Assembly (NCBI RefSeq): GCF_963921235.1
Contig: NC_086097.1
Location: forward strand, 92,878,001-92,942,000
DNA: 64,000 bases
From: Mobula hypostoma
Lineage: Eukaryota
Direction: 5' to 3'
The notes under the pieces are model-generated. The model searched no databases and had not been told where the DNA came from. It saw nothing but the letters and a program-made list of their open reading frames with translations. This document shows positions 1 to 64,000 of this stretch, piece by piece. Every line of letters begins with the position of its first letter. The stretch's first letter is position 1. Position numbers and translations under genes: made by a program.

Positions 1-1427
1 TGAGCCTGAGGCTCTGGAGGGTTCCTGTACTGTGGAAGACGTCCTGCCTCGTCCCTGTGCTGAAGACGCCGCGCCCCAGCGGCCTCAATGACTACAGACC
101 GGTGGCATTGACCTCCCACATCATGAAGACCCTGGAGAGACTTGTTCTGGAGCTGCTTCGGCCTATGGTCAGGCCACACTTAGATCCCTTCCATTTCGCC
201 TACCAGCCCCGACTAGGAGTTGAGGAAGCCATTGTCTACCTGCTGAACCGTGTCTACGCCCACCTGGATAAGCCAGCGAACACTGTGAGGGTCATGTTTT
301 TTGACTTCTCCAGTGCGTTCAACACCATCCGCCCTGCTCTGCTGGGGGAGAAGCTGACAGCGATGCAGGTGGATGCTTTCCTAGTGTCATGGATTCTTGA
401 TTACCTGACTGGCAGACCACAGTACGTGTGCTTGCAACACTGTGTGTCCGACAGAGTGATCAGCAGCACTGGGGCTCCACAAGGGACTGTCCTGTCTCCC
501 TTTCTCTTCACCATTTACACCTCGGACTTCAACTACTGCACAGAGTCTTGTCATCTTCAGAAGTTTTTGGATGACTCTGCCATAGTTGGATGCATCAGCA
601 AGGGAGATGAGGCTGAGTACAGGGCTACGGTAGGAAACTTTGTCACATGGTGTGAGCAGAATTATCTGCAGCTTAATGTGAAAAAGACTAAGGAGCTGGT
701 GGTAGACCTGAGGAGAGCTAAGGTACCGGTGACCCCTGTTTCCATCCAGGGGTCAGTGTGAACATAATGGAGGATTACAAATACCTGGGGATACGAATTG
801 ACAATAAACTGGACTGGTCAAAGAACACTGAGGCTGTCTACAAGAAGGGTCAGAGCCGTCTCTATTTCCTGAGGAGATTGAGGTCCTTTAACATCTGCCG
901 GACGATGCTGAGGATGTTCTACGAGTCTGTGGTGGCCAGTGCTATCATGTTTGCTGTTGTGTGCTGGGGCAGCAGGCTGAGGGTAGCAGACACCAACAGA
1001 ATCAACAAACTCATTTGTAAGGCCAGTGATGTTGTGGGGATGGAACTGGACTCTCTCACGGTGGTGTCTGAAAAGAGGATGCTGTCTAAGTTGCATGCCA
1101 TCTTGGACAATGTCTCCCATCCACTACGTAATGTACTGGGTGGGCACAGGAGTACATTCAGCCAGAGACTCATTCCACCGAGATGCAGCACAGAGCGTCA
1201 TAGGAAGTCATTCCTGCCTGTGGCCATCAAACTTTACAACTCCTCCCTTGGAGGGTCAGACACCCTGAGCCAATAGGCTGGTCCTGGACTTATTTCCTGG
1301 CATAATTTACATATTACTATTTAACTATTTATGGTTCTATTATTATTTATTACTTATGGTGCAACTGTAACAAAAACCAATTTCCCCCGGGATCAATAAA
1401 GTATGATGATGACTATGCATGACTATA
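1..1427 (+). mobile_element. Rex1/Babar non-LTR retrotransposon, 3' half (RT, C-terminus, 3' UTR); frame broken near 760
   Basis: ORFs 57..761 and 758..1276 give DYRPVALTS, FFDFSSAFNTI, GAPQGTVLSPFLF, KFLDD (RT catalytic region), KTKELVVD, RLYFLRRLRSF, SFLPVAIKLYN; AATAAA and a short GACTAT/GAT repeat tail at ~1396-1427. Confidence 0.92.
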
Positions 1428-1429
1428 AA

Positions 1430-1637
1430 TCACAAGTCCTGTTTATGTGAACGCTGACACCAGGCAGACAATCTCTGAAGAGTATCGATAATGATTGGGG
1501 TCACCCGTCTTGTAAAGTCACTGCCCAGAAGAAAGCAATGGCAAACCACTTTGGTAGAAAAATTTGCCAGGAACAATCATGGTCAAAGGCCAAGATCAGC
1601 CATATCGTACAACATGGCACACAATGATGATGATGAG
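1430..1637 (+). mobile_element. Short non-autonomous RTE-derived (bipartite) retroposon
   Basis: GCCCAGAAGAAAGCAATGGCAAACCAC (1523-1549) and CATGGTCAAA resemble the 5' region of the RTE at 37805-37885 (-); CATGGCAC..TGATGATGATGA resembles its 3' tail at 34501-34521 (-). Confidence 0.65.
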
Positions 1638-2017
1638 CCTTTCATTAAGGGTACACTGGGTCCCAAACACAAGCAGGAGGTGGTGGAGGGAAATCAGAGG
1701 CAAGGCTATCTTGCAATAGGAGGCCAAAGAAGGACTGTAACCACTTGAGCCAGCCATCAGTTCACCCAGGAATGACACCCAAACAGTCTCTTCATGGGCA
1801 ATGTGCCCAAGGCCCAACTGAAGGCAGTGGTGACAGAAATCTGCTACTTTTAGCAGGCAGTGGGTATTTGAACATTCATTCAGAACAAACAGCAGGGGCC
1901 CTTGTTCAATGTTATTTTATGTTTTCATGGGCAAAGGGTCTAGATCTTACAATGGCTCCTATAGACATCACTTCCGAAATAAGTGACCTGAGGTTTAAAT
2001 CATTGTTTGCTCTGTAG

Positions 2018-2179
2018 GATGAACCTTGGGATACTTTATCAGGATTGACCCAATACATTACATACGAGTTGGATATGGCTAATGGAGGCCCAGATGCAGA
2101 CTTTATTCCTGATTTATTAAGTGACACACTATTAGATATTAACAGAGGACACGTGAACATATTGTACATCCAGCAAATG
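2018..2179 (+). CDS. Candidate coding exon in unique DNA (DEPWDTLSGL...NILYIQQM), unidentified
   Basis: TTTGCTCTGTAG acceptor, 54 open codons in phase 0; donor weak (GTTATG); no homology recognised. Confidence 0.22.
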
Positions 2180-2517
2180 GTTATGAATTTGTGAGACAAA
2201 AATAAGGGAGAATCTTTTGATCAGATAAGCCATTTTGCTTCATTGGTTAATTAATGACAGTAGATGTTCCTTAAGTAACTACCAAAGCACAAATCTCATG
2301 TACTCAGTGTAGTATGCAGATTTTCTCTACGAAGTTTAGTGCAGGCAATTAAAACAAATTTACCTAATAATTAGTCAGCAGTTTCTACTGGACAACACTG
2401 CTATTCAGAGTATAAATGCTGTGGGTTAAGATGAAGGCACTGGAATCAGTATGGAAATTGTAGAACTTTGTGGCCATAATGTAACGGTTTATTGCTTGCA
2501 ATGTTTCTTACTTCTAG

Positions 2518-2673
2518 ATTGATCCTTCCTTTTACTCAAACCCTGGTTTGGTTCTAAATTTTGTGAAGAGATCTCATTCTGTTCCAGTAGATTTCTCAGT
2601 GCCCATGTTCTCATCAGATCATCTCATAAAGTTTCCAACAGTGGCTGTCGTTCTCATGGAGATGTTGCCATTT
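2518..2673 (+). CDS. Candidate coding exon in unique DNA (IDPSFYSNPG...VLMEMLPF), unidentified
   Basis: TTTCTTACTTCTAG acceptor, 52 open codons in phase 0, GTAAAT donor; phase-compatible with 2018..2179. Confidence 0.22.
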
Positions 2674-3119
2674 GTAAATAAGCCTATTTGACTTATTTTG
2701 CTTTGTTTCTTTTTTCAGCATTTACTCTCTGTCTCATCAGTAAGCACTTCCAAAAGAAGCTGGCTCATTCTTCAATGAATAATTAAATCTGGATCTTGGT
2801 AACTGGACTTTGTCCCCTTGCTTTCAGATTTGCCTCCTCATTGTGCCCCATTTACAGAACTTGTTTCACACAAACTGCAACCATGGGTCTGATAATTAAT
2901 GTTGTAGCCCAGCGCCAGTTCAGTGAGTGGGCTGCGAAATGAATATCTGGACAAAAGAAAACCTTTGCTCAAACGGATTGCAGTTCACAGAAGTCCAGAG
3001 CTTTGCCTGTTTCTTTCAATCCAAGTTCATTTTCTGATCAAAAGGACTCAACATCCCAGCACTCAAATGAGTCCTTAAGTACCACTGCCAGCTTCTATCT
3101 CCAACATTAATGTTCGGGT

Positions 3120-5103
3120 CTTCTGCCCCGAGGCTGCAGCAACCAACAACACACGCAGCTTATGGCAAGGTCTGCACACCATCGCAGACTTCAAAGATAA
3201 AAATAATGGTGCTGCCAACATCGCTGGCTCTCTCCCAGATGAGCTAAATCTTTTTCACGCTCGGTTCGATGTCGCCAACACTGAGCCCCCGAGAAAGCCG
3301 CTGAAGCGACCTGCACCCTGGTCATCTCTGAGGCTGAAGTATGCAGGTGTTTCCAATGAGAGGACAGTCGCAAGGCTGCAGGACCGGACGGCATCCCAGG
3401 GTGGGTACTCCAGATGTGGGTCCCACAACTGGATATTTTTAATCCCTCCCTCTCCCTCCTGCTTCAAAACATTCACCATTGAAAGACCCAGGTAATATGT
3501 CTAAACGACTGGCGTCCTGTTGCACTCACCTCAATAATAAGCAAATGCTTTGAGAGGCTGGTCTAGGACTACTCCTGCAGTTTGCTACCACCCACACCGG
3601 ACCCCCTACTATTCACCTACCGACACAACCGGTCGACAGATGACGCAATAGCCACAGCTCTACACATCGTCCTTACACATCTGAAGAAGAAGGATACATA
3701 TGTGAGAATGCTGTTCTTGGACTACAGTTCAGCATTCAACACCATAATTCCCTCCAGGTTTGACAAGAAGCTCAGAGACCTTGGCCTTCACCTGCCTTGT
3801 GCAACTGGATCCTGGACTTTCTGTCAGATTGCCGGCAGGTGGTAAGAGTGGGCTCCCTCACCTCTGCCCCTCTGACCCTCAACACAGGAGCCCCTCAGAG
3901 CTGTGTACTAAGCCCCCTCCTTTACTCTCTGTATACCCATGATTGTGTGGTCACCCACAGCTCCAATCTACTAATTAAATTGCTGACGATACTACATTGA
4001 TTGGCCTTATCTCAAATAAAAATGAGGTGGCCTACAGAGAGGAAGTCATCACCCTGACATGTTGGTGTCAAGAGAACAACCCCTCCCTCAACATCGCAAA
4101 ATCAAAGGAGCTGGTTGTGGACTACAGGAGGAATGGAGACAGGCTCACCCCTATTGACATCAATGGATCTGGGGTTGAGAAGGTAAACAGCTTTTAAGTT
4201 CCTTGGCATAATCGTCACCTAGGATCTCACGTGGTCTGTACATACTGACATACTGCCCATGTGGTAAAAATAGCACAACAGCACCTCTTTCACCTCAGAC
4301 GGCTGAAGAAGTTTGGCATGAGTCCCCAAATCCAAAGGACTTTCTACAGGGGCACAATTGAGAGCATCCTGACTGGCTGTTTCCCTATCTGGTACGGGAA
4401 CTGTACTTCCCTCAATCACAGGCCTCTGCAGAGAGTGGTGCGGACAGCCCACTGTATCTGTAGATGTGAACTTCCCTGTATTCAGGACATTTACAAGGAC
4501 AGGTATGTAAAAAGGGCCCAAAGCATCATTGGGGGCCCTGAGTCACCCCAATCACAAACTGTTCCAGCTGCTACCATCCGGGAAACAGTAACACAGCATA
4601 AAAGCCAGGACCAACAGGCTCCGGGACGACTTATTCCACCAGGCCATGAAACTGATTAATACAGGCTAATACAATTGTATTTCTATGTTATATTGACTGT
4701 CCTGCTGTACATACTATTTGTTGCAAATTACTATAAATTGCACTTTGCACGTGTTGGTGCGTGGCCAAGTGGTTAAGGCATTTGTCTAGTGATCTGAAGG
4801 TCGCTAGTTTGACACTTAACCACACATTGCTCTGCGACAACACCAGTGCCAAGCTGTATGGGTCCTAATGTCCTTCCCTTGGACAACATCGGTGGCGTGG
4901 AGAGGGGAGACTTGCAGCATGGGCAACTGCCGGTCTTCCATATAACCTTGCCCAGGCCTGTGCCCTGGAAACCTTCCAAGGCACAAATCCATGGTCTCAT
5001 GAGACTAATGGATGCCTATACATTTAGACAGAGATGTAATGTAATGATTTTTACTCCTCATGTATATGAAGGATGTAAGAAATAAAGTCAGTTCAATTCA
5101 ATT
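3120..5103 (+). mobile_element. Decayed Rex1/Babar LINE (RT to 3' tail), interrupted by a SINE
   Basis: Fragments [63 protein letters not shown] and TTCAA repeat tail at ~5081-5103. Confidence 0.88.
4752..5020 (+). mobile_element. tRNA-derived SINE
   Basis: Pol III A-box-like GTGGCCAAGTGGTTAAGG head shared with the copy at 17651; inserted in a Rex1 3' UTR. Confidence 0.75.
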
Positions 5104-5544
5104 ATTATGATGAACTGCTCCAAGATAAAGTTCAGTTCAAGAACAGAATCAACCCTACTTTCCCATTCTGGATCCTGTCAATCAATGAGTGATTCTACTT
5201 CCTGACTTTCTGATCCACATTCCTTTATACCCCTTCGTTTAACACCAGAGCTACCCTAGCCACATTTCCAATTTCCCTGTCTCTTCTAAGAGCATCATGG
5301 AATTTTCACAACTTTGGTCATGTTACAAACATTCCTTCATGTACTGATTATTAAATCATCCCTACTTATGTGTCATTAATTTAAACACATTATTATGAAT
5401 GTTGTGTGCAAGCTATAAAGAGCCTTCGATTCAGTCTTTATACCATGTTGTCTTCTGAATGTACAGCACTTGTAGGCATACTCTTGTAGGCACATACACT
5501 GTCCCATTTGTTTTAATCTTTTCCGTTTTGCTAACACATCATAT

Positions 5545-7200
5545 AAAGTAGAATAATACAGCACCAAAACAGGCCATTTGGCGCACAGTGTGCTGACCAT
5601 GATTTCAATGTAAACCAATCCCATCTGCCTGCTTATTATCTGTGGCTCTCCACCCCTGTCTGTTCCTGTCTGTTGTATCTGCTTCCACCACCTGCCCTAG
5701 CAACACAGAATCCCGTGACTCTCAGTGAACAAAACTTGTGTCATAAATCTCCTTTCAACTTTCCTCTCTCACCTTACTGTAAACCTATGCTTTCTGGTAC
5801 TAGACATTTCCACCCTGGGAAAAAGACTATCTACCTTATCTATGTTCGTTATTCCATTGTGTCAGCCCTGATCCCCCAATGCTGTAGAGAAAACAATCCA
5901 GGTTTGTACAACCACTCCTTATGGCTAACAATCTCAAATCCATGCCATATCCTGGTGACCGCTAAAGCTGAACCTGTAAACAATTAAAGTCGCACACAAT
6001 ACTCCAAATGTGATCTAACAAAGCTACTTACAGATGTAACATAACTTTCCAGCTTTTATACTTGACCTACAAAGGCAAGTGTGCTGTAAGCCTTCTTTAC
6101 CTCCCCATCTGCTTATGCTGCCAAGATTGCTCTCTATATCTATTCATTACTTACTGAGATTTAGCACAGAGTAGGTTCTTCCGGCCATTCGAGCCACGCC
6201 CAGTCTCCATGGATCTCATGCGCCTATCATAGGGACCTTTCTCAATGTTATGTCGATAACATCCATTGCCCTACCCTCATCCTAGTCACCTCTTTGAAAA
6301 ACTGAATCAAGTTTATAAGACATGAATTCACCCACACATTACAGCCATAATGACTATCCAATCTATGCTTTTCCAACTGTCAGTAAATCCCAAGAAGCTT
6401 CTCAGATGATTTCCTTACAACTGAGGTGAGACTCTCCAGCCTATAATTTCCTGATTTGTTTCTATTGCCAGTCTTAAACAAAGGAAGAGCACTGGCTATT
6501 CTCCAGTTCTCTGAGATCCCAACTGCAGCTAAAGAAAATTCACAGATCTTCAACAAGTCCCCAGTGATTCTCTCAATAACCTAGTATTGATCCTATCATA
6601 CCCTCAGGCTTATCCATCTTAATGTTCTTCAAAAGACCCAACACTTCCTCCTTCTTGATATCAACATATCAACAATATGATCTCACTATGCTCCATGTCC
6701 TTTCTCCTTGGTGAATACTCTTGCAAAGTCTCATTTAATACCTCACCCACTTGCCTTGACTCCAGGCACAAATTTCACTCTTTAACCTTGAGTGGTCCTG
6801 CCTGACTAACTACCCTGTTGTTTTGAATGTATGGATAAAATGTCTCTGATTTCTTTGTAATTCCTCTCACCATTCTAGTGACCCTTTTCGGCCATGGTTC
6901 CCTGTTTAAGTTCTGTCCTGCTTCCCTTATGTTCCTTCTAGGCCCTGTCCAATTTCGGCTTCCTAAACTCCCTTTTTATTTTTGCAACTCTCATCATCAA
7001 GATGCCTGAACCTTGCCATCCTTGTCTTCCTTCCTCACAAGAATTTGTTGGTCCTGAATTCTGTCAGGCTGACCTTTAAATGACTCCTACATGTCGGACG
7101 TACACAGTAACAGCTGCTCCCAATCTACTCTATGTTGGTCCTGACTAATATTGCTATAATATCCTTCTCCTTTGTTACTAACTTGCTAAATTTCTCCTTG
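5545..7200 (-). mobile_element. Old, heavily decayed CR1-type LINE
   Basis: CR1-like 3' end (ACAGGCCATTTGGC..) and patches similar to younger CR1 copies in the window (CCCTGGGAAAAAG, ACACAATACTCCAAATGTG, CTATAATTTCCTG); no long ORF. Confidence 0.6.
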
Positions 7201-7326
7201 CCTGAACAAAGCAATCTATATTTAGTTTCAAACAACAGGAATTCTGCAGATGCTGGAAATTCAAGCAACACACATCAAAGTTGCTGGTGAACGCAGCAGG
7301 CCAGGCAGCATCTCTAGGAAGAGGTG

Positions 7327-7368
7327 CAGTCGACGTTTCAGGCCGAGACCCTTCATCAGGACTAACTG
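7327..7368 (-). ncRNA. Minimal type I hammerhead ribozyme in the inverted pLTR
   Basis: Minus strand CAGTTAGTC-CTGATGA-AGGGTCTCGGCCT-GAAA-CGTC-GACTG: intact core, stem I AGTC/GACT, stem II AGG/CCT, palindromic ACGT helix III, GUC cleavage triplet. Confidence 0.85.
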
Positions 7369-10155
7369 AAGGAAGAGTGAGTAAGGGATTTGAAAGTTGG
7401 CAGGGGATGGGGGAGATCCAAAATGATAGGAGAAGACAGGAGGGGGAGGGATAGAGCCAAGAGCTGGACAGGGTCTTTATGTGCTGCTGTTGTGACTCCC
7501 GTCTCCCCTTCCCCCACCACCACTCTGCAACCCCGTCTCCCTCAGATCCCATCGTCAGCTCCTGGGCCCTCAGAGGCTCCATCTTCCTCTCACCCCAACC
7601 CTCCCATCTCCATTGACACCACCAGCCTCCCCCCTCCCACCTCTGATCCCAGCTCTCATCCATGCCAGGTCTTTAACATCCCTTCCGACCTTCAACTGTC
7701 GGAGGCAGAACGCTCTGTCCTCAGTAAGGGATAAGCTTTGTCCTTTGTCCCCCTTCGCCCACACCTCAGCGAGTTCCGCATTCGCCATGATGTGGAACTC
7801 TTCTTCTGCCGTCTCCGTCTCCAAGCCTACTTCTTCGGCAAGGACTCTTCCACCCCCACCGATGACCCCCTCTCCCGTCTTCAACCCTCCTCTTCTTCAT
7901 GGACACCCCGCTCTGGTCTTCTGCCTGCTCTGGATCTCTTTATCGCTAATTGCCGACGGGACATCAACCATCTCGACTTCACTGCACCTTGACCCCATTC
8001 CAACCTCACTCCTTCGGAACACTCTGCTCTCCACTCCCTCCGCACTAATCCTAACCTTATTATTAAACCTGCCGATAAGGGGGGTGCTGTTGTAGTCTGG
8101 CGTACTGACCTCTACCTTGCCGAGGCACAGCGACAACTCGCAGATACCTCCTCTTATTTACCCCTCGATCGTGACCCCACTAAGGAGCACCAGGCCATTG
8201 TCTCCCACACCATCACCGACTTTATCCGCTCAGGGGATCTCCCATCCACTGCTACCAACCTTATAGTTCCCACACCCCGCACTTCCCGTTTCTACTTCCT
8301 ACCCAAGATCCACAAACCTGCCTGTCCTGGCAGACCTATTGTCTCAGCTTGCTCCTGCCCCACCGAACTCGTTTCTGCATACCTCGACACTGTTTTATCA
8401 CCCCTTGTTCAATCCCTTCCGACCTATGTTCGTGACACTTCTCACGCTCTTAAACTTTTCGATGATTTTAAGTTCCCTGGCCCCCACCGCTTTATTTTCA
8501 CCATGGATGTCCAGTCCTTATATACTTCCATCCCCCATCAGGAAGGTCTCAAAGCTCTACACTTCTTTTTGGATTCCAGACCTAATCAGTTCCCCTCTAC
8601 CATCACTCTGCTCCGTCTAGCGGAATTAGTCCTTACTCTTAATAATTTCTCCTTTTGCTCCTCCCACTTCCTCCAAACTAAAGGTGTAGCTATGGGCACC
8701 CGTATGGGTCCTAGCTATGCCTGCCTTTTTGTTGGGTTTGTGGAACAATCTATGTTCCGTGCCTATTCTGGTATCTGTCCCCCACTTTTCCTTCGCTACA
8801 TCGATGACTGCATTGGCGCTGCTTCCTGCACGCATGCAGAGCTCGTTGACTTTATTAACTTTGCCTCCAACTTTCACCCTGCCCTCAAGTTTACCTGGTC
8901 CATTTCCGACACTTCCCTCCCCTTTCTAGATCTTTCTGTCTCTGTCTCTGGAGACAGCTTATCCACTGATGTCTACTATAAGCCTACTGACTCTCACAGC
9001 TATCTGGACTATTCCTCTTCTCACCCTGTCTCTTGCAAAAACGCCATCCCCTTCTCACAATTCCTCCGTCTCCGCCGCATCTGCTCTCAGGATGAGGCTT
9101 TTCATTCTGGGACGAGGGAGATGTCTTCCTCTTTTAAAGAAAGGGGCTTCCCTTCCTCCACTATCAACTCTGCTCTTAGACGCATCTCCCCCATTTCACG
9201 TACATCTGCTCTCACTCCATCCTCCCGCCACCCCACTAGGAATAGGGTTCCCCTGGTCCTCACCTACCACCCCACCAGCCTCCGGGTCCAACATATTATT
9301 CTCCGTAACTTCCACCACCTCCAACGGGATCCCACCACTAAGCACATCTTTCCCTCCCCCCCTCTCTCTGCATTCCGCAGGGATCGCTCCCTACGCAACT
9401 CCCTTGTCCATTCGTCCCCCCAACCCTCCCCACTGATTTCCCTCCTGGCACTTATCCGTGTAAGCGGAACAAGTGCTACACATGCCCTTACACTTCCTCC
9501 CTTACCACCATTCAGGGCCCCAAACAGTCCTTCCAGGTGAGGCAACACTTCACCTGTGAGTCGGCTGGGGTGATACGGTTCTCCCGATGTGGCCTTTTAT
9601 ATATTGGCGAGACCCAACGCAGACTGGGAGACCGCTTTGCTGAACATCTACGCTCTGTCCACCAGAGAAAGCAGGATCTCCCAGTGGCCACACATTTTAA
9701 TTCCACATCCCATTCCCATTCTGATATGTCTATCCATGGCCTCCTCTACTGTAAAGATGAAGCCATGAAGCCACACTCAGGTTGGAGGAACAACACCTTA
9801 TATTCCGTCTGGGTAGCCTCCAACCTGATGGCATGAACATCGACTTCTCTAACTTCCGCTAAGGCCCCACCTCCCCCTCGTACCCCATCTGTTACTTATT
9901 TTTATGCACACATTCTTTCTCTCACTCTCCTTTTTCTCCCTCTGTCCCTCTGAATATACCTCTTGCCCATCCTCTGGGTCCCCCCCCCCTCCTTGTCTTT
10001 CTTCCCGGACCTCCTGTCCCATGATCCTCTCGTATCCCCTTTTGCCTATCACCTGTCCAGCTCTTGGCTCCATCCCTCCCCCCTCCTGTCTTCTCCTATC
10101 ATTTTGGATCTCTCCCTCCCCCTCCAACTTTCAAATCCCTTACTCACTCTTCCTT

Positions 10156-10197
10156 CAGTTAGTCCTGATGAAGGGTCTCAGCCTGAAACGTCGACTG
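10156..10197 (+). ncRNA. Minimal type I hammerhead ribozyme in the direct pLTR
   Basis: CAGTTAGTC-CTGATGA-AGGGTCTCAGCCT-GAAA-CGTC-GACTG. Confidence 0.85.
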
Positions 10198-11049
10198 TAC
10201 CTCTTCCTAGAGATGCTGGCTGGCCTGCTGCGTTCACCAGCAACTTTGATGTGTGTTGCTATATTTAGTTTGAAGCCATATTTATGTCCTTCTTATTTGA
10301 TCTCCTGCCTATTTTCAGTCAAGTCCACAACAGATCACAGGGCTGATTCCAATGTTCCATGAATTGAAAGCCATTTTTTTCTCAATGGGATCTGTGTCAC
10401 ACATTCAACACTCTGATCTTATTGGTACTATGCTAATCATTTGAATCAGGTAGTAAGTTCAGACTTTATTATCTTTGTGATTCTATTTTTTAATTTGGAC
10501 ACCATCTTCTTATATCCCTTCAGCAGAGCCGTCTTCTTCATCCAACCATGGTCACTGGCTCCCATAAGGACCACAAAATCGGGATTGTTTTCCTTCCACT
10601 CCAAACTCCTCACTGCTCCTGAGGAGCAATCTTCAACCCAGGCAGCACAACTCTCGGCGGGGGGGGGGGGTACCCACTGACAGGCATCTACACCTGTATC
10701 AACAAATATTTACACCCCCCCCGAACTATACTATACCCTATCACCATTATGTTCCCTCTCACTCCCTCCCATGAATGCCTCCCACCCTCTGAACATGGTT
10801 GTGCAGTCAGCTTGCCGATCCTCCCAGGAGTCTGTTTTACCCACACAGGCTGCAAAGGACCTTGACATCTCGCTGAGCAAGTCCATGGGCTAAGGCTGCT
10901 TCAATACTTCCTCTTGAACTCTCACTGGCTGGAATGAGTAGCAAAGAGCCCATTACGGGATCAATTAAACCAGTCGAGTAATAAATTCACCCGTATTCTA
11001 TTTTCTTCCTATGTTATCAGACGCATGCAGGGCTTTTAATGTTGTAGGA

Positions 11050-11990
11050 TGCATAGTACATCCCTAAGCAGATGGGAAATCCAGGATGCTTCCCGTATCC
11101 TGGATAATAAAACATGCAGGAAGTAACAAAGCTTCAGAATCTGGAAGCTTTGACCTCAGAGCTGAAGGGCATGCAGATAGAGAGGGAATGGGTGAGCACC
11201 GGACGGACTCGCCAGCAGAGAGGCATGCAGGTAAAACAGGAGGGAGCCCTTGCTCTTGTTATTAGGGAAACCACATGGCTTCTTTTTGACTATTTATATC
11301 AGCCCACTGCTGGAACTGAAATTGAAGCACAGGCTTGCAAGAGAGGACAGACGACATCAGACATGGAGAATAGCAGCTTGCATCTTTATCAGACATGGGG
11401 AAGCATGCAAATACAGGGAAGTACTCTGAAAATGCTGTAAAAATCCATATAACTGATTGCTGCAATCGAGCAGCATACTTACCCCACGGATGATTGCAGG
11501 AATGACGGCCGCAGTGAAGTTAATAGTGCACTGCAATAAATGGCCGGAGTAATCCACAAGTATGATACAGCAGCCATTGCTAAAGGAAGGGCAGGAGCAG
11601 CTTTTAGATATGAGAGTTGAGCGGGGTGAAATAGGAGGAGGTGTAGCTATAACAGTCAAGGAAACAAATGCAGCAAAGAAGCAGGTTAGCATTGTGCAAA
11701 GGCCAACAAGTGATGTGTGTGGGTTGAATGGAGGAATAAAGAATGGACAAGCATGCAGATGGGAGTCTAGTAAAGGCCCCATGACATCAGAGGAAGGCAG
11801 AAGAGCCGTTACACATGCAAATTTCTGAGAAATGCGAAAATAGCTGGCACAGTAGCAGGGGATTTCAGCTTCCCTAGTGCAACTGGGACAGAAAATGCAG
11901 TACTGTGACAAGAGACCTAGGTGAGGATGGTTAGGACCAAAGTGCTGGAGTATCCGAGAATGGATTCGGGACATGAATGGAGACTAAATG
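11050..11990 (+). mobile_element. Very decayed CR1-like 5' fragments (ORF1 and endonuclease)
   Basis: Residual ACATGCAGGAAG..CTTCAG (zinc-finger-like) and GGAGGAGGTGTAGCTATAACAGTCAAGG (GGGVA motif of the AP endonuclease). Confidence 0.4.
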
Positions 11991-12244
11991 AAGACAGGGT
12001 TCAAAACCAGATGCTAGATGAGAACTCAAAGTAGAGCTGACAAATGAGCCCGGACCTCAGGTTAGGCACTCTGAAACACTGAAACCCTGGCGCCAAAACA
12101 TGGCCGCCAATTAGCGGAGCGGACCTGAATCTTCAAAGGTGCCGCACCAACTATCGATATTCTGGGGAATCGGAGCATCGAAACACCAGCAGGCGGTGCA
12201 GTTGGGTGCGTATTGTAACAAGTACAGAGCATAGGGGAAAAATT

Positions 12245-13030
12245 TGGCAAATTATTTTATTATCGTCACATGTAAAACTATGTCATCCATACACATCATT
12301 TCAACACACCAGTACATTGAGGTTGTAAAAGGGTAAAGCAATAACAGAATGCAGAATAAAGTGTTACAGTTACAGAGAAAGTACAGTGTAGTAACAAATT
12401 ATATCGTGAGGCCAATATACCATTTTGTTAGATGTAGAATTCTTGAAATAAATTCATAAGACCATTATTAAATTGTAATTTGCAAGCTCAAAGTTCAAAA
12501 TAAATTTATTATCAAAGTACATATATGTCACCATATACTACCCTGAGATTCATTTTTCTGTAGGCATTCGCAGTAAATACAAAGAAACTCAAAAGAATCA
12601 ATGAAAAGGCGCACACAAGACGGACAAACAACCGGTATGCAAAAGACAGCAAACTGTGCAAATACAAAAAAAAACTACAAACAGAATAATTAATATAAAT
12701 AAATAAACAATAAATATTCGAGAACATTAGATGAAGAATCCTTCAAAGTGAGTCGTAAGGTTGAGGGAGCAGTTCAGTGTTGGGGCGAGTGAAATTATCC
12801 CCTCTGGTTCCAGAGCCTGATGGTGAGGGGTATTATCTGTTCCTGAACCTGGTGATGTGGGTCCTGAGGCTTCTCTACCTCCTTCCTGATGGCAGCAGCG
12901 AGAAGGGAGCATGGCCTGGGTGGTGGTGGGGGGGGGGCGGTCCTCGGTGATAGATGCTGCTTTCCTACCACACCGCTCCTTGTAGATGTGCTCAGTAGTA
13001 GGAAGGACTTCTTGGTGATGGACAGAACTT
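12245..13030 (-). mobile_element. Two Rex1/Babar-type 3' end fragments
   Basis: Tail AAAGTTCAAAATAAATTTATTATCAAAGTAC; CCTTCCTGATGGCAGCAGC (LLPSGR on minus) shared with other Rex copies. Confidence 0.7.
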
Positions 13031-13149
13031 ACTCTCAGGGCATTGTGGTAAATGCATCAATTTGGTAGGTTGGTGCAGGAGAAGATACACTTCATATGTT
13101 TATGTTCTTGGTTAGAGTATTGTTTGCATTACAGATCCAATAAGCTTAG

Positions 13150-13785
13150 ACCACCTCAAATAACTGTCGAGCACCTCAGCTCTATCCACAAAAAGCAGAA
13201 TTTTACAGTGTCCTACCAGTTCAATTCCTATCCCCATTCTCATTCCAACATGTTAGTCCATGGCCTCCTCTTCTGCTATGATAAGGCCACCCTCAGGTTG
13301 GAGGCAACACCTCATATTCCATCTGTGTAGCCTTCAATCTGATGGCAGGAATGACAATTTCTCCAACTTCTGGTGAGATATTTTCCCCTCCCCCCCCTTT
13401 CATCTCCCAACTCTGGCTTCTTACCTTTTCTCCCCCGGAGGCTCTTCTCCTCCCCTTTCTCCCACGGTCTGCTCTCCTCTCCTATCAGATTCCTTCTGCT
13501 CCAGCCCTTTACCTTCTCCACCCATCACCTCTCAGCTTCTTACATCATCCCCCTTTCCCCACCCACCTGGCTTCACCTATCACCTTTTAGCTTTTACTCC
13601 TTCCCCTCCCTCCCCCTTATTCTGGCATCTTCCCCCTTCCTTTCCATTCCTGATGAGGGGTCTCGGCCTGAAATATCGACTGTTTTCATTTCCATAGATG
13701 CTGTGTGACCTGCTGAGTTCCTCCAGCGTTTTTTTTTTGCGTGTTGCTCTGGACTCCCAGCATCTGCAGGATCTCGTGTTTATAA
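13150..13785 (+). mobile_element. Older PLE 3' fragment (GIY-YIG end plus pLTR)
   Basis: EHLSSIH..HSHSNMLVHGLLFC; pyrimidine-rich spacer; pLTR ending CCAGCATCTGCAG. Confidence 0.85.
13646..13682 (+). ncRNA. Hammerhead ribozyme variant (ATAT helix III, AUC triplet)
   Basis: ATTC-CTGATGA-GGGGTCTCGGCCT-GAAA-TATC-GACTG; core intact, one stem I mismatch. Confidence 0.65.
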
Positions 13786-14119
13786 CCTGAATAAACTGGG
13801 GTGTTTTCTTGGTGTTCCATGTCTAAGTGAGTTGCAGTGATGCTGAGCCTGGTATATCATTATACACTGTGGTGCACTGTGAAGATCTCACAAAATCTCA
13901 GGGTGGCGATGAGAGTGGATGCCTGCTGTGAACTGGAGTTGCTCAAAGGGAAACTATTGAGCCTGCAACTTACAAAAGCACAGCAAAGGAAAAGAGTAAA
14001 TCTCTTAACACTAGAGCAAGAAACAGGACACAAAGAGAGCCTGTAGTGGCAGCATCGGTGGCTTCTGCATTAAGACCTGGTAAGTGAGGGACAGGGTTGG
14101 CGAAAATGAGATCTACCTT

Positions 14120-14365
14120 GTTATGATCTTGCACCTAATTGTTTACCTACACTGCACTCACTCTGTAACTGCTACACTTTATTCTGCATCGTTGTGAGTT
14201 GTATTCTGTATACATACTTTGATAATAAAATGTACTTTGAACTTTGTTTTACCTTGTTCTAGCTCAATGCACTGGGTAATGATTTGATCTGTATGAACAG
14301 TAAACAAGACAAGCTTTTCACTCTATCTCGGGACATGTGACAATAATAAACTCATTCCAATTCAA
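14120..14365 (+). mobile_element. Rex-type 3' tail fragments
   Basis: ATACTTTGATAATAAA and CATGTGACAATAATAAAC..CAATTC tails seen repeatedly in the window. Confidence 0.55.
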
Positions 14366-14451
14366 AACCTGATAACTGCAGTAACCCATTAAGCTGGAAA
14401 ACCACATGCCTCCAGATAGCAAGAGGTCCTCCTGTAGACATCAGGGAAGAC

Positions 14452-17400
14452 CATAGGACATAGGAGCAGAATTAGGCCATTCAGTCCATCGAGTCTGCTC
14501 CGCCATTCCATCATGGCTGGTCCCGGATCCCACCCAAACCCCATACACCTTCCTTCTCACCATAACCTTTGATGCCCTGACCAATCAGGAATCTTATCAA
14601 TTTTCACTTTAAATATACCCAAGGACTTGGCCTCCACAGCTGTCTGTAGCAGGGCATTCCAAAGATTCACTATTCTCTGGCTTAAAAAGAACCCTCCTTA
14701 CCTCTATTTTAAAAGGTCACTCCTCAATTTTGAAGTTGTTCCCTCTAGTTCTAGATACCCCCACCATAGGAAATATCCTCTCCACATCCACCCTAGCTAG
14801 TCCTTTCAACATTTGGTGGGCTTCACTGAGATCCCCTTGCATTCTTCTAAATTCCAGTGAGTACTGGCCCAAAGTTGCCAAACGTTCCTCATATGTTAAC
14901 CCCTTAATTCCTGGAATCATCCTCATGAAACTCCTCTGGATTCTCTCCAATAACAACACATCCTTTCTGAGATATGGGGCCCAAAACTGTTGGCAATACT
15001 CCAGGTATGACCTGACTAGTGTCTTATAAAGCCTCAGCATTATCTTCTTGTTCTTATATTCTATTCCCCTTGAAATAAATGTCAACACTGCATTTGCCTT
15101 CTTTACCACAGACTGAACCTGTAAATTAACTTTCTGGGAGTCTTGAACCAGTACTCCTAAATCCCTTTGTACCTCTGATGTTTGAACCTTCTCCCCACTT
15201 AGATAATAGTCTGCACTATTGTTCCTTTTACCAAAATGCATTATCGTATATTTCCCAACACTGTATTCCATCTACCACTTTTTTGCCCATTCTTCCAATT
15301 TGTCTAAGTCCTTCTGCAATCACGTTGCTTCCTCAGCACTACCTACCCCTCCACCTATCTTCAGATCATCTGCCAACTTTGCCACAAAGCCATCAATTCC
15401 ATTATCTAGGTCATTGACAAACAATGTGAAAGGTAGCGGTCCTAATACTGACCCCTGAGAAACACCACTAGACACTGGCAGCTAACCAGAAAAGGCCCCC
15501 TTTATTCCTACTCGCTGCCTCCTGCCTCTCGGCCATTCCTCTATCCATGCCAGTAGCTTTCCTGTAATGCCATGGGATTTTATTTTGTCAAGCAGCCTCA
15601 TGTGTGGCACCTTATCAAGTGCTTTCAGAAAATCCAGCTAAATGATATCCACTGCCTCTCCTTTGCCTTCTTTGTTACTTCCTCTAAGAACCCTAGAAGA
15701 ATTGCCTGGCAAAATTTCCACTTGCAGAAACCATGCTGACTTTGACTTATTTTATCATTAGTCTCCAAACAACCTGAAACCTCATCCTTAATAATGGACT
15801 CCAACACTTTCCCAACCACTGAGGTTAGGCTAACTGGCCTATAATTACCTTTCTTTTGCATTCCTCCCTTCTTAAAGAGTAGAGTGACACTTGCAATTTT
15901 CCAGTCCTCCAGAACTATGCCAGAATCAAGTGATTCTTGAAAGATCACAACTAATGCACCTGCTACCTCTTCAACAACCTCTTTCAAAACTCTGGATGTA
16001 ATCCATCTGGTCCAGATGACTAATCTACTTTAAGAACTTTCAGTTTGCCTTGCACTTATTCCTTTGCAACAGCACTCCTGCTCCCTGACACTCACGGACC
16101 TCTGGCACACTGCTGGTGTCTTCCACAGTGAAGACTGATGCAAAGTACTTAAGTTCATCCACCATTTCTTTGTCCCCCATGACAACCTCACCAGCATCAT
16201 TTTTCTAGTGGTCCAATATCAACTCTCACTTCCCTTTTACTCTTTATATAATGGGAAAAAATTAGTATCCTACTTTATATTATTTACTAGTTTGCCCTCA
16301 TATTTCATCTTTTCCCATCTTGGGGCTTTTTAGTTGCCTTTTGTCGGATTTTAAAAGCTTCCTAATCATCCAACTTTTCATTCACTTCTGTTACATTATA
16401 TGCCTTCTCCTTGGTTTTTATGCTGTCATTAACTTCCCTTCTCAGCCACAGTTGCTACCCTTGCGATTTGAGAACTTCTTCTGTGGGACATGTCTATCCT
16501 GCACCTTGTGAATTATTACCAGAATCTTCAGCCACCTCTGTTATGCTGTCATCCCTGCCAGTATGCCCCCCCAATCGACCTGGGCAGGCTCCTCTCTCAT
16601 GCCTCCCTTTATTCCCTTTATTCCATTGCTATACTGATACATGTGACTTCAACTTCTCCCTCTTAAATTGCAGTATGAATTCAATCATATTATAATCACT
16701 GCCTCCTAAGTGTTCTTTTACCTTAAGCTCCCTAATAAAATCTAGATTATTACACAACATCCAATGTAAGATAGCCTTTCCCTGAGTAGGCTCAAGCACA
16801 AGCTGCTCTAACTAGCCATCTCATAGGCATTCAACAAATTCTCTCTCTTGCGATCCAACACCAACCTGATTTTACCAATCCCCTTGAAATCCCCCAATAC
16901 AATTGTGACATTACCCTTATTACATACCCTTTCCAACTACCTTTACAATCTTAATCCCCACATCTTGGCTACTATTTGGAGGCTTATATATGATTCCCAT
17001 AAAGTTTTTTTTTCTTTGGGGTTTCTTAACTCCATCCACAAAGATTCAATATTCTCTGACCCTATGTCTCCTCTTTCTGAAGGTGTAATTCCATCTCTTA
17101 CCAACAGAGCCACACCACCGCCTATGCCCTCCTGCCTGTCCTTTCAATACAAAGTATATCCTTTGACGTTAAGCTCCCAACTATGGCCTTCTTTCAACCA
17201 TGACTCAGTGATGCCCACAATGTCATGTCCACCAACTTCTAATTGCACCACAAGTTCATCCACCTTATTCTGAGTACAGCACCTTCAGTCCTGCATTCTT
17301 CGCCCTTCTGAATTTTGCCTGTGTGGTACAATTTAACTCTTTGCACTGTCTACATTTGTACTTCCTTACATCCATGCTACACCATCATCTGCCTGTAAAC

Positions 17401-18030
17401 CTGCTGGCTCATCCTCAGCTCTATCAAACTGGTGCCCATCCCCCTGCCATAATAGTTTAAACCACTCCCAACAGTCCTAGCAAACCTGTCCGCTAGAATA
17501 TTGGTCCCCCTCGGATTCAGGTGCAATCCGCCCCTTTTGTACAGGTCACACCTGCCCCAGAAGAGATCTCAATGATCCCAAAATCTGAATCCCTGCCCCC
17601 CGCTCCAATTCTTCAGCCACACATTTATCTGCCACCTCATTCGATTCTTGTGTTGGGCATGTGGCAAAGTGGTTAAGGCATTCGTCCAGTGATCTGAAGG
17701 TCACTAGTTTGAGCCTCAGCTGTGACAGTGTGTTTGTGTCCTTGAGCAAGGCACTTAATTACACATTGCTCCAGTGTGTGCGAGGAGTAGCACCCCACAC
17801 AGACTTCCAATCTGCACCTTGTAAGGCATGAAAATGCCCGACGCAGACCTCTCATGGTCTGAGTCAACGCTCCCTTCCCTCCCCTCCCCATTCTATTCCT
17901 GTCCTCATTGTTGCGTGACAAAGGCAGCAATCCTGAGATTACTACCCTTGAGGTCCTGCTTCTCAACTTCCTTCCAAAGTCTGTGTATTCAGATTTTAGG
18001 ACCTCCTCCCGTTTTCTGTGTCGTTGGTAC
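14452..18030 (-). mobile_element. CR1 LINE, ~3.5 kb, decayed (ORF1 end, endonuclease, RT, 3' UTR)
   Basis: NYRPVSLTSVVGKVLE, SQHGF, RDLGVLV, LYKTLVRSYLEYC, LERIQR; tail CATAGGACATAGGAGCAGAATTAGGCC; SINE inserted at 17651. Confidence 0.92.
17651..17885 (+). mobile_element. tRNA-derived SINE with CORE-like middle
   Basis: Head GTGGCAAAGTGGTTAAGGCA..GATCTGAAGGTC; GTGTCCTTGAGCAAGGCACTTAA resembles the CORE-SINE motif. Confidence 0.75.
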
Positions 18031-18034
18031 TGGA

Positions 18035-18485
18035 TGAACTCCTCCGTTGATAGTTATTGGGCTGAACTGTGTACACAACTCTCTGCAGTTTCTCGTGGTC
18101 ATGGGGAGAACCGTTGCCAGACTAAGCTATGACATATTCGGATAGGACACTTTCTATGGTGTGTTGATAAAAACTGGTGAAGGTCCAGGAGGATATGACA
18201 AATTTATTTAGCCTCCAGAGGAAGGAGAAGCACTGGTGAGCTTTCTTGGCCATGGCATGCATGTGGTCGGACCAGACTCCTGATGCTGTTCACTTCCAGA
18301 AATCTGAAGCTCTCAACCTCAGCAACATCGATGTAAACAGGAGCAGGTGCAACCCCCCCCCCTTCCTGAAGTCAATAACTAGCTCTTCAGTTGTGCTGAC
18401 ATTAGAGGAAAGGATGTTGACTTGACTCCATGTCACTAAGTTCTCTATATCTTTCCTGTACCCTGACACATCATTATTTGAGATA
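18035..18485 (-). mobile_element. Old Rex1/Babar RT fragment
   Basis: CTTCCTGAAGTCAATAACTAGCTC encodes ELVIDFRK on the minus strand. Confidence 0.65.
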
Positions 18486-19418
18486 CGGTATTAGGGTGGG
18501 AGTTCCAGTATCTAAAATGAGCAGTGATGATGGATCAGTGATATATTGCCAAGCTGACAGGCTATTAACTTGCAGGGAAATCTACAGAAGGTGCTCTTGG
18601 TGCTCTTGACTTTGGGGGTAGATATTGCAGGTTTGGGAGGTGTAATTGAGTAGTCTAGGTGAGTACATTTATGGTTTTCTCCACAAATGGTTCACACTGC
18701 AGTCTCTATGCAGCAGCAGTGGGGTGGGATGGGGATGTAACTGCACTCAACTGGACAAGCAGAGAATATTCCAAAAGCCTCCCAAAAGCCTTGTAAATGG
18801 TAGAAAGGCTTTACAGTGTCAGGAGGTGAGTCGCCTCTGACCTGCTCTGAGAGGCACAGTATTTATCTTACTGGTTCATCAAGGGGATCCCAAGGACCTT
18901 GATGTGAGAGACTCAACAATGTCAATGCTATTGAACATCAAGGGTAGACAGTTAGACTCTACTTGTTGAAGGCGGCCTTTAGCTGCTGCATCCATAGCAC
19001 AAAGTTTACTTTTTAGTTTTACAGCCCATCAATTCATAGTCATAACAGCACAGAAGCAGACCCTTCAGCCCAAATGGTCCTGGCAACTAAGATGCCCATC
19101 CAAGCTAGTCACAGTTGCTCGCATTCAGATGATAACCTTCTGAACATTTCCTGTCTGTGTACAATAAAAACAGGAGCCGATGTTGACCAGTTAGACCCCA
19201 AAATCTGGTAAGATGATGACTCATCTAACCGTATTCAACATTACTTACACCCATCCTCCCCATATCCCTCACTCCTTTGTAGCTCAATCATCTGTCAACT
19301 TCTGTTATTAACATGTTCTGTGACTCTGCCTACTTACATCTCTGGCTGGAGCATTCCAGAGATTTGCAACACATTGAAAGAAGAAATTCTCTTTCTCTCC
19401 ATCTTAAGTAGGTACGAA

Positions 19419-20196
19419 CATAGAAAACCTACAGCACAATACAGGCCCTTTGGCCCTCAAAGTTGTGCCAAACATCCCAACCTTAGAAATTACTAGGCTT
19501 ACCCATAGACCTCTATTTTTCCAAGCTTCATGTAACTATCCAAAGGTCTCTTTAAAGACCCTATTGTATCCGCCTCCACCACCGTTGCTGGCAGCCCATT
19601 CCACGCACTCACCACTCTCTGAGTACAAAAACTTACCCCTGACATCTCTGTACCTACTCCCCAGCACCTTAAACCTGTGTCCTCTTGTGCTAGCCATTTC
19701 AGCCCTGGGAAAAAGCCTCTGACTATCCATACGATCAATTGCTCTCATCATCTTATACACCTCTATCAGGTCACCTCTCATCCTATGTCACTCCAGGGAG
19801 AAAAGGCCAAGTTCACTCAACCTGTTCTCACAAGGCATGCTCCCCAATCCAGGCAACATCCTCGTAAATCTCCTGTGCACCCTTTCTATGGCTTCCACAT
19901 CTTTCCTGTAGTGAGGCAACCAGAACTGAGCACAGTACTCCAAGTGGAGTCTGACCAGGGTCCTATATAGCTGCAACATTACCTCTCGGCTCCTAAATTC
20001 AATCCCACGATTGATGAAGGCCAATACACCGTATGCCTCCTTAACCACAGAGTCAACCTACGCAGCTGCTTTGAGCATCCTATGGACTCAGACCCCAAGA
20101 TCCCTCTGATCCTCCACACTGCCAAGAGTCTTACCATTAATACTATATTCTGCCATCATATTTGACCTACCAAAATGAACCACTTCACACTTATCC
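19419..20196 (-). mobile_element. Young 5'-truncated CR1 LINE, within older CR1 remnants (~19170-19410 and ~20460-21020)
   Basis: LQLYRTLVRLHLEYCAQFW, RGDLIEVYKMM, TRGHRFKV; tail CATAGAAAACCTACAGC. Confidence 0.92.
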
Positions 20197-20199
20197 ATT

Positions 20200-20456
20200 T
20201 ACAGGAACCCAACGCCAATCCCAGTTTCATTCTCCACACGTTCCCATCAGCTCCCCCCAGATTCTGCCGCTCTGCTACTCACCTACACACTACAGCAGCC
20301 AATTAACCTCACAACCGGTACTTGCTTGGATGTTGGACAAAACCAGAGCACACAGAGGAAACACGCAGACTGAGAGAAAACGCAGGCTCCAAGAGACGGC
20401 ACCTGGGGTTCAGATACTACAAGGCAACAGCTCTATGAGCTGCACCACTTTGTCCT
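20200..20456 (-). mobile_element. Decayed V-SINE-like element
   Basis: AAACCAGAGCACACAGAGGAAACACGCAG and GCTGCACCAC, reverse complement of a V-domain-like body and tRNA head. Confidence 0.5.
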
Positions 20457-23400
20457 CTAAGTTGCATCAAACGTTAAATGCTTTTTAAATTCCATGCTCG
20501 TTGCGATTAAAAACCAATGTTCCTTTAACATTCTTAATTACTCGTTGTACCTATATTGCTGTCTGCAGTGTTTAGCACACGAGGACCCAGATTCCTCCGT
20601 ACTGCAACATTTATAGTCTAACACCATTCAAGTAATAATTTTCTTTTTTATTCTTCCAAATTTTATACTCCATCTGCCAACTTCCTGCCTACACTAATCC
20701 ATATCACTGTACAGATTCTTTGTTGTCTCTTCCTCTTACTAACCCATTTATCTTTGTATCTTTAGCAAATTTTGCCTACACAAAGCCCGTCCCTTCATCC
20801 AAGTCATTAACTAGAATGCAAATAGTTAAGGCTCCAACGCTGACGTTTGTGGCTGCTCGCTAGTTACTAATTTGCCAACGTAAAAATTAACCATTTATCC
20901 CAAATCAGTTTTGTTACCTGGCTATCCCTTGACTCATGTTGGTAGATTGCCTCAATTCTGTGTAGTAACCTTTCAAGTGGCACCTTTCTAAATACCTTCT
21001 GGAAATCCAAACACACCAGCCTTTAGCTGAATTAGTTTAAGGGGCAGTGACTTTATGTGCTGTATTTAATGCACCATTTAAAGACAGGTCTCCAGGAGGT
21101 GAGAGCTGTAACCACATCCTGCAATACTCCATATCTGAAAAGCAATGGGCTGGCTTCCTCCTGCCTGACAACCCCATCTCACACTCATCTTGGAATACAA
21201 AGGAATACAGAAGTGCGAGGGTTCAGTTCCTGCCCATCCTGCAGCATCACTGTTTATCATTGTTCCGACCATCGACGAAGTTCTGTAATGCCCCTTTTAA
21301 GGGAAGACATGCCCTTCACTAGAGGGCCCATTACTCAGCAATCTTGGGGGCGCATCACTCTGTGATGGGAGATTGTATCTTCACTAGACAACAGGTTATC
21401 CTGTGATGAGGAAACATACCTGGAACTTGGGAGAACGTTACTCTGTAATAGGGGATTGTGCATGAACCTAGTGGGTACATTTCAGAATCAGAATCAGATT
21501 TAATTGCACTGCCACATGTCATGAAATTTGTTATTTTGTGGAGCAGTACATTGCAATACATAATAATAAAAAACCATAAATTACAAGAAATATATAAAAC
21601 AAGCAGTGCAAAAAGAGAGAAAGAAGAAAAAAATAGTGATGTAGGTTACATGGGTTCATTGTCCATTCAGAAATCTGATGGTAGACAGGAAGAAACTCTT
21701 CCTGAAATGTTCAGTGGGTGGCTTCAGGCTCCTTTACCTCCTCATTGATGGTAGCAATGAGGGTGATGGGGGGGGTGGTCTTTAACGATGGATGCTACTC
21801 TCTTGAGGCATTGCTCCTTGAAGATGTCCTGAATGCTAGGGTGGCTAGTGCCCGTGATGGAGCTGACTGAGTTTAAAACTTTCTGCAGTTTTTTTCCCCG
21901 ATCCTGTGCAGTGGCCCCCTCCATACCAGGTGGTGATGCAACCTCTTGGAATAGTCTCCACAGTACATCTGTAGTAATCTGCAAGGGTCTTTGGTGACAT
22001 ATCAAATCTCCTCAAACTCCTAATGAAATACAGCTGCTTCATGCCATCTTTGTAACTGCATCAATGTGTCCGGCCCAGGATAAACCCTCAGAGATGTTGA
22101 CTCCCAGCAACTTGAAACGCTCACCCTTTCCCCACTGCTGACCCTTCAATGAGGACTGCTGTGTGCTTCCTTGACTTCCCCTTCCTGCAGTCCCCTATCA
22201 AGGTCTTGCTGACGTTGAGTGCAAGGTTGTTATACAACACCACTCAACCGGCTGATCTATCTCACTTCTGTACACCACCTCGTCACCTTCTGAAATTCTG
22301 CCAACACTGGCAAACTTATAGATGGCTTTTGAGCTGTGCCTAGCCACGCAGTTGTGGGTGTGGAGAGAGTAGAGCAGTGGGCTAAGCATACATCCTTAAG
22401 GTACAACAATGTTGATTGTCAGCAAGGAGGAGATGTTATTTCTGATCCGCACTGATTGTGGTCTCTGGTGAGGAAGTCAAGAATTCAGCTGGAGGTACCG
22501 AGGCCCAGGTTTTGGAGCTTGTTGATTTGTACTGAGGGGATGATGGTGTTGAATGATGAGGTGTAATTAATAAAGAGCAGCCTGATGTAGGTTTAGCTGT
22601 TGTCCAGGTGATCGAAGGCTGAGAGGAGAGCCAGTGAGATTGCATCTGCTGTCGACCTATTGTACTGATGGGCAAACTGTAGCAGGTCCAGGGCTTTGTT
22701 TAAGCAAGAGTTGATTCTGGACATGACCAACCTCTTAAGGCACTTCATCCAAGTAGATGTGATGGAATTGGGCAATGGTCATTGAGGTAGCTCACCCTGC
22801 TCTGCTTGTGCACTGGCTCTTTTGAAGCAGGTGGGAACCTCCAATTTCAGCAGTGGGAGATTAAAGATGTTCTTGAACGCTCACGCCAGTTGTTGTCACA
22901 GACTTCATTGTTTTTGAAAGTATTGCTTCCTCAGAAATATTTTTTGTTTATGATAGACCGCTTGAAGTTGAACACAAATATGATTTCGACTACTGTACTT
23001 GTATCATGGAGGAATTTGGAGAAACAAGAAATTAACTTTTATTGAATATAATGCATTTAATTGCATAATGGTGCTGATACTTCGCAATTTTTCAACTAAG
23101 CTAAAAATGTTTTGTTGATGACGTTCATTTGTACTCTGTCTCTGAGGCTTCTTGCTTCAGAGTCCAACAATAATCGACGTCCTTGAATGCCTTCCATGCA
23201 ATTTTCTCCGGTCCCACTAGAAGATCTTTGAACTGAACTTGATGATCTGTTTGATTTGTGGACCAACAAGAATGCCTTGCTTAAACTTGGCATCATTTAT
23301 TCTGGGAAACATCTGTCTCAAATATTGAAGTCCTTCACCTTCCTTGTTTATCACATCCACAACATTTTTCACAAGCGCCCGTCCTTTATGAAGAAGAGAC

Positions 23401-23863
23401 AAAAATAACTTTGTTGGATTAACAAGTGGCTTATGTGCCACACTTTTCTGCCCTGGAACCAACTGCTTACAGAGTGGCCAATCCTTTTAATGTGATCCAT
23501 GTAATGGGATTCTTTAGCACAGCTGTTCCATTCACAAATGAAACAACAGTATCTGGTGTATCCGAGCCACGTTCCTAGTACTCTCAGATCACCACAGATG
23601 TTCCAGTTGTAGTTGCTCTTCTGTATGTGTTTCAACAAGACTTTCAAATTTCAGTAGTTTTCTTTCATGTACTGGATAGCAAATTGGTATCGTAGGGTCG
23701 ACATTGTCGTTGTGCAATAGCACAGCTTTCAGACCTAGCACTGAAGAATCAATAAAAAAGACGCCATTATTGGGGGTCATGCAGGCAACCCAAAGCATGC
23801 CCAGGCATTCCTGGACAGGATTGAAAACTTTTCAGTTTATATTGTGGGCAACGTTTTAATTGA

Positions 23864-24032
23864 ATCACAAACTAGAGAAAATCTGCAGATGCTGGAAATC
23901 TGAGCAACACACACAAAATGCTGGAGGAACTCAGCAGGCCAGGCAGCATTCGGCCCAAAACCTCGATTATACTTTTTTCCCATAGATGCTGCCTGGCCTG
24001 CTGAGTTCCTCTAGCATTTTGTGTGTGTTGCT
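23864..24032. mobile_element. Fold-back solo PLE pLTR with 14-bp TSD
   Basis: 47-bp inverted arms 23903-23949 and 23986-24032; TSD AACGTTTTAATTGA (23850-23863) / AACATTTTAATTGA (24033-24046). Confidence 0.85.
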
Positions 24033-24074
24033 AACATTTTAATTGACTTGAATTATGAATTGAAATAACTGTTA

Positions 24075-24690
24075 TCTGTCAAGTAGGGGACCGTGCACAA
24101 TCCTAATTTGATGGAGACAGACGTGAGTGCACGGCAGAACATCTGGAAAAGTTCTGAAATGCTACCACTGCTGTTGTGTGGTAACTGGAATCTCAGGAGC
24201 TGAAGGCCTCGAAATCCTCGGCTTTGCGTGTTTCAGTGGCCAGGAGAGGTCGAAGGCACTCGGCAGAGGATGGAGCTCGGGAGGCTGTATCGGAGAGGCT
24301 GCCCGGAAGCTCGGAGTTTTCGGACGGATGGACTCAGGGTCGGCTGGGGTCGGCTGCTTCCAAGGTATCGGCAAGTTGACGGTGCCTGGAGATTTATGGC
24401 AGAGAGTTTCTCCCTTTTGCCGCCTGCTATCGGGGATTCAGGAGTCGATCGACTCAGGACTTTGAGGCTATTTTTTTTTACCGTGCCTATGGTCTGTTCT
24501 TTATTAAATTATGGTATTGCTTTGCACTGCTGTAACTATATGTTATAATTATGTAGTTCTGTCAGTGTCAGTCTTTGGCTTGTCCTGTTTTCTGTGATAT
24601 CACTCCAGAGAAACATTGTGTTATTTCTTAATGCATGTATGCATTTCCAAATGACAATAAAAGAGGACTGAGTGTTCTCATAATCTAAAT
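24075..24690 (+). mobile_element. Non-coding CpG-rich retroposon with Rex-like tail (family copy 1)
   Basis: Colinear with 45046..45690 (-); ends AATGACAATAAAAGAGGACTG..CTCATAATCTA. Confidence 0.75.
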
Positions 24691-26029
24691 ATAGGGGATT
24701 CCAAATAAATGGTGCAGTTCAGGGAAATTTCATGCTGACTTTCATGATCAGCAGCCCAAAATCCAAAAGGTACACCCAAAAGTATTCAGGAATCTAAATC
24801 TTTGTTGTCTGGCGTTTTCAGTGCCCAGCTAGGTACACCATCAAAGCCTGACGCTTTGCAAAGTCTCACCCGCTTGAAAGATACTCCGAGACGGTGATCA
24901 TAGGGGAATCAGACGCTGCAGAGATTCACACTTGTGTAGTTTCATTCTGCCTTTCAAATCATGTATAAAATATGTTGAGCTCGTCTGGGAGTGAAACATC
25001 ACAGCCTTTCGTGGTGTTAAGTTTTGATTTGCAGGAAGTAATGGCCTGAAAATCCTGCCAGAGCTGATGTGTATCTGATTCCATCTCTAACCTCCATCGG
25101 AATTGTTTTATTGTTCTTAAAATAGCCTTCCATGGGTCATAGCTGGACGACTTGTATAGTTCTGGATCTCCAGTCTTGACTGCCGCAGATCCAGTCCTCA
25201 GCAGACTATGAATCTTCACGTTCATCCATCGCTTTTTGTTTTGGTATGTCCATTATGTTCTCAAAGGCACACGCTGAACCATACAGGTCTTGATGAAGTT
25301 GGTAACAATTGTGGTGCATTCATTCAGATTTGAGGATGAGTCCCTGAATACTGATTCACAGCAATCCTGTAAATGCTGTTCCACCTCCCTTGACCATATC
25401 TTTTTGGGTCTCACCACTGTTGCTGCGGTCCTTAGACTCTGCGGGAGCAGAAGAACAGCTGGGTCATCAGACTTTCCAAGTTGCAAGCATGGGATGTCAC
25501 AGTAAGCACTCTTGATGGTGGTATAATAGTGGTCAAGTGTTTCAGCTCCTCTGGTTCCACAGGTGATATATTGTTCAGAGACTTCTTCAAGCTGACCTGG
25601 GTGAAATCCCCCACAATGATAGGGAAGGCAACAGGGTGCACAGTTTCATAGCTGCTGATCACAGTGCTAGTCTGACATTGGCGGAAGTGGAATGTAGAGT
25701 GCTACCAGGTAGACTTGGACCACTGTCTCAGCAGATAAAACAGACAACACTTGACTGCTAGATGTTCCAGGTCAGGTGGGCAGAACTGAATCTTTGCACC
25801 ACAACTTAGTTGTCCTATCTTTGTGGAGAATAATGAAACCATCGGGTTGCAGCATTGCATCTGAAATAGTAGGGGATAACCATGTTTCAGTGAAGCAAAG
25901 CACACAGCAGTCCGTGATGTCACTCTGGTTTCACAATCTTGCTCTGAGGTCTTCAGTTTTATTTTCCAGAGACAGTACATTTGCCAGCAGGATAATGGGA
26001 ACTGTACTCATCATTAATATGCATGTTAC

Positions 26030-26510
26030 CCCGTAACAAGGGATTGTGACTGAACCGACAGGGAGAAGTTTCCTGTAATGAAGGATTGTAACTGAACCGA
26101 TCAGGAGAAGTTCCCTGTAGTGAGGGATTGTAACTGAACCAATGGGGAGAAGTTCCCTGTAATGAGGGATTGTAACTGAACCAATCAGGAGAAACTCCCT
26201 GTAATGAGGGATTGTAACTGAACCGACGGGGAGAAGTTCCCTGTAATGAGGGATTGTAACAGAACCGATGGGGAGAAGTTCTCTGTAATGAGGGATTGTG
26301 ACTGAACTGAGCGGGAGAGGTTCCCTGTAATGAGGGATTGTAACTGAACTGATGGGGAGAAGTTCGTTGTAATGAGGGATTGTAACTGAACCGATGGGGA
26401 GAAGTTCGCTGTAATGAGGGATTGTAACTGAACCGATGGGGAGAAGTTTCCTGTAATGAGGGATTGTACTATCACTAAGGGGCAGATTACCCTGTAATGA
26501 AGGATTATCC
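26030..26510. repeat. 42-bp minisatellite, about 11 copies
   Basis: Unit TGAGGGATTGTAACTGAACCGATGGGGAGAAGTTCCCTGTAA; reads as the 14-aa repeat IGSVTIPHYRELLP on the minus strand. Confidence 0.95.
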
Positions 26511-26767
26511 TCTTCACTAGGTGACACATTACCAAGTATTGAGATGTCACTGGGAGTGGATTGACTCAGATATTCCCCTCATTAGGGTCCCCAGTACTCA
26601 GTATCATGGGCATGTGTCCCTTCACTGCAAGGCCTGCTCCCAAGTGAAGAAAGGAAATGCCTTTACTGGCAAGCCCGTGACTCAGTAATGAGGAAACAGG
26701 CCCTTACAGGAAAGAGATAAAAGAGCTTGGAGGCATGGTCTGATTACAACAGCCTTTCCCTCAATGT

Positions 26768-26865
26768 AAGCAACACAGAAATGCTGGAGGAAATCAGCAG
26801 GTCAGGCAGCCTCGATGAGGGGAAATGAACAGTCAACATTTTGGCTGGGGCTCTCCATCAGGAAC
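26768..26865 (-). mobile_element. Old PLE pLTR fragment with degenerate hammerhead
   Basis: Minus strand TTCCTGATGGAGAGCCCCAGCCAAAATGTTGACTG: both core boxes mutated. Confidence 0.65.
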
Positions 26866-27049
26866 AAAGTTTTTCACTGTAACTCATCCATGTGACAATA
26901 ATAACCAAATTTAACAATTTCAGCCAAGTGTCCTTTAACAAATGAGGAGAATCTTTCAATGGGGGGGGGGCATTGACTGGGTTGTGGTGGGATCTGCTCT
27001 AAACTTGGAAGCTCATTTTCCAACAATGATGCAATGAGTCTCTCACTTG

Positions 27050-30000
27050 GGAGCCCATCACCAGTAACGTTCACTGGGGGGACAATCACCAGTAACTTTC
27101 ACTGGAGAGCCCATCACCAGTAACTTTCACTGGAGAGCCCATCACCAGTAACATTCACTGGAAGATCCATCACCAACCAGTACCTGTCACTGGAGGTTCG
27201 ATCACCAATAACTTTCACTGGAGGATTGATCACCAGTAACTTTCACTGGGGGGCCATCACCAGTAACATTCACTGGAGGATCCATCACCAAACAGTAACA
27301 TTCACTGGAGGATCCATCACCAGTAACATTCACTGGTGGATCCATCACCAGTAACTTTCACTGGTGGACCCATCACCAGTAACGTTCACTGGAGACCCAT
27401 CACCAGTAACGTTCACTGGTGGGCCCATCAGCAGTAACATTCACTGGAGACCATCACCAGTAATGTTCACTGGTGGGCCCATCAGCAGTAACATTCACTG
27501 GAGACCATCACCAGTAACTTTCACTGGTGGACCCATCACCAGTAACGTTCACTGGAGACCATCACCAGTAACGTTCACTGGTGGGCCCATCAGCAGTAAC
27601 ATTCACTGGAGACCATCACCAGTAACGTTCACTGGAGGACCCATCACCAGTAACGTTCACTGGAGACCCATCACCAGTAACATTCACTGGAGAGCCCATC
27701 ACCAGTAACTTTCACTGGTGGACCCATCACCAGTAACGTTCACTGGAGACCCATCACCAGTAACGTTCACTGGTGGGCCCATCAGCAGTAACATTCACTG
27801 GAGACCATCACCAGTAACGTTCACTGGAGGACCCATCACCAGTAACATTCACTGGAGACCATCACCAGTAACGTTCACTGGAGGACCCATCACCAGTAAC
27901 GTTCACTGGAGACCCATCACCAGTAACGTTCACTGGAGGACCCATCACCAGTAACGTTCACTGGAGACCATCACCAGTAACGTTCACTGGAGACCCATCA
28001 CCAGTAACGTTCACTGGAGACCATCACCAGTAACGTTCACTGGTGGGCCCATCACCAGTAACATTCACTGGAGACCATCACCAGTAACGTTCACTGGAGA
28101 CCATCACCAGTAACGTTCACTGGAGACCATCACCAGTAACGTTCACTGGAGACCATCACCAGTAACGTTCACTGGAGACCATCACCAGTAACGTTCACTG
28201 GTGGGCCCATCACCAGTAACATTCACTGGAGACCATCACCAGTAACGTTCACTGGAGGACCCATCACCAGTAACGTTCACTGGAGACCATCACCAGTAAC
28301 GTTCACTGGAGGACCCATCACCAAACAGTAACATTCACTGGAGGATCCATCACCAGTAACATTCACTGGTGGATCCATCACCAGTAACTTTCACTGGTGG
28401 ACCCATCACCAGTAACATTCACTGGTGGGCCCATCACCAGTAACTTTCACTGGTGGGCCCATCAGCAGTAACATTCACTGGAGACCATCACCAGTAACGT
28501 TCACTGGTGGGCCCATCAGCAGTAACATTCACTGGAGACCATCACCAGTAACATTCACTGGAGAGCCCATCACCAGTAACTTTCACTGGTGGACCCATCA
28601 CCAGTAACGTTCACTGGAGACCCATCACCAGTAACGTTCACTGGTGGGCCCATCAGCAGTAACATTCACTGGAGACCATCACCAGTAACGTTCACTGGAG
28701 GACCCATCACCAGTAACATTCACTGGAGACCATCACCAGTAACGTTCACTGGAGAACCCATCACCAGTAACGTTCACTGGAGACCCATCACCAGTAACGT
28801 TCACTGGAGGACCCATCACCAGTAACGTTCACTGGAGACCATCACCAGTAACGTTCACTGGAGACCCATCACCAGTAACGTTCACTGGAGGACCCATCAC
28901 CAGTAACGTTCACTGGAGACCATCACCAGTAACGTTCACTGGTGGGCCCATCACCAGTAACATTCACTGGAGACCATCACCAGTAACGTTCACTGGAGGA
29001 CCCATCACCAGTAACGTTCACTGGAGACCATCACCAGTAACGTTCACTGGAGGACCCATCACCAAACAGTAACATTCACTGGAGGATCCATCACCAGTAA
29101 CATTCACTGGTGGATCCATCACCAGTAACTTTCACTGGTGGACCCATCACCAGTAACATTCACTGGTGGGCCCATCACCAGTAACTTTCACTGGTGGGCC
29201 CATCAGCAGTAACATTCACTGGAGACCATCACCAGTAACGTTCACTGGTGGGCCCATCAGCAGTAACATTCACTGGAGACCATCACCAGTAACATTCACT
29301 GGTGGGCCCATCACCAGTAACTTTCACTGGTGGGCCCATCACCAGTAACATTCACTGGTGGGCCCATCACCAGTAACTTTCACTGCTGGGCCCATCAGCA
29401 GTAACATTCACTGGAGACCATCACCAGTAACGTTCACTGGAGGACCCATCACCAGTAACGTTCACTGGAGACCATCACCAGTAACTTTCACTGGTGGGCC
29501 CATCAGCAGTAACATTCACTGGAGACCATCACCAGTAACGTTCACTGGTGGGCCCATCACCAGTAACATTCACTGGAGACCATCACCAGTAACGTTCACT
29601 GGAGACCATCACCAGTAACGTTCACTGGAGACCCATCACCAGTAACGTTCACTGGTGGGCCCATCACCAGTAACTTTCACTGGTGGGCCCATCACCAGTA
29701 ACGTTCACTGGAGGACCCATCACCAGTAACGTTCACTGGAGACCATCACCAGTAACGTTCACTGGAGACCATCACCAGTAACATTCACTGGAGACCATCA
29801 CCAGTAACATTCACTGGAGACCATCACCAGTAACATTCACTGGAGACCATCACCAGTAACGTTCACTGGAGACCATCACCAGTAACTTTCACTGGAGACC
29901 ATCACCAGTAACATTCACTGGAGACCATCACCAGTAACGTTCACTGGAGACCATCACCAGTAACTTTCACTGGTGGGCCCATCAGCAGTAACATTCACTG

Positions 30001-33000
30001 GAGACCATCACCAGTAACGTTCACTGGAGGACCCATCACCAGTAACGTTCACTGGTGGGCCCATCACCAGTAACGTTCACTGGAGGACCCATCACCAGTA
30101 ACGTTCACTGGAGGACCCATCACCAGTAACTTTCACTGGAGACCCATCACCAGTAACATTCACTGGAGACCATCACCAGTAACGTTCACTGGAGACCATC
30201 ACCAGTAACGTTCACTGGTGGGCCCATCACCAGTAACTTTCACTGGTGGGCCCATCAGCAGTAACATTCACTGGAGACCATCACCAGTAACGTTCACTGG
30301 AGGACCCATCACCAGTAACGTTCACTGGAGACCATCACCAGTAACGTTCACTGGAGACCATCACCAGTAACGTTCACTGGTGGGCCCATCACCAGTAACT
30401 TTCACTGGTGGGCCCATCACCAGTAACGTTCACTGGTGGGCCCATCACCAGTAACGTTCACTGGTGGGCCATCACCAGTAACGTTCACTGGAGACCATCA
30501 CCAGTAACGTTCACTGGAGGACCCATCACCAGTAACGTTCACTGGAGGACCCATCACCAGTAACGTTCACTGGTGGGCCCATCACCAGTAACTTTCACTG
30601 GTGGGCCCATCACCAGTAACTTTCACTGGTGGGCCCATCACCAGTAACTTTCACTGGTGGGCCCATCAGCAGTAACATTCACTGGAGACCATCACCAGTA
30701 ACGTTCACTAGTGGGCCCATCACCAGTAACGTTCACTGGAGACCCATCACCAGTAACGTTCACTGGAGGACCCATCACCAGTAACGTTCACTGGAGACCA
30801 TCACCAGTAACTTTCACTGGAAACCATCACCAGTAACGTTCACTGGAGACCATCACCAGTAACGTTCACTGGAGGACCCATCACCAGTAACGTTCACTGG
30901 AGACCATCACCAGTAACGTTCACTGGTGGGCCCATCACCAGTAACGTTCACTGGAGACCATCACCAGTAACGTTCACTGGTGGGCCCATCACCAGTAACG
31001 TTCACTGGAGACCATCACCAGTAACGTTCACTGGAGACCCATCACCAGTAACGTTCACTGGAGGACCCATCACCAGTAACGTTCACTGGAGACCATCACC
31101 AGTAACTTTCACTGGAGGACCCATCACCAGTAACTTTCACTGGAGGACCCATCACCAGTAACGTTCACTGGAGACCATCACCAGTAACGTTCACTGGAGA
31201 CCATCACCAGTAACGTTCACTGGAGACCATCACCAGTAACGTTCACTGGTGGGCCCATCACCAGTAACGTTCACTGGAGACCATCACCAGTAACGTTCAC
31301 TGGAGACCCATCACCAGTAACGTTCACTGGTGGGCCCATCACCAGTAACGTTCACTGGAGACCATCACCAGTAACGTTCACTGGAGGACCCATCACCAGT
31401 AACGTTCACTGGAGGACCCATCACCAGTAACGTTCACTGGTGGGCCCATCACCAGTAACGTTCACTGGAGACCATCACCAGTAACGTTCACTGGAGACCA
31501 TCACCAGTAACGTTCACTGGAGGACCCATCACCAGTAACGTTCACTGGTGGGCCCATCACCAGTAACTTTCACTGGTGGGCCCATCAGCAGTAACATTCA
31601 CTGGAGACCATCACCAGTAACGTTCACTGGAGACCATCACCAGTAACGTTCACTGGAGACCATCACCAGTAACGTTCACTGGAGGACCCATCACCAGTAA
31701 CGTTCACTGGAGACCCATCACCAGTAACTTTCACTGGAGACCCATCACCAGTAACTTTCACTGGAGACCCATCACCAGTAACATTCACTGGAGACCCATC
31801 ACCAGTAACGTTCACTGGAGACCATCACCAGTAACGTTCACTGGAGACCATCACCAGTAACGTTCACTGGAGGACCCATCACCAGTAACATTCACTGGAG
31901 ACCCATCACCAGTAACGTTCACTGGAGGACCCATCACCAGTAACGTTCACTGGAGACCATCACCAGTAACGTTCACTGGAGACCCATCACCAGTAACTTT
32001 CACTGGAGACCATCACCAGTAACGTTCACTGGAGACCATCACCAGTAACGTTCACTGGAGGACCCATCACCAGTAACGTTCACTGGAGACCATCACCAGT
32101 AACGTTCACTGGTGGGCCCATCACCAGTAACGTTCACTGGAGACCATCACCAGTAACGTTCACTGGTGGGCCCATCACCAGTAACGTTCACTGGAGACCA
32201 TCACCAGTAACGTTCACTGGAGACCCATCACCAGTAACGTTCACTGGAGGACCCATCACCAGTAACGTTCACTGGAGACCATCACCAGTAACTTTCACTG
32301 GAGGACCCATCACCAGTAACGTTCACTGGAGGACCCATCACCAGTAACGTTCACTGGAGACCATCACCAGTAACGTTCACTGGTGGGCCCATCACCAGTA
32401 ACGTTCACTGGAGACCATCACCAGTAACGTTCACTGGAGACCCATCACCAGTAACGTTCACTGGTGGGCCCATCACCAGTAACGTTCACTGGAGACCATC
32501 ACCAGTAACGTTCACTGGAGGACCCATCACCAGTAACGTTCACTGGAGGACCCATCACCAGTAACTTTCACTGGTGTGCCCATCACCAGTAACTTTCACT
32601 GGTGGGCCCATCACCAGTAACTTTCACTGGTGGGCCCATCAGCAGTAACATTCACTGGAGACCATCACCAGTAACGTTCACTGGAGACCATCACCAGTAA
32701 CGTTCACTGGAGGACCCATCACCAGTAACGTTCACTGGTGGGCCCATCACCAGTAACTTTCACTGGTGGGCCCATCAGCAGTAACATTCACTGGAGACCA
32801 TCACCAGTAACGTTCACTGGAGGACCCATCACCAGTAACGTTCACTGGAGGACCCATCACCAGTAACGTTCACTGGAGACCCATCACCAGTAACTTTCAC
32901 TGGAGACCCATCACCAGTAACTTTCACTGGAGACCCATCACCAGTAACATTCACTGGAGACCCATCACCAGTAACGTTCACTGGAGACCATCACCAGTAA

Positions 33001-33657
33001 CGTTCACTGGAGACCATCACCAGTAATGTTCACTGGAGGACCCATCACCAGTAACGTTCACTGGAGGACCCATCACCAGTAACGTTCACTGGAGACCATC
33101 ACCAGTAACTTTCACTGGAGACCCATCACCAGTAACTTTCACTGGAGACCATCACCAGTAACGTTCACTGGAGACCATCACCAGTAACGTTCACTGGAGA
33201 CCATCAGCAGTAACGTTCACTGGAGACCCATCACCAGTAACTTTCACTGGAGACCCATCACCAGTAACTTTCACTGGAGACCATCACCAGTAACGTTCAC
33301 TGGAGACCATCAGCAGTAACGTTCACTGGAGACCATCACCAGTAACGTTCACTGGAGACCATCAGCAGTAACGTTCACTGGAGACCATCACCAGTAACGT
33401 TCACTGGAGGACCCATCACCAGTAACGTTCACTGGAGGACCCATCACCAGTAACGTTCACTGGAGGACCCATCACCAGTAACTTTCACTGGAGACCATCA
33501 CCAGTAACGTTCACTGGAGACCCATCACCAGTAACGTTCACTGGAGACCATCACCAGTAACGTTCACTGGAGACCATCACCAGTAACATTCACTGGAGAC
33601 CATCACCAGTAACGTTCACTGGAGACCTATCAGCAGTAACGTTCACTGGAGACCCAT
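27050..33657. repeat. 6.6-kb tandem array of 26-28-bp near-palindromic monomers (roughly 245 units from length/27)
   Basis: 23-nt core CCATCACCAGTAAC[G/A/T]TTCACTGG plus linker AGA, AGAC, AGGAC, TGGGC or rarer variants; degenerate left edge. Confidence 0.98.
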
Positions 33658-34102
33658 AAGTTAGTGGACTGTGCCCTTCAGTAGAGGGTATATTACCCAC
33701 TCCTGATCAGATGAGTCCGTCACATGGGATTATTACACAATAATGAAACATTGTATTCCTCATTAGGGCCATCACCAGTGGAGAGCGCACGTCCGTCTTA
33801 CTAACACAGTCTTCACCCATTACAAAGGGTTGAGACTTCATGAGGATGAATTTTACCCACTAATGGAGTGACATGCCTTTTGTTAGGGGCTCATTTATCA
33901 GTGAGGGCTTGACTCCATCTCACAGCAGGACTAAACTTCCCACCATTCCTGACCAAGAAAATCAAGAAAGTCAGACTTGAATTTCAGTTTTATTCATGCA
34001 AGCAATATGGGTTTTGTGGGTTGAGCCAGATGCTATTTGCCCTTGAGACGATGGTGGCAAGCTGCCATCTTGAACCACTGCAGCCAGTGATGCGTGAGGT
34101 GT

Positions 34103-34355
34103 GGGGGCAGCGCAATAGCATAGAAGTTAGCGTAATTGTGGCCCCATGGGTTTCTCCAGGAGATTCCATTTGCTCCTATATTGCAAAGATGTACGGTCAG
34201 GTTTACGGAGTTGTGGGCATGCTATGTTGTTGCCTGAAGTCTGCAACACCATCCAGCTGCCCCCAGGACACAGCAAAAAAACAACAATGATTTTCCAAAC
34301 AACACATTTCATTGTATGTTTTGATGTTTCAATGTACATGTGACAAATAAAGTTA
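34103..34355 (+). mobile_element. Decayed V-SINE-like fragment with Rex-like tail
   Basis: GGGCAGCGCAATAGCATAG head, TGGGTTTCTCCAGG..CAAAGATGTAC body, CATGTGACAAATAAAG tail. Confidence 0.5.
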
Positions 34356-34500
34356 ATCTTTAGCCTTTACCCACAATGCTGTTAGGGAGGGAGGAACACG
34401 CTGGAGAGTATTGTAAAAACTTGAAATAACCATGAAGAGCTTCAGACAGAATTTCATAGCCTCATCACCTGCATCTGGGAAAGGGAGGACCCTGGAGAGA

Positions 34501-37500
34501 TCATCATCATCAGGTGCCGTGCCCAGTTTGAGCTTTGACTGCCATGGCCCACACATTCCTGTTTCGGGTCAAGTGGATCAATTCATTGGTATTCATTTCC
34601 AGTTCTCTGGCTGCTGTCTGCAACATCATTTGTCTTTGTCTTCCTCTTGCTTTCTTCCCTTCAATCTTTCCCATAATTACCGTGCATTCTAACTCCTCTT
34701 TCCTAATCACATGTCCAATGAAGTTACGTTGCCTTTTCATGATCTCATACATTATTTCTCTTTTTGTGTTTGCTCTGTTCATGACATCCTCATTAGATAT
34801 TCGTTTCATCCATGATATTCTTTGCATCCTCCTCAAAAACCACATCTCTGCTGCTTCAATTCATTTCCTCATGTTACTAGATATTCTCCAACATTCTGAG
34901 CCATATAACATCACTGGATAAACGTAACATTTCAGTACTCTGAGGCGGGTTGTCGTGCCTAGTGTAGTATTGGTCAGTATACTCTTCATTCTCGTAAAGG
35001 TGTCTTTTGCCATCCCTATTCTTCTTTTGATGTCCATGTCACACCTGCCATCTGATGTCACCCAGCTTCCTTTTTTTCGGCGTGTGTCTGCGTGTGCGTG
35101 TGCGTGTGCGTGTGCGTGTGCGTGCATGCGTCCGTGATGTCTTTCTCATGGCTTTTTACAAGGTGCAGAGCGAAAGAGAGACTCTTCCACTCCTCACACA
35201 GACATTTTCGCAGTATTTTCCCCTTTGTTTTACAAGGTCGAGTTGCGATCTCAACATTCAACCGGGCACGGATGGAAAGCGTACTCGGACCCTACTGGTT
35301 TTGAGCCCGGGAACTTCTGCTCCCGGGTCCGGCGCCGATGTCATTGCGCCACCAGCGGACCCATCACCCAGCTTCCTAAGTAGCAAAAGCTCTGTACTTG
35401 TTTTATGTCTTCCCCGTTTATTCTCAGCCTGCAGATAGGATTCTCCTTCTTTTTGGATATCACCATACATTCTGTCTTTTTGCAGTTGATAGATAGACCC
35501 ATTTTTGCACTTTCTTCAACAACTATATCAATTAAGTTTTGTAGTTCTTCCTCCGTACTTGCAATTAACAGTGTCATCTACATATCTGAAATTATTGGTA
35601 TTTTCACCACCAATTTTGATTCCAAAGATGTCTCTTATTTTTTTGTAATATTGTTTCACTGTACACATTAAACAAATCAGGGGAGAAAACACACCCTTGT
35701 CTAACGCCTCGCTTGATTTTCGTAAACTGACTCACTTCTCCATCTATTCTTACAGCGGCAGTTTGTTCCCAGTACAGATTTCTGATTAGGCGGAGGTCTT
35801 TTGAATCTGATCTAGAGTTTCCTGTAATATTTCAAATAACTTATTGTGCTTCACTTTATCAAATGCTTTTGTGTGGTCGATAAAACAAACAAACAAATCT
35901 CTTTGCACTTGAATAGCTCGTTCTGATGGTATCCTTAACATCAGTATCATGTTTCTTGTACCTTTGTCTTTCACAAAACCGCATTGTTCTTCACCTATTG
36001 CAGCTTGTATCTTACTTTTAGCTTTTGTCATCAAAATTCTTAGAAGTATCTTGGTGATATAACTCATTAAACTTATGGTCCTATGTAATTCACATTCTAT
36101 TGCTCCAGGTTTCCTAGGTAGAGTGATAAATACTGATTTTTTCATCTCTTCTGGTATTATCCCACTCTCATAAATGTCATTGATTAAATCAGTAAGTTTT
36201 TCAATTCCATAATCTTTAAGGGTGATAATTTGTTCCGTTACTAATTCATCAGGACCTGCTGCCTTTCCTTTCTTCATCTTATTTATTGCATTACGAACTT
36301 CAGATTTTAAAATACTTGGACCTTCAATGTTCTTCTTAATTTCTGGTTTATCGCTTCAATCGTCTTCAAACAATTCCTGAATATACTCAGTCCATCTATT
36401 CATAATCTCATCTTTTTCCATGATAATGGTACCGTCCTTTGCTTTCAAACATCCACCTGAAGAACAGAGGAGCTTTTTACCAGTGATATTCTTGATTTGT
36501 TGATGTAACCTTTTTGGATCAGTAATAGGGATTCTTTCTATTTGCTCACATTCCTGGTTTAACCATTCTTCTTTGGCTTTTTGACATAAGCTTTCAACTT
36601 TTTTATCTGTCTTATATTCTACAGGATTTGCTTCCTTCCGTCTCCTTTCTTCCATCAGATTTTTGATTTCATCTGTCATCTATTTATTCTTTGTGCTTTT
36701 TTTCTTTTTTAGGAACCACTGACTTTGCTGATTCTACCAAGGCATCCTTTAGAGAGTTAAACTTCGTTTCTACATGATTGCTATCATCTTCAACAGATTC
36801 TATTTCTAGACTTTGAAATCTATTCCTTACTTCAATTGTAAATTTTTGTCTTAAGTTTTCTTCTTTAATTAATTGCAAGTAGTCAAGGGACTGTTCAAGT
36901 TTTTGCTTCTTTAGTTTTTTAAGTTTTACTTTTACATGACATACTACTGGGTTATGGTCACTATTACAGTCTGCACCTGGATATGTTTTGCATTGAGTCA
37001 CTGAGTTTCTAAATCTTTGGTTTATAATAATAAAGTCAATTTGATTTCTAGTGTTATCACCTGGACTTTTCCAGGTCCACAAGCGTCTTGGATGGTTTTT
37101 AAAGTGGGTATCCATAATGTCCTGATTATTCATCTTGCACCATTCTACCCATTTCTCACCTCTTTCATTTCTTTCCCCCAGTCCAAATTTTCCTATGGTG
37201 TTTCCATCAGCACCTTGTCCTACTTTAACATTTAGATCTCTCATGACAATAGGAATATCTTGAGACTTGCATCCATTCTTTGCTTGTTCAAGCTCTTCAT
37301 AGAATTTATCTATATCCTCATTTGTTCCATCTGTCGTTGGTGCTTATACCTGTATAATTGCTGAATCAAATGGTTGTCCTCTGAATCTAACAAGGAGCAC
37401 TCTTTCTGATATTGCCCAATGTCCTAAAACACTTTTTGCCATGTTTTCATCCATAAGAATTCCTACTCCATTAGTATGGGATGTTCCACAAGAATAAATT

Positions 37501-38185
37501 AGTGTTTTATTTCTATTCTGACATGTTCCAGCACTTATCCAATGAACTTCGCTAATTCCCATGATGTTAATCTTTAGTCTTTCCATTTCATTTATCACAT
37601 TGTCCAATCTTCCTGCTTGATATAGGGTTCTTACATTCCAAGTGGCAATAATTTTCTTTTGTGTTACTTGAATTTTATGAGCAGTAGCTTGATGACGGTC
37701 GGGGATCCCCTGCTGACCAGAATCAATCCTACTGAGCAAAGCATCTTCGGAGTTGTCTTGAAGATACTCTTGATGCTGCTGTTGTGTGATACATTTTGAG
37801 AGTTTGACCATGGTTTTCTTAGTAAATAGATTTCAGCAAACACAGTAGCTAGCAACGGTGGTTTGCTATTGCCTTCCGTTGGGCGAACTAAAAAAATCGC
37901 CACTTCTCTTCCCAAATGTTCATCCACCTGTACTATAGCCGTTGACATTTGAGGTCCTAGCTCATCCACCTTCTCCATCATAAGTTCAGTTACAGAACCT
38001 GCCGGATCTGTCGTTGCCTTTGCTCATATCCTGAGCAGGAACCCTTGCAGGTGCTACTGTTCCGGGTCAGAGCGGCCCTGGGAGCAATGAATGACTAAGG
38101 GGTAACTCCACTTTCCCCAAAGCTCTGAAAGTCCCCAATCAGAACCTCATCACCAGTTGCAGTTTAGAGTGATACCCAGGATATT
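34501..38185 (-). mobile_element. Near full-length RTE-clade (BovB/Expander-like) LINE, inactivated
   Basis: AP endonuclease IATWNVRTLY, GISEVHW, DLNVKVG, TWKSPG..RNQIDFI, SDHNPV; RT KAAGPD, HRTISLMS, EQCGF, FIDHTKAFDKV, YVDD; YPVMLYGSECW; (GAT)n 3' tail; several stops and frameshifts. Confidence 0.95.
35072..35363 (-). mobile_element. Young tRNA-derived SINE with A-tail inserted in the RTE; 14-bp TSD
   Basis: TSD TCACCCAGCTTCCT at 35058-35071 and 35364-35377; A-box-like TGGCGCAATG; (GCACAC)n tract; CpG retained. Confidence 0.85.
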
Positions 38186-38748
38186 GACCTTATCAGCCCT
38201 GGCTAGCTGAATGATGAGGGGTTGCCCACAAAATCCCTCAAGAGACCACAGCCATCTTGTGTCTACAGCTTAGCCTGCTGTTAATGCCATCATAGGTTTA
38301 AAAACCATAAGAATGTCTCTGACGATCAGAATCAATTGAAATAGGTAAAGCTAGAATTAAAATGTTAAAAATAATTAACTTTTTCTTTACATAAACGAAG
38401 TACTAAATCAACTAACACAATTTAAAAGTTCTCTTAAATCATGATAGGATATTCTACTTCCTTTTCCCACTGATATCCTATAATTCAGGATAATGTGTGC
38501 AAGGTCTCTGATCCTGAATGGTTAAGCTCAGTACTGGCACTTGTGTGGGAAGCTCAAAGTTTTCCAACACCTTCTCTGAGAGGTGCTTGCTTTTTAGTGC
38601 CAGTATTTAGCAGCCACGTTCAGGCTATCCTGTCACTAAGTTCCTGGGATGTGATCAACAGAGCTGTTCAAACTGGTCCAGAAACAGGCCGGACTTCTTT
38701 CTTAGCATGGCTCCGCTGAAGACTTAGATGATTCTTCTTTCTTCTTAA

Positions 38749-39610
38749 CTCGGATGAGTTTGAGTACAGAGAGGAAGTTAAGAACCTGGTGGCATGGTGT
38801 GAAGACAATAACCTATCCCTCAACATCAGCAAGACGAAGGAATTGGTTGTTGACTTCAGAAGGAATAGCGGACCGCACGACCCCATTTACATCGGTGCTA
38901 CGCAAGTGGAACAGGTCAAAAGCTTTAAGTTCCTCAGGGTCAATATCACAAATGACCTGACTTGGTCCAACCAAGCAGAGTCCACTGTCCAGAAGGCCCA
39001 CCAGCGCCTTTACTTCCTGAGGAAGCTAAAGAAATTTGGCCTGTCCCCTAAAACCATCACTTAATTTTTATAGATGCACCGTAGAAAGCATTCTTCTAGG
39101 GTGCATCACAACCTGGTATGGAAGTTGTCCTGTCCAAGACCGGAAGAAGCTGCAGAAGATCGTGTACACGGCGCAGCACATCACACAAACCAATCTTCTG
39201 TCCTTGGACTCACTTTACACTGCACGCTGTCGGAGCAGTGCTGCCAGGATAATCAAGGACTCGACCCACCCAGCCAACACACTTTTCATCCCTCTTCCCT
39301 CTGGGAGAAGGCTCAGGAGCTTGAAGACTCATACGGCCAGATTTGGGAACAGCTTCTTTCCAACTGTGATAAGACTGCTGAACGGATCCTGACCCGGATC
39401 TGGGCTGTACCCTCCAAATATCCGGACCTGCCTCTCGGTTTTTTTTGCACTACCTTACTTTCCCTTTTCTATTTTCTATTTATGATTTATAATTTAAATT
39501 TTTAATATTTACTATTGATTTGTACTCCAGGGAGCACGAAGCGCAGAGTCAAATATCGCTGTGATGAATGTACATTCTAGCATCAATTGTTTGGCGACAA
39601 AGAAGTATAA
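38749..39610 (+). mobile_element. Young 5'-truncated Rex1/Babar LINE
   Basis: WCEDNNLSLNISKTKELVVDFRR, RLYFLRKLKKFGL, CTVESIL, LPSGRRLRS, SFFPTVIRLLN; AAGTA-type tail. Confidence 0.93.
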
Positions 39611-39690
39611 AGTACCTGACTGTGGGCGTTTTGCTTGCACGCAGCTTGTGGTGAGGCTGTGGTCCACTGCTTGTGGCAGAGCCGTGAGAA
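39611..39690 (-). pseudogene. Candidate exon (VLTALPQAVDHSLTTSCVQAKRPQSGT) cut by the Rex1 insertion and resuming at 38748
   Basis: TTTCTCTCTGATCAGGCAG acceptor; excising Rex1 at the shared TAA fuses it in frame to LRRKKNHLSLQRSHAKKEVRPVSGPV*. Confidence 0.3.
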
Positions 39691-39889
39691 CCTGCCTGAT
39701 CAGAGAGAAAGCTGCAATGTACAGCCGCCCAGGAAATGATACCAGCAGCTTCAGGTATCTGCAGCTTTGACTGCAAGCATCAGCACACTGTCCTCCAGAG
39801 AATGGCAGCTTGGCGCTGCAATTCTGTTCCTGGAGGGGCTGCAGCTCATATCTTATGGCAGGACCAGTCACTCAGATGCGTAAAGCACA

Positions 39890-40180
39890 ATGAAGATACA
39901 AGATTATGAGGGGTATTAGTAGGATGGAGGCATACAGGCTTTTTCCCCTCTGGGTGGGTGAGACTAGAACAGGGGTCATAGGTTTAGGATGAAGGATGAA
40001 ATATTTAAGGGGAATCTCTTCACTCAGAGGGCGGAAGTGGTAGATGTGGGTTCGATCGCAACATTTAAGAAAAGTTTGGTTAGGTACATGGATGAGAGAT
40101 GGACAGAGGACTGGGCACTAAAACAGATTGGTATGGACTAGATGGGGCAAAGGGCCTGTTTTTGTGCTCTATGACTCTAT
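39890..40180 (+). mobile_element. CR1 3' fragment
   Basis: TACAAGATTATGAGGGG..GGTCATAGG..CTTCACTCAGAGGG..GGGCCTGTTT..CTATGACTCTAT. Confidence 0.75.
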
Positions 40181-40279
40181 AAATCCACTGACAAGGAAAG
40201 TGAGTATCCTCTCCCTGCCCAAGTCACAAAAGCTTGACACAGGTTCAATGTTAACATTTAAGGGGAGATTCAATAAGTT

Positions 40280-41010
40280 TCAGTAGGTACATTTAATGTC
40301 AGAGAATACACATCTTGAAATTGCTTTTCTTCACAAACATCCACAAAAACAGAGGAGTGCCCCAAAGAATGAATGCCAATTAAATGTTAGAATCCCAAAG
40401 ACACCCCCCCATGAGCAAGCGGAAGCAAGCAACGATACCCCCTTCCCCCACCAGCAAAAAGCATTGGCACCCACCACCGAGCACTCAAGCGTGCAGCAAA
40501 GCATCAATAAAGACACAGACTTGCAGTACCCCAAAGGCTACTCATTCACCCGGTATGCGACATACCACAGGCTCTCTCTCTCTAATAAAGGAAAAAGAGG
40601 TGTCCCGGTTTCACAACGAGAGGGGAGACATAACAAAACAACTCGCCAATTATGGTGTTAAAAGTCTGTTGCATCGCTTTTTCTGAGCTCTGTGCCCAAA
40701 GAACTCGAGTCCCTGGGCACACAGCCAGCAGCCAGCTCACTGCTTTCGATCTTCCATGTACTCCCACGACACATCAGGTGGCATCACTGATCTCGAAACC
40801 GCCCGCCTCCAGAGCCACGAAAATATGCCACCCTGAACGCACGCCAGTCTTCCAGGCCACATCCTTGGCATATCGAAAAGCGGTTGTGAGGCCCATTTCC
40901 ACAAGGAACCGAAGTCAGAGTGTAACTCCAGGTCAGGGTCTTCAAAAGAACCCTGGAAAGGAAAAAAAAAGAGATATTAAGGATAGAAATAGAGCTGTTT
41001 GGATAGGCTC
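40280..41010 (-). mobile_element. Non-coding retroposon (second non-autonomous family)
   Basis: Tail GGTACATTTAATGTCAGAGAA and 5' GGAAAAAAAAAGAGATATTAA..AGAGCTGTTT resemble the split element at 51756-51830 / 58295-58635. Confidence 0.5.
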
Positions 41011-41760
41011 ATGAAAGGGAGGGTCTTGAAGGAACCTGGTCTGCATGCTGATGGGCAGGACTATGCAGAAAATCAGGTTGGCATGGACCAGATGGGCCAA
41101 AGGGCTTGTTTACAGTATTCTATGCCTCTAAGAGAAACAGAAGGGGAAAAAATGAGTGGCTTCTAATCTGTGACCTGCACAATGAAATCTTAACCCCAGT
41201 CAACTTTTCAAATCCCTCACTGGGGACCTTTACCAGAAACTCCAGGAGCTTCCTCACACCTAGTCTCTCCAAACCATTCTTACTCACACTTTCACAGCTT
41301 TCCACCACCGTCCCGTTGGAATCTTTGGGCACGGCAAATCTGTCAGATAGGCCCAAGAGAATTCAGCAGGAAAAGGCGCTGGGGTACTGATCTGTGAAGG
41401 CCTATCATGCTATCAGGTCAAGCATGGACAAGATTACCCTCCCTCAGCCAATAATCAGTGCACCCTCCTCCTTCTTGAGAAGGACCAAGGTAGGAGGCAC
41501 AGAATGAGCCTTCCAGATATCATTACCAGAAGCTGGGTGGGAGAATCACTAACAGAGCTGTCACAGTGCTGGAGGTGGGTCACCAGGCAGGGAGACATGA
41601 AAGAGTAACCTACTTCCTCATAATCTATTGATTGTGGTTGCAACTATCCAAGAGTCATTGGGTGTGATCATCGCACAGTGTTGTGTAGTCAAAACTCAGT
41701 CGAGATCATGCTCCCTCACATTAAATGATAAGGACTACGAATGTATCTGGCTACTCAAAC

Positions 41761-42100
41761 CTGAACATGAGCTTGACGCAATGGCCCACTGGATATGTCT
41801 TCTCTGATACTCCCTCCGTCTCCCTTAGGCACCCCTTTCGACAACTTGCTTCTACTCCAGCTTCTGAGATGCCTGATGAGGCCATTGTGAGAACGCAGGC
41901 TCTGCCACAGGTGGGGTAAGGGTTGTTTAAACAGGCTGCTGCTCAGGGAATTGTTATGCTCTCTCCCGTTAACACTGGGCCTCTGCGTGCTGGGGACTGG
42001 TGATTTCCTGATGAGGTTCTCAGGACCATCCTCGATGTTTCTTCTCTCTTTTGAGAGATTGTAGGACAAATATTCCTCGGAATCCATGAAATTGTTCATC
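41761..42100 (-). pseudogene. Candidate 340-nt exon of an unidentified host gene or pseudogene (MNNFMDSEEYLSYNLSKERRNIEDG...AHVQ)
   Basis: Unique sequence, 113 open codons, TTTGTTGAACAG acceptor, CAG|GTTTGA donor; phase 2 start matches the 42563 exon. Confidence 0.4.
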
Positions 42101-42119
42101 CTGTTCAACAAAGTATCAT

Positions 42120-42410
42120 CAGTCCCTGATGATGGATGCTGCTTTCCTGTGACAATGATTCCTGTAGATGTGCTTAATGGTGGGGAGGGCTTTACCCGTG
42201 ATGGACTGGGCCGTGTCCACTACTTTTTATAGAATTTCTGCTCAAGGGCATTGGTGTTTCTGTAGCAGGCTGTGATGGAGCCAGTCAACATACTCTCCAC
42301 TACACACCAAAAGAAGTTTGTTAGAGTTATAGATTTCATGCCGCATCTCCGCCAGCTGCTAAGGAAGTAGAGGTGCTGCCACACTTTCTTCATAATTGCA
42401 CTTACGTGCT
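42120..42410 (-). mobile_element. Rex1/Babar fragment
   Basis: QHLYFLSSWRRCGM..CVVESMLTGSITACY. Confidence 0.75.
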
Positions 42411-42562
42411 TACAAGACTTGGCTTGTCTCTGGAGGGAATTATACATCCGCCTGGGTCAAGTTGAAATGCCAGTGTAGGTGCAGTGTTAAATCCTTGCAC
42501 CGAATGAACCGTGTCTGGCACCACGTTGAATCTGATCCCATCTGCATCCCCGAGATGCTCAC

Positions 42563-42699
42563 CATGACCGGTTCACCCACAGCTGATGCCTCTTCCCTAT
42601 GCATTCTTTGTTGAGTGGACTATTGAATCCACATTGTACGCACACTCTCCTCTATGCAAAGGTTTCTGCATCAGCCAGTGATGTTACCATCCACAATAC
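42563..42699 (-). pseudogene. Candidate exon (VLWMVTSLADAETFA*RRVCVQCGFNSPLNKECIGKRHQLWVNRS)
   Basis: TG|GTGAGC donor; acceptor GTTTCAG (exon includes a TAG) or TTTGCATAG at 42651 (stop-free); phase 0 to 2. Confidence 0.3.
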
Positions 42700-42789
42700 C
42701 TGAAACATCTAAGCCACCCATCTGCACTCTCCCATTCATGTCACACTCCACACTGTAGGTGCTGCCTACTATACTATCTCACGTTTCCA

Positions 42790-43128
42790 GCCTGTCCTTG
42801 GACATCTCACCCCCTTCTTCCCACCCGCCCATCGCTTCCCTCTGGATACCCTCTTTGCTTTCTTCCATCGTCCTATTAGATCCCTTCCTCTTCAGCCCTT
42901 TACCTCTTCCATCTACCCTGTCCCAACTTCTTACTTCATATCCCCTCCCCCATTTACGTTACCATCCACTTTCTCCTTCACCTGGTCTTACCTCTCGCCT
43001 GCCAGCTTGCACTCCTTCCCCCCCCCCCCAACTTCTTATTCTGGCTTCTGTCTGCAATGTCGACTGTTTATTCCCCTTCGTAGATGCTGCCTGACTTGCT
43101 GAGTTTCTCCAGCATTTTGAGTGTGTTC
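42790..43128 (+). mobile_element. Old PLE 3'/pLTR fragment, hammerhead core deleted
   Basis: Pyrimidine tract then GTCGACTG..TAGATGCTGCCTGACTTGCTGAG..CCAGCATTTT. Confidence 0.7.
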
Positions 43129-43291
43129 TTTGGACATCGGTGTGTCAGTGTGTATCTGAATGTGTTTTCGTTCATGTAGCTCTGTCTTTTGTAGTTTCTG
43201 ATTGCTCAGCCTGGGCTGACAGGTTGCCACCAGTCTCTCTGATTTACTCACCTCCTTCAAGACTATGCCTCAGGTCCGTATCCGGTCATAC

Positions 43292-43463
43292 CTTTGTGAG
43301 CAATCTAACCACCCCCTCTGTGACTCATCTGATGATGCCCCCGAGAAGCTGTTTGGTGCATTTCATCACATTACCCTTCAAAGGTGTTTCCTCAGGATTA
43401 AAGGTGATCTGTTTCCACTCCACCTTTGTGGATTGCGAGGTGCTTATGAGGCCAGTGTGGTAC
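43292..43463 (-). pseudogene. Candidate exon (YHTGLISTSQSTKVEWKQITF...GGIIR*VTEGVVRLLTK)
   Basis: Weak CTGCAG acceptor, AAG|GTATGA donor, phase 2 to 0, one TGA at 43325-43327; a shorter stop-free form would end at 43424. Confidence 0.28.
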
Positions 43464-43543
43464 CTGCAGCCTCTTACACAGGCAGCAAGCGACTGATGGG
43501 GCAGGGCAGGTGCAGGCCTTGTTCGGAGCTGCACTCACTTTAC

Positions 43544-43678
43544 CACTTCCATGGGGCATCTTTGTGCTCCCACTGCTTGGCCTCGAGGTTCTCAACGTCA
43601 TACTGAATACTCCTCCTCCATTTTGAGCGGCCACAAGCCAGAGGTTCCCAGAGGACAGTGCACATTTCACACTTCTTC
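43544..43678 (-). pseudogene. Candidate exon (KKCEMCTVLWEPLACGRSKWRRSIQYDVENLEAKQWEHKDAPWK)
   Basis: CCTCCTTAG acceptor, TG|GTAAAG donor, 135 nt, phase 2 to 2; an alternative frame using the GTGAGT donor at 43538 is also open. Confidence 0.3.
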
Positions 43679-43919
43679 CTAAGGAGGCGCCCATGTCTCA
43701 CATAGAAGCCGGATGGTGTATTTCACAAATAATTCTACTTCAGAAGCGAGAGTGCTTCAAATCCGGGAAATTACAGATCCCCATTAGTAACCATAGATCA
43801 GTTAAGAAAGTAGGAAAGGATCTGAGCAGAGATCTGATGGCAGCTCTGGGCAGGTTGAAACGTGTTTGCAGCTGATGCACACGCCAGTTCTCATTTCAGA
43901 ATGCTGTGTTACGGTGAAA

Positions 43920-44573
43920 CTCCGTGCATTTTAGATTGCACAGGATTTACCCTTCTGTCTTGCCAGTGTGTGACAGATGCCAAGGGACGGAAGCCACGTT
44001 GTCACACACCTTTTGGTTTTGCCCATTAATGACTGGATTTTGGTCCAAAATATTTGACTGGTCCTCAAAGGCCTATAAAAGATCCTTCCCCTTGGAAGCT
44101 GGTCTGGCTATATTTGGCTGCTCGCAATCTACTATTTGTTTCCCTGCAGCCATACAACAGTCTCTGATGCTGGGGATGATTGTCGCCAAAAGACTTACCT
44201 TGAGAGAATGGAAATCACCTTCTCCCTCTTCCTTTCGGAGATGGATGGCTGATACGATCTCAGTCATACAGATGGAGAAACTTAGGTTCTTGAGAAGCAA
44301 TTCAATTAAAAAAATTTCGGCTATCTGGGATCCATTTCTTGCCTACCTGGATGAGGCCGGAGGCAGATGAGCTATTTCCCCCCAGCTGATTTCTCACAGC
44401 CCTCATTTGAGATTTAATGTTTAGTATTTTTGAGCACTTTGTACAATAGGCATTCCTCTAATGTTATGTCTCTTTGTTTTTGCTTATTTCATTTTTATAC
44501 ATGTCTGAGCTGGGATATTCTTGTTGATCTCATTGTTTTTTTGAAAATTTTGAAAATGAAGTATTACAAAAAA
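43920..44573 (+). mobile_element. L1-clade LINE 3' end (C-terminal zinc knuckle and 3' UTR)
   Basis: RLHRIYP..CDRC..TLSHTFWFC..FWSKI..IWDPFLAYL; T-rich UTR and A-tail remnant. Confidence 0.85.
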
Positions 44574-44964
44574 CATTGCAGCTGGCCAAGGTACAGACTT
44601 GAAAGGGGCACAGTCTGAAAACTACCCTCCTTGTCTGTGAAAACGTCTGTGTGCATTCACCCCATCCATGTTCCTCATGATTTAATACACCTCCATAAGG
44701 GCACCGTTTAGTCTCCTATGTTCCAAAGAATAGATTCTTCCCCTGGCCAACCTCTCCTTATTACACAGATCACTGAGTCCTGGCGGCATCCTCTATGATT
44801 TCTCTGCACTCTTTCCCGTTTAATGATATCTTTCCTATAACAAGGTAACCAAAAATGTACACAAGTCTTCAAGTATGGTCTCACTAATGTCTCGCACAAC
44901 TGCAGCATAACATCCCAGCTCCTCTACTCAATAGCCTGACCAATGAAGTCCAGTGTGACAGATA

Positions 44965-46998
44965 TCAGAATCTGAATCAGATTTAATGTCACTGGCATAT
45001 GTCGTGAAATTAGTTAACTTTGCGGCAGCAGTACAATGCAATACATTAGATTAGATTACTAGATTATGAGGACACGCAGTCCTTTTTTATTGTCATTTAG
45101 TAATGCATAGATTAAGAAATGAGACAATATTTCTCCGGTGTGATATCACAGAAACACAGGACAGACCAAGACTGAAAAACTGACAAAAACCACATAATTA
45201 TAACACATAGTTACAACAGTGCAACAATACCATAACTTGATGAAGAACAGGCCATGAGCATGGTAAAAAAGTTCAAAGTCTCTCGAAAGACCAGTCTGAC
45301 ATCTCACGCAGACGGGAGAAGGAAGAAAACTCTCCCAGCCATACCCGACCACAGTCCGACTCTGAGTCATCCGAAAACTTCAAGCTCCGACCAGCCCTCC
45401 GAAACCAAGCACCGAGCACCATCTCTGCCGAACGCTTCGACCCCAACCCCGGCCACCAGCAGCAGGCAAAGCCAAGGATTTTGGGGCCTTCCCTCCGGAG
45501 ATTCTCAATCGCACAGTAACAGCGGCAGCGAACTGGGCATTTCAGAAGTTACTCCAGATGTTCCTCCATGCTTCTCACGGCTGTCTCCATCAAATCAGAA
45601 TTGTGCAAGGTACCCTATTTAACAAATACGATATCATTTCACTGGAGAGGCTACGCCCGCTGCTTCACACCACCATCTTCTCCTCCCGCATGATAATACA
45701 GAAAAAGAAATAAAGTAGATCAATTACAGCAAGTGCATATATGCATATTAAATAGCTAAATTAAAAGAAGTTCAGTAACACAAATAATAAAATAAATGAG
45801 GTAGTGTTCATGGGTTCAGTATCTATTTAGGAATCAGATGGCAGAGGGGAAGAAGTTGTTCCTGAATCGCTGAGTGTGTGCCTTCAGGCTTCTGTACCTC
45901 CTTCCTGATGGTAACAATGAGAGAAGAGAGCATGTCCTGGCTGATGAGGGTTATTAATAATGGACGCTGCGTTTCTGAGACACTGCTCCTTGCAGATGTC
46001 TTGGATACTACTGAGGCTCATACCCATGATGGAACGGACTAATTTTCCAACTTTCTGTAGCTCCCTTCGATCCTGTGCAGTAGCCTCTGTCCCCCGCACC
46101 CCATACCGGACAGTGATGTAGCCTGTCAGAATGCTCTCCATGGTACAACTGTAGGAGTTTTCAGTGCTTTAGGTGACAGTACAAATCTCCTCAAGCTCCT
46201 AATGAAACATAGCTGCCAGCTTGCCTTCTTTATAACTGCATCGATATGTTGGGATCAGGTTGGATCCTCACATATCTTGACACCCTGGAACTTGAGATTG
46301 CTCACTCTCTCCAATTCTGATCCCTCTATGAGGATTGGTTCATGATCCCTCGTCCTACCCTTTCTGAAGTCCACAATCAGCTCTTTGGTCTTTCTGAGAT
46401 TGAGTGCCAGGTTGTTGCTGCATAACCACTCAACTAGCTGATATATCTCACTCCTGTACGCCTTCTCATCTCCATCTGAGATTCTGCCAACAATGGTTGT
46501 ATCATCAGCAAATTTATAGATAGTATTTGAGCCATGCCTAGCCACACGATCATGGGTATAGAGGGAGTAGAGCAGTGGGTTAAGCACACATTGTGAGGTG
46601 CGCCAGTGCTGATCATCACCAAGGAGGAGATACTATTACCAATCAGCCCAGATCGTCATCTTCTGGTTAGGAAGTCAAGGATCCAATTGAAGAGGGAGCC
46701 ACAGAGGCCCAGGTTCTGTATCCTATTGATCAGGACTGTAGGAAAGATGCTGTTAAATGCAGAGCTGTAGGCAAGGAACAGAAACCTGACATTCGTGTTT
46801 GAATTATCCAGCTGATCTAAGGCTACGTGAAGAGCCATTGAGATTACGTCTGCCGTAGACTTGTTGTGACGAAAGGCAAATGGCAGTGGGTCCAGGTCTT
46901 TGCTGAGGCAGGAGTTCAGTCTAGCGATGATCAACCTCTCAAAGCATTTCATCACCATGGATGTGACTGCTACTGGACAATAGTCATTAGGGCAGCTC
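44965..46998 (-). mobile_element. Rex1/Babar LINE (RT to tail)
   Basis: NDYCPVAVTS..MKCFERL, YSSAFNSI, LLYSLYTHD, YKFADDTT, KTKELIVDFRK, ESILTGYIT; TCAGAATCTGAATCAG tail. Confidence 0.92.
45046..45690 (-). mobile_element. Non-coding CpG-rich retroposon (family copy 2) inserted in the Rex1 3' UTR
   Basis: Colinear with 24075..24690; TTAGA repeat tail. Confidence 0.75.
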
Positions 46999-47639
46999 AC
47001 ATCTTCTTCAGCCCCCCATCTACCTGTGATGCTGCTTTCAGCAACCTGTGTACCTTGGTCTCTCTGTTCCACTATACTTCCCAGGGCCTGACCATCCACT
47101 CTTTAAAACTTAACCCCGTTTGACATCCTAAAGTGCAACACTTCACACTTAACCAAATTGAAAGCCATTTGCCGATCTTTAACACACTTACAAAGCTGAT
47201 TAAGAACAGTCCAAATTTTCTGATAACCCTCTTCACTGTCTATGATATTTCAGAGTCATCTGCAAAGTTACTAACCATGACATTCACATCAAAATCATTT
47301 ATATAAATTGTAAACAACAAAGGTCCCACCACTGACTCCTTTAGCATACCACTAGTCGCACCCTCCAGTTGAAGAAACAACCTTCAACCATCACTCTTTG
47401 CTTCTTACCATTGAGCTAATTACAAATCCAATTATCTCTTTTGCCTGGACCCAATGCAGTCTAACCTTTTACATGGTCCTCTTTTAGCACCAGGAACTGA
47501 CACGATCTGCAAGGAGAAACTCACCTACCAACTTATAGCTTTGCATTAATTTGGATATTTAGGTGTGGCTAAAGTAAACACATAGGAATTGGCTATCATA
47601 AGAAGTTAGGGGATGGAGTGAATTGAGTATTATTGGTGC

Positions 47640-48240
47640 CTGTAGCCTTTGTCAAAGCTGGAGACCAACCACAGCCTCAGCTCAGATCACCAGCAAGCTT
47701 GTTCATCCTGGCATCTGACTGGCAACTATGTTGATCTTGGCAAGCAATTAAAGTTACCTGACTATGTCATATTATCATCACTGAGGCCTGACATGGTCAT
47801 CCTGTCAGAAACCTCATGGTAGAACTGACGGTGCCTTGAGAAGGCCGGATTGAGGAGGCATTTTGAGCGTAAGAAGGCCCAGTACCAGGAACTGGTACAT
47901 CAGTGCCAGAAACAGGGGTGGAGAGCACTTTGTGAGCCTATGGACGTGGGGTGTCGAGGTTTTGCTGGCTGCTCACCCTGCAAAGCCTACTCTCTCCTAG
48001 GCATAACGGGAGCTTCAAAAGGAGAATCCATCAGGACTATCACAGAGGCTGCTGGGCGAGTCTCCTGATGGCTCTGGATCGAGAGGTGTGACCCATGAAC
48101 CAAGTCTGCTGAGGCACGAGCCAGACCTGATCCACGGTGACTGGGTCGCCTGGGCGAGGGTGTCTCACATTGAAAAACTCGAACCACCCAGTGATCCCAG
48201 GTTACATCGCTGATGGTGTGTCCCAGTGCATCCTAGGATG
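47640..48240 (+). mobile_element. Hero (R2-group) non-LTR retrotransposon 3' end with restriction-like endonuclease
   Basis: DLGKQLK..LRPDMVI..ELTVP*E..FERKKAQYQEL..GW..DVGCRGF (PD..(D/E)xK-type domain). Confidence 0.85.
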
Positions 48241-48589
48241 GGTCTTAGTATTTAGTGGGCAGAAGCTTCTCATTTTAAAAGCATCATTACATTGTAATTT
48301 TAAGATCCTGCACACTTGGCTGCCCTGATAGCCGTGGAACATATTAGGACCATAAGAATGAAAGGCAGGAGTTCTGATGGTAGGCCATTAACCCACAACT
48401 TCCTCTCTCCACAGATGGTACCTTTCCAGCTAAGCATCTCCAATATTCACTGCTTCAGAGGTAGCCCATAGAGCTACTCATAAGATCTCAGAGACTATAA
48501 CAAATACAGTTGTGAGCGGAATGGATGAGATAGATGTGAAGTAACTGTTTCCTTATGGCTGAGTCCAGAACAAGGAATGAGGATGAAAA

Positions 48590-48700
48590 AAAAACTGCAG
48601 ATGCTGGAAACCTGAAATAAAAATTCCAAGTGTTGGAAACCCTCAGCAAATCAGGCAGCATTTGTGGAAAGGGAAACTGCTCATATTTCAGGTCTAGGAT
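48590..48700 (-). mobile_element. Old PLE pLTR fragment
   Basis: CTGCAGATGCTGGAAA..CTCAGCAAATCAGGCAGCAT. Confidence 0.6.
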
Positions 48701-48702
48701 CT

Positions 48703-49400
48703 ATTGGAGTATTGTACAGAGTTTTGGTCACCCTGTAATAGGAAAAATGTTATGAAGCTGGAAAGAATACTGAAGAGGATTTACCAGGATGTTTGCCTGG
48801 ACTTGGGGGCTTGAGAAGGGGTTGTGAAGACTCAGACTTTATTCCCTGGAACATGGGAAATTGAGTGGTGACTTGACAAAGGATTGTAAAAAAACAAAGG
48901 ACAGGATGAAAACACAGAGTCTTTTTCCCGGGGAAGAGTTGCTAAAAACAAAAGAGCACAGGTTTAAGATCATAGGCAAGGGATTTAAAAGGGATATTAG
49001 TGGCAGCTTTTTCATGCAAAGCATGGTGCATATTTAGAATGCAGTGCCAGAAACAGTGGTTGAGGTGGGAACATTGTAAGCCATCTCCAGTACATGGATA
49101 GGAGGGTTTAGAAGGCTCTGGGTAATTACAGGCAAATAGGATGAGCTCACTGGTCAACACAGTCAGCACATCGTGGGAGAGTCACAAACAAGGGAACACG
49201 GCTGCAGAGTAAGAGGTATCATTAAAAACTGAGGTGCGTAGAAACTCTTTCCCGCAAAAGGGTGCTCAGTCTCTGGAATTCTCTGGTAGTGGGAGCCAGA
49301 CCATTAGAAATATTTAAGGTGGAGATAGTTAAATATTTGCAAGATAGAGGAATTGAGGCCTATAGGGAACTGGTGGCAGATCAAAGGTGGTAACAAATCA
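48703..49400 (+). mobile_element. Two old CR1 3' fragments
   Basis: GGAGTATTGT..GGATTTACCAGGATG..GAGCACAGGTTTAAG; CTCTGGAATTCTCT..ATTTAAGGTGGAGATAG. Confidence 0.65.
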
Positions 49401-49439
49401 GTATAGAGGAGCGAGATTGGTACCACAACAACTGATCTT

Positions 49440-51200
49440 TAAAGGAACCTATTCTCTCCCTAGCCTCCTTATTTTACTCTTAATAAACCCATAGAATTTC
49501 TTGGGATTTTGCTTTACCTTGCCTGTCAGATCCTTCTGATAGTCTCAGTTCCCAAATGCAGTGTCTGTCTCCCTATTTAACTAGAACTTCAATATCTTTT
49601 GTCAACCAGGGTTCTCTAAATCTGCCAGCCTCGCCCTTCACCCTCCCAAGAACATGCAGGTTTGAACTTGTGACATCACACTGCAGTACAAAGCCCTCCC
49701 ACTTGGCAGATACACTATCCCCTGCAAATGATCTCACACGGCAAGATCCTGCCAAATGGCTCCAAAATTTGCTCTGCCCCAGGTGGGATTTTAACCTGTG
49801 TGCCAGCCACATCCTTCACCGTAATCAAAAAGGTCTTTATTTCCTGCGGACCATCAAGAAAGTTCACCTCTGTCCCAGGTTACTGACGGACTTTTACTGC
49901 TGTACCACTGAGAGCATACTCACCAACTGCATCTGAATGTGGTATGGCAATTGTCCCGTATCAGACCACAAAGCACTCCAGCGTGTGGTAAGAACTGCCC
50001 AGCGGATTATCGGCACCCGATTGCCCACCATTGAGAACATCTACCATAAACGCTGCCTGGGCAGGGCGAAAAGCATTATCAAGGATGCGTCTCACCCTAA
50101 CCCCCTAACCATAGACTTTTTACTCTCCTCCCATCTGGTAGGTGCTACAGGAGCCTCCACTCCTGCACCAGCAGGCACAGGAAGAGCTTCTTCCCTGAGG
50201 CTGTGACCCTGCTGAATCTCACATCACAATGCTAAGCAGAATTGCACCCATATTGTACTGCCTCAGTACTTTTATATTTGTGTGCTGTAGCACTTACTTT
50301 TTATTTGCAGTTATTTTGTAAAAAACACTATTCTTTGCATTTCTGGTCAGATGCTAACTGCATTTCATTGGCTTTGTGTCTGTACTTGGCACAATGACAA
50401 TAAGGTTGAATCTAATCTAATCTAATCTAATTTTAAAGTGAATATAATTATGGTCACTGGTCCCTAAGTGCTCGTTGACAGACACTTCAACCATTTGCCT
50501 AACCTTGTCTCCCAGGAGGAGATCCAGTTTTGCACCCCCTTTAGCAGGTATCCCTTTTTATTGATCAAGGAAATTTTCTTGGACACATTTCACAAGTTTC
50601 TTTCCGTCCAAGCCTTTCAAACAATGGTTAGTCCAGTCAATATTAATTCTATCCTCTGGTGTTTACAACGAGCTAAAACCTCTCTACTTATCTGCTTCTC
50701 CAATTCCCACTAACGATCAGGGGAGGCGGGGGGGGGGGGCTGTTGTACAATCCCATCAGAGTAATCACCTCCTTTCTATGTCTATCTTCTGCTCATATGG
50801 CCTCACTGGGTGATCCTTCAAAATTACCCTTTCTAATGACTATTGCTATGTCCTCTTCCATCCGGAAGACAATCTTCTGTCCTCAGTCACAACTGGAGCA
50901 CTTGTATCCTGGGACACTGGGCTGCCATTCCTGCCCTTCCCAGCCATGTTTAGATTATGGTGATGCCATCCCAGTCACCTGAGCCAATCCATGCCCTGAG
51001 TTCATCTGACTTACCTGTCAAACCTCTTGTATTGATATAAATGCAGTTTAAACTAATCGTCTTTCCTCTCCTTTTACTGTACTTCTGTCTATCCTAACGA
51101 CTACACTTGCTTTTGTTAGCGAGAGTATTGTCCCCTGATTTCTCATCAGCCATTTGTTTTGCTCAAGGCCCCACCCCCTGCCACTTGACCTTAAACCTTC
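49440..51200 (-). mobile_element. Old CR1 endonuclease/linker fragment interrupted by Rex1
   Basis: REPWLTKDIEVLVK; GTACAATCCCATCAG and ATAAATGCAGTT match the CR1 at ~17000. Confidence 0.55.
49805..50430 (+). mobile_element. Rex1/Babar 3' fragment
   Basis: LYFLRTIKK..CTTESILTNCI..WYGNC..LQRVVRTAQRII; (AATCT)n tail. Confidence 0.9.
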
Positions 51201-51834
51201 CTGACATTAACGTCTTGCTTCAGCAATGTGAGGTACACATCTGCTTCGAGCAGGCTTCAGTCACACCGGTGCACAGGGACCTGGTAACCTGCCTCAATGA
51301 TTATCATCCAGGAGCATTTACATTCACTGTGACAAAGTGCTTGAGAAGTTGGTCATGAGGCATATCAACTCCTGCCTGAGGAGTGACTTCGCTCCACTCC
51401 AATTTGCATACAGATGCCATTTCATTGGCTCTTCACTCAACTCTGGAACATCTGGACAGTGAAGATGCATTCATCAGGATGCTCTTCATTAATTACAGCT
51501 TAACATTCAACATTTTTATCCACTCAAAATATCTCCTTGAGTAACTGGATCCTCGATTTCTTCACTTGCAGACCCCCAGTCAGTTCAGATTGGCAACAAG
51601 ATTTCCTCCACAATCACCATCGGCACAGAGGCATCATAAGGCTGCTTGCTTAGCCCCTGCTCTACTGGCTTTACACTTATATCTGCGAGACTAAGTACAT
51701 CTTCAAAGCCATATTTAAGTATGCTGATGCCACCACTGCTATTGGTTGAATCAAGAGCTCATTGGCTCAATGGTTCCATTTAATATTAAAGAATGTGTAC
51801 AATAAACAACCTGAAATTCTCACTGTTTTCTTAC

Positions 51835-52010
51835 TGTTGTGCCTTTGCAACTACATATCAATTAAATAAAAGCATGGCACAGGAGATGCTTGAACTTGTG
51901 TATTCACATTGCAGCGAGAGATAGCGTGCATTGATCAATACATAGTACAGGGAGGGGAGATCACTGTTCTAAAAGAAATAGATCCATACATTACACTGCC
52001 TCCCCCTTAG
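51835..52010 (-). repeat. Gypsy 3' LTR (~51835-51995) with polypurine tract
   Basis: Minus strand CTAAGGGGGAGGCAG directly precedes TGTAATG; the LTR probably ends ACAACA at 51835. Confidence 0.65.
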
Positions 52011-55000
52011 ATTAATGCAACATAAAACTGTATATGTACAGAACATTCAATTTCCCTTTTATAAACCCATATTCCAAATAGGCACGCTTTCACATTAACA
52101 GTCCATCACTAAGTTCACAGTTCTGAAGATTCAGTCTTTTGGGTGGCTTTCTGTTTCTTTCAGGATTGTGCCTCTGGACCTGTGGAGTGCCATCAGCTTT
52201 GGTAAGTGTCTTGTCTAAGACAACATTTGGTTGCCAGTGTCACTTTGGTGTCAGTGACATGATCATCACTGAGAGGAAAGTCTGGTAGCTGTAATGTGTC
52301 CGTCTTGCTGGATGCAGTCGACTCAGGTGTGTTCTTCAGTTGAGCATCCCATATCTGGTCCACATGACGTCTCCATGTTTGATCTCCAACACTGTGTACC
52401 CCAGTGGTCCAGTTCTCGTAGCAATCCTACTGGGTGACCATCTACCTTCTCTGTAGTCATGCACTAGGACTTCCTGTCCAACCTCAAACCTTCTTGCTGC
52501 ATCACCTAGCAACTGGCTGAACTGTTTATTCTGCAATTCCCTCCGTAGATCTAGTTTCAGGAGATCTATGCAACATCTCAGATTCCTGCTCATGAACAGC
52601 ATTGCAGGTGTTTGATTTGTTGTCGCATGAACCAAGTTCCGATACACAAAAGGAAGTTGTCCACCTTGTGCTGTAGAGAAATGTCCTCTTTGTTCTTAGC
52701 TTTAATGGACTTCGTGAAGGTTTGGATAAATTTTTCAGCTAACCCATTCATTGCTGTATGGTGAAGAGATGACTTGAAATGTCTGATGCCATTTTTCTTT
52801 GTGAATAGTCTGATTTCATCTGACGTGTAGTGTGATCTGTTATCACTCACAATTTGTTCTGGTAAGCCGTGTCTGGCGAAGATAGTCCTCAGAGCAGAGA
52901 CAGTCTTTGCTGCGGTGGTTGATTTCATTGGTATGACCTCCAGCCACTTTGAATGAGCATCCACAGCAATCAGAAACGTGGAGTCCATGAATAGCCCAGC
53001 AAAGTCAACATGCTCTCTTTGCCATGGTGATGACCACTCCCACAGGTGAAACAGTACCTGTGGGGATGCAGATTGAACTTTTTGCCGTCCCAAACAGCTT
53101 TTGGCCAAGTCTTCGATCTGTTTACCAATTCCTGGCCATCACACGTAGCTCTGGGCGAGCCTCTTCATCTTGACTGTAGCCAGGTGTTTATCATGCAGAT
53201 TTTCTAACACTCTGGTGTGCAGTTTAGAGGGAACTACAACACGAGATTCACACATCTGCGTTCTGCGGTCTTGTCTTGCTAAGAACTCTGGAAACCATGA
53301 GCTGGCCATCCTTGCATGGTGATGTCATAGACTTTTGACAATATCAGGACCTTCCTTGTTTCTCTTTGTATTTCTGAATTTATTACTGGCAACTGGTCCA
53401 CCAATACAATGTGGAACACTTCTGCTGGGTCACAGTATGAAGACTCTCTTCTTCAGTTGCCAGTAGTGGAAGACCTGACAAGCCATCAGCATTGCTGTGT
53501 TGTTTGGTACCCTTGAACTCTATGTCATAAGAGTGGGCTGCTAGGAACAGTGCTCAACATTGTAACTGGGTAGCAGTCATCACTGGAATTCCCTTCCTGG
53601 GATTGAAAATGGAAACAAGTGGCTGGTGATCTGTCACTAGCGTAAACTTTTGTCCATAGAGGTAGTGGTGGAACTTCTTTATTCCCCATACTAGACTAAG
53701 GGCCTCTCAGTCGATCTGTGTGTAGATGTGTGTCTACACTCATCACTGATCTTGACGCAAATGCAACTGGGTGTTCAGATCCGTTTTTCATAGCGTGCAT
53801 TAAAAGGGCTCCAATGCCATAAGGGGACACATCGTACACCAGTCTGATGGTCAGGGATGGGTCATAACGGGTGCAGAGTTCATCTGATGCTATTAGTCTC
53901 TTTGTTTCCTTGAATGTTTTTTCACATCTTTCTGACCATTCCCACTGTGCTCCTGTCTGTAACAGAGCATTCAATGGATGCAGCAGTGTAGCAATGTTTG
54001 AGAAAAACCGGTGGTAGTAGTTTACAAGACCTAAATATGACCTGAGTTGTGACACATTTTCCAGTTTGGGTGCCTGTAGCATTCTCTTCTCTTGTGACTT
54101 ATGTAAGCTGTACTTGTCAATATATTTCACTTTCGAAATCTCACATCTCTCTGTCTTTGCACGCAGACCATACTCACTCAGCCTGTAAGCACATTACCAA
54201 TGTTCTGGAGATGCTCTTCATCATTCTTGCCTGTCACAATGATGTCATCAAGGTAACACTGTGTTCCTGGGATATCCTGGAGCACTTGGTCCATTGCTCT
54301 TTGCCAAATTGCTGGAGCTGATGTGACGCTAAAGACAAGATGATTATACTGGAACAGTCTCTTGTGAGTGTTGATTGTAAGAAACTTCCTGCTTGACTCC
54401 TCAATCTCCACTTGCAGATAGGCTTATGACAAGTCAATCCTTGAAAACCTCTCCCCATCTGCCAAAGATGCAAAAATGTTTTCTATTTGTGGGCCAGGAG
54501 ATACTGCACTGTACGCAGCACCGGGTTGATGCTCACTTTGAAATCCCCACATATGGAAACAGCTCCCTTTCTTTATCACCAGAACAATAGACATGGCCCA
54601 ATTGCTCCACTCAACCCTGGAGAGAATTCCAGACACTTTCAAGCCCTGAAGTTCAGCATCCACTTTAGGACGTGGTGTGTAAGACACTGGACGCGTTTTA
54701 TGAAATCTTGGTGTTGCTGTTTCATCCAGTTCAATTCTGGCCTTCATGCCTTTGAGTTTACCAATCCCCTTCTCAAACCCTTCTCATTAGCGTTAAGCTG
54801 CTGTGACAGTCTCTGGTTAGTGCTAGCATTTGTGCTGTCTTTGCCTGCTGATGTCACACTGACAGCTTTGATTGAGTGCCAGTCTAGTTGGATTTTTCTC
54901 AACCATTCACATTCAAAAAGTGCTGGTCTTCTACTTTTCAACACAAAGCTCTAACTGCTGTGTTTGGCCTCCATACATCACATTTACTTTTAGTTTGCCT

Positions 55001-55268
55001 TTTAGAGACACTTTTTTTTGCCTGTGTAGTTATTTAGCATTACTGAGATCTTCTCTAATAGTATCTTAGAAAATAACCTGTTACGCTCAGCCTCTGGAAT
55101 TATAGACAAAGTTGACCCTGTGCAGCTCCATTTTCAGTTTTACACTAGACACATCCATTGTGATCCATATGATTTTGTGATCTGCTTCAGTTCTACTATG
55201 CAGTTCTAGTCATGACAGGTCACCTATGTTTTCTGATTCTGTTTCACATGCAGTCACTTTATACATTT

Positions 55269-56053
55269 AAAAATGTAAACACGAGGAAATCTGCAGATGC
55301 TGGAAATTCAAGCAACACACACAAAATGCTGGTGAATGCAGCAGGCCAGGCAGCATCTACAGGAAGAGGTACAGTCAACGTTTCATAGAAACATAGAAAC
55401 ATAGAAAATAGGTGCAGGAGTAGGCCATTCGGCCCTTCGAGCCTGCACCGCCATTTATTATGATCATGGCTGATCATCCAACTCAGAACCCCGCCCCAGC
55501 CTTCCCTCCATACCCCCTGACCCCTGTAGCCACAAGGGCCATATCTAACTCCCTCTTAAACATAGCCAATGAACTGGCCTCAACAGTTTGCTGTGGCAGA
55601 GAATTCCACAGATTCACCACTCTCTGTGTGAAGAAATTTTTCCTAATCTCGGTCCTAAAAGGCTTCCCCTCTATCCTCAAACTGTGACCCCTCGTTCTGG
55701 ACCTCCCCAACATCGGGAACAATCTTCCCGCATCTAGCCTGTCCAATCCCTTTAGGATCTTATACGTTTCAATCAGATCAGTTTCAGGCCGAGACCCTTC
55801 GTCAGGACTAACTGAAGAAAGAGATAGTAAGAGATTTGAAAGTGAGAGGGGAAGGGGGAGATCCAAAATGATAGGAGAAGACAGGAGGGGGAGGGATGGA
55901 GCCAAGAGCTGGACAGGTGATAGGCAAAAGGGATATGAGAGGATCATGGGACAGGAGGCCTAGGGAGAAAGAAAAGGGGGAGGGGAGCATCAAAGGAAGA
56001 TATAGTGAGAGGGACAGAGGGACAAAAAAGAGAGAGAGAAAAAAAGAGGGGGG

Positions 56054-56096
<43 letters not shown>

Positions 56097-57454
56097 ATAA
56101 ATAAATAAATAAATAAGGGATGGGGTATGAAGGGGAGGAGGGGCATTAACGTAAGTTAGAGAAGTCAATGTTTATGCCATCAGGTTGGAGGCTACCCAGA
56201 CGGAATATAAGGTGTTGTTCCTCTAACCTGAGTGTGGCTTCATCTTGACAGCAGAGGAGGCCATGGATAGGCATATCAGAATGGGAATGGGACATGGAAT
56301 TAAAATGTGTGGCCACTGGGAGATCCTGTTTTCTCTGGTGGACAGAGCGTAGGTGTTCAGCAAAGCGGTCTCCCAGTCTGCGTCAGGTCTTGCCAATATA
56401 TAGAAGGCCATATCGGGAGCACCGGACGCAGTATATCACCCCAGCCGACTCACAGGTGAAGTGTCGCCTCACCTGGAAGGACTGTCTGGGGCCCTGAATG
56501 GTGGTGAGGGAGGAAGTGTAAGGGCATGTGTAGCACTTGTTCCACTTACACGGATAAGTGCCAGGAGGGAGATCAGTGGGAAGGGATGGGGGGGATGAAT
56601 GGACAAGGGAGTCGTGTAGGGAGCGATCCCTGCGGAAAGCAGGAGGGGGGGGAGGGAAAGATGTGCTTAGTGGTGGGATCCCGTTGGAGGTGGCGGAAGT
56701 TACGGAGAATAATATGTTGGACCCGGAGGCTGGTGGGGTGGTAGGTGAGGACCAGGGGAACCCTATTCCTAGTGGGGCGGCGGGAGGATGGAGTGAGAGC
56801 AGTTGTGCATGCAATGGGAGAGATGCGTTTGAGAGCAGAGCTGATGGTGGAGGAAGGGAAGCCCCTTTCTTTAAAAAAGGAAGACATCTCCTTCGTCCTG
56901 GAATGAAAAGCCTCATCCTGAGAGCAGATGCAGCGGAGACGGAGGAATTGTGAGAAGGGGATGGCATTTTTGCAAGAGACAGGGTGAGAAGAGGAATAGT
57001 CCAGATAGCTGTGAGAGTCCATAGGCTTATAGTAGACATCAGTAGATAAGCTGTCTCCAGAGATAGAGACAGAAAGATCAAGAAAGGGAAGGGAGGTGTC
57101 AGAAACGGACCAGGTAAATTTGAGGGCAGGGTGAAAGTTGGAGGCAAAGTTAATGAAGTCAACGAGCTCAGCATGTGTGCAGGAAGCAGTGCGAATGTAG
57201 TCGTCAATGTCGCGAAGGAAAAGTGGGGGACAGATACCAGTATAGGCTTGGAACATGGACTGTTCCACAAAGCCAACAAAAAGGCAGGCATAGCTAGGAC
57301 CCATACGGGTGCCCATAGCTACACCTTTAGTTTGGAGGAAGTGGGAGGAGCCAAAGGAGAAATTATTAAGAGTAAGGACTAAATCCGCTAGATGGAGGAG
57401 AGTGGTGGTAGAGGGGACACTGGTTAGGTCTGGAATCCAAAAAGAAGCGGAGAG
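55269..57454 (-). mobile_element. 5'-truncated Neptune-type PLE inserted in Gypsy gag; 12-bp TSD
   Basis: Close relative of the 7229..10258 copy (QTKGVAMGTRMGPSYA, RDIDD, CKWNKCYTC, LLYIGKT); TSD CTTTATACATTT at 55257-55268 and 57455-57466. Confidence 0.93.
55386..55780 (-). mobile_element. Young CR1 3' fragment inserted into the PLE hammerhead; 6-bp TSD
   Basis: DLIETYKILKGLDRL..RTRGHSL..FFTQRVVNLWNSLP; (CATAGAAA)n tail; TSD GTTTCA at 55380-55385 and 55781-55786. Confidence 0.93.
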
Positions 57455-58294
57455 CTTTATACATTTGATTAGTTTTGTGTTTGAAACTTTTTGCTTTGAA
57501 ACTTGCACACTCTCTCCACGTAACTTTGTCTGTGACTTTTTCTTTGAACCAACGGTTATTTGCATCATGGGAGGATTTGCCACATTGATAACATTTTTGG
57601 CTTTTTGCACCATTCAGGGACATTTTGTGCATTTCGCATTCTAACCTCTTTTGCTGTGGTTCTGCTGCATCTTTTGCTGTAGTCTCTAACGATATTGCAA
57701 TGGTCAATGTCGTTCTAAGGTTTAGGCCTCTTTCTGCCAGTAACCTCTCTGAGTGTTATGACTATGCATGCCACATACAAGCCTGTCCCTGAAGGCATCA
57801 GAAAGTCTATCTCCAAATTCACAGTACTTGAAAAGTTTGTGCAGTTCTGTAATGTATTCAGAAATGTTTTCATCCTTTGACTGGTTCCTTTTGTAAAATC
57901 TAAATTTTCCAGCAATTACCAGCGGTTTAAGGCTCAAGTGATTTTGAAAAATTGTAACGATTTCGTGGGACGTCTTGTTTGCTGGCTTTTCAGGAGTTAC
58001 TGTGTTGCGTACTTTGTTCTTTGACCCATTAAGCTAAGAAGCGTGGGGGCTTTCTTTTGCTCCTCCACGTTGTTTGCTTTACAATACAGTTCCACCCTCT
58101 TGGTAAATGACTCCCAGCGCTATCAAATTCATCAACTCTCCCAACTGAATTTGTCAACACAATACTTTCACTTTAAGTGTTGCTAGTTGTGCATCTCTCA
58201 CTGTGTATGTACTGTGTTGTACTCACGCGTCCCTTTCTTAGCATCCGTGACAGCTTCTACACTCTTTAACTCTTTCCTCTCACTCTTAAATTGA

Positions 58295-58635
58295 GAGAGA
58301 GAGAGAGAGATCTCCCAAGTGCAGAGGCCTCCGACAGTCTCAATGTTCCGATTTCCTGCAATGCTTCAATTGGCGACACCAGCGGGGAGTCGAGTCATCC
58401 ACGAGGCCGCACACGTTCTCCAGGCCGCTCCTGGAGATATCAAATGTGGCCAACCATGGAGCTCTGAGAATGGGAGCCCACCACTGTAAAGAACTGCACT
58501 CTGAGTGCAGAGATCATGGACTCCAACAGGACCCCAACTACCTTAAAAAAGGAAAGAAGAGGCATTAGAGAGGAGAAGAATTTAGACTGTTTCGCAGATG
58601 GGCTGGGAGAAGTCGCCCCTGGCGCTGCCTTTAGT
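58295..58635 (-). mobile_element. 5' part of a non-coding retroposon whose tail lies at ~51756-51830
   Basis: Similarity to 40280..41010 at both ends; brackets the Gypsy element. Confidence 0.5.
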
Positions 58636-59322
58636 TCTGATGGTGATGAATAGGCATATGGCAGGGAGAATGAAAATCTGGTTGAATGGTGCCATACCAA
58701 CAATCTCTCACACAACGTCACCCAAACTAAAGAGCTGATTATGGACTCCAGGAGTAGGAAATCGGGGGTCCATGAGCGAGCCCTCGTTAGTGGATCAGAG
58801 GTGGAGGTGGTAGGTAACTTTAGGTTCCTTGGTGTTATCATTTCAGAGGATCTGTCTTGGGAGCAACATGAAAATGCCATTACAAAGAAGGCATGGCAAT
58901 GCCTTTACTTAGAAGTTGGCACAGATTCGGCATGTCGTCTAAAACTTTGACAGATTTCTATGGATGCACAATGGGGAGTACCCTGACTGGTTGCATCACA
59001 GCCTGGTGTGGAAAGACCAAAGCCCAAGAACAAGAAGCCTACAAAAGTAATGAATGCAACCCAATCCATCACAGGAAATGTCCTCCCCACCATTGAGCCC
59101 ATCTACAATGAGCACTGCCACAACAAAGCGGCAGCCATCATTTAGGACCTCCACCATCCAGGCCATGCTCCTTCCTCGCTGCTGCCACCAAAAGAGGAGC
59201 AGGAGCCTTAGGTCCCACGTCACCAGATTCAGGAACAGTTATCACCCTTCAACCATCAGGCTTTGGAACCAAAGGGGATAACTTCATCTACCTCCACACT
59301 GAAATGATTCCACAGCCTATGA

Positions 59323-59470
59323 CAAACAAGATACAATCTGCAGATGCTGGAAATCCGAGCAACACACACAAAATGCAGGACTGCCAAACAGTTTTGTCCC
59401 GAAACGTCGACTGTACTCTTTTCCATAGATGCTGCCTGGCCTGCTGAGCTCCTCCAGCATGTTGTGTGTG
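59323..59470. mobile_element. Fold-back solo PLE pLTR with ~15-bp TSD
   Basis: AACACACACAAAATGC ... GCATGTTGTGTGTGTT; half hammerhead CCGAAACGTCGACTG; TTCCACAGCCTATGA (59308-59322) / TTCCACAGTGTATGA (59471-59485). Confidence 0.8.
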
Positions 59471-59724
59471 TTCCACAGTGTATGAACTCACTTTGAAGAA
59501 CTTTACAGCTCACGTTGTCAGTATGATTGTTATTTACTTTTTTTTGTGTTTGCACATTTTGTCTTCTTTTGCACACTGGTTAATGGGCAGTCTTTGTGAG
59601 TAGATTTTAAGATATTTGATTGTACTTCTTCGTTCTACTGTGAATGCCTGGAAGGAAACGAATCATAGGGTAGTAGATGGTGTCATATACATACTTTGAT
59701 AATAAATTTACTTTGATATTTGAG

Positions 59725-60700
59725 TAGCACTGGCAAATCTCTCAGCCAGGACATTGGCTCCCCCCCGCTCCAGTTCAGGGACATCCCTTCTCTCTTGTAT
59801 AGTCACCTGTAGCCCAGAAGAGATCCCAATGATCCAAGAACTTGAATCCCTGCCTCCTGCACCATGTCTTCAGCTACACAGTCAGATGAGCTAACTTTCT
59901 GATACTGGGAGTAATCCAGAGATTAATACCCCTGAAGACCCACTTTTTTAATTCTTCTCCAATCTTCGTACGGATGTTTGTATTTTCACCGCAGAGGACA
60001 TCATTCTTTTCATTGGTACCAAGATACACCATGACCTTCGGCTGTTCACTCCTCCCCTTGAAAATGTCCTGCAACTGCTCCAAGCCGTCCTTGACCCTGG
60101 CACTCAGACTGCAGCGCGCCATCCTGGTATCTCTCTTGCGAGCACAGTATCTCCTGTTACCCTCCCCATCCCAGCTACCGAGTCTCCTACCTGCTGCCCG
60201 GCCTGTCTTCTCACTTACCTGCTGGGAATCAGGACTGGTCTCATTGCCACCAACCTGGCTACTGCTGATGACCCAGAAAGGGGTATACTTGGAACGGCCG
60301 CAGGGGGACCGTGCCCCGAGTTTCTCTACCCCTGACCTCTCCTACTGGTCACACAGCTGTCTGCAGCCTGCACTTTCTTAGGTGTCAACACCTCACTCAA
60401 GCTCCTGTCCATGTTGCTGTCAGCACCCCGGCTAATAAAAGTACATTCATCTTCTTTAATGCGATCGGCCAAGAGCTGCAGCTGACCGCACTTCCCACAG
60501 GTGTAATCCTCAAGTTTCCCTGATCTCCCTTCCCGTACCCTGCAGGAGGAATATACTACTGACCAAACTGCCACCCCAACTACCCTAATAGGGAACTCCT
60601 CAACTGGCCTTACCTGCTCTGATCTGCTCAGCCTCCTCTCACTGAAACCTCCTGAAGCAAAGCCTCAACACTTACACTCAACCACAGGACTTCCACCTCC
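59725..60700 (-). mobile_element. CR1 5' region: ORF1 zinc finger and SGNH esterase, decayed
   Basis: DYTCGKCGQLQLLADRIKE; SARVKD..EQPKVMVYLGTNE. Confidence 0.8.
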
Positions 60701-60759
60701 AAAATGGCTACTTTCCTCTTATGCCTGAGAAAAAAAGGAAACAGCTTTTAAAAGCATTC

Positions 60760-60885
60760 TGGCTTCTGCCCTGTCCCTTTCCATGCCTGATGAAGGGTCT
60801 CAGCATCCACAGGAGGGGAATAAACAGTTTTGGGCTGAGTTCCTCCAGCATTTGGTGTGTGTTGCACAATTTATAAGAATCTGCA
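60760..60885 (+). mobile_element. Rearranged PLE pLTR fragment (half hammerhead)
   Basis: CCTGATGAAGGGTCTCAGC, then an inverted piece, then GCTGAGTTCCTCCAGCATTT. Confidence 0.65.
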
Positions 60886-61122
60886 GGCCCCTCCCTTCTG
60901 TTCCTCTGGCATGTTTATTAATGCTACAGTGGAACCTTTTCATCCAAAGCCCTCTTTGCATAAACGTTTACCAGTTTCCCACCAAGGTATTGTGTTTTTC
61001 TATTCTCTAACCAATGAAAGGACCTTACATTTTTTCCCCCACAGCGTTCTCTGTTCTGTGACCTTTTCTCCCATTTGCTCGGCCTGTCCCTGTTCTTTTG
61101 GAGAATCTTCACACCTCCTAAC

Positions 61123-61421
61123 CTTTCACTCTGCCACTTGGTTTTGTGCCTTTTGCAAAGCTGGACAAGGTTATGCAGATGAACCAGGCTTAGCCAGGAG
61201 CTCTGTGGCAGGTCACTGCCAGCATCTGGTCAACTTGTTTGTTCTTATTCTTCATCATGCTGCAAAGTCGCACCCCTGGACTGGTGGTTGTAGTATAACT
61301 CGGTGGCTGGGGTACTGCAGAAGCTCCCCTGGACTCCAACAACCCTTCCACCCACCTGTCTATCAGGGCATTGTCTCTCTCTCACTGGTCCCATGGGAGT
61401 TTGAGTTCTTGGCCTCTGGAT
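61123..61421 (-). pseudogene. Two candidate exons: 61356-61421 (IQRPRTQTPMGPVRERQCPDRQ) and 61123-61160 (LCKRHKTKWQSE)
   Basis: CCCTGCTTCTCCTGCACAG acceptor with CAG|GTGGGT donor; CCTTGTCCAG acceptor with AG|GTTAGG donor; phases 0-0 and 0-2 chain into the 43678 exon. Confidence 0.25.
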
Positions 61422-61459
61422 CTGTGCAGGAGAAGCAGGGTGCAGAGGTAGACCACAAG

Positions 61460-61940
61460 ACATAGGAGTAGAATTAGGCCATCAGGTCCACCAAGTCAGC
61501 TCTGCTATTCTATCATGGCTGACTTATCATCTCTCTCACCTACTATCCTGCCTTTTCCCCATAACCTTTAATGTCCTTCCTAATTAAGAACCAATGACTT
61601 GGCCTCCACAGCCATCTGTGGTAATGAATTCCACAGATTCACTACACTCTGGCTAAAGAAATTCCTCCTCATCTCAATTCTAAAGGGATGTCCTTCTATA
61701 TTGAGGCTGCACCCTCTGGTCCAACACTCACCCATTATAGGAAACATCCTCTACACACCCACTCTATCTAGACCTTTCAACACTCGATACATTTCAATGA
61801 GAACCCCCTTATTCCTCTAAACTCCAGTGAGTACAGGCTCAGAGCCATTAAATGCTCTTCTCACATTAACCTTTTCATTCCTGGGATCATCCTTCTCTAT
61901 CTCCTCTGGATCATCTCCAATGCCAGCACATCCTTTCATC
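61460..61940 (-). mobile_element. CR1 3' fragment
   Basis: Same family as the 14452 copy (CATAGGAGTAGAATTAGGCC, GAATTCCACAGATTCAC). Confidence 0.85.
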
Positions 61941-61989
61941 GCAACCCCATTGGCTCAGGCTCCCTCAGGACTCTTCAATGCCTGCGATC

Positions 61990-62380
61990 GAGAGGCAGGA
62001 GGGTTCACATCGATGGGGTCTCAGTCTGGGATCGGGGTGAGGGTAGGGGCTCTGTGAATGGAAATGTGGTGAATGTGGGGGTGGGGACAATGCTTGGGTG
62101 GAGGTCTAAAGGGAAAGGCCTGGATGAGTGGGAAGTGAATTGGCAAACAGGATCTGGAATGGGAGTGTCCAATGCTTGCTTGGTGAAGGGAGGAGCTCAG
62201 AAATGGGCGTGGTGTCTGGGAGTGACTCCAGGTGGGGAATATCAGGAATGAGGTGGGGGGGGGGGGAGATGTCTGGAATGGGAAAAGTGTCCAGCGAATA
62301 GTAAGGTGGGAAATGTTCAGAATGCTGAAGGTGTCTGGGTAAGTGTTGGAAGTCGTGAGGTGTCCGGGGAATGTTAGGTA
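61990..62380. repeat. Degenerate G-rich low-complexity tandem tract
   Basis: Recurrent GGTGTCTGGGA / TCTGGAATGGGA / GGTGGGGA motifs at roughly 20-bp spacing. Confidence 0.5.
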
Positions 62381-62409
62381 ACTGACATTCTAGTGAATAC
62401 AAACTTCTG

Positions 62410-62835
62410 GTCATATGAAGAGCGTTTGACGGCTCTGGGCCCGTAGTCGTCAGAATTCAGAATGAGGGGTGACGTCATCAAGACCTATCAAATGGTGAAA
62501 GGTCTTGATAGAGTGGATGTGGAGAGGATGTTTCCTATGGTGGGAAATTCTAAGACCAGAGGACACAGCCTAAGAATAGACAAGGAGTCCTTTTAGAATA
62601 GACATGAGGTGGAACTTCTTTAGCCAAAGAGTGGTGAATCTGTGGAATTCATTGTCACAGGCAGCTGTGGAGACCAATATTTAACCATACGAATATTTAA
62701 GGCAGAGGTTGATAGATCCTTGATTGGTCAAGGCATGAAGGGATATGGGCGAAGGCAGGAGATTGGGGCTGAGAGGAAAAATGGATCAGCCATGATGAAA
62801 TGGTGGAGCAGACTCGATGGGCCAAATGGCCTAAC
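62410..62835 (+). mobile_element. CR1 3' fragment
   Basis: CATATGAAGAGCGTTTG..AGACCAGAGGACACAGCC..GTGAATCTGTGGAATTC..GATGGGCCAAATGGCCT. Confidence 0.85.
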
Positions 62836-63296
62836 TGGAGCTTTAGCACTAACTGCAACACAACTGCACCATACTGATCGCAATTCCCGAGCATCAGCTA
62901 ATAAAGGACAGTTGACTGTCAATTTAAGAGGCCACGGGCAATTGAAACGTGCAAGTTTTAGGGTGATAAGATATCTCGCAAATGGTGAGGTGCTGTGCAC
63001 AGAATCATTTAATAGCAGGGTGGGAATAGTTTGTCCTCAAAGTAAAACAACTGGGCATATACTATCTATTTTAATTGGGCTGACTGAAACAAAACAAGAG
63101 CAGTCCTATAATTAATGGTTTGTTTTATTTAGCAGAACAGCAATTATATGCATCCAAAGTAAAACTGTCATTAACATTCCAAATGAAGGCGGCTGTATAG
63201 AACTGATAGCACTGGAACAGGCTGTTTGCCCTACAACTCCATGCCAGTGTTTGTGTTCCTGAAGGGTCTTCACCCACCCTTGTTCATCCAGCCCAG

Positions 63297-63655
63297 GTGA
63301 GGTGGCACTGTGGCACAGCTGTGAGGCGTTTGATCCTATTGGCTGGACTGCAGCGGTTACCTGGGTGCTCCCGTTCCCTCCCACATCTGAAAGGCATGCG
63401 GCAGGGGTGCCCAACTGGGGGTCCATGGACCCCTTGCTCAATGGTAGGTGTCCATGGCATAACAAAGGCCGGGGACCTCTCGTGTGTGGATTGATAAGTA
63501 AATTGACCCTTGATGTAGGTGAGAGGTAGATATGGGGAGAGAGTAAAATAAAGAGGGTTTATGTAGGATTAGTGTAAATGTGGTTGATGGTCATCATGGA
63601 CTGAATAGGCCAAAGGGTCTCATTCCATGCTGAATACTGTACCTCTTTGACTCTT
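63297..63655 (+). mobile_element. Old V-SINE-like element with CR1-like tail, containing a small hAT-like MITE (~63402-63480)
   Basis: CTGGGTGCTCCCGTTCCCTCCCACATCTGAAAG; insert CAGGGGTGCCCAAC..GGGGACCTCT with imperfect terminal inverted repeats. Confidence 0.5.
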
Positions 63656-63704
63656 TGTCAATCAGTGTAATCGCTTTCACAATGGAAAAAAAAATCTTGT
63701 TAAG

Positions 63705-64000
63705 TCTTAGGGGGAAGTCATGTCTTATCAACTTGATTGGAATTTTGAAGGCAGTGATAAATAAGGATACAGCTGTGGATGTTGTCTACATGGATTTTGT
63801 TAAGGCGTTGGACAACATCCCTCAAAAATATCCAGTATAAATGATGTATTGATATAGAGGAGATTTACAAGGATGTTGCCTGGATTGGGGAGCATGCCTT
63901 ACAAGAATAGGTTACGTGAACTTGGCCTTTTCTCCTTGGAGCGACGGAGGATGAGAGGTGACCTGATAGAGGTGTGTAAGATGATGAGAGGCATTGATCA
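63705..64000 (+). mobile_element. CR1 RT fragments running off the window end
   Basis: KSCLINL..AVDVVYMDFVKALD; 63860-64000 matches the young CR1 at 19419..20196. Confidence 0.85.

What the first reader, a model, noticed from the sequence alone, without database searches (positions are those of the whole stretch)
27050..33657. 6.6-kb array of near-perfect palindromes with a small alphabet of variants
Seen: every monomer contains CCAGTAAC|GTTcACTGG, a 16-bp palindrome broken only by one extra C and centred on AACGTT. With the TGGGC linker the stem extends (CACCAGT..ACTGGTG) and a second palindrome, GGGCCC, forms. Variation is nearly confined to three slots: the central base (G/A/T), the linker (AGA, AGAC, AGGAC, TGGGC) and CAC/CAG, while the stem arms are almost invariant over roughly 245 units. 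Inference: any monomer can pair with itself or any other, so the array could form cruciforms, branched ssDNA or a long structured RNA, or act as a dense array of dyad sites for a dimeric DNA-binding protein that a central CpG could switch by methylation. Recent amplification alone could also explain the homogeneity.
Basis: partly seen in the sequence, partly recalled or inferred. Interest (0 to 1): 0.72.

Follow-up and report, generated by a model that had tools for sequence, protein, structure and literature searches.

The report
Recently expanded hairpin-prone minisatellite
This is a real but ordinary variable tandem repeat: a 27-base unit that can fold into a weak hairpin grew from about a dozen copies, as still seen in a close relative, to 243 copies here, with no clear sign that the palindrome is being kept for a function.

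Summary
The array is real: 243 units of 26-32 bp at 27050-33657 in transposon-rich vertebrate DNA. The claim that every unit holds the palindrome is wrong. Only 146 of 243 carry it intact, two of the three variable slots lie inside it, and non-stem ATCA is as constant as the arms. Private mutations do not clearly avoid the stem (2 of 8, p=0.12); amplified variants show a weak tendency to (p=0.02-0.17). Three related organisms hold the same locus. One has about 12 units on a single contig bridging the array, one few copies, one a moderate expansion. Their units carry stem-breaking changes and T centres. The unit is a 28-bp slice of an older local 42-bp repeat whose ends are inverted complements, so head-to-tail duplication creates a palindrome at each junction. 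Best reading: a single-locus VNTR, like human MSY1, that expanded about 20-fold by block duplication, probably helped by hairpins. Transcription, binding and methylation were not testable. The scan's notes hold no look-alike of this sequence on other DNA. New member of a known kind; low interest.

The parts
27050..33657 (+). Minisatellite/VNTR array, 243 units of 26-32 bp (17-bp quasi-palindromic core plus 9-15-bp linker), variant units interspersed
27061..27077 (+). Example of the exact core CCAGTAACGTTCACTGG (5-bp perfect arms around 7 nt, or 8-bp arms with one bulged C); exact in 146 of 243 units
27061..27392 (+). Units 1-12, the old heterogeneous 5' end of the array (G centre in only 2 of 12); same length (332 bp) as the whole array of organism B (about 330 bp)
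28159..29300 (+). Region of internal block duplication: a 14-unit run starting at 28159 recurs exactly at 28900; an 11-unit run at 30830 recurs at 32016; longest run in 200 order-shuffles was 6 (end coordinate approximate)
33650..33997 (+). Right flank, orthologous in organisms B (6 substitutions in 348 bp) and C and D (23 other letters and an 8-bp insertion in 334 bp), each joined to a terminal array unit
26039..26468 (+). Separate 42-bp minisatellite (10.2 copies), a younger expansion of the old local repeat; not hairpin-prone (z -0.5)
26470..26710 (+). Decayed copies of the old 41-42-bp repeat; 4 of the top 20 profile hits for the 28-bp unit lie here (26470, 26512, 26620, 26661)
21255..21475 (+). 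Further decayed copies of the old 42-bp repeat, separated by about 4.5 kb of largely interspersed-repeat DNA; holds the best match to the 28-bp unit outside the array (21314-21342, score 22.4 against 15.7 for the next hit)

Best explanation
A single-locus, non-coding minisatellite (VNTR) with no function of its own. Step 1 (supported by alignment): the region held an old, decayed 41-42-bp tandem repeat. Step 2 (inferred): a 28-bp slice of it, whose two ends are imperfect inverted complements, was duplicated head to tail, so each junction now reads as a palindrome; the palindrome is a by-product of the unit's borders. Step 3 (shown in relatives): a short, mixed array existed before the four organisms split, and organism B still has about 12 units. 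Step 4 (shown): in this lineage it grew about 20-fold by duplication of multi-unit blocks from the 3' part, which multiplied the few variants already present and left little time for new mutation. That explains the small alphabet and the near-invariance of stem and non-stem positions alike. Step 5 (inferred, about 50%): hairpins within or between units in transiently single-stranded DNA promote slippage or break-induced gene conversion, as proposed for human MSY1.
For: 243 units with a degenerate 5' end and decayed ends. Exact 14- and 11-unit block repeats against a shuffle maximum of 6. Organism B: one 1216-bp contig runs from the unit-1 linker (30 of 30 letters identical to 27077-27106) to the right flank, giving about 12 units in 330 bp; no other unit-bearing contig was laid in that run. 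Organisms C and D have the orthologous flank joined to a unit; unit-contig depth is 4-12 against a flank of 9.5 in C, and 69.5 and 30.5 against 5.7 in D. Run X1: a 53-bp junction contig at depth 191 against about 276 expected from the assembled array (flank 7.8), so there is roughly one locus of this size (rough). Origin: 5 of the top 20 profile hits, including the best, fall in old-repeat segments covering 1.07% of positions (p=2e-6). Private substitutions: 2 of 8 in the stem, 4 of 8 in the 17-bp palindrome (p=0.12 and 0.34). Copy number does not track folding energy over 35 unit types (rho -0.12, p=0.51). No Rfam or tRNA hit. No ORF over 117 aa in the array. Only transposon-type Pfam domains, plus three repeat-driven matches in the 42-bp array, among 300 frames scanned.
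Against: Weak stem-sparing signals: 7 of 23 substitution types in the stem (p=0.047); 0 of 6 amplified-variant sites in the inner stem (p=0.021, 0.082 with the outer pair, 0.17 clustered); rho -0.42, p=0.077 among the 19 types with two or more copies. The G centre that perfects the palindrome rises from 2 of 12 to 59 of 108 to 92 of 123 along the array; a founder effect explains it but selection is not excluded. The direct 42-mer versus 28-mer alignment is not significant (70 of 500 shuffles as good), nor is the right flank's likeness to either unit (47 and 40 of 200). Organism B's contig has depth 2.6, so its single-letter differences may be errors. Run X1 may be the source sample. Contig depth is not a copy number.
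Confidence: 0.85

Rival explanations
1. Structure-selected selfish repeat: the array has no host function, but units that keep or improve the hairpin are copied preferentially, so the stem is spared and the G centre swept.
For: Folding beats shuffled-unit controls for most common types (5, 18, 0, 1 and 2 of 300 shuffles as good). Amplified variants avoid the inner stem (p=0.021). The G centre rises along the array. A similar role of the hairpin is argued for MSY1 (PMC2599865, passages).
Against: A poorly folding type (188 of 300 shuffles as good) still reached 17 copies, and the best-folding type is not the commonest. Non-stem ATCA is equally spared. Unit lengths vary here (26, 27, 28, 32), whereas length constancy is the argument given for MSY1. 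Organism D's most abundant unit contig differs by one unlisted letter from the G-centred unit, probably the centre (inference).
Confidence: 0.3
2. Functional dyad array: a dense platform for a dimeric DNA-binding protein or for cruciform-like non-B DNA, switchable by methylation of the central CpG, perhaps centromere-like.
For: The locus and the core persist across four organisms with up to 7% flank divergence. Short dyads are enriched at many centromeres (PMC5889037, passages). Two independent C-to-T changes at the CpG suggest it is methylated (p=0.03 for one named site).
Against: 90 of 243 units lack the central G. Terminal units of B, C and D have a T centre, and stem positions 3, 5, 6, 11 and 17 are changed in relatives' units. 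Array size differs about 20-fold between organisms 1.7% apart. Perfect arms are at most 7 bp. The array is 6.6 kb and apparently single-locus, far below satellite-centromere scale (own knowledge). CpG decay is ordinary for vertebrate repeats (own knowledge).
Confidence: 0.05
3. The array is transcribed into a long structured RNA or small RNAs with a role.
For: Both strands fold well in prediction.
Against: No Rfam family matches. The array is absent at this size in the nearest relative.
Confidence: 0.04
4. Assembly artefact: a short array inflated by the assembler.
For: The exact length was not checked with spanning long reads, and the best holder may be the source sample.
Against: Unit contigs in run X1 are tens to hundreds of times deeper than the flank. 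The right junction with its private variant lies on a 728-bp contig with 0 differences. Nine private changes are scattered along the array.
Confidence: 0.03

Closest known systems
Human Y minisatellite MSY1 (DYF155S1); PMC2599865, passages read
   Same: Single-locus array of 25-bp units (48-118 copies) with a few base-substitution variants. The unit is predicted to form a hairpin, alone or with neighbours, and this is proposed to promote slippage or breaks repaired by strand annealing.
   Different: MSY1 is 75% A+T, its variants sit in blocks and unit length never varies. This array is 51% G+C, has interspersed variants, four unit lengths and 243 copies. Not homologous; a functional analogue only.
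Classical vertebrate minisatellites with variant repeats (MS32, CEB1, MS205), as described in the introduction of PMC2599865
   Same: 9-100-bp units, interspersed variant units, gains by block duplication or conversion, large length differences.
   Different: Length polymorphism among individuals was not shown here, only among organisms. A link to a recombination hotspot was not tested.
FRA16B AT-rich fragile-site repeat; PMC4412965, passage read
   Same: Repeat DNA that forms secondary structure; there it stalls polymerase and is unstable.
   Different: AT-rich and tied to a cytogenetic fragile site; nothing of the kind was shown here.
Centromeric satellites with short dyad symmetries; PMC5889037, passages read
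   Same: Tandem DNA rich in dyads under 10 bp that are predicted to form non-B structures.
   Different: This array is 6.6 kb, apparently single-locus and about 12 units in a close relative; no CENP-A data.

Membership tests
Minisatellite / VNTR | Head-to-tail units of about 9-100 bp in an array of up to tens of kb | tested here: met
   243 units of 26-32 bp over 6.6 kb
Minisatellite / VNTR | Locus-specific, with unique orthologous flanks | tested here: met
   Same right flank joined to a unit in four organisms; no second array in the window; run X1 depth roughly fits one locus; whole genome not available
Minisatellite / VNTR | Copy number varies | tested here: met
   About 12 units in organism B against 243 here; intermediate depth in D. 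Shown between organisms, not among individuals of one species
Minisatellite / VNTR | Interspersed variant units with multi-unit duplications | tested here: met
   36 unit types; exact 14- and 11-unit repeats against a shuffle maximum of 6
MSY1-like hairpin-constrained minisatellite | Unit predicted to form a hairpin | tested here: met
   5-bp stem per unit; stronger multi-unit folds
MSY1-like hairpin-constrained minisatellite | Unit length invariant and variants in blocks | tested here: not met
   Lengths 26, 27, 28 and 32; variants interspersed
Selected dyad or protein-binding array | Stem positions conserved above neighbouring non-stem positions and flank | tested here: inconclusive
   Private changes p=0.12; types p=0.047; amplified sites p=0.02-0.17; ATCA equally constant; five stem positions changed in relatives
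Selected dyad or protein-binding array | Central CpG present in all units and species | tested here: not met
   G centre in 153 of 243; T centre in the terminal units of B, C and D
Selected dyad or protein-binding array | Specific protein binding or methylation-dependent occupancy | not testable with these tools
   No ChIP, ATAC or methylation data
Centromeric or multi-locus satellite DNA | Very high genomic copy number, long arrays | tested here: not met
   Depth of a common junction contig 191 against about 276 expected from this array alone; rough, as contig depth is no strict copy number
Structured non-coding RNA | Known family match or transcription | tested here: inconclusive
   No Rfam match; expression could not be judged
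Coding VNTR | Frame-preserving units in an open frame | tested here: not met
   Mixed 26/27/28-bp units; longest frame in the array 117 aa

The most novel reading that the evidence does not exclude
The expansion in this lineage was not neutral. Units that perfect the palindrome (G centre, stem-extending linker) were favoured, and the 6.6-kb array now acts as a newly born non-B DNA or protein-binding platform whose central CpG can be methylated. The four organisms would then form a time series from a 12-unit seed to a functional element.
Probability: 0.06. Interest if true: 0.55.

Novelty: new member of a known kind. Interest (0 to 1): 0.17.

Why it matters
As it stands it matters little: hairpin-prone minisatellites are known. 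Its modest value is as a clean case history. The seed (an older 42-bp repeat), a short ancestral state (about 12 units), and separate moderate and large expansions can all be seen at one locus. With long reads from these organisms one could test whether foldable units are preferentially amplified. It also shows a general trap: a tandem unit with inverted ends reads as an array of palindromes, and recent amplification makes every position look conserved.

Tried and rejected
No whole genome is held, so other arrays in the genome and any host gene could not be searched directly. Pfam scans of 300 stop-to-stop frames (150 frames of 55 aa or more in 12000-39767; 150 of the 204 frames of 62 aa or more elsewhere) gave only reverse transcriptase, endonuclease, RNase H, integrase and ALKBH8_N hits, plus three matches in the 42-bp repeat with no passing stretch; short exons would be missed. 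Rfam and ARAGORN found nothing. Run search: no RNA holder listed, which is no evidence either way. The unit pattern gave 3 loci in metagenome contigs and 29 in viral contigs, each a single match, none an array; not pursued. Direct 42-mer versus 28-mer alignment was not significant, nor was the right flank against either unit; the origin claim rests on the decayed copies. Autocorrelation found no other long array in the window. A recalled resemblance of the unit to zinc-finger linker DNA was dropped: six-frame translations of the old-repeat segments show scattered stops and no evident Cys/His pattern by eye. Five paper searches listed no description of this array. A mobulid genome preprint (10.64898/2026.10.27.761883, passages) has no mention of minisatellites or palindromes in its main text; its supplements were not seen.
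Full report
Observation. The array is at the stated place. TRF reports 243.3 copies of a 28-bp period at 27050-33654. Anchoring on the 17-bp core gives 243 units from 27061 to 33649; of 242 spacings, 94 are 26 bp, 32 are 27 bp, 112 are 28 bp and 4 are 32 bp. There are 36 distinct unit types. The exact palindromic core is in 146 of 243 units, not all; the central base is G in 153, A in 46 and T in 44. The CAC/CAG slot is the outermost base of the claimed stem and is non-C in 24 units, so two of the three variable slots lie inside the palindrome. The four bases ATCA, outside the palindrome, are as constant as the arms (238-242 of 242).

Folding. Four array pieces of 84-91 nt fold better than dinucleotide shuffles (z -3.4 to -6.6), while the neighbouring 42-bp repeat does not (z -0.5). 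One unit alone forms only a 5-bp stem with a 7-nt loop at about -2.5 kcal/mol, and perfect inverted arms in the array never exceed 7 bp. Trimers of the six commonest types were compared with trimers of shuffled units: 5, 18, 0, 1, 188 and 2 of 300 shuffles folded as well. The unit is therefore hairpin-prone when single-stranded, but a weak candidate for cruciform extrusion from duplex DNA (inference).

Is the stem spared? Outside the ten degenerate 5' units there are 8 private substitutions and one deletion. Two are in the stem, two at the central CpG and four in the linker; with the stem at 52% of positions, p=0.12, and 4 of 8 fall in the 17-bp palindrome (p=0.34). Results leaning the other way: 7 of 23 distinct substitution types fall in the 14 stem positions (one-sided p=0.047). 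None of 6 sites with an amplified variant lies in the 12 inner stem positions (p=0.021; 0.082 counting the outer pair; 0.17 if the clustered linker sites count once). Copy number against folding energy gives rho -0.12 (p=0.51) over 35 types and -0.42 (p=0.077) over the 19 types with two or more copies. The G centre rises from 2 of 12 to 59 of 108 to 92 of 123 units along the array. This is a hint of structure-biased copying at most, not evidence of function.

Internal history. A run of 14 units at 28159 recurs exactly at 28900 and a run of 11 at 30830 recurs at 32016; in 200 shuffles of unit order the longest repeated run was 6. The 5' end is the most diverged part. This is growth by duplication of multi-unit blocks.

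Relatives. A run search with 26500-34000 listed ten holders in four organisms: A (share 0.67-0.68, possibly the source sample), B (0.23 in four runs), C (0.06) and D (0.05). I laid one run of each on 33549-34000, the last four units plus the right flank. In A, a 728-bp contig covers the junction with no differences, and unit contigs are far deeper than the flank (7.8). One 53-bp contig, which I take from the insertion table to be the G-centred junction with the AGGACC linker, has depth 191 against about 276 expected from the assembled array. That fits one locus of roughly this size; the tool warns that contig depth is no strict copy number. In B a single 1216-bp contig was laid. Its loose end equals window 27077-27106 letter for letter, and position arithmetic puts its whole array at about 330 bp, 12 units, the same span as units 1-12 here (332 bp). 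Its flank differs at 6 of 348 bases. Its depth is 2.6, so single letters may be errors. C and D have the same flank (23 other letters and an 8-bp insertion in 334 bp) joined directly to a unit. C's listed unit contigs are at about flank depth; D's are at 69.5 and 30.5 against 5.7, a moderate separate expansion. The terminal units of B, C and D all have a T centre. Stem positions 3 and 17 (B), 6 and 11 (C) and 5 (D) are changed in the few units visible. Each of the four terminal units has one non-central core change in 16 bases, no fewer than the flank divergence would give; the numbers are small. So the locus is shared, the large size is private, and the CpG palindrome is not conserved.

Origin. 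Three 42-bp units from the neighbouring array find their best match in the window at 21301 (z 6.5; 0 of 200 shuffles as good), which shows an older decayed repeat split by interspersed-repeat DNA. A profile of the 19 distinct 28-bp segments, phased on the linker, was run over both strands outside the array. Its best hit is at 21314 (22.4 against 15.7 for the next), and 5 of the top 20 hits lie in old-repeat segments covering 1.07% of positions (p=2e-6). At 26661 and 26620 the two ends of this slice already pair with each other; at three other old copies they do not. The direct 42-mer versus 28-mer alignment is not significant (70 of 500), nor is the right flank's likeness to either unit. I infer that a 28-bp slice with inverted ends was duplicated in tandem, which makes a palindrome at every junction. 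Polymerase slippage at a hairpin between short direct repeats has been shown in vitro with archaeal enzymes (PMC4134008, abstract); its role here is inferred.

Surroundings. The window is dominated by retroelement remains. No host gene, Rfam family or tRNA was found, though short exons would be missed and no whole genome is held. Earlier scan notes call the genome a devil ray; I did not test this. They also record other arrays born in place in the same genome, and no look-alike of this sequence.

Comparison with known systems. It meets the tested features of a minisatellite/VNTR. The closest analogue is human MSY1: 25-bp units, 48-118 copies, a few variants, and a predicted hairpin proposed to promote slippage or strand-annealing repair (PMC2599865, passages). 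It differs in base composition, interspersion and variable unit length, so it works like MSY1 without meeting its length-constancy feature. FRA16B (PMC4412965, passage) and dyad-rich centromeric satellites (PMC5889037, passages) are more distant. Five paper searches listed no description of this locus, and a mobulid genome preprint does not mention minisatellites in its main text (supplements not seen).

Verdict. A real, recently expanded, single-locus minisatellite whose palindrome is most likely a by-product of how the unit was cut from an older repeat (confidence 0.85). Hairpin-biased copying is a compatible add-on (0.3). A functional dyad array or RNA is unlikely (about 0.05 each) but untested at the bench. 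New member of a known kind; interest 0.17.

Noticed in passing
window 26039-26468: A second minisatellite, 42 bp x 10.2, 600 bp upstream. All three minus-strand frames are open across it (215, 169 and 126 aa), but the frame is not kept in the decayed neighbours, so probably chance.
   Followed up: partly
window 21255-21475, 26010-26710 and, by eye, 33650-33950: An old decayed 41-42-bp tandem repeat, split by about 4.5 kb of interspersed repeats, has seeded two separate young arrays (42-bp and 28-bp).
   Followed up: yes
window units 15 (27457) and 220 (33020): Two separate C-to-T changes at the central CpG among only 8 private substitutions, and 46 units with a G-to-A centre; fits methylation-driven decay.
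   Followed up: partly
window 28293-28420 and 29034-29160: Copies of the old 5' units (the 32-bp type with a 4-bp duplication and its neighbours) reappear twice deep in the array, marking large intra-array duplications or conversion.
   Followed up: partly
window 33925: Organisms C and D carry 8 extra bases here, and position arithmetic implies B has 8 extra bases in this part of the flank too, so the window's organism probably has a private 8-bp deletion.
   Followed up: no
window 7264-10260 and 55781-57458: Two copies of a retroelement 89% alike in opposite orientation, one with a 515-aa frame bearing a reverse transcriptase domain (7993-9537); it looks Penelope-like from recall.
   Followed up: no
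window 35344-37832 (-): A fragmented LINE with endonuclease and reverse transcriptase domains, 1.7 kb downstream of the array.
   Followed up: no
window 52336-54783 (-): A decayed LTR-type pol region (RNase H and integrase domains) in several frames.
   Followed up: no
window 23860-24030, 26770-26860 and several other places: A short interspersed element, at 23883-24033 with long inverted ends, recurs many times in the window; it is recalled as typical of ray genomes.
   Followed up: no
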